A stretch of DNA of 32,000 nucleotides from Candidatus Brocadia sp. (GTDB lineage: Bacteria; Planctomycetota; Brocadiia; Brocadiales; Brocadiaceae). A program made the translations under genes and the position numbers. Positions 1 to 32,000 of this stretch are shown here, one piece after another (position 1 is the stretch's first letter; every line of letters starts with the position of its first letter). The DNA lies in the NCBI GenBank assembly GCA_021650915.1, contig CP091279.1, forward strand, positions 1,710,001-1,742,000, read 5' to 3'. Under the pieces are notes generated by a model that was not told the origin of the DNA, did not search any database, and worked only from the letters and a program-made list of their open reading frames with translations.

Positions 1-36
1 CAAGGAGTTTCACACGCATGGATTGTAAAATACCGG

Positions 37-1716
37 CTAATTACGGACTGCGGTGATTCTCCCCTCTCTATCAGTGGTAACCGTTCGGTCTGGCAGCGCC
101 GCGATTGCCTCTTCGGTAACAGCACGAAAACTGATGGATTGTCCCGCGTCGATCCGTTTAGGGCTTGTCCCATTATTGCCCTGCGAAAAAATTGTGTAGC
201 CGTCGCGGTACCCATTCTTCCATAGGTAATCGATCGAGCCAGCAGAATACTTACGGCTTAACTCAAGGGGAAGATATTTTGATTCCCCCTGCAGCATAAT
301 CTCAACGTCCTCCGTATTAACCCTGTATGGAGGCATTCCCGTGGTACTGTCAGCGTGGTATTTGAATCGGATACCTGAAACCTGGAGGAAGCGCCCATCA
401 CCTGAGTCCACCCTTTGCACCGAATGGTTCAAAATACCCAGGAGCTCTGCGCCAGTAAGTTCAAAGGCAACGAGTTTATTATCGTAGTAAAATATACCCT
501 CCATGTCGTACACCGTGATGGGAGCGCCAGCAGGAATATTATCGTTAATACGGATACTCCCGCCGTTTATGAAGGCAATATCGGTCCTCATCCGTGCACG
601 CACAACGTCAGTAAGAAAATTGCCCAGGGCCGTCTCGTCCTTACGCACCGCCGTCTCGACTCCTTCAAGCCTATACCTCGTCATACCAATTATTTCATTT
701 GGATCACGGTCTGTCTGCGCTTTCATGGTTGCTGAAAGCGCACCCAGCCATTTATTCACCGCATCACCGACATCCGGGTCATTTGCCACCGTTGAATCAA
801 GATCAACCTTCCTGGGAGGCTCTATAAGAGAATCATTTTGAAATATTCTTACATCATACCTGATAGCGCTCCTGGCATCAGCATCCGCCTTCGTAATCCA
901 GGTGCGTCCAACCTGCTGCTGAATGTAATAATGATCGTGCCCTCCGGCGATAATATCGATCTCACCGGGAAAATCATTGGCGAGTTGTCTGTCCTCTTCC
1001 AAATCCTGGTGCGTCAGGGCAATAATCACGCGGGCGCCCTTATCCCTTAAATAATCAAGGCTTTCCCGAATTCTTGCATTGCGTTCCTTTTCAACGTTAT
1101 AGTCGTACACAATATAATCCTGAGGCTGGGAATCATTGGTCAAACCAAAAATCCCTACACAGACACCATCAATGTCCAGCAAGAGTGCGTCATGAACATT
1201 TTTAAACCGGTGAGAGAATGGGACGCCGGGGGCGCCTTTATCCGGACAATAGCGAATGTTACAGGAAACCCAGTCAAAATCAGACTGCATGATCCGGCGC
1301 AGAAGGATGCCCGGGTCCGGGTGTTCGAATTCATGGTTGCCAAAAGCAACGATAAACCGTTTATCAAAACCGGCGGGTTTGCCATCCAGGAGGTTAAGCA
1401 TGTCGACCATAGGCTGAGCATGCAGGTATTTGCTCATAACCGATGGAAAAAGGAAGTCTCCGGCAAGAAGCACGAGCACGGGCTGTCCCTCTGCTTCCAT
1501 CTGCTCCCTGAGGGTACGCACCCGCGCAATTCCACCAGTGCTGCCCTTCTCCAGACCCTCGATCTTATACACGTCGTTGATCTGAAGGATTTTGAATTTC
1601 ACTTCACGATGCGTTTTGTTTTGCTCACTCTTTACGACGGGAGTGGCTGAACAACAGATACCAAGAAAACCGCATATCAACAGCATGGCGAGATGGAACG
1701 TATGCCTCGTAATCAT
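37..1716 (-). CDS. Exported 5'-nucleotidase / calcineurin-like metallophosphoesterase (UshA-like)
   Basis: 559-aa ORF with AGGAGG 5 nt upstream of the ATG at 1716. Hydrophobic signal-like N-terminus (HLAMLLICGFLGICCSA). Metallophosphoesterase motifs GDFLFP, GNHEFE, GGHDH. C-terminal 5'-nucleotidase-type motifs GNFLTD and INGGSIR. Confidence 0.85.
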   Translation of the reverse strand: MITRHTFHLAMLLICGFLGICCSATPVVKSEQNKTHREVKFKILQINDVYKIEGLEKGSTGGIARVRTLREQMEAEGQPVLVLLAGDFLFPSVMSKYLHAQPMVDMLNLLDGKPAGFDKRFIVAFGNHEFEHPDPGILLRRIMQSDFDWVSCNIRYCPDKGAPGVPFSHRFKNVHDALLLDIDGVCVGIFGLTNDSQPQDYIVYDYNVEKERNARIRESLDYLRDKGARVIIALTHQDLEEDRQLANDFPGEIDIIAGGHDHYYIQQQVGRTWITKADADARSAIRYDVRIFQNDSLIEPPRKVDLDSTVANDPDVGDAVNKWLGALSATMKAQTDRDPNEIIGMTRYRLEGVETAVRKDETALGNFLTDVVRARMRTDIAFINGGSIRINDNIPAGAPITVYDMEGIFYYDNKLVAFELTGAELLGILNHSVQRVDSGDGRFLQVSGIRFKYHADSTTGMPPYRVNTEDVEIMLQGESKYLPLELSRKYSAGSIDYLWKNGYRDGYTIFSQGNNGTSPKRIDAGQSISFRAVTEEAIAALPDRTVTTDREGRITAVRN

Positions 1717-1974
1717 AAATACCTCCTGTATATCAATTCAAACATTCGCTGATCGTGAACCCATTGCTATCTGACGGGATAGCGATGATAATCCCGCCAT
1801 TAAACAGCAACTAAGGGACAAGTATCATTTCTTTGGACAAAATAAGCACCCGCTCCTGCAGTGCGCCACCGGTCGCAACATATACTTCTTTATCCAGACA
1901 TTCATTCCTATCCATCACCCCCTTTATGGAAGACCAATAACGTATTCTGTTAATCACGGAGAAGCAAAGCTGCA

Positions 1975-2031
1975 ACCAAAATAAACCGCCCCTCTTTCTC
2001 CTCTTTTGCAAGGAGGAAACGAAGGGGCGGT
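1975..2031 (-). terminator. Intrinsic terminator closing the large minus-strand operon
   Basis: On the minus strand, 44 nt after the astacin stop: ACCGCCCCTTCGTTTCCTCC-ttgcaaaa-GGAGAAAGAGGGGCGGT followed by TTTATTTT. This is a long GC-rich stem plus a T-run. Confidence 0.65.
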
Positions 2032-2074
2032 AAATAACTTGATGAAAACGGTAACACTGTTAAAAAAATGGTTA

Positions 2075-3085
2075 CTATTTGCTTACCTTGATTCTGTATG
2101 AACCAGTACCACCAGCGCTATTGTAATGCCGCACCTGAACATAGTAAGTGCCCGTCGTAAGGTCCGTGACAATTTTCGCGTTCCGATCCGTGCCACTATC
2201 ATCATCCTCGGTAATAAGCTTCGTTTGACTGTCAGGACCGTAGAGCGACATCACAATATCCGTTGGACCTTCCGTCTCAATCGTATAGCGACCAGCAGTC
2301 TTCGCAGTGAACTTAAAGAGGTCTTGCTCTCCAGATCGGCCAATTTCGGCCTCCGTGGCTTTTGCCTCGATAACGGGGAGTTCCATAGCCCCAGCACCCT
2401 GAAACGGATAATTTATCGGGTCGCCAATAAACTTCTTATCGGTTTCCGATAGTACCTCATTAGGCTCCGATTGGAAGCCATCCAGTGTCCACGTTACTGG
2501 AATGGCGTAAAGCATTACCGACTTTTTATCCAGGGAAGTTCCATTTATCTGTTCCCGATCATACGTCTTAAACATATTATGATCAATTGTCTCCGGATCC
2601 CAATTGTTTGGCGGGCCCGAAAGATCCCGAATTACGTTGGGCTTGTTCCATTTAATACCCCCCAATGGATTCTGATGTTCGTGTATCAGGCCAATGGCGT
2701 GTCCAAATTCGTGGAGGACGACACCCTCGTCCTGCCAACCCAGATTCATCGTTGCCTGGCCAAGGGGAATATCCTTACAATCCGTACCAATATACGACCA
2801 TGCACCATCTGAATCAACAAACGAAATACGGATTTCAGCATCTGCTGCGTTGTTAAAGTCGAATTTCAGATTGGCGTGGTTGCTCCACTTTGGGGCGAAT
2901 TGTTTAACAATGTTGTGCTTCCCCGAATCACCACCGATAAAGCGCACCCGAAGAGTTGACCCGTTTGGCCACTTCTTTGCCTTCAACACCGCCATCCTTG
3001 CAGCGATGGACATGCTCGGCTGAGCAAGGCGACGAATGTCTCTTGGCAAAATCCTGTCATAGCACACCTTGAGATAGTTAGACAT
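2075..3085 (-). CDS. Astacin-like (M12A-type) zinc metalloprotease with C-terminal PPC (pre-peptidase C-terminal) domain; no signal peptide seen
   Basis: Extended zinc motif HEFGHAIGLIHEH (HExxHxxGxxHE) and a Met-turn-like SVMLY. C-terminal ~90 aa fit the PPC pattern (DLFKFTAKTAGRYTIET...MSLYGPD...GTYYVQVRHYN...GSYRIKV). I prefer the ATG at 3085 (GGAAAGGAG 7 nt upstream) over the track's TTG at 3103. N-terminus MSNYLKVCYDRILPRD is not signal-like. Confidence 0.85.
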   Translation of the reverse strand: MSNYLKVCYDRILPRDIRRLAQPSMSIAARMAVLKAKKWPNGSTLRVRFIGGDSGKHNIVKQFAPKWSNHANLKFDFNNAADAEIRISFVDSDGAWSYIGTDCKDIPLGQATMNLGWQDEGVVLHEFGHAIGLIHEHQNPLGGIKWNKPNVIRDLSGPPNNWDPETIDHNMFKTYDREQINGTSLDKKSVMLYAIPVTWTLDGFQSEPNEVLSETDKKFIGDPINYPFQGAGAMELPVIEAKATEAEIGRSGEQDLFKFTAKTAGRYTIETEGPTDIVMSLYGPDSQTKLITEDDDSGTDRNAKIVTDLTTGTYYVQVRHYNSAGGTGSYRIKVSK

Positions 3086-3204
3086 AACTAGGCTCCTTTC
3101 CAAATGACTTCGAGCCGAACCATCGAAGCCGGTTGATAATATTCTTATTCACGTTCGGATGAATGTCTTTTTCTGCATGCAAAATAATTACTATTCTTTA
3201 TTTT

Positions 3205-4179
3205 TTATTCCTTTTTCCTCTCATTATCAGGTCGTATCTTTTTGATGTGTTTTTCAGATACATCGATTGACTGGTTTCCTTCGGCATGCCCTCCCCGTTC
3301 TTTATCCCTTTCAGTAATAGTTTTCACTTTCGATAAAAGATCAGAAGGGGCAACTGTCCCTTTGGTTTCATCATAGAGGTCAAACCATGGCAGGCCATGT
3401 TTTGTGTACGTTTTGGCATCTATAGGGCTTGGCGGCGGTTGAATCCCTGTTATTTCAAAAAACTGTGCACTATTCATACTATGCACTACCACCCGCCCGT
3501 AGTTATTTTGATCCCAGGCATCAATGCCATGCAGGTCGGGATATATCTTTTGTTTCATTACACCCCCGGCGCCAAGCCCCATGGGCTGAGCTGCCATCTG
3601 CCGTTCGGGATGGGCAAACCTGACAGGACCGGTCTCTGGCTCAGGTGGTGGTTTCTCAGGAAATCGACCTGGTTTTGGTTCGAAGACAAAGACCTGCAAC
3701 CCACCATATTTTTCTTCACCAGTAATGGCCGCTTCTATGGTATACCCAAGTCCCAGCGGCATTGCAACAAACTGACGGATCGTACCATGCCCGGTATTTA
3801 TGCCGTCCAGCCATAGCTGATCGGGACAGACAACATAGTCCTGCGGACCGGCATGAAGCCCGTCTGTATATGGTTTACCGGTAATTGCATTCACATCACC
3901 TGCATATATCTTCACCGCATTTGGTTTCCATGCAGCGGCATTGAAACCAAGCCACAGCGCCTCCCGCTGATACATAGGCATAAACACGCCACCTTGTTCC
4001 CGCCACAGGTGGGGGATACAATCCCGGTAATCATCAACCTTAAACAGCGGAAATGCACCGAGACCAGGCGGCAAAGGATAGACCCGCCCATCATCCGGGA
4101 TTCTTAAAGTACGATGGAAAGATATCGAAAAGCGCGGGCCGATCCGTATTCCATACTCATCGATAACAACATCAAGCAT
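3205..4179 (-). CDS. Conserved-looking hypothetical protein (324 aa), no recognised family
   Basis: Long ORF co-oriented in the operon, with GAGAGGA 6 nt upstream of the ATG. Globular-looking composition with a basic C-terminal tail (KKIRPDNERKKE). No signal peptide or TM segment seen. Confidence 0.7.
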   Translation of the reverse strand: MLDVVIDEYGIRIGPRFSISFHRTLRIPDDGRVYPLPPGLGAFPLFKVDDYRDCIPHLWREQGGVFMPMYQREALWLGFNAAAWKPNAVKIYAGDVNAITGKPYTDGLHAGPQDYVVCPDQLWLDGINTGHGTIRQFVAMPLGLGYTIEAAITGEEKYGGLQVFVFEPKPGRFPEKPPPEPETGPVRFAHPERQMAAQPMGLGAGGVMKQKIYPDLHGIDAWDQNNYGRVVVHSMNSAQFFEITGIQPPPSPIDAKTYTKHGLPWFDLYDETKGTVAPSDLLSKVKTITERDKERGGHAEGNQSIDVSEKHIKKIRPDNERKKE

Positions 4180-4296
4180 TGTTCATCCTCTCTCACTGCA
4201 ACCCTACGGCATATGTTCCTTGCCCGGGGAAATTGTTGCCATGAAATTACTTTTTCATTTTCATAATATCCTGTTTTCCGACCAAAGCGCTCTTGT

Positions 4297-7200
4297 CTAT
4301 ATGCACTTCTCGACGAGACTAAGCAGAGCAAGAATGCGGCCGGTACTTTCCACCGGGAGCATCATTGGTGTCTCCGTTAGTGGCGCCAAAGACCCAAATA
4401 CTCCTTTGTCATCTTCCTTAGCAAACAGCTCTGTCGCCAACACGATTAGCCGTCCTGTATCGTTCAGTGGATATCGCCGACGCCGAACTGTGTGCCCGAC
4501 GTTACCTCCGATAGCCTCCGCGTATACCGTCTTCCCATTTTCAGCCTTGACAAGCGTGACGATGTCGCCATGGAGAAGGTCACCTTTTTTGACGTCCCTG
4601 AGACGCGCTGGTTTCTCGATGAAGTCCGTTCGATCCGTGATAATGATATCGCCAATCTTGATTGCACGTTCGATGGGTTCGAAGGCATGGTACGTTCCAT
4701 CAACGGCTTTGCGTCTGCGTTCACGCGCCTCGACGACATAGTCCGAATGTCTACGACTCGCCTTGAGCAGACCATCCAGCCCGCCATGCGCGCCTCTGCT
4801 GTCGATAGCCTCCAACTTGTGGCCGATGGCAGCTGTCCGAACGCATGACACTACGAACACGGCGCTCCAGGCTTCTATATCCGCGCGGGACTGATGTGCC
4901 AATTGCAGCGCTTCCTCGGCGAGGGTGTCTATATTCTGGGGGTCCGTGCTCCCAGCCTTCGTGAGAATCTTTTTTCGAACCTTTTGCTTATCGCTGTCCT
5001 CCCAGTTCTTCGCGGGGTTCTCCAGTGATTTGCGTAATCTCCTTGCCTGTTTGTGTTTATCCTTTGCCGCTTCGAGGACTCTCCTCGCCACTTCAAGGCT
5101 GTTTTTTTCAGCATCGCGCGCCTTCAGCGCGGTGTCATATGCCATTCTCGCTGCACTAAGGGCGGCACTTGCTGCGTCGAACGCCGTTTGTGCCCCAGAG
5201 TCAGACCGACCGCTGGCGGCCTTCATACGGTCATTGGCTGTCTCCATGTTTTTGGCGGCCAGTTCCACCGCTGTCTTGGTGACCTTGGCCTTCGTCTCGG
5301 CATCGTTGACCCTCACGATAGCTGAATCGACATCGTCAGACTTCTTGTAGACATCAGCGGTCCTGGCATCAACATCCGCTGCGGCTCTGCGGAAGGCCAA
5401 AACCGCCGCATTGAGGGTGGCGTTGCCAAGATTGCCGTACGTGACACTTGGATCAAGCGCTGCTTTTTGCACCGCCTCGAGCTTCCCGGGACGAATGGTT
5501 CCTGTATGTCCCGCTAACCAGTAACGGACAAGATCACCGAAACGCGAGTCATTGTCCTCTTTCTGAGCGGTGCTGCCTGCACCCATCCACCATATCTTTC
5601 GCTCGTCCAGGGCGGCAGTCGCCACGGCAGCCCTGAGGTCTGCCTCTTTGACAAATGCACCGCTGGGCCCATGAAAACCACACTTGGACGTAATCCCGGG
5701 CTGTTCCTGAAGTATCCCTGATTCGGACGGTTTTCCGCATTTTTCTCTGTGGTAAAGCCTTAGTTCCTCAATCTGCTCCTCGCTAACCCGACCATAGTTC
5801 CAGACGTGGAATTCTCCCCTGACATCCACATGGGCGAAGTTTGGCGCCAGCCCTATCGCAACCCTGCATCCGCAGGCGTCTATTGCCGCTTTCGCAATCT
5901 CAACGCCAGTCATCCCAGGTATCTTTATATCTGCTGCCCTGCCGCTCAGATGCTGACTTCTCTTTTTGGGTTCCTTCCCCAGTTTCTTGTAAAGATACAG
6001 GTTATACGTATAAGAGCGATAACCAGAATTGATAATGACTGATTTGCCAACATAATCCTGAATGGCCTGAAGGCAGTTTACCAGTTCGGGATCAATTCGC
6101 GCCTTGTCGAATTTTTTCGGGCCGCTCCTGGCAAGCTCATGGACGGTAAAATCCCTGGATAGCTTTTTTGTTCTATGGTTGCCACTCGTATCCAAAAGCG
6201 GGTTTCCCGATGTATTTGGGTCGTAGTACTCTTCTCCGGGACCGTCTTGTCCGGATACGATAGTCAGGGATTCCCCACTTGGGAAAGTTTTAGTATCTCC
6301 CACCGTATCTTCAACTGCTGTTCGCGCGGTGGGTGGGACAGAAGTTAAGCTTTCGCTTTCCTTGCTCGCCTTGGCCGCATTGCAAGGTGCATTGTTGATG
6401 CGATCAAGCCAATGCGCAATGGGTACCCAAAAATGGGGATCCGCTTTGCTTTTCTCCCTCTTCTTTCTCTCCGGTGCAGTCGAGGGGACAACACAAACAT
6501 TGTTGTGCTTAAATTTTTTCTTTTTGAGTTTTTCAGAGGTTGCTTTGGGCCGGTCATCGTAGTAATAGACGAAAAGCCAGGCATCTTGATGTGAATCCGC
6601 CCAGTTTGCCCACTCATTCGCCAACCATTTTTGTTTTCTCTCTTTTTCTGGTTCCGGATCGTCCAGTTTATTTGCATACAAGGAGTCAAAACACCAGCAC
6701 TGAACAATTTTGTCGGCGTAACCACCACCTTTCAATTTCGCCAGCTTCAGCATTGGGCTTCCTCCACCCGAATGGCATGCAAGGATAATGCTTCCGGCCA
6801 TAGGATCTTGCTTACGAGCCATATATGGGCCATAAGCTTTAAGCGCTTCCATAACCTGGCCCAGGTACTTATCTATCTCTCCGGGATTCGTCAAAATGCC
6901 GGTTTCGGATTTCGGGCCCAAAGTTGGCGCGACAAGGATACAGTTTTTCCCGCTATCGTTTAATCCTTCCCGGAATGCGAAAAAGGGGAACTTTTTGCCG
7001 TCCCAATATTCTTTAATCGACTTATCATTACCGGGAAAAGTTCCTTTGTATCCGTGCAAATAGAGAATCAGGTCGACGGTTGATTGGGGTTTGTAGTTCT
7101 GTGGAATAAAGATCCCCGTACAGGGCGGCGCAATCTCATTGTTTTTCTTATCGACGATTTTTAGATCGATCTTAACGTAGAGAGTTTGACCGGGTGGGGT

Positions 7201-9219
7201 TGTTTCACTGTCAAGGAGGAGAGGCGCAGAAGAGACATCCTCTGCGAATATTTCCGGTGCACGTCCCGCTACGGATAAGCATGGGTGGCCAGTTTGTGGC
7301 GCATAACCCCTATTCAGGATTTTTCCTGCCCCATCCATACGGCAATCAAAATGCATGATATCGCCGCTACGTCTGGGACCAAGGTCTATGGCGCCCCATG
7401 CGAGACAGGCTTGATCGCGCAAAGCCACTACAAGGTCACGGTTGAGATTGAGGAAACCATGGAGAGGGTTGCGACGTGACCCAAAATAAGTTTTAAGAAG
7501 CTTTAAATGCCCCTGAATCTGTTTCTGCCAACGCCCCGATGCAGCCTCTAAATCTCCCTTTTCTTTATCCGATACGAAGACATTGGCGGTGCCTTTATCC
7601 AGTCTTTCCTGCAATTTTTTCTTGATGGCTTCAATATCGGTAGCAAGCTGAAGATATGCGCGGAATTCTCTGTCTCGTTGAGCAAGTGCATCATAAATTT
7701 CACCTGTGGACCTCATCCTCCCGGTTAACGGGTCAGGCTCAGTTGCCAAACTATGTAAGTAGGTCGGTGTGAAATCGATCTCCGTTCCGGAAATAAGTAA
7801 CGTGACGCTCTTCATTATTTTAATAAAACTTTTGTTGCCAATCGGCCTATCTTTATCACCAGCCACATATGGATTACCGGTGTAGCTAATATCCAGCGCT
7901 AAACCAAACGTGTGATTGCCCTTCGATCCTTTTTTGTAGCGCATACCTTTGTGTCGTTCATCAATCCCCAATACCTTGCCCAACTCAACCGGGGTCAGAC
8001 CAGCGTACGCTGGCATGGAAAGGAGATGTCTTTCGGCAATGCGTAATTTACGTGCTAAAACCAGGTGAATGCCGGTGAGTTCACCTGCACTTTCGAATCT
8101 CTGACCCAGGAACGCCGGATTCACCATGTTCCTGAACCAGTTCCTTGCGGTAAATTCACCACCGGTGGCTATTGAAATCTTTTCACCTAAACCATTGAGC
8201 CAGTCCTGAGCTGTAAGATTCGGTTTATCCGCTTCATGCAATCCTTTCCGGTTCACGAGGCCGAGACTGTCGAGCGTCGATTCCCCGGCCTTGCCATCTA
8301 TCTGATTAGTTTCAACAAAACATTTCGCTTGAAACTGATGAACCGTCTCCACAAACACGCCATCAATGGGTGGCGTGCCCACTTCGATTTGGTTCTTCAG
8401 GTTGGCCTTGTTATGATTATCAATTTCATCTTTGACTTTACTCAAATCAACATAGCGTCCCAATTCCGTTCGGATGTCATTTGGATCCACGCCTGATTGA
8501 CCCGGATGCGTTTTCCGATTCCAGCGGACAGCATCCGTATTCTGTTTAGGATCAAGAATTGGGTGTATTATATCTGCCCGTTTTGAAGGATCAAAATCCG
8601 GCACTGCAACCGTGGTATCGGCAACATCCTCAAACAGATCGGGGATATCTTCCCGCCATCTCATGATTCCGGGACGAAAGCGAAGGATCATCTGATCGTG
8701 CGGCATGCGGCCGGTTTCATCGAGAATGAGGCGGGCAAAGGAGTCAGCCAGCGCATGAGGCCTCGCGCCACCTTCAACCACATGCACATAAGCGCCAAGG
8801 TGATGGCTTTCCGGAATCAACCCGGCAGACGACAACTGCTCATAGTCCCAGCTTTCGGGTGCGGCAATGATGGCAACGTGTCCAAAGCCTTCGCACATGG
8901 CTTTGCGCACGAGGAAGTCGCCGAGTTGAAAAACATCGTCGGGTCGCACTCCCGGTTCTGCCACCACCTCGAAAAACCGCTCGAAGTATTGACGCAGCAC
9001 CGGCGCACCACCAGGCGCAAAGGCATCAAAGATCGACGCCGGAGAAGGAAAACCTTCTGTGCCAAGAGAATTCTGTGTTTCTGCTCTCCCTGCTTTGGAT
9101 AGCACTTGGCTAAGCAGAGCGTTCGAGGAGACAGAAACCTTATCTACAGCAATTGCCTTCTCTGCTAACTCGATAAGTTCGCGACTAAGACCGCTCCCAG
9201 CTTCTCCTTTACTCCTCAT
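4297..9219 (-). CDS. Giant multidomain predicted cell-wall hydrolase: shared N-terminal module, PG-binding-like repeat, LAS/M15-like module, GxSxG-like hydrolase module, Peptidase_M15A (DUF882-like), Ala-rich coiled coil, DUF2272/CHAP-like domain
   Basis: Uninterrupted ~1640-1651 codon ORF. The ATG at 9219 follows AAGGAGG; the track's TTG at 9252 is also possible. Motifs, minus strand, approximate nt:
- shared module, 8650-9185;
- VHQFQAKC..DGKAGESTLDSLGL, 8255-8350;
- NHTFGLALDI (7891-7920) plus SGDIMHFD (7343-7366);
- LYLHGY...ILACHSGGG (around 6763-6790);
- SGYRS..SQHLSGRAADI (5927-5965) plus FAHVDVR (5821-5850);
- Ala/Lys/Glu-rich helical region, 4900-5450;
- WSAVFVVSCVR (4835-4875), LHGDIVTLV and AIGGNVGHTV (4480-4525). 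Confidence 0.85.
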   Translation of the reverse strand: MRSKGEAGSGLSRELIELAEKAIAVDKVSVSSNALLSQVLSKAGRAETQNSLGTEGFPSPASIFDAFAPGGAPVLRQYFERFFEVVAEPGVRPDDVFQLGDFLVRKAMCEGFGHVAIIAAPESWDYEQLSSAGLIPESHHLGAYVHVVEGGARPHALADSFARLILDETGRMPHDQMILRFRPGIMRWREDIPDLFEDVADTTVAVPDFDPSKRADIIHPILDPKQNTDAVRWNRKTHPGQSGVDPNDIRTELGRYVDLSKVKDEIDNHNKANLKNQIEVGTPPIDGVFVETVHQFQAKCFVETNQIDGKAGESTLDSLGLVNRKGLHEADKPNLTAQDWLNGLGEKISIATGGEFTARNWFRNMVNPAFLGQRFESAGELTGIHLVLARKLRIAERHLLSMPAYAGLTPVELGKVLGIDERHKGMRYKKGSKGNHTFGLALDISYTGNPYVAGDKDRPIGNKSFIKIMKSVTLLISGTEIDFTPTYLHSLATEPDPLTGRMRSTGEIYDALAQRDREFRAYLQLATDIEAIKKKLQERLDKGTANVFVSDKEKGDLEAASGRWQKQIQGHLKLLKTYFGSRRNPLHGFLNLNRDLVVALRDQACLAWGAIDLGPRRSGDIMHFDCRMDGAGKILNRGYAPQTGHPCLSVAGRAPEIFAEDVSSAPLLLDSETTPPGQTLYVKIDLKIVDKKNNEIAPPCTGIFIPQNYKPQSTVDLILYLHGYKGTFPGNDKSIKEYWDGKKFPFFAFREGLNDSGKNCILVAPTLGPKSETGILTNPGEIDKYLGQVMEALKAYGPYMARKQDPMAGSIILACHSGGGSPMLKLAKLKGGGYADKIVQCWCFDSLYANKLDDPEPEKERKQKWLANEWANWADSHQDAWLFVYYYDDRPKATSEKLKKKKFKHNNVCVVPSTAPERKKREKSKADPHFWVPIAHWLDRINNAPCNAAKASKESESLTSVPPTARTAVEDTVGDTKTFPSGESLTIVSGQDGPGEEYYDPNTSGNPLLDTSGNHRTKKLSRDFTVHELARSGPKKFDKARIDPELVNCLQAIQDYVGKSVIINSGYRSYTYNLYLYKKLGKEPKKRSQHLSGRAADIKIPGMTGVEIAKAAIDACGCRVAIGLAPNFAHVDVRGEFHVWNYGRVSEEQIEELRLYHREKCGKPSESGILQEQPGITSKCGFHGPSGAFVKEADLRAAVATAALDERKIWWMGAGSTAQKEDNDSRFGDLVRYWLAGHTGTIRPGKLEAVQKAALDPSVTYGNLGNATLNAAVLAFRRAAADVDARTADVYKKSDDVDSAIVRVNDAETKAKVTKTAVELAAKNMETANDRMKAASGRSDSGAQTAFDAASAALSAARMAYDTALKARDAEKNSLEVARRVLEAAKDKHKQARRLRKSLENPAKNWEDSDKQKVRKKILTKAGSTDPQNIDTLAEEALQLAHQSRADIEAWSAVFVVSCVRTAAIGHKLEAIDSRGAHGGLDGLLKASRRHSDYVVEARERRRKAVDGTYHAFEPIERAIKIGDIIITDRTDFIEKPARLRDVKKGDLLHGDIVTLVKAENGKTVYAEAIGGNVGHTVRRRRYPLNDTGRLIVLATELFAKEDDKGVFGSLAPLTETPMMLPVESTGRILALLSLVEKCI

Positions 9220-9284
9220 TTGTGTAAAACCTCCTTGTCCGTCTGATTTCAACCGTCAACCGGATCATTGTGCGCTCTCTATCG

Positions 9285-9677
9285 TCAATCAATCGATGGC
9301 GCACCAAGACGATATCGGAATCGGGTCTCAACCCTGGTCTCTGGGCGTCCAGGCCAACCAAGAAAAATCGGTACCCCTTCCCGCAGGTTCTGGAAATCGA
9401 ATGCAATGAAGCGGTACCTATTCTCACTAACCCACTTATAGTGCGGGATGGAGATCTCTCCCACATAGAGCACTGGAGAAAGGGCACCAACGGGGAATTC
9501 ATCGTCCGTATCAATCACAATCTCGACCGCCTCAGTAGCTTCTACTATCTTCAATCCGATGAGCCGATGTTGAGGTTCGCGGTAACGGATGTGCTTAGAG
9601 ACCACATTGAGAACCGCTGGTAGACGCCACGGGCTCTGGCTTCCAGGGCCGGTTCTTAGGTCATTATTTTTGCGCAT
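9285..9677 (-). CDS. Hypothetical 130-aa protein between the two giant genes
   Basis: GAAGGAGAG 6 nt upstream of the ATG at 9677. The start lies 20 nt after the upstream stop. Co-oriented in the operon. No family recognised, and no signal peptide or TM segment. Confidence 0.6.
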   Translation of the reverse strand: MRKNNDLRTGPGSQSPWRLPAVLNVVSKHIRYREPQHRLIGLKIVEATEAVEIVIDTDDEFPVGALSPVLYVGEISIPHYKWVSENRYRFIAFDFQNLREGVPIFLGWPGRPETRVETRFRYRLGAPSID

Positions 9678-9697
9678 ATTTGGCTCTCCTTCATGAC

Positions 9698-12600
9698 TTA
9701 TACGGTAACTATCTGTAACTGATCAAACGCAAAGTCGCGCGCATCGGGCCGGTTCAGCCTGATTATTGCTGCACGTATCCTTGTGAGATCGAGAGATGGG
9801 CGGGCGTGGGTAAAACAGTTAGCAGGAAAACGGACAGTCTTGAGCATTGTCTTGGTAAGGTTTACCCCAAATTTAGCCAGGTCCGCCGCTTCCCGGTCGA
9901 ACGGACGTGGCAGAGCCCCCGAAGGAACAAAAGACACAACGCCTGCCGCATCCTCAAGTCCTATTTGAAAACCAGTAGCGTCCACCGGTATAGCAATCCC
10001 ATTGTAAACCTCCGCAGCACGAATCCATACCTCTCGACCTGTAAGATTAAGCTCTCCTATAAAAGGCTCCCGGAATGTTCCCAAAGCGGTTGGGCTTTGG
10101 GCCACCATCCCATGGGTATTTCCAAAGTACGTCGTGTCAGGTACCACACCGGGCTGAAAAAAGACGACTTCTCTTGAAGTAAGGGTGCCTGCATCCACGG
10201 TCGTTTGACCCAGGGTATTTATCCGAATATTGCTGTTTTCGTAATTATCAACGGTAGTAGAGGTTGAGATTTCTGCAGAGATTTGGATGTCGGCGGTATT
10301 GACGCCTGGCGGACTCTCCCGCCCTGTCAAAATCTCAATGAATGGTGTACCAAGGAGCGTGTGACGGAAGAAAGCGGTTGCGTATACCGATAAGATGCGC
10401 CGGTGTTCATTCTCCGCCATTAAAGGCGGTTCCAGCTGCGCCGGAGGCGGTCCCCCAACCGATGGCCATGGTCGCTGCCACTCGCTATTCACCCATTCGG
10501 TGTTGAAGAAATTGTGGTTAGCCCTATGGAGGTATAATTGAACTTTGAACGGAGAAGGAGTGGTCTGGTCGTAAAATTTTGCCCCGTCGTTATCACGAAC
10601 ATCCCCATCAGCTGCTGGCAGGATTGTCATGAACGGTATACCCGCTGGCGCGCTCGTTATCGTGGCTGTATCCGTTGGCGCCAGGGATATCACCCCTCGG
10701 AAAGTGACATTCTGCAGGCCCTGCAACAAGCTTGCTACTACAGATGATGTTATTGATGGAACGAACAAAACAGACTCAGCTCCGCGGGAATGCCCCAGAA
10801 GCCCTACTCTTAAAAAGTCAATACGTCCCTCAAAAATTGAGCCGCTGCCGGGAGCGTTTAGCGCCTGGAAGTGGCGCATGGCCGCAATGATGAGCATAGC
10901 ACGCTGAGCAATATTGATATCGCTCATCGGAGTAGGACCATTGAGATCATGACAATCCACGGAAACAGAGATAATTCCCAGCCTGGCCAAGGCTTCTTGC
11001 AAGTAAACATAGCCCCGGTGGTTGCCGATCCGGGTCCAGCCTCCCGGGTTGTTTCCTCTTTCCCGTCTCCGTTCGGCAGGGTCATGGAAGCGGGCGTGAT
11101 TGCCATGAGCGATAAATACTATGGGCGATGCGCCTCCTGCCGCCAAGGCAAAAGGCACACCTGAACCAGCAACCGCAGCGGGGTAAAAGACGTTACCCCT
11201 AACCTCAAGGGTGTCACCGAAGGCTGAGATCGTACCGCTAGTGTAATTGCTGTTTCCGGGTTGGAAACCACCGCCCGCCGTCGGGTCAGTTGCGCCGGCG
11301 GTGGGGGCGCCGCAGGGTCTGTCGAGCAAAGCAAATACGACATCAAACCGGGTCATGGTCTCGTCTCCAACAATCCCGTCAACCTTCAGACTCGGCACAA
11401 CCCTTTTCTGGTCTTTCTGGAATGCCTGAACTGCCGCTTTGGTCTCACTTTCAAAATTGCCGTCTGCCCCGAATTTAGGGAGGGTATATCCGAGGTCGAG
11501 GAGGGCCTCCTGCACCTTCCTGACTGCAGTGCCAACGGCTCCGCCTTTGCTCCCCTTTTTTAATTCCTTTCTGTTATTAAGGACTTCGATGAGAATAGCG
11601 TCTCCCTGAAAACGAGAGGCTGTATAAGTCCGCAGGTTTTCGCTGTAGCCGATATCTTCACCCTCTATGATCGGGATACCCTGTGGACGACGTACAACGC
11701 GCAGAATCGCCGAGTCTGGGTACAGACGGCCCCTGGAGTCGAGTACGCGCCGTGCAAACGAATCAGCCAGGGTGTGAGGTCGGGATCCACCTTCGACTAC
11801 CTGCACGTAGAAGCCGGGACGATCACTTTCGCCATATAATCCTCTCCCCATTAACTGATTCTGTCCCCATAGCTCAGGTGTGGCCACTATAGCCAGGTGA
11901 GCAAGCTGCCCTTCGCCAAGGGCTCGGCGGACAATCATGTCCCCCCTCTGGAGGGGTTCGCCAAGCCGCGAGCCAGGGATGGCCACTACCTCGAAAAATT
12001 GTTCGTAATGACGCCGTAACGCCGGACTTCCACCGCGTGCAAAGGAATCAAAGATCGATGCCGGCGAAGGAAAACTTCCCGCACCAAGAGGGCTTACGGT
12101 CTCCGCAATGCCGGCTTTGGATAGCGTCTCATGCAGTAGCGCGCTCCCGGAAAGAATACCATTTCCGGCAGAAATGGCCTCATCCGCCAGATCAACAAGT
12201 TCAACGCCAAAACTCTTCTCGACTTCCGGAAACACTTCATCGTCCTGTTCCCCGTCATCTCCGGACTCACAGATTTCAGAGACCTCCGCTTCTTCCTTAT
12301 TATCTTCTTCTCCCTCCAATAACTCATTGTCCGACTCCTCAGGCCATGAATCTTCAGCGGTTGCAATCTCTCCCTGCCAGGCTTCCGTGGGGTCAGCCTC
12401 AATCCCCTTCGGCGAGAAAAACTTGATTGTGGCACTTCCCACAAGACTTGGCTCTCCGCCTGTTTTATGAATGGCGGAGAAGTCAACCTTTTCCTCCACA
12501 CCCTCACTCCAAACCTTAAATGCCTTAGACCACGCCTGGGCAAATGCACTTGTATTGCACCCTACAAAGCGGTGTATCCTCTTTGGATTCCCTTTTTGGA

Positions 12601-14188
12601 ATCGTTTCCGAAGTTTTTTATTGCTATCAATCGAGGAGACAGGAATAATCTCGTATGACTCGGGCGCAACAGCTTCGCTTGCAGAACTATGGCCTAGTGA
12701 GAGCCACAGGTCGTCACGAGCATGGCCCCAGTACCACACGCGTGAGACAGAGCTTTTGCTGAACGTCTTTAGCTTCTTCCACAGATCATCAGCCGTATTC
12801 AACCAGCTTAGATTCCAACCTCTCTCCTTTGCCCGTCCCTCAACCATATCAACATAAGAAGTAAAACCTTTGCCTTTCACCTCCTTAATTGACTTACGAC
12901 CATTCTTTTGATCATCATCCCATCTGCTTTCATAGGCTGGTTTATAGACAAACCACCAGACCTCTTCATCCGCCCGAGCAAATTTCTTACGCTTTTTTTC
13001 AGTATCGGTCATCAATAAAGGGGGGGTGACGTAGTTTGCCCATGATTTATCATGCTCCACATCCCGGTCGTCAAACAAGCCGGGACCGCCAGAAATCAGG
13101 ATAAAATTGCGCTTTCCCGAGTCTTCCTCAGACTCCTCATCCTCTTCAACGTATTCTTCATATTCCTCGTCTTCCCCCTTTTCCTCTTCAGTGAAGAACT
13201 CATCTTCGAAGTCTTCTTCTCTTGAACATTCGTCATTTCTATTCATAACCACATCCTTTGCAATTTCTCTTTCGCGGTTTTCTTCCTCATGAGATTCCTG
13301 TACGATATTACTCACCATGCAAGATTTGTCCATCTCTTTGGTACCTGAAGGGTCATCGCCTGACGCGTTTGATTCTAAAAATCGAGATTGGGTCTTGTTT
13401 ATCTGTGCCGCACACGATAACGGTTCTTCTATAGTTAACCGATTTGTGGAAGATTGGAATTCTGCTTTTTCTTCCCCGGCTGGTATCATCTTACTGTCTT
13501 GGTGTAATCCTTCTTGTGTGAATATGCGAGCAGCCTCCACGGCTTTTTTAATATCAAGACAGCCATTTCCAACGCGGGCAGCGATTTCTGACGGTGCCGT
13601 AATAGTTCTGCAAGCACTTAAAAGTATCTTTCGAGTCTCTTGGATCCAGAGCGGTCGTTGGGCAGTTTCAAACATGCATGCTATAGTCCCCGCCACATGG
13701 GGAGACGCCATGCTCGTTCCCGATTTTCTCGTGAGCATAGGCACCCCAATATTCTGATCCCGGGAGCTGGAACGGGCTGCTAAGATACGAACACCGGGTG
13801 CAACGAGATCGGGTTTCTGACGGCCATCTGCCGTTGGTCCGGAACTACTAAAAATCGCCACCTCCAAATCAGGAGAATGAGGATTGTACGCACCTACCGC
13901 AATGGTGCGAAACCCGTTACAAATAGTGCCTATTGTGGAAGCAGGCACAGCATCATGAGGATCAAACCGGGATTGACATTGCGGACAAGAATTGTCGCGC
14001 TCCACCCAGCAGTGGAATCGTCCATCAACGATATCTTCTCCAATCAAGGTGACCAGCCATGATCCAGATGGAGCCCCCGGATAAAGAAAAATATCGACAT
14101 GGTTGTCACCCTTACCTGGATCGCGCGCCCGGTGATAGATATGACCGAATTCCTGACCGCCAACCTGGATAGCGCGATGCTCACCCAA
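9698..14188 (-). CDS. C-terminal ~1500 aa of a frameshift-split giant protein: S8 Ser-motif half, acidic linkers, unknown domain, shared module, PG_binding_1-like domain, alpha/beta hydrolase (GHSRG), beta-rich C-terminal domain
   Basis: The Met at 14188 is internal, because this frame stays open upstream to 14356 (..TWWTNKADFTPNELECWYSGNDSF..). Motifs, approximate nt:
- SGTSMASPHVAG, 13690-13725;
- poly-acidic linkers, 13105-13260 and 12230-12365;
- shared module, 11690-12215;
- AVRKVQEALLDLGY..FGADGNFESETKAAVQAFQ..VDGIVGDETM, 11345-11565;
- IAHGNH..LLGHSRGAE (10778-10800)..SLAPTD..ANHNFFN. Confidence 0.8.
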   Translation of the reverse strand: MGEHRAIQVGGQEFGHIYHRARDPGKGDNHVDIFLYPGAPSGSWLVTLIGEDIVDGRFHCWVERDNSCPQCQSRFDPHDAVPASTIGTICNGFRTIAVGAYNPHSPDLEVAIFSSSGPTADGRQKPDLVAPGVRILAARSSSRDQNIGVPMLTRKSGTSMASPHVAGTIACMFETAQRPLWIQETRKILLSACRTITAPSEIAARVGNGCLDIKKAVEAARIFTQEGLHQDSKMIPAGEEKAEFQSSTNRLTIEEPLSCAAQINKTQSRFLESNASGDDPSGTKEMDKSCMVSNIVQESHEEENREREIAKDVVMNRNDECSREEDFEDEFFTEEEKGEDEEYEEYVEEDEESEEDSGKRNFILISGGPGLFDDRDVEHDKSWANYVTPPLLMTDTEKKRKKFARADEEVWWFVYKPAYESRWDDDQKNGRKSIKEVKGKGFTSYVDMVEGRAKERGWNLSWLNTADDLWKKLKTFSKSSVSRVWYWGHARDDLWLSLGHSSASEAVAPESYEIIPVSSIDSNKKLRKRFQKGNPKRIHRFVGCNTSAFAQAWSKAFKVWSEGVEEKVDFSAIHKTGGEPSLVGSATIKFFSPKGIEADPTEAWQGEIATAEDSWPEESDNELLEGEEDNKEEAEVSEICESGDDGEQDDEVFPEVEKSFGVELVDLADEAISAGNGILSGSALLHETLSKAGIAETVSPLGAGSFPSPASIFDSFARGGSPALRRHYEQFFEVVAIPGSRLGEPLQRGDMIVRRALGEGQLAHLAIVATPELWGQNQLMGRGLYGESDRPGFYVQVVEGGSRPHTLADSFARRVLDSRGRLYPDSAILRVVRRPQGIPIIEGEDIGYSENLRTYTASRFQGDAILIEVLNNRKELKKGSKGGAVGTAVRKVQEALLDLGYTLPKFGADGNFESETKAAVQAFQKDQKRVVPSLKVDGIVGDETMTRFDVVFALLDRPCGAPTAGATDPTAGGGFQPGNSNYTSGTISAFGDTLEVRGNVFYPAAVAGSGVPFALAAGGASPIVFIAHGNHARFHDPAERRRERGNNPGGWTRIGNHRGYVYLQEALARLGIISVSVDCHDLNGPTPMSDINIAQRAMLIIAAMRHFQALNAPGSGSIFEGRIDFLRVGLLGHSRGAESVLFVPSITSSVVASLLQGLQNVTFRGVISLAPTDTATITSAPAGIPFMTILPAADGDVRDNDGAKFYDQTTPSPFKVQLYLHRANHNFFNTEWVNSEWQRPWPSVGGPPPAQLEPPLMAENEHRRILSVYATAFFRHTLLGTPFIEILTGRESPPGVNTADIQISAEISTSTTVDNYENSNIRINTLGQTTVDAGTLTSREVVFFQPGVVPDTTYFGNTHGMVAQSPTALGTFREPFIGELNLTGREVWIRAAEVYNGIAIPVDATGFQIGLEDAAGVVSFVPSGALPRPFDREAADLAKFGVNLTKTMLKTVRFPANCFTHARPSLDLTRIRAAIIRLNRPDARDFAFDQLQIVTV

Positions 14189-14232
14189 AAGAACATGAAA
14201 AACCGCATTGCGTTCGGGCGGACGGACTTCAA

Positions 14233-15249
14233 CTATGAATGAATCATTCCCTGAGTACCAGCACTCCAGTTCGTTGGGGGTAAAATCCGCCTTGTTTGTC
14301 CACCAGGTGAGGGTATGTTTTTGCCCGGGGATAATTGGCCAGCGGCATGCACCCGTTCATCAAAATAGTTTCCCGTGCTCATACAGATAGCCCTACCAGG
14401 GGCCTGGAGTAACAGCGCATCCATGCCCTGCTCCACAAGGGTCAAGCCCGTGTGAGGCCCGCCACACCGGCCAAGGCTGAGGTTAACCACCCACGGCCTC
14501 TTCCCGGCAACCCTGGCAATAAAATCCAGGGCCTCTAAAATCCTCACACTATCTCCCAGATTTGCCAGGCCACCTGTGCCCTGAGCTGCAAGATTGACAA
14601 AGACAATATCCGCCTCCGGCGCAATACCCAGGGGACTGCCCTCTACTCGTCCGTTTCCTGCAGCAATATCGCAAACATGGGTGCCGTGGGTGCCATAGCC
14701 CAAAGGGTCACTATCGTCTGGATGATAGCCCAAGGTTTCGTATGGTTGCGGGCTTTGAAGGGATCTGTTTATCTCATCCGGTGAATAGACAACGCCGTAG
14801 CCATAAGGGACGGGCTTTTCTATAGCTGTTGTATTGCCCTGATCCCAGAGGGCCAGTAACCGGGTAGAGCCATCATCACTTCGAAAATTGGGATGTACGA
14901 AGTCAAAGCCCCAGTCGACGATACCAATGACCACCCCCTGGCCAGTGGATTCCACCGAACCGGGACGCCGGGAGTCACTGGGGAAATTCCTGGTATCTAA
15001 TACTTCGCTTTCACCAACAAACTCCGGTTCGGGCGCCACATACCGTGAACCCTTTACGCTTACCGTTGCCGGATGTTCCCATACCCCATGAATTTGATCA
15101 CGCCTCAACCGGCAGGTGGTAATATCCCCAAATTGTGTTATGATCCGCACATGGGGAGGAATGATATCACCCCGCCGTAGCTTTAGAATCACCTCAACTT
15201 CTTCGGCTCCTTCTCCCTCTTCAATGACCTCTTCCAGACGGGGATCCAC
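14233..15249 (-). CDS. N-terminal half of the subtilisin-like S8 serine protease (Asp/His/Asn part), frame-broken from the ORF below
   Basis: GTG start with AAGGAG 7 nt upstream. Catalytic-type motifs IGIVDWGFD (14881-14940), HGTHVCDIAAGNG (14660-14700) and NLSLG. The last ~30 codons (SPGKNIPSPGGQTRRILPPTNWSAGTQGMIHS) look out of frame. No signal peptide (MDPRLEEVIEEGEGAEE). Confidence 0.8.
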   Translation of the reverse strand: MDPRLEEVIEEGEGAEEVEVILKLRRGDIIPPHVRIITQFGDITTCRLRRDQIHGVWEHPATVSVKGSRYVAPEPEFVGESEVLDTRNFPSDSRRPGSVESTGQGVVIGIVDWGFDFVHPNFRSDDGSTRLLALWDQGNTTAIEKPVPYGYGVVYSPDEINRSLQSPQPYETLGYHPDDSDPLGYGTHGTHVCDIAAGNGRVEGSPLGIAPEADIVFVNLAAQGTGGLANLGDSVRILEALDFIARVAGKRPWVVNLSLGRCGGPHTGLTLVEQGMDALLLQAPGRAICMSTGNYFDERVHAAGQLSPGKNIPSPGGQTRRILPPTNWSAGTQGMIHS

Positions 15250-15304
15250 TCCTTAACTCCTTGGATATAATCTTTGCCTTTTGATCTTACAGTGATTGAT
15301 TGGA

Positions 15305-15793
15305 CTAAGATTCTTGTGTAACTTTTTTTTCAAATGTAAACTCCCTCTTAAACCCATCATTAGGCGTTATCACAAGGTCAACCGAACCAGAACCCTTACT
15401 AGTGTTTAGATTCTTGTCGTCTGTAATCTCATATCCATTTTTTGCATTTTCATTTTTAAACTTCAAAGTTGTCGTTTCCGCACCGGAAATGGTGAAATTT
15501 AAAACTCCACCGTTTTCTCGAGATTCAACTTTAAGTGGACGATTGAGGCTTGCTAACTCATTTTTCGCTTTTATCAGTTCACCCTGAATGTTATTCAGAC
15601 TGCCTTGCAGACTAGTGTTTTTGGTCTCCAAATCAATCCTTGTATCAATTTGGGGTTTTAGCAACAACGGGCCTACCATATTATTTGGAGGAAACATGCC
15701 TGAGGCGAGACCAACCGTTAATGCTTCATTTCTCGGCAAGTCTTTCGCCAACAAAAACCCTATCAAAAAATTATTATTGAAAATTCCATTCAC
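15305..15793 (-). CDS. Hypothetical 162-aa protein (operon gene D): hydrophobic N-terminus, short coiled coil, beta-rich C-terminus
   Basis: GTG start with AAGGAGG 5 nt upstream. N-terminus MNGIFNNNFLIGFLLAKDL. The central stretch LQGSLNNIQGELIKAKNELASL looks helical. No family recognised. Confidence 0.65.
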   Translation of the reverse strand: MNGIFNNNFLIGFLLAKDLPRNEALTVGLASGMFPPNNMVGPLLLKPQIDTRIDLETKNTSLQGSLNNIQGELIKAKNELASLNRPLKVESRENGGVLNFTISGAETTTLKFKNENAKNGYEITDDKNLNTSKGSGSVDLVITPNDGFKREFTFEKKVTQES

Positions 15794-15828
15794 GACGACC
15801 TCCTTTATAGTAATTAGATTTATAAAAC

Positions 15829-16452
15829 CTACTTCAATGCCATGGCCAGGACTAAAGGCATCATATTAGAAGAATCACCTGTGCCGCCCCCCAGACCGCC
15901 TGGCATCATTGCCATCAGCGCAAAGATAAGGAAGAAGCTATCATCCTTCTTATACGTTGTAGTCTGTATAGGCATAGGCGTAGGAGTAGCACCCGTTGCA
16001 GGGACTGGAGTGATACTTTCTATCTGCGGCGGCTTGGTAAGAAGTAATGGCAGGATTGACATCATTGACATCTGCTGCGTTTGTTGCTGCCCTTTCTTCA
16101 GGGTTGCATCAATCGCGTTAACCTTTTTATCCAGCATGCTGGTATTTTTGTCTAATGTTTCGTCCACCTTTTTGATAGCCGTCCTTAATTCCTTCGCCAG
16201 ATTATCCACCGACTCCCTCGTCGCGACGGGTTTTTCAAATTTGAACTGTGCCCGTCCAGCCGGAGTATTGATACTACCTCCCTTTAAACCCCCTACTCTG
16301 CGTGAAGGTAGCCTGGTTGCCCGTCCCCTCCTGTACCTTGGATATCGAGCTTCACCGAATGTTTCCTCCCATTTTTCCGTATCATCTTCAGTTTCCAAAA
16401 GTGCCTCGTCATCTTCAAAAACTTCCAAATCATCTTCTTCTAAATACGGCAT
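15829..16452 (-). CDS. Hypothetical 207-aa protein (operon gene C): poly-acidic N-terminus, Arg-rich RYPRYRRGR motif, coiled coil, P/T linker, hydrophobic Gly-rich C-terminus
   Basis: The ATG lies 2 nt after the stop of the upstream gene, and AAGGAGG sits inside that gene's last codons, which suggests translational coupling. The antisense 210-aa ORF (15842-16474) is Ser-rich low complexity and has no ribosome site. Confidence 0.7.
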   Translation of the reverse strand: MPYLEEDDLEVFEDDEALLETEDDTEKWEETFGEARYPRYRRGRATRLPSRRVGGLKGGSINTPAGRAQFKFEKPVATRESVDNLAKELRTAIKKVDETLDKNTSMLDKKVNAIDATLKKGQQQTQQMSMMSILPLLLTKPPQIESITPVPATGATPTPMPIQTTTYKKDDSFFLIFALMAMMPGGLGGGTGDSSNMMPLVLAMALK

Positions 16453-16454
16453 AA

Positions 16455-16973
16455 TTACACCTCCTTTTGGTTAATGTTCGTATGCTGACTTTTAGCATTG
16501 ACCTTCGTCTCCGCGCCTGAATCCGCCGGAACGCCTTGCTCCTTCCCCCTAAATAAGCGGAGTTTGCGAACCGCCGGAAGCACATATTCAACGAAGGCGC
16601 TTGTGTTCGGGACATACGCACCCGGAACACCTTTTCCATTACATATTTCACACCCCACGTCTTCCCCCCAACAGTACGGACACGCGCCGAGGGCAGAAGC
16701 AAGGGCATCATTTTTTTCCATTAAAACCATATTCTCATGCTTTAGCTGTTTGTATCTGCCAATGATCCTCTTAAGTTTTATTTTCTCTTCTTCGGCAGGT
16801 ATGCGCTTATCCTGCGGAGGGTTTTGATGTTTCATGAATTCCGCAAGCATTTGAAGCCGGGGGTCAGAAATACCCATTTGATTCAGCATGTCTACGATAT
16901 TCATAGAATTTGCCGGTGAATCATTATTTGTACGAGAAGGGCTATGCTCGTTCATTAATCTTTCTCCTGTCAT
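16455..16973 (-). CDS. Hypothetical 172-aa protein (operon gene B): coiled coil followed by a CxxC-x6-CxxCxGxG zinc-knuckle
   Basis: Motif ALGACPYCWGEDVGCEICNGKGVPG is encoded at about 16626-16690. An alternative start is the ATG at 16955 (AGGAGA 7 nt upstream). Co-oriented and tightly coupled to gene C. Confidence 0.7.
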   Translation of the reverse strand: MTGERLMNEHSPSRTNNDSPANSMNIVDMLNQMGISDPRLQMLAEFMKHQNPPQDKRIPAEEEKIKLKRIIGRYKQLKHENMVLMEKNDALASALGACPYCWGEDVGCEICNGKGVPGAYVPNTSAFVEYVLPAVRKLRLFRGKEQGVPADSGAETKVNAKSQHTNINQKEV

Positions 16974-17016
16974 CCATTTAATAGGTAATTACACGGAAAC
17001 TAATTTATTAATACTA

Positions 17017-23392: not shown

Positions 23393-24787
23393 TTATTTCC
23401 CGATACAAAATTCAGAAAATATTTTCGTTAAAATATCTTCCGTTGTAACGGACCCCAGTACCTCACCCATGGCATCTGCTGCTGCACGCACGTCTAACGC
23501 AATAAATTCGTGGCTTTCATCACGCTGCGCTGATTCCACGGCACATTGAACCGAATGGAGGGATCGCTGCAGGGCATCCTTTTGACGGATATTCATGAGA
23601 CACGGAATGGTCTCTATCCTGCCGCCCAGAACGGTATCTATCAGCAGGTATTTTAATTCTTCAAGCCCCTCTCCGGTTTGTGCAGAGGTATAGACAACAG
23701 GATACTTTTCAAGCTCCGGAGGAAGTGACTGGCGGAGAGATGTTAGATCGGATTTGTTGACGATAACAATCGTAATGGCGGCCAAATCGTCCACCTTTAG
23801 TTCCAGAAATTGTTCAGCCAAACTGAGACTACCATCAAAGACAAGCAACACTACCTGCGCCCGTTTCAGGACGGATTGCACCTTTTCCGTTAACCCTGCA
23901 ATCCCGGCTTCTTTGATAACTTCCACTCCTGCAGTATCCGTCAGTTTGAAACAAATTCCTCCAATCTCCACCGTATCGGCAACGATATCCCGGGTTGTTC
24001 CCGGCACGTCGCTGACAATCGACCTTCTCTTCCCCAGAAGGGCATTAATCAGGCTCGATTTCCCCACATTGGGTTTGCCATAAAAAACGGCACCAATCCC
24101 CTCCGTCGAAACCTTACCGGTTTCTGGCTGATGGAAAAGACGGGAGATGGCTATTTTTAGCTCTGCTAGTTGCCGGATAATTTCCGTCGCCGGTATCAGT
24201 TCGATATCCTGGTCTGAAAAGTCAATGGCGGCCTCTATCTGCGCCAAAAGAGAAACTATCTTGTCCTGTATCTGCCTGATCTGCCGTGATACGTTTCCTG
24301 TCAATTGCTCAACCGCTGCGGCGAGCTCAAGGTCTGTCTGTGCCCGGATGATGCGCATGGTGGCTTCGGCCTGCGCAAGGTCGATCCGCCCGTGTAAAAA
24401 GGCGCGTTTGGTAAATTCTCCCGGCTGCGAAAGCCGGATGCTCCTGTGTGCCTGAATCTTTTCCGAGAGAAGGGTGTCTAAAAGTATTTCCAGAAGCGGC
24501 GGAGAGCCAGTGGTGTGAATTTCTACGACATCCTCCTTTGTGTAAGAAAAGGGCTTTTTCATAAGGTACAAAAACACGGGAATACTGACCTGTTCCTTTG
24601 AAGAGCAAATGAATCCCTTTAGCGAGCTATAGGACGGAATATCTTTCCACTCAATGTTCGTGGCTGGAATAAAAATACTTCTGACGCACGGAATGGCTTC
24701 GGGTCCGCTGATCCTGATGATTGCATGAAATGATCTCCCCGCCGGTGTAGACACCGCAACAATCGTATCCTGCATTCCGGGGTACAT
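23393..24787 (-). CDS. mnmE: tRNA modification GTPase MnmE (TrmE)
   Basis: G-domain motifs GKPNVGKSSLINALLG, DTAG and NKSDL. N-terminal DTIVAVSTPAG and the C-terminal FCIGK signature are present. The real start may be the ATG at 24775 (MQDTIVAV). Confidence 0.93.
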   Translation of the reverse strand: MYPGMQDTIVAVSTPAGRSFHAIIRISGPEAIPCVRSIFIPATNIEWKDIPSYSSLKGFICSSKEQVSIPVFLYLMKKPFSYTKEDVVEIHTTGSPPLLEILLDTLLSEKIQAHRSIRLSQPGEFTKRAFLHGRIDLAQAEATMRIIRAQTDLELAAAVEQLTGNVSRQIRQIQDKIVSLLAQIEAAIDFSDQDIELIPATEIIRQLAELKIAISRLFHQPETGKVSTEGIGAVFYGKPNVGKSSLINALLGKRRSIVSDVPGTTRDIVADTVEIGGICFKLTDTAGVEVIKEAGIAGLTEKVQSVLKRAQVVLLVFDGSLSLAEQFLELKVDDLAAITIVIVNKSDLTSLRQSLPPELEKYPVVYTSAQTGEGLEELKYLLIDTVLGGRIETIPCLMNIRQKDALQRSLHSVQCAVESAQRDESHEFIALDVRAAADAMGEVLGSVTTEDILTKIFSEFCIGK

Positions 24788-24804
24788 AAAAGAAGAACGG
24801 GTTA

Positions 24805-26490
24805 TTAGATTCTTATCTTCTTAATGGTCTTTCGAATCACGATGCCCTCGATAATACTAAATATGGTGCTTGTTGTCCAGTAGACCGTGAGTCCTGATGG
24901 CATATGATAGAGGACGAAGGCAAACATGATTGGCATAAATGACATCATCTTCTGCTGTGCCTGTGCCTGGGGGTCTGTTGCCGGCGCTTTGGGAGTAACC
25001 TTCATCTGGGCAAAGGAAGCTCCGGTCATAATTAACGGCAGGATATTGAGGGCGCTCCCGATGAACGGGATGCTAAAGGGAAGCATCATCAAGGTATCCG
25101 GCCTTGAAAGGTCATTAATCCAAAACATAAAGGATGCCTGCCTCATCTCGAAAGAAAGCTGCAAGGTGCGGAAAAGCGCAAAAAACACCGGGAGTTGCAG
25201 GAGCATGGGCAAGCAGCCGCTCATAGGATTCACTCCGTATTTTTTAAATAACATCATCTGCTCTCTTCCCATCTTCTGTTTATCATGCTTGTATTTTTCC
25301 TTCAGTTGATTAATCATGGGCTGCAACTGCTGCATCCGGAACATGGAAACCTGACTTTTCCTGGTGAGGGGAAAGAGGATGGCCTTAATAATAATGGTTA
25401 ATACAATGATAGAGATACCGTAGTTAGGAATTACCCGGTAGACGGCGTTTAAAAACGTCAACAGCACTTTGCTTATTGCAGTAAACCAGCCATAGCTCAG
25501 AAGGATGCCTAACGTCTCATACTGTCCCAGGATTTGCTCTTTTTTCGGTCCCATGAAATAGCTATAACTGTGTCTGACCGTCTCATGCGGCGGAACCCGG
25601 AACTTGTTTGTTTGCACGGTCACCATAAAATCAGCATGCTCTGGTTTTTCATTCGTGAGCATTCCCTCGGCATTGAATGGCTGCGCATTGACCCATGCAA
25701 TCATATCGCCGGAAGCGGGTTTCAGGATCGTGGAGAAATACTTATTCGTTGACCCTGCCCAAACAATGCCCATCGATTCATTTTTCGACGGCAATTCCTT
25801 TAGCGCCATCTTTATTAGTTTTGTCCTCTTATTTCCCATATCCACTCCGGCCACTGCTGCTACGTCCGCAGAAGGTTCCCCTTCAAGGGTAATCAGTGAA
25901 GATGCAATAATACTGTATGAGGCAGGGGCTTCTGCATCGGTGGTATTTTCTATAGCTACATCCATATTAATATGATACTTATCCGGCGGCATCGAGACCG
26001 TTTTGACAAGGTTTATCCCTTCCTCCAGCCTGGTGGTAAACACGATCTTGTCGGCACTATGCTCAGCGATATGGTATCGCTGCCGGTGAAAATTCGTTTG
26101 CTGCAGGATGGCATCAATGGCAAGAGGCCGGTATTCCATATTTCCATTTTTTACTAAATCAAGGACATTTTTTGCCTCCGCATCTTTGAACTGTTTGAGT
26201 TGAATCGACTTGAGCGCAGCGCCTTCATTTGTCCATATGGTTTTTACAAATGCATTTTCGAGAACCATTTCCTGTACAGGAATATCCTGCTGAGGCTGTA
26301 TCGTGTGAACGGGAGGCGTTCGCGGCGATTCAGGCGTCTTGACATCCACGGTTTTTTGCGGAGCAACGGCCTCCGTTGGTGCTTCGGTAACGGCAGCCTT
26401 TTTTGAAGAAAGCAAGGGTAAGATGAAAGGATAATACAATATCATAATTATCCCACAAACAATCACAGCAATCAGCGCCTTTTTATCCAT
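24805..26490 (-). CDS. yidC: Membrane protein insertase YidC (long periplasmic-domain type)
   Basis: N-terminal TM segment, a large P1-like region, and a C-terminal 60-kDa insertase core (GCLPMLLQLPVFFALF, MPSGLTVYWTTS). I prefer the ATG at 26490 (MDKKALIAV), which overlaps the upstream stop as ATGGATAA. Confidence 0.92.
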   Translation of the reverse strand: MDKKALIAVIVCGIIMILYYPFILPLLSSKKAAVTEAPTEAVAPQKTVDVKTPESPRTPPVHTIQPQQDIPVQEMVLENAFVKTIWTNEGAALKSIQLKQFKDAEAKNVLDLVKNGNMEYRPLAIDAILQQTNFHRQRYHIAEHSADKIVFTTRLEEGINLVKTVSMPPDKYHINMDVAIENTTDAEAPASYSIIASSLITLEGEPSADVAAVAGVDMGNKRTKLIKMALKELPSKNESMGIVWAGSTNKYFSTILKPASGDMIAWVNAQPFNAEGMLTNEKPEHADFMVTVQTNKFRVPPHETVRHSYSYFMGPKKEQILGQYETLGILLSYGWFTAISKVLLTFLNAVYRVIPNYGISIIVLTIIIKAILFPLTRKSQVSMFRMQQLQPMINQLKEKYKHDKQKMGREQMMLFKKYGVNPMSGCLPMLLQLPVFFALFRTLQLSFEMRQASFMFWINDLSRPDTLMMLPFSIPFIGSALNILPLIMTGASFAQMKVTPKAPATDPQAQAQQKMMSFMPIMFAFVLYHMPSGLTVYWTTSTIFSIIEGIVIRKTIKKIRI

Positions 26491-26665
26491 GAATCTTTTT
26501 TGGTTCCTCCGGCAATTTTGCCTCATCAACTAACATAACGGGAATATCGTCTCTTATGGGATATCGCCGTCCGCATGTTCGACACACAATGCTGTCGCCT
26601 TCCAAACAGACGTCCGTCTTACAGAGGGGACAGGCAAGGATATCCAGCAATTCTTTTGTAATCAT
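26483..26665 (-). CDS. Trm112/YcaR-like zinc-ribbon protein (UPF0434-type)
   Basis: MITKELLDILACPLCKTDV..LEGDSIVCRTCGRRYPIRDDIPVMLVDEA matches the Trm112p-like pattern (CPxCK...CxxC..YPI.DGIPVML). GGGAG 7 nt upstream of the ATG at 26665. Confidence 0.8.
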   Translation of the reverse strand: MITKELLDILACPLCKTDVCLEGDSIVCRTCGRRYPIRDDIPVMLVDEAKLPEEPKKIHG

Positions 26666-26694
26666 CAGAAAACTCCCAATCAATTATCATTAAT

Positions 26695-26762
26695 GAGATT
26701 CTTCGCTTCGTTTAGAATGACGAGCAGCGCCATTCTGAGGGAGTAAAATGGACGAGAATCTC
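26695..26762. repeat. REP-like nested inverted repeat
   Basis: GAGATTCT...AGAATCTC outer arms with inner TAGAATG/CATTCTG arms. Intergenic, between pncB and the Trm112-like gene. Confidence 0.5.
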
Positions 26763-26965
26763 AAACTTTGAAATTCCTAAACATTAAACATAGCATGCTA
26801 ACAAACTATCTCAAGAATTTCAAATTAAAACTACGATTGTGCTGCTACCGAGACAAAACGCTGCCTTCTGTTCATCCGGAATTTCTTTACCGATTTGATC
26901 AAACACATTACGCCTTCTTACAAAAACGGTCTTCCTTTTCGGCAAAAAGTGTGAACAAACTCCTT

Positions 26966-28375
26966 TTACGGTATATTCCTGTCCCTCAGTCTCTCTTCCA
27001 CCGCGCTTCTTTTTGCCTCAAGACCACTGCTTTTCATTACCGGATAGGGTTGGGCGTCCTTCAGTCGTCTGTATGGCTCCGGCAGGCGCGCGAGACCGTC
27101 TGATGCCGTGCGCTGGATTTCATGGATCGATGGCAGGTGGCAACTTATCTTTCCCTCTGTTATCACGGGTAGCAAAAGGGGGATTCCCTCCACATCTTCC
27201 CCTTCAAGCCCGATGATATCCTTCACAAAACAGTCGTTTTCATCATGAATGCGGTAGACCTGTTTCTTGCATGGATAGGTAAGTTTATCCTCACTGAATT
27301 TCATCTTTGGGATAATTTCTCCGTTCTGTTCCTGTTCAACCAGCTTATAGACGCCCCCCAGCGCCGGGGCGTCTTTGGATGTAACCATCTCCGTGCCCAC
27401 ACCAAAGGAGTCGATGGGTGCACCCTGTTGCAACAAATCATCAATGCGGTCTTCATTCAGATCACCGCTAGCAATGATCCTGGCGTCCGACAACCCTTCG
27501 GCATCTAAAATTCTTCGCACCTGCCTGCTGAGTTCTGATAAGTTTCCACTATCAAGACGAACGCCCTTCAGCTTCCTGCCAATCGTAGCAGCGTGCCTTG
27601 CCCCAGCCACGGTGTCATAGGTATCGATAAGCAGGATCGTGTGATCAGGAAATGTTTCATAAAATTTACCGAAGGCGTCTTGTTCATTTTCAAACGCCAG
27701 GATCCATGAATGGGCAAGAGTGCCCACTGCCGGTATGCCGAGTTCACAGGCGGCAAATACGTTGGAAGTTCCTTTGCATCCGCCAATAAAAGATGCCCTG
27801 GCCGCAAGGACGCCTGCCTGCATGCCATGTGCGCGCCGTGTTCCAAAATCAATGACTTCCCGCCCCTGGGCAGCGGTGACAACCCTTGATGCCTTCGTTG
27901 CAATGGAAGTCTGAAAGTTTATTGTTGCAAGCAGGTACGTCTCTATGATCTGCGTCTCGATAATCGGGGCGGTAACCCGCACGAGGGGTTCTTCCGCAAA
28001 GGCAATGGTTCCTTCCGGCATGGCATACACGGCGCCATGGAAGGTAAAATTTCTTAAGTACTCAAAAAAATCGTCACTTACCTGATGGAAAACCGGCAAT
28101 TGCCGTAAAAACCCAATCGTTCCCGCTGAAAATTTTATGTGGGTAAGATAGTGCAGTGCCTGTTCAAGCCCAGCGGCGACTAAATAAGAACGATTTTTCG
28201 GCAAGTGGCGAACAAACAATTCAAATGTTGCAACGCCCTGCATCTTCTGTTCAAAATACCCTGCAGCCATTGTAAGCTGGTAGAGATCGGTAAGGATACC
28301 GAGCGAATCTTCAGGCAGGAAGAGAGATTTTGGTCCATTCATAATTCTTGTGGTAACGCACATTTTATCTTGCAA
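26966..28375 (-). CDS. pncB: Nicotinate phosphoribosyltransferase
   Basis: N-terminal LTDLYQLTMAAGYF, then FGTRRAHG, TSNVFA, GTLAHSW and GVRLDSG, typical of NAPRTase. The track start at 28375 is TTG. ATGs at 28363 or 28342 are equally possible, and there is no clear ribosome site. Confidence 0.9.
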   Translation of the reverse strand: MQDKMCVTTRIMNGPKSLFLPEDSLGILTDLYQLTMAAGYFEQKMQGVATFELFVRHLPKNRSYLVAAGLEQALHYLTHIKFSAGTIGFLRQLPVFHQVSDDFFEYLRNFTFHGAVYAMPEGTIAFAEEPLVRVTAPIIETQIIETYLLATINFQTSIATKASRVVTAAQGREVIDFGTRRAHGMQAGVLAARASFIGGCKGTSNVFAACELGIPAVGTLAHSWILAFENEQDAFGKFYETFPDHTILLIDTYDTVAGARHAATIGRKLKGVRLDSGNLSELSRQVRRILDAEGLSDARIIASGDLNEDRIDDLLQQGAPIDSFGVGTEMVTSKDAPALGGVYKLVEQEQNGEIIPKMKFSEDKLTYPCKKQVYRIHDENDCFVKDIIGLEGEDVEGIPLLLPVITEGKISCHLPSIHEIQRTASDGLARLPEPYRRLKDAQPYPVMKSSGLEAKRSAVEERLRDRNIP

Positions 28376-29200
28376 ACTGGAGGTGCAATCTTACCGCCAA
28401 ATCGGTCTAGGATCAAGCGAAAGTTACCGCGACGCGATGTTTACCATACCGTGCAGGAGACGAGTTTCAAACCTGCCCCTATAAGACAATATTATTCATA
28501 GAGAAAATTTTTCTAAAAGCTAAATTGTTACAAATTATTTTCTTGATAATGTATTATCAAGATATTGTCCGTACTGATCTTGCATTGAATACTATAATTT
28601 ATTTTTCCATTGAAGAACCTAAATTTGTTGTCAATATTTTAAACACTATGCATATACAGCTGGAGCACAATTAAAAAAGCCGTTCATTTTATCCATTTAC
28701 ACCCTTTAAGCCATGAAAGGAATGAAAGACGACAAAGCAGTCATACCTGGTGGTAATTTTGTCACACAAAGTTACTTTATTAAAAAAAGTAAAGAATCCA
28801 CCCGCGGAGCAGGTGGCTTTGGGTTAACCCCTAAAAGGGGATAAGTTTGCCATTTGTACTCATTACGCAAACTGTAAGTAATTCCCGTAGTGTGCAGAAC
28901 TAACTGCGATTCGTTTTCATGCAACCAAAATGCTTCTTTGAGATATGAGCGGTAAGCCTATTTGTATTTTCAATGTTTTATACTCAAAATTGAACATCTC
29001 TTTGGGAAAATACCGGCATGGCGAAAACCAGTTCCGTCATACTTATCGAAGGGGATAACTGGCATAGCCGTTGTTCTCTGACCACGCCCACAGGGCGCGG
29101 TTTTCTACATTATTAGTAAAAAAAGCCTTGCGAAAACAGGTCGTCATGAAAAGAGGAAAAGAAAGCTTTCCAGGGCATTATCATTTTTGCACTTGGACAA

Positions 29201-29470
29201 CTACCTTTCTGACCTATTTTTTTTATACAGCGCGCGGAGAAACAGAATCGTGATCACAAACGAGAGGGTAAACCCGTTTGCCAGGGCGATGATGGGATTT
29301 TTTAAGTGAATTCCGTACGTGAGCCATAAACTACAACCCACCAGGAGAAGCGTCAGCATGACAGGAGAAACGTCACTCAGTTCCTTCGTTTTTATGCCGC
29401 GTATTATTTGAGGCACAAATCCTATGGTTGTGCAAATTGCAGCAATCGTACCCATGACAGACCAAAACAT
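29201..29470 (-). CDS. SemiSWEET / PQ-loop (MtN3-type) small transporter
   Basis: 89 aa with three predicted TM helices and the PQ motif in helix 1 (GFVPQIIRGIKTK). This size is typical of bacterial SemiSWEETs. Confidence 0.75.
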   Translation of the reverse strand: MFWSVMGTIAAICTTIGFVPQIIRGIKTKELSDVSPVMLTLLLVGCSLWLTYGIHLKNPIIALANGFTLSFVITILFLRALYKKNRSER

Positions 29471-29717
29471 ATTTTTCCCCGTCCCGGTTTCTCCGTAAGC
29501 CTGACTATTTTTGTTGGATACAGTTCCCCATCATGATATGATATTCAACCGAGCATCCTGTCTCTCTTCTTCACCCTTGTCGGAAAAGATAGAGGCTAAT
29601 AATTTTCAACAGGCAAGCTCTGTCATAGTCATTATGTTACCATATTTTCTCATAAATACATGGTATAATTTGGCGTTAAGGAGTTTTGAACTTTCTGCTC
29701 CTGGCTTACACACCCCA

Positions 29718-29774
29718 AACCCCTTCCCAGGAGCGGACGCAAAAAGTCCCCTCTTGTGAGGGGATTCAGGGGTT
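29718..29774. repeat. REP-like GC-rich hairpin element
   Basis: AACCCCT...AGGGGTT outer arms with an inner hairpin CCCCTC-ttgt-GAGGGG (29748-29763). Confidence 0.45.
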
Positions 29775-29839
29775 GGTTTAATCGTATTGTAAAAGGTTGA
29801 CAAAGGCCTCATTTAAATACCCTGAGGGGAAGATAGTAA

Positions 29840-30334
29840 ATGGAAGTTTGGGATAGTGCCATATTTGTAATTTCCCTCATTATTATGATGATGGGAATGG
29901 CTGGAATTATCGTGCCAATAATTCCAAGTACGCCACTGATCTGGGTAGGAGCATTCATTTATGCAATAAGCACTCATTTTGAAAAAGTTACGTGGCTCAT
30001 GGTATTGCTCCTCGCACTGATGGCCATTTTTTCTGTCGTACTGGAAAACCTTGGGAACGTCTATGGCGCAAAAAAATTTGGCGCCACACGGTGGGGAATT
30101 ATCGGCTCTTTTGTGGGCACAGGCGCAGGATTCTTTATGGGCGGCCCTGTCGGTTTGATTTTAGGGCCTATCGTTGGCACGATTGTCTTTGAATTGATCG
30201 GGGGAAAGGGTTACAGGGGGGCATTGAAGTCGGGCGTGGGTAACTTTGTGGGCTTTCTTGGCGGATCACTATTAAAATTGCTTATTGGTCTTGCGATGAT
30301 TTCTCTTTTTGTCTGGAAGGTATTCTTTGGATAA
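29840..30334 (+). CDS. DUF456-family membrane protein
   Basis: 164 aa with four hydrophobic segments. GAKKFGATRWGIIGSFVGTGAGFFMGGPVGLILGPIVGT matches the DUF456 pattern as I remember it. GAGGGGAAG lies upstream of the ATG. Confidence 0.7.
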   Translation: MEVWDSAIFVISLIIMMMGMAGIIVPIIPSTPLIWVGAFIYAISTHFEKVTWLMVLLLALMAIFSVVLENLGNVYGAKKFGATRWGIIGSFVGTGAGFFMGGPVGLILGPIVGTIVFELIGGKGYRGALKSGVGNFVGFLGGSLLKLLIGLAMISLFVWKVFFG

Positions 30335-30363
30335 TCGCGGGTAACTTTCCGGTTAGATTTTCA

Positions 30364-30392
30364 TTGACGTGAAACACCGGGCGTGTTATATA
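30364..30392 (+). promoter_or_regulatory. Sigma70-type promoter upstream of the response-regulator/PAS gene
   Basis: TTGACG (30364-30369), a 17-nt spacer, then TATATA (30387-30392), about 150 nt upstream of the ATG at 30545. Confidence 0.4.
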
Positions 30393-30544
30393 AACCCAGC
30401 CGTAGTATCAACGTACCCTGTAAAAAACTCCCTTTTCCAGAAATTGTTACACAACGCCTTCGCCTTCTTTTCATTTAACCCGAACCTTGTATTTGCTACT
30501 TCTTGCGTTCTGCCGAAGAGACGTCGTTGGCACGGAGATGAACC

Positions 30545-32000
30545 ATGAGATTTCTGATTGTCGATAATAACCAGGATGACCGTGAGCAAATCAAGCGGAA
30601 TTTTCAAGAGGAATTTTATGCTCCGGAGTTCCTGGAAATCACGAAACGTGAGGATTTTGATGAGGTTATCGGAAAAGGCATCTTCGATGCCGTGATTACC
30701 GATTATCGCCTTGACTGGACAGACGGATTATGGATTCTCCGATCGGTCAGGAAACAGTACCCTTCCATGCCGGTAGTCATGATTACCGATCACGGAAGTG
30801 AGGAAATCGCCGTGGAAGGAATGAAATCCGGCCTGAGCGACTACATCCTGAAACGGAAACTGCACGATCTGCCCGTTGTGTTGAAAAAGAACCTGATGAA
30901 TGCCAGGCTGGGTAAGGGATATAGCACATCAGGAATTCAGAAAAACATTTCTCACGGGCGACATGCGACCACGGAAACCATTTCAGACTACGCATACACG
31001 TTACGCGTTGAATCTGATGGCACCTTCGTCTGTGAATGCGTAACCGATGCCTTTACTCCCCTTACCGGCCATACCCTTGAAGAAATAGACGGGCATGACG
31101 GCTGGTACAGTCTTATCTGTCCGGAAGATAAGACTCTTTTTCTCCAGCACCGGAATTATCTGCTTTCCGGCCAGCCGAAAATAAGTGAATTTCGTATCAT
31201 CACAAAAACCGGAGAAAAGCTCTGGTTGCGTGACTATGCTCAACCGGTGTGGGGAGATGCACAAGGTCGCGTCATCCATATCTATGGCACGGCGCACAAT
31301 ATTACCGAACGCAATCGGGCGGAGGAACGCATCCGTCTCTATGGAGAGATCTTAAATAATCTGCAAATTGGCCTGGTTGTCTGGCAATTAGAGAATATCG
31401 ATGATGTCAAAACCTACAAACTTATTGCCGCTAATTCTGCTGCTGCTCAATGTACCGGTGTGGCATTGGGAAATCTCATCGGAAAGACCATGACAGAGTG
31501 TTTTCCTGCCCTTATGGAAACTGAAGTCCCACAGAGTTATGCAGAGGTTGTCCGTTCCGGGAAGGCAAAGAATATGAAAGAAGATCGCTTTTCCGATTCG
31601 GGCAATTTAAAGACGATCTTTTCCGTCAGGGCCTTTCCACTCACGAATAATTGTGTGGGTATAGCGTTTGTGGACATTACGGAAAGCGAGAAGATACATG
31701 AAGAATTAAAACTCTTTCAATTACTGTTCGCTGAAATAAGAGATCTCGCATATATCTGCGATACGCAGGGCAATATTTTATATGTAAACAATGTTTTTGA
31801 AAAACTTACGGGTCATAAGCCTGAAGAATTCTTTGGAAAATCATTTGCACCTCTGTTTGATGAAGAGAACCTGCAAAAGGCAATGGATTTCCATAAAAGA
31901 ACCGTGGCGGGGGAAAGCCTGCAATTTGAACTCCGGTTTAAAAAAACGGGGATCGTATGCGAATTCAGGAATTTTCAGTTAAGGGACGGAACGGGAAATG
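30545..32000 (+). CDS. Response-regulator receiver + multiple PAS domain signalling protein (5' partial, continues beyond the window)
   Basis: Absent from the ORF track because no stop is reached. My translation from the ATG at 30545 (GGAGA 6 nt upstream) reads MRFLIVDNNQDDREQIKR..DAVITDYRLDWTDG..PVVMITDHGS..DYILKR (REC). At least three PAS-like repeats follow (..GHTLEEIDGHDGWYSLICPED..; ..GKTMTECFPAL..; ..LTGHKPEEFFGKSFAPLFDEE..). The frame is open to nt 32000. Confidence 0.85.
   Translation, partial: MRFLIVDNNQDDREQIKRNFQEEFYAPEFLEITKREDFDEVIGKGIFDAVITDYRLDWTDGLWILRSVRKQYPSMPVVMITDHGSEEIAVEGMKSGLSDYILKRKLHDLPVVLKKNLMNARLGKGYSTSGIQKNISHGRHATTETISDYAYTLRVESDGTFVCECVTDAFTPLTGHTLEEIDGHDGWYSLICPEDKTLFLQHRNYLLSGQPKISEFRIITKTGEKLWLRDYAQPVWGDAQGRVIHIYGTAHNITERNRAEERIRLYGEILNNLQIGLVVWQLENIDDVKTYKLIAANSAAAQCTGVALGNLIGKTMTECFPALMETEVPQSYAEVVRSGKAKNMKEDRFSDSGNLKTIFSVRAFPLTNNCVGIAFVDITESEKIHEELKLFQLLFAEIRDLAYICDTQGNILYVNNVFEKLTGHKPEEFFGKSFAPLFDEENLQKAMDFHKRTVAGESLQFELRFKKTGIVCEFRNFQLRDGTGN

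Follow-up and report, generated by a model that had tools for sequence, protein, structure and literature searches.

The segment repeated in the two giant genes E and G of a Candidatus Brocadia sp. is a real, independently folding protein domain of ~170 residues, hereafter the module, and it characterises a conserved gene system composed of a regulator, four small proteins (A-D), a protease that carries the module (S8::module) and enzymes that carry it as well (module::cargo). The module most likely couples cell-wall-degrading enzymes to a Csp-type S8 protease. The window is the whole stretch of 32,000 nucleotides that was analysed, and all coordinates refer to it.

Duplication and fold of the module

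A BLASTP comparison of the two giant ORFs aligned residues 25-204 of G with residues 663-839 of E, with 96 identities in 181 positions (53%), 68% positives and an E-value of 9e-49, in agreement with the preliminary description, which had proposed that a module of ~175 residues is duplicated between them. No second significant local alignment between G and E was obtained, all remaining segments having E-values ≥0.3. A family HMM applied to the six-frame translation located exactly two copies in the window, at positions that agree with those described before:

8665..9180, minus strand: module copy 1, N-terminus of G (residues ~14-185 from the ATG at 9219; family HMM, E = 5e-67)
11684..12202, minus strand: module copy 2, internal in E (residues 1017-~1190 of the intact 1850-aa protein; family HMM, E = 2e-70)
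4297..9219, minus strand: gene G, 1640 aa (Pfam; exact protein on at least 23 public contigs)
9698..15249, minus strand: gene E, 1850 aa when intact, two ORFs in the window (Pfam; intact orthologue P0002; contig L025)

The start codon of G is most likely the ATG at 9219, which places the module 13 residues from the start, and in E an acidic, low-complexity linker precedes copy 2. The similarity also holds at the DNA level, where the module copies are 61% identical over 176 aligned codons. Positions 9025-9068 and 12047-12090 match at 37 of 44 nucleotides, exactly as counted by hand before, and the best shifted register gives 16 of 44. At the 96 identical amino acids the same codon was used in 43 cases, compared to 29.9 expected from codon usage (p = 0.003), and the DNA similarity is therefore mostly due to protein conservation, plus a modest excess. 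The module pair is an old duplication, and a recent conversion tract is rejected.

An AF2 model of module copy 1 reached a pLDDT of 91.6 and a pTM of 0.87, and the predicted topology is of the alpha+beta type with four helices and six strands. Neither copy produced a Pfam match at E ≤ 10, sequence and profile searches of Pfam, NCBIfam and PDB sequences gave no match to the module, and no clean correspondence with a known enzymatic or cell-wall-binding family was found. A search of metagenomic proteins for the module yielded 516 cluster representatives at E ≤ 1e-3 (346 at ≤1e-10), and the module occurs in several bacterial phyla. Module-only ORFs also occur (P0099, 177 aa; P0028, 228 aa).

Among 100 family members the polar residues D88, R92, H101, E124, Y131, E136, H142, R150 and R167 are near-invariant, with conservation of 92% for G87, 98% for D88 and 91% for H101. 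The conserved GD and His sit on strands 89-93 and 100-112, respectively, and H101 may be equivalent to the catalytic His of NlpC/P60 enzymes. At the start of helix 47-54, Ser (53%), Thr (12%) or Ala (9%) is found, and a conserved Cys column is absent from the module pair, as had been observed previously, and from the 100 family sequences. In a fold search the best match had an E-value of 0.06 and a TM-score of 0.41 (PlyPy, 5udm, E = 0.059), followed by further weak matches to Tse1/Tae1, Gsp amidase, LytE and phage CHAP/NlpC proteins; no match reached E ≤ 1e-3 and TM-scores were ≤0.41. The resemblance to NlpC/P60 proteins noted earlier is retained in the GD...H motif and in this faint echo of the fold, but it extends neither to a nucleophile nor to a profile match. 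Neither boundary of the module shows an obvious conserved cleavage motif; the C-terminal edge has an R-x-[R/K] with a conservation of only ~64%, and R167 is within the final strand.

Proteases and enzymes that carry the module

Architectures were counted in the top 150 of the 516 cluster representatives. The module is internal in 92 of them, 83 of which begin with the same ~590-aa S8 domain, and in the other 58 it lies ≤60 residues from the start of a protein without S8. The window holds one protein of each class, E (S8::module) and G (module::cargo). The strongest partner of the module is the S8 peptidase fused upstream of it in 83 of the 92 internal-module proteins, not A-D, and this partner escaped the preliminary description because a frameshift divides the S8 gene in the window. 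The view that the module heads variable cargo is borne out by the 58 N-terminal cases with their diverse enzymes, but not by the S8 proteins P0051, P0057 and P0090, in which the module forms the C-terminal end. P0007, which is not an S8 protein, also ends with the module.

Gene E had been taken to encode a protein of 1496 residues, which is wrong, since its N-terminal S8 half lies in a separate ORF of the window (14233..15249) and the intact protein has 1850 residues. The apparent split is caused by a difference of 1 nt in a homopolymer run. Contig L025, which is 99.993% identical over 15,117 bp, differs there by a single-base gap and encodes one 1850-aa E.

14327..14330, minus strand: homopolymer run, C4 here and C5 in L025, apparent frameshift in E (blastn, frame analysis)
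13481..15249, minus strand: S8 region of E, prodomain and subtilase with a central beta-rich insert (Pfam, NCBIfam; homologue model compared with CspB 4i0w)

From the N- to the C-terminus, E consists of the Csp-type S8 peptidase with its prodomain, an acidic linker, an unassigned domain, a second acidic linker, the module, PG_binding_1 (about nt 11351-11533), an alpha/beta-hydrolase-like region and a beta-rich C-terminus. The catalytic triad is conserved in the S8 homologues (Asp in 73 of 74, His in 75 of 75, Ser in 80 of 80), and the protease is predicted to be active and of the Csp type. In the AF2 model of homologue P0129, the beta-rich insert occupies residues ~291-406, with the catalytic His before it and the Ser after it, and Foldseek matched this model to CspB (4i0w; E = 7e-33, TMt 0.84, rmsd 3.1) and next to CspA and CspC (about 1e-31 to 2e-28), while the following subtilase reached only 9e-16. 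CspBA and CspC were also the best NCBIfam models for the S8 region, at 44-64 bits compared to cut-offs of 675-1250, and the protease of E is a distant Csp relative, not an equivalog. An AF2 model of a natural S8-linker-module protein had a pTM of 0.65 with a disordered linker and carries no docking information.

In G, the module is followed by a VanY/M15_4-like region (below the Pfam cut-off), then by a region that resembles an alpha/beta-hydrolase as judged by its sequence alone, and finally by Peptidase_M15_3 (about nt 5824-6150) and DUF2272 (about nt 4441-4782). Across 39 homologues 31 Pfam families were matched, mostly within cargo, among them PG_binding_1 (10), Amidase_2 (5), OmpA (4), VanY (3), PLDc_2 (3) and PETase (3), as well as GH25, M15_3, beta-lactamase, PhoD, amine oxidase, muramidase and GH46. 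The cargo that follows an N-terminal module includes amidases, lysozymes, M15 peptidases, PLD, PhoD and beta-lactamase-like enzymes. A signal-peptide-like N-terminus is absent from G, from E, from 48 of 49 stand-alone homologues and from 82 of 83 S8 homologues, as judged by a heuristic hydropathy scan of N-termini and not by SignalP, a pattern that agrees with synthesis in the cytoplasm and a later, regulated processing or release.

The genes on either side are 82-91% identical between the window and Brocadia MAG_8, whereas the gene in place of G has only the module in common (61%) and carries GH25 there, compared to M15 and DUF2272 in the window; this is a single case of cargo replacement between close Brocadia genomes. 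Two further genes accompany the cargo:

9285..9677, minus strand: F130, small beta-rich protein between E and G (tblastn)
3205..4179, minus strand: u324, 324-aa protein directly downstream of G (contig comparison)

Relatives of F130 were detected by tblastn in L002 (91%) and twice in the deltaproteobacterial locus L004, each time directly after E-type (alpha/beta-hydrolase) cargo, and Pfam, NCBIfam and further library searches gave no family match; F130 is a candidate cognate immunity or accessory protein. The protein u324 adjoins G in all contigs with the exact G and is absent from the Brocadia MAG with different cargo, and it may be a cargo-specific partner or immunity protein.

The conserved gene cluster

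Upstream of E, the following genes were assigned to the conserved cluster:

17017..17877, minus strand: protein A, 286 aa, first gene of the conserved core (alignment A6, synteny)
16455..16973, minus strand: protein B, predicted coiled coil and invariant four-Cys zinc-ribbon motif, ALGxCxxC...CxxCxG (alignment A7, synteny)
15829..16452, minus strand: protein C, acidic N-terminus and Gly-rich hydrophobic C-terminal tail (position and sequence conservation)
15305..15793, minus strand: protein D, conserved hydrophobic/amphipathic N-terminus, MNGxFNxNF..LLAKDL (synteny)
21414..22772, minus strand: sigma-54-dependent response regulator, REC + AAA+ + HTH (Pfam, NCBIfam, tblastn)

Protein A displays a glycine-zipper-like GGPxGxxxGxxxG and a YLxDxxGxxxxDPAxPE motif, and its homologues, at least 167, are all annotated as hypothetical and lack Pfam domains. 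Protein D appears fused to C in some lineages. The common layout is response regulator, A, B, C, D, S8::module and then one to three module::cargo genes, and it was encountered in Brocadia, Nitrospira, Acidobacteriota, Rhodospirillales and a deltaproteobacterium. In every locus that extends far enough upstream, A, B and S8::module precede a module; C and D were found by sequence in ~4 loci and are elsewhere deduced from position and features. In four other loci an equivalent of the response regulator immediately precedes A, LuxR-type REC regulators hold the same place in L021, L028 and L029, and in the window an ISH6-type element, a PIN gene and a DUF3467 gene separate the regulator from the operon. 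The association of the module with A-D, which the preliminary description had suspected from a single locus, is very strong and crosses phyla. L001 is the only well-flanked locus without the A/B/S8::module core, and L028 encodes one S8 protein without a detectable module.

Searches of Pfam, NCBIfam, PHROGs, PADLOC and the PDB revealed no similarity of A-D to secretion, holin or pore components, and in a crude hydropathy scan a clear transmembrane segment was seen in some orthologues only. Components of T4SS, T6SS or T7SS were found neither in the window nor in related loci, and no known secretion genes were present near the module loci examined.

Possible role of the module and related systems

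We give an even chance to the reading that the module is a non-catalytic coupling domain or pro-domain which brings signal-less lytic effectors to a processing protease. The copies on protease and client would bring both proteins together, by homotypic contact or via one common partner, and the S8 protease might then process its module-tagged clients, much as CspB acts on pro-SleC or the S8-PTS peptidase on BetaH. The suggested steps of this scheme are that modules bind each other, that the protease cleaves its clients and that cleavage activates them, with A-D perhaps taking part in release or export, and the observations behind it are homology, fold confidence, the two architectures, cargo diversity and replacement, synteny, the Csp-type structure with its triad, and within-locus similarity. 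As to the last of these, the modules of S8 proteins and those of effectors do not fall into clades of their own, and the nearest neighbour was of the same class for 56 of 100 modules, compared to 52.9 ± 5.6 by chance. For eight effector modules, the S8 module of the same locus ranked first (5 cases) or second (3 cases) of 17, and the two copies in L015 are 87% identical. Such a paralogue pattern is the one expected for coupling adaptors, but repeated duplication or gene conversion could produce it as well, even if binding imposed no constraint. The near-invariant polar residues would be expected in an active or ligand-binding site more than in a pure adaptor, and the module-only ORFs, the S8 protein of L028 and the lack of a conserved motif at the module boundaries likewise seem to count against coupling.

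Somewhat unlikely, in our estimate, is that the module serves as a secretion or packaging signal for an export or release apparatus built from A-D, with the S8 protein as a co-exported maturation enzyme bearing the same tag. This corresponds to the handle to A-D considered in the preliminary description. A-D are linked to the module as tightly as S8 is, the A family has no other known context, and hardly any module protein has a Sec-type N-terminus, despite the large share of cargo that targets peptidoglycan or the envelope. Joint export would fit a protease and effectors with one tag, marker domains flag T4SS (XVIPCD) and T6SS (MIX) effectors in the same manner, and A, with its glycine-zipper-like segment, and C and D, with their hydrophobic segments, could be membrane proteins accompanied by the zinc ribbon of B. 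However, the basis for an apparatus is gene order and nothing else, A-D resemble no secretion, holin or pore component in the libraries searched, transmembrane segments are clear in a fraction of orthologues, the cluster has no conserved ATPase or outer-membrane component, and the physical fusion is with S8, not with A-D. The proposal that the similarity is a trivial by-product of recent segmental duplication or gene conversion, without family-level meaning, could invoke the small excess of identical codons and the similar copies of L015; its probability is negligible, considering that the copies in the window share just 61% of their DNA, and it is refuted by 516 divergent representatives from several phyla with the same architectures, by the S8 fusion counts and by cross-phylum synteny.

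Two other explanations assign the module a binding or catalytic function of its own. It is quite unlikely to be a degenerate NlpC/P60/CHAP-like amidase that has lost its nucleophile, binds peptidoglycan stem peptides and targets lytic enzymes to the wall, even though its best, weak fold matches are papain-like wall amidases, its GD...H is arranged as in NlpC/P60, its conserved polar residues suggest a ligand pocket and peptidoglycan hydrolases make up much of the cargo. No fold match at E ≤ 1e-3 and no sequence or profile match accompanies these similarities, the PLD, PhoD, amine oxidase and PETase-like cargo is unrelated to peptidoglycan, and PG_binding_1 and OmpA are already present in 10 and 4 of the 39 proteins, respectively. 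Furthermore, of a generic wall binder one would expect neither restriction to a single gene cluster, nor fusion to a protease made in the cytoplasm, nor a place almost always at the extreme N-terminus. We consider it very unlikely that the module is an enzyme of a new type, for instance a metal- or His/Glu-dependent hydrolase forming a constant catalytic head for variable accessory enzymes. H101, H142, D88, E124, E136, Y131, R150 and R167 as well as the module-only ORFs would agree with this, but a conserved Cys or Ser nucleophile and a match to any catalytic family are missing, and the position behind a flexible linker on the protease together with the paralogue pattern fits an adaptor better.

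For the coupling function, the nearest precedents are protease systems. The S8-PTS of Gram-positive bacteria combines an S8 peptidase, a BetaH-toxin and an immunity protein (Li, Tan & Zhang 2022, PMC9424270; Mwangi et al. 2026, PMC13556192), and in S. aureus the peptidase removes the shared N-terminal domain of the toxin and thereby enhances toxicity (PMC9424270; PMC13556192). In both systems an S8 peptidase gene adjoins polymorphic toxins or enzymes with one conserved N-terminal domain and variable C-terminal cargo, and the overall logic proposed here for the module would be shared. In contrast, BetaH is described as ~120 aa with a seven-stranded sheet around a C-terminal helix and no universally conserved residue (PMC9424270; PMC13556192), which sets it apart from the module with its ~170 residues, four helices and six strands in the predicted topology, and near-invariant positions. 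Also, S8-PTS toxins and peptidase have signal peptides, not seen here in the hydropathy scan, the peptidase is a separate protein and not a Csp-type one fused to the shared domain, the cargo consists of nucleases instead of envelope-degrading enzymes, and the hosts are Gram-positive and not diderm phyla. Four conserved small proteins and a response regulator are extra in the present system.

During spore germination in Clostridium, CspB activates the cortex hydrolase pro-SleC by removing its N-terminal propeptide (Adams et al. 2013, PMC3567191). Csp subtilases share with the protease of E the prodomain, the subtilase and the central beta-rich insert, and they act on the zymogen of a peptidoglycan hydrolase that has an N-terminal propeptide and PG_binding_1, comparable to the combination of N-terminal module, PG_binding_1 and hydrolase in E and many homologues. 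The hosts here are non-sporulating diderm bacteria; the NCBIfam Csp scores are far under their cut-offs, and Csp proteins are not fused to the propeptide of their substrate, while here the protease carries the module.

A similar distribution of one domain over two proteins is known for the EADs of NTP-dependent conflict systems, with one copy on the core and a second on the effector protein of an adjacent gene (Kaur, Burroughs, Iyer & Aravind 2020, PMC7159879). EAD copies are closest to lineage-specific paralogues, from which the authors inferred homotypic coupling (PMC7159879). Module copies likewise occur on core protein and adjacent effector and are closest to same-locus paralogues. EAD cores are vWA-MoxR, GTPase or STAND proteins, whereas the core here is a protease with four small proteins, and some EADs are helical and Death-like, whereas the module is a larger domain of the alpha+beta type that is not known to be related to them in sequence.

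XVIPCD (X-T4SS), MIX/FIX (T6SS) and LXG (T7SSb) are conserved non-catalytic domains that mark unrelated antibacterial enzymes as clients, among them peptidoglycan hydrolases and lipases. The module resembles them as one presumably non-catalytic domain common to otherwise unrelated enzymes, but it is also fused to a protease, and no T4SS, T6SS or T7SS component accompanies it in the window or the related loci. NlpC/P60-CHAP proteins are its best, though weak, fold matches, and with them it shares the GD...H on consecutive strands after an N-terminal helical part, but it lacks the catalytic Cys or another conserved nucleophile, TM-scores stay low, and Pfam and PDB sequences give no match. Finally, polymorphic toxin systems (Zhang et al. 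2012, PMC3482391) also combine a conserved N-terminal region with highly variable C-terminal enzymatic domains, and their cargo is displaced between close relatives, as in the one comparison of the window with MAG_8. In those systems a cognate immunity gene lies directly downstream of each toxin; here, F130 comes after E-type cargo and u324 after G.

The duplicated module and its predicted fold

Comparison by BLASTP of the two giant proteins encoded on the minus strand by ORFs G (4297..9252) and E (9698..14188) gave a single significant alignment, in which residues 25-204 of G match residues 663-839 of E with 96 of 181 positions identical (53%; E = 9e-49); all segments outside this module gave E values of 0.3 or higher. 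Over the aligned codons the DNA of the two copies is 61% identical, and the similarity proposed in the preliminary description is upheld at both levels, its hand count of 37 matching bases out of 44 between 9025-9068 and 12047-12090 being exact on recounting. Identical residues share the same codon in 43 of 96 cases, when 29.9 would be expected from codon usage (p = 0.003). Together with the 61% identity, this value indicates that the likeness of the DNA is mostly imposed by conservation of the protein. The same identity rules out that the two copies underwent gene conversion recently, and no recent conversion tract is present. Searching the six-frame translation of the window with the family HMM located exactly two copies:

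8665-9180, minus strand, module copy 1 (in G)
11684-12202, minus strand, module copy 2 (in E)

Neither copy matched any Pfam family even at E ≤ 10, no match was found in NCBIfam, PHROGs or PADLOC, and comparison with PDB sequences was negative for single copies as well as for a profile of 37 sequences. A word-index protein search returned no homologue for the module and three short proteins only for the 37-sequence profile. The homologue set was obtained by an exhaustive HMMER search of 1.84 billion cluster representatives, in which 516 proteins scored at E ≤ 1e-3, 346 at E ≤ 1e-10 and 60 at E ≤ 1e-30.

AlphaFold2, when supplied with the 37-member alignment, predicted a single confident domain (pLDDT 91.6, pTM 0.87) consisting of four N-terminal helices followed by six strands. 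In 100 aligned members, residues P76, G87, D88, R92, H101, E124, G129, Y131, V134, E136, G138, H142, R150, G157 and R167 are conserved at 86-99%, and no column of conserved cysteine exists, so that the earlier statement to this effect for the two window copies holds for the family. Foldseek comparison of the model with PDB and BFVD gave no match at E ≤ 1e-3; the weak top matches were repeatedly papain-like wall amidases, namely PlyPy (E = 0.059, TM 0.41), Tse1/Tae1, Gsp amidase, LytE and phage CHAP/NlpC proteins. The resemblance to NlpC/P60 enzymes noted earlier from the sequence pattern is therefore a tentative lead, echoed by weak fold matches; membership in that group fails on the sequence profiles, none of which matches, and on the nucleophile: at the start of helix 47-54, the papain-like nucleophile position, the 100 members carry Ser (53%), Thr (12%) or Ala (9%). 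A conserved cleavage motif was looked for at the module boundaries and not found.

The S8 peptidase and the cargo of module proteins

In the Pfam results an S8 subtilase is divided between two frames: its C-terminal half opens the E ORF, and its N-terminal half lies in the ORF upstream (14233..15249). Across 15,117 bp, the public contig L025 and the window are 99.993% identical; they differ by one base in a C/G homopolymer (C5 in L025, C4 at window positions 14327-14330), and L025 encodes E as a single protein of 1850 aa. The E orthologue of Candidatus Brocadia sp. MAG_8 (P0002, 1784 aa) is likewise intact. Since both are intact, E is taken as one protein extending from the S8 peptidase to a beta-rich end, and the split in the window is probably due to an error of sequencing or assembly, or else possibly to a frameshift that is strain-specific or phase-variable. 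The intact protein comprises the S8 peptidase, an acidic linker, a domain without assignment, another acidic linker, the module (aa 1017 to about 1190), PG_binding_1, an alpha/beta-hydrolase-like region and the beta-rich end. G has 1640 aa from the ATG at 9219, as called on at least 23 public contigs; its module begins after 13 residues and is followed by a VanY-like region (below the Pfam cut-off), Peptidase_M15_3 and DUF2272. By eye, the alpha/beta-hydrolase-like motifs GHSRG, in the C-terminal part of E, and CHSGGG, in G, were noticed, both in large regions that lack a Pfam match. Such regions span about aa 360-600 of the E ORF (9698-14188) and about aa 680-950 of G, a third being the domain between the two acidic linkers of E, and they are possibly uncharacterised cargo families.

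Architectures were counted in the best 150 of the 516 module representatives. The module lies within 60 residues of the start in 58 of the 150 and is internal in the other 92. The same S8 domain as in E, of about 590 aa, opens 83 of these 92 proteins and none of the 58. In the S8 proteins a long acidic low-complexity linker, disordered in the AlphaFold2 model of homologue P0129, precedes the module, and in stand-alone proteins the first module helix (consensus xLVELADxxI) starts 2-27 residues after the initial Met. P0001 (2634 aa) combines S8, module, DUF7800/PhoD, a second module and a beta-lactamase-like domain. The earlier proposal that the module heads variable cargo is borne out by the 58 N-terminal cases with their diverse enzymes, but the module is not strictly a head, as it forms the C-terminal end of the S8 proteins P0051, P0057 and P0090 and of the non-S8 protein P0007. 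Among the cargo domains of 39 homologues, Pfam recognised PG_binding_1 (10), Amidase_2 (5), OmpA (4), VanY (3), PLDc_2 (3) and PETase-like (3), and one or two each of GH25, M15_3, beta-lactamase, PhoD, amine oxidase, Amidase_3, muramidase, GH46 and others. By a hydropathy scan, a heuristic that is not equivalent to SignalP, neither G nor E has an N-terminus resembling a signal peptide, and the same holds for 48 of the 49 stand-alone and 82 of the 83 S8 homologues.

The catalytic triad of the S8 homologues is kept (Asp in 73 of 74, His in 75 of 75 and Ser in 80 of 80); in E the catalytic Ser belongs to the motif SGTSMASPH. The AlphaFold2 model of P0129 is confident for residues 1-570, the S8 region, where a beta-rich insert separates the catalytic His from the Ser. 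The best Foldseek match of this region is CspB of Clostridium perfringens (4i0w; E = 7e-33, TMt 0.84, rmsd 3.1), followed by CspA and CspC, and the first subtilase outside the Csp group appears at 9e-16. Similarly, the best NCBIfam models are CspBA and CspC, with scores far below their cut-offs. A retained prodomain and a central jellyroll are the defining features of Csp proteases, and CspB activates the cortex hydrolase pro-SleC by removal of its N-terminal propeptide (PMC3567191).

When the window was compared with Brocadia MAG_8, A, B, C and D (the small proteins encoded upstream of E), E and F130 (a small protein encoded between E and G) were found to be 82-91% identical. The MAG_8 gene at the place of G shares with G only its first 193 or so residues (61%) and carries a GH25 lysozyme as cargo instead of M15/DUF2272. 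By this comparison, the whole module-plus-cargo gene appears to behave as a cassette. In the deltaproteobacterial locus L004, a counterpart of F130 (9285..9677) directly follows each E-type hydrolase cargo, which makes two copies there. The gene for a 324-aa protein (3205..4179, minus strand), to which Pfam, NCBIfam, PHROGs and PADLOC assign no family, directly follows G on every G-carrying contig and was not detected at the MAG_8 locus, where the cargo differs. Their recurrence beside particular cargo suggests that F130 and the 324-aa protein are cargo-specific partners, possibly immunity proteins.

The gene cluster in other phyla and a possible function of the module

Scans of genome and metagenome collections together with exact look-ups yielded 28 loci. 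In those with enough upstream DNA (L002-L009, L012, L013, L019-L022 and L028), tblastn and HMM searches revealed a common order on one strand, consisting of A, B, C, D, the S8-module fusion and one to three further module genes, with C and D conserved by position and only partly by sequence. The named carriers are Candidatus Brocadia (Planctomycetota), Pyrinomonadaceae and Thermoanaerobaculia (Acidobacteriota), Nitrospira sp. SG-bin1, Rhodospirillales bacterium URHD0017 and an uncultured deltaproteobacterium. Among well-flanked loci, only L001 (20.9 kb) has the module outside the core cluster; the four other loci lacking S8 lie on contigs no longer than 5.2 kb. A regulator with a REC domain lies directly upstream of A, a sigma-54 activator in L003, L007, L008 and L019 and a LuxR-type protein in L021, L028 and L029. 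Locus L029 retains the regulator, A-D-like genes, an S8-like stretch and the module, and looks degenerate, the S8 stretch overlapping a gene on the opposite strand. In the Rhodospirillales locus (L028, GCA_900110395.1, FODP01000039.1, 9795-17238), the S8 protein (1625 aa, with DUF7800 and PhoD) has no detectable module, the following gene encodes an 835-aa protein with module, trypsin-like and beta-lactamase-like domains, and a YcaO/TfuA/radical-SAM cluster lies just upstream. Three tandem module genes occupy L015 2429-9992, three modules fall within 5.2 kb in L018, and in L024 a cpYpsA-domain ORF comes after, and overlaps, an ORF that consists of the module only.

A, B, C and D have no match to a family or solved structure in searches that included Pfam, NCBIfam, PHROGs and PDB, and profiles of A and B gave nothing significant against PDB. 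A (17017-17877) contains a glycine-zipper-like GGPxGxxxGxxxG segment and has at least 167 homologues, all labelled 'hypothetical'. A protein of the anammox organism Candidatus Brocadia sp. UTAMX2 equals A at 100% identity, and the window is therefore assigned to that organism or a near-identical strain. The weak matches of A to a phage tape-measure family (PHROG 167, E = 1.5e-4) and to the crAss001 cargo protein gp45 (PDB 7qog, E = 0.006) cover the Gly-rich segment only and are probably compositional. In B, a predicted coiled coil precedes an invariant four-Cys zinc-ribbon motif, and C and D contain short hydrophobic segments.

Modules borne by S8 proteins and by effectors do not form separate clades, since a module and its nearest neighbour belong to one class in 56 of 100 cases (52.9 ± 5.6 by chance). 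For eight effector modules, the S8 module of the same locus ranks first (five) or second (three) among 17 S8 copies, and in L015 the pair reaches 87% identity, which suggests recent duplication or conversion within the array. From the same paralogue pattern, Kaur et al. inferred a role of effector-associated domains as homotypic coupling adaptors (PMC7159879). Because the module is fused to S8 in 83 proteins and heads client enzymes encoded next door, it appears functionally tied to the protease. With this fusion and the paralogue pattern shared with effector-associated domains, the module is most likely a non-catalytic coupling domain or pro-domain, which would bring a signal-less lytic effector to its Csp-type protease; the protease would then process the effector, with binding, cleavage and activation as presumed steps. 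The proposed relation would be analogous to that of CspB and pro-SleC and to the pair of S8 peptidase and BetaH toxin in the Gram-positive S8-PTS, where BetaH cleavage raises toxicity (PMC9424270, PMC13556192). The AlphaFold2 model of a natural S8-linker-module-cargo protein gave no docking read-out.

The main rival is a role of A-D in release or export, which is plausible given their conservation, their glycine-zipper-like and hydrophobic segments, and the absence of signal peptides from wall-active cargo. As to the earlier suggestion that the module is tied to A-D, the gene order conserved across phyla speaks for it, but the physical fusion, in 83 proteins, is to S8. In its widest form, which we consider rather unlikely, regulator, A-D and S8-module protein would constitute an unrecognised release or secretion system of diderms (Planctomycetota, Nitrospirota, Acidobacteriota and Proteobacteria), in which the module would serve cargo recognition, A-D would build the apparatus in the membrane, and giant lytic enzymes without signal peptides would be matured by the Csp-type protease for neighbour killing or regulated autolysis. 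The many near-invariant polar residues of the module keep two further readings alive, a ligand-binding, peptidoglycan-targeting pseudo-amidase and a new kind of enzyme.

Systems in which polymorphic effectors share a non-catalytic domain and are processed by an S8 peptidase are already known. No description of the module or the gene cluster was found in the literature searched, the coverage of which is incomplete, so that an earlier one may exist. Within the libraries and literature searched, the domain, its fusion to a Csp-type protease, the four small proteins, the control by a response regulator, the envelope-degrading giant cargo and the occurrence in diderm phyla were without match. If the coupling or pro-domain reading is correct, the cluster would represent an uncatalogued effector system with a new marker domain. 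The module is a search handle by which one HMM retrieves hundreds of giant lytic enzymes and loci. Csp-type subtilases, characterised so far in clostridial spore germination according to the literature found, would extend to non-sporulating Gram-negative phyla with a comparable relationship between protease and wall hydrolase, and the question arises how the wall of a diderm cell is reached by enzymes of 1,600-1,850 residues that lack a signal peptide. Anammox Brocadia, Nitrospira and soil Acidobacteriota, organisms of importance to communities in wastewater and the nitrogen cycle, would then be candidates for interbacterial killing or controlled lysis. One carrier, Rhodospirillales bacterium URHD0017, appears to be a cultured isolate and so offers a means of testing the predictions.

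Genes flanking the operon

In the window, the sigma-54 activator is parted from the operon by a split insertion element, a PIN gene and a DUF3467 gene:

18445-18729, minus strand, DUF3467 protein, upstream of A
18812-20043, minus strand, ISH6-family transposase, two adjoining ORFs matching the C-terminal and N-terminal halves (E = 6e-36 and 4e-14)
20630-21070, plus strand, PIN-domain protein (E = 3e-11), beside the IS element, with no obvious antitoxin among the listed ORFs
21414..22772, sigma-54 activator

The sigma-54 promoter pattern TGGCAC-N5-TTGC, with up to two mismatches, occurred 33 times (28.4 expected) and is not enriched, and no convincing site was found upstream of A. The DUF3467 gene has a counterpart by position in Brocadia MAG_8 (L002 909..1193), which itself lacks a Pfam match; it is probably outside the core system, because it was not detected in the loci of other phyla. 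Downstream of the cluster, on the minus strand, are genes for an astacin-like metallopeptidase with a PPC domain (2075-3103) and a 5'-nucleotidase/metallophosphatase whose N-terminus reads hydrophobic (37-1716), neither of which was detected in the related loci searched. The cluster adjoins mnmE (23393..24787) and yidC (24805..26529) in the region 21414-28375, two genes that are frequently located close to the chromosomal replication origin.
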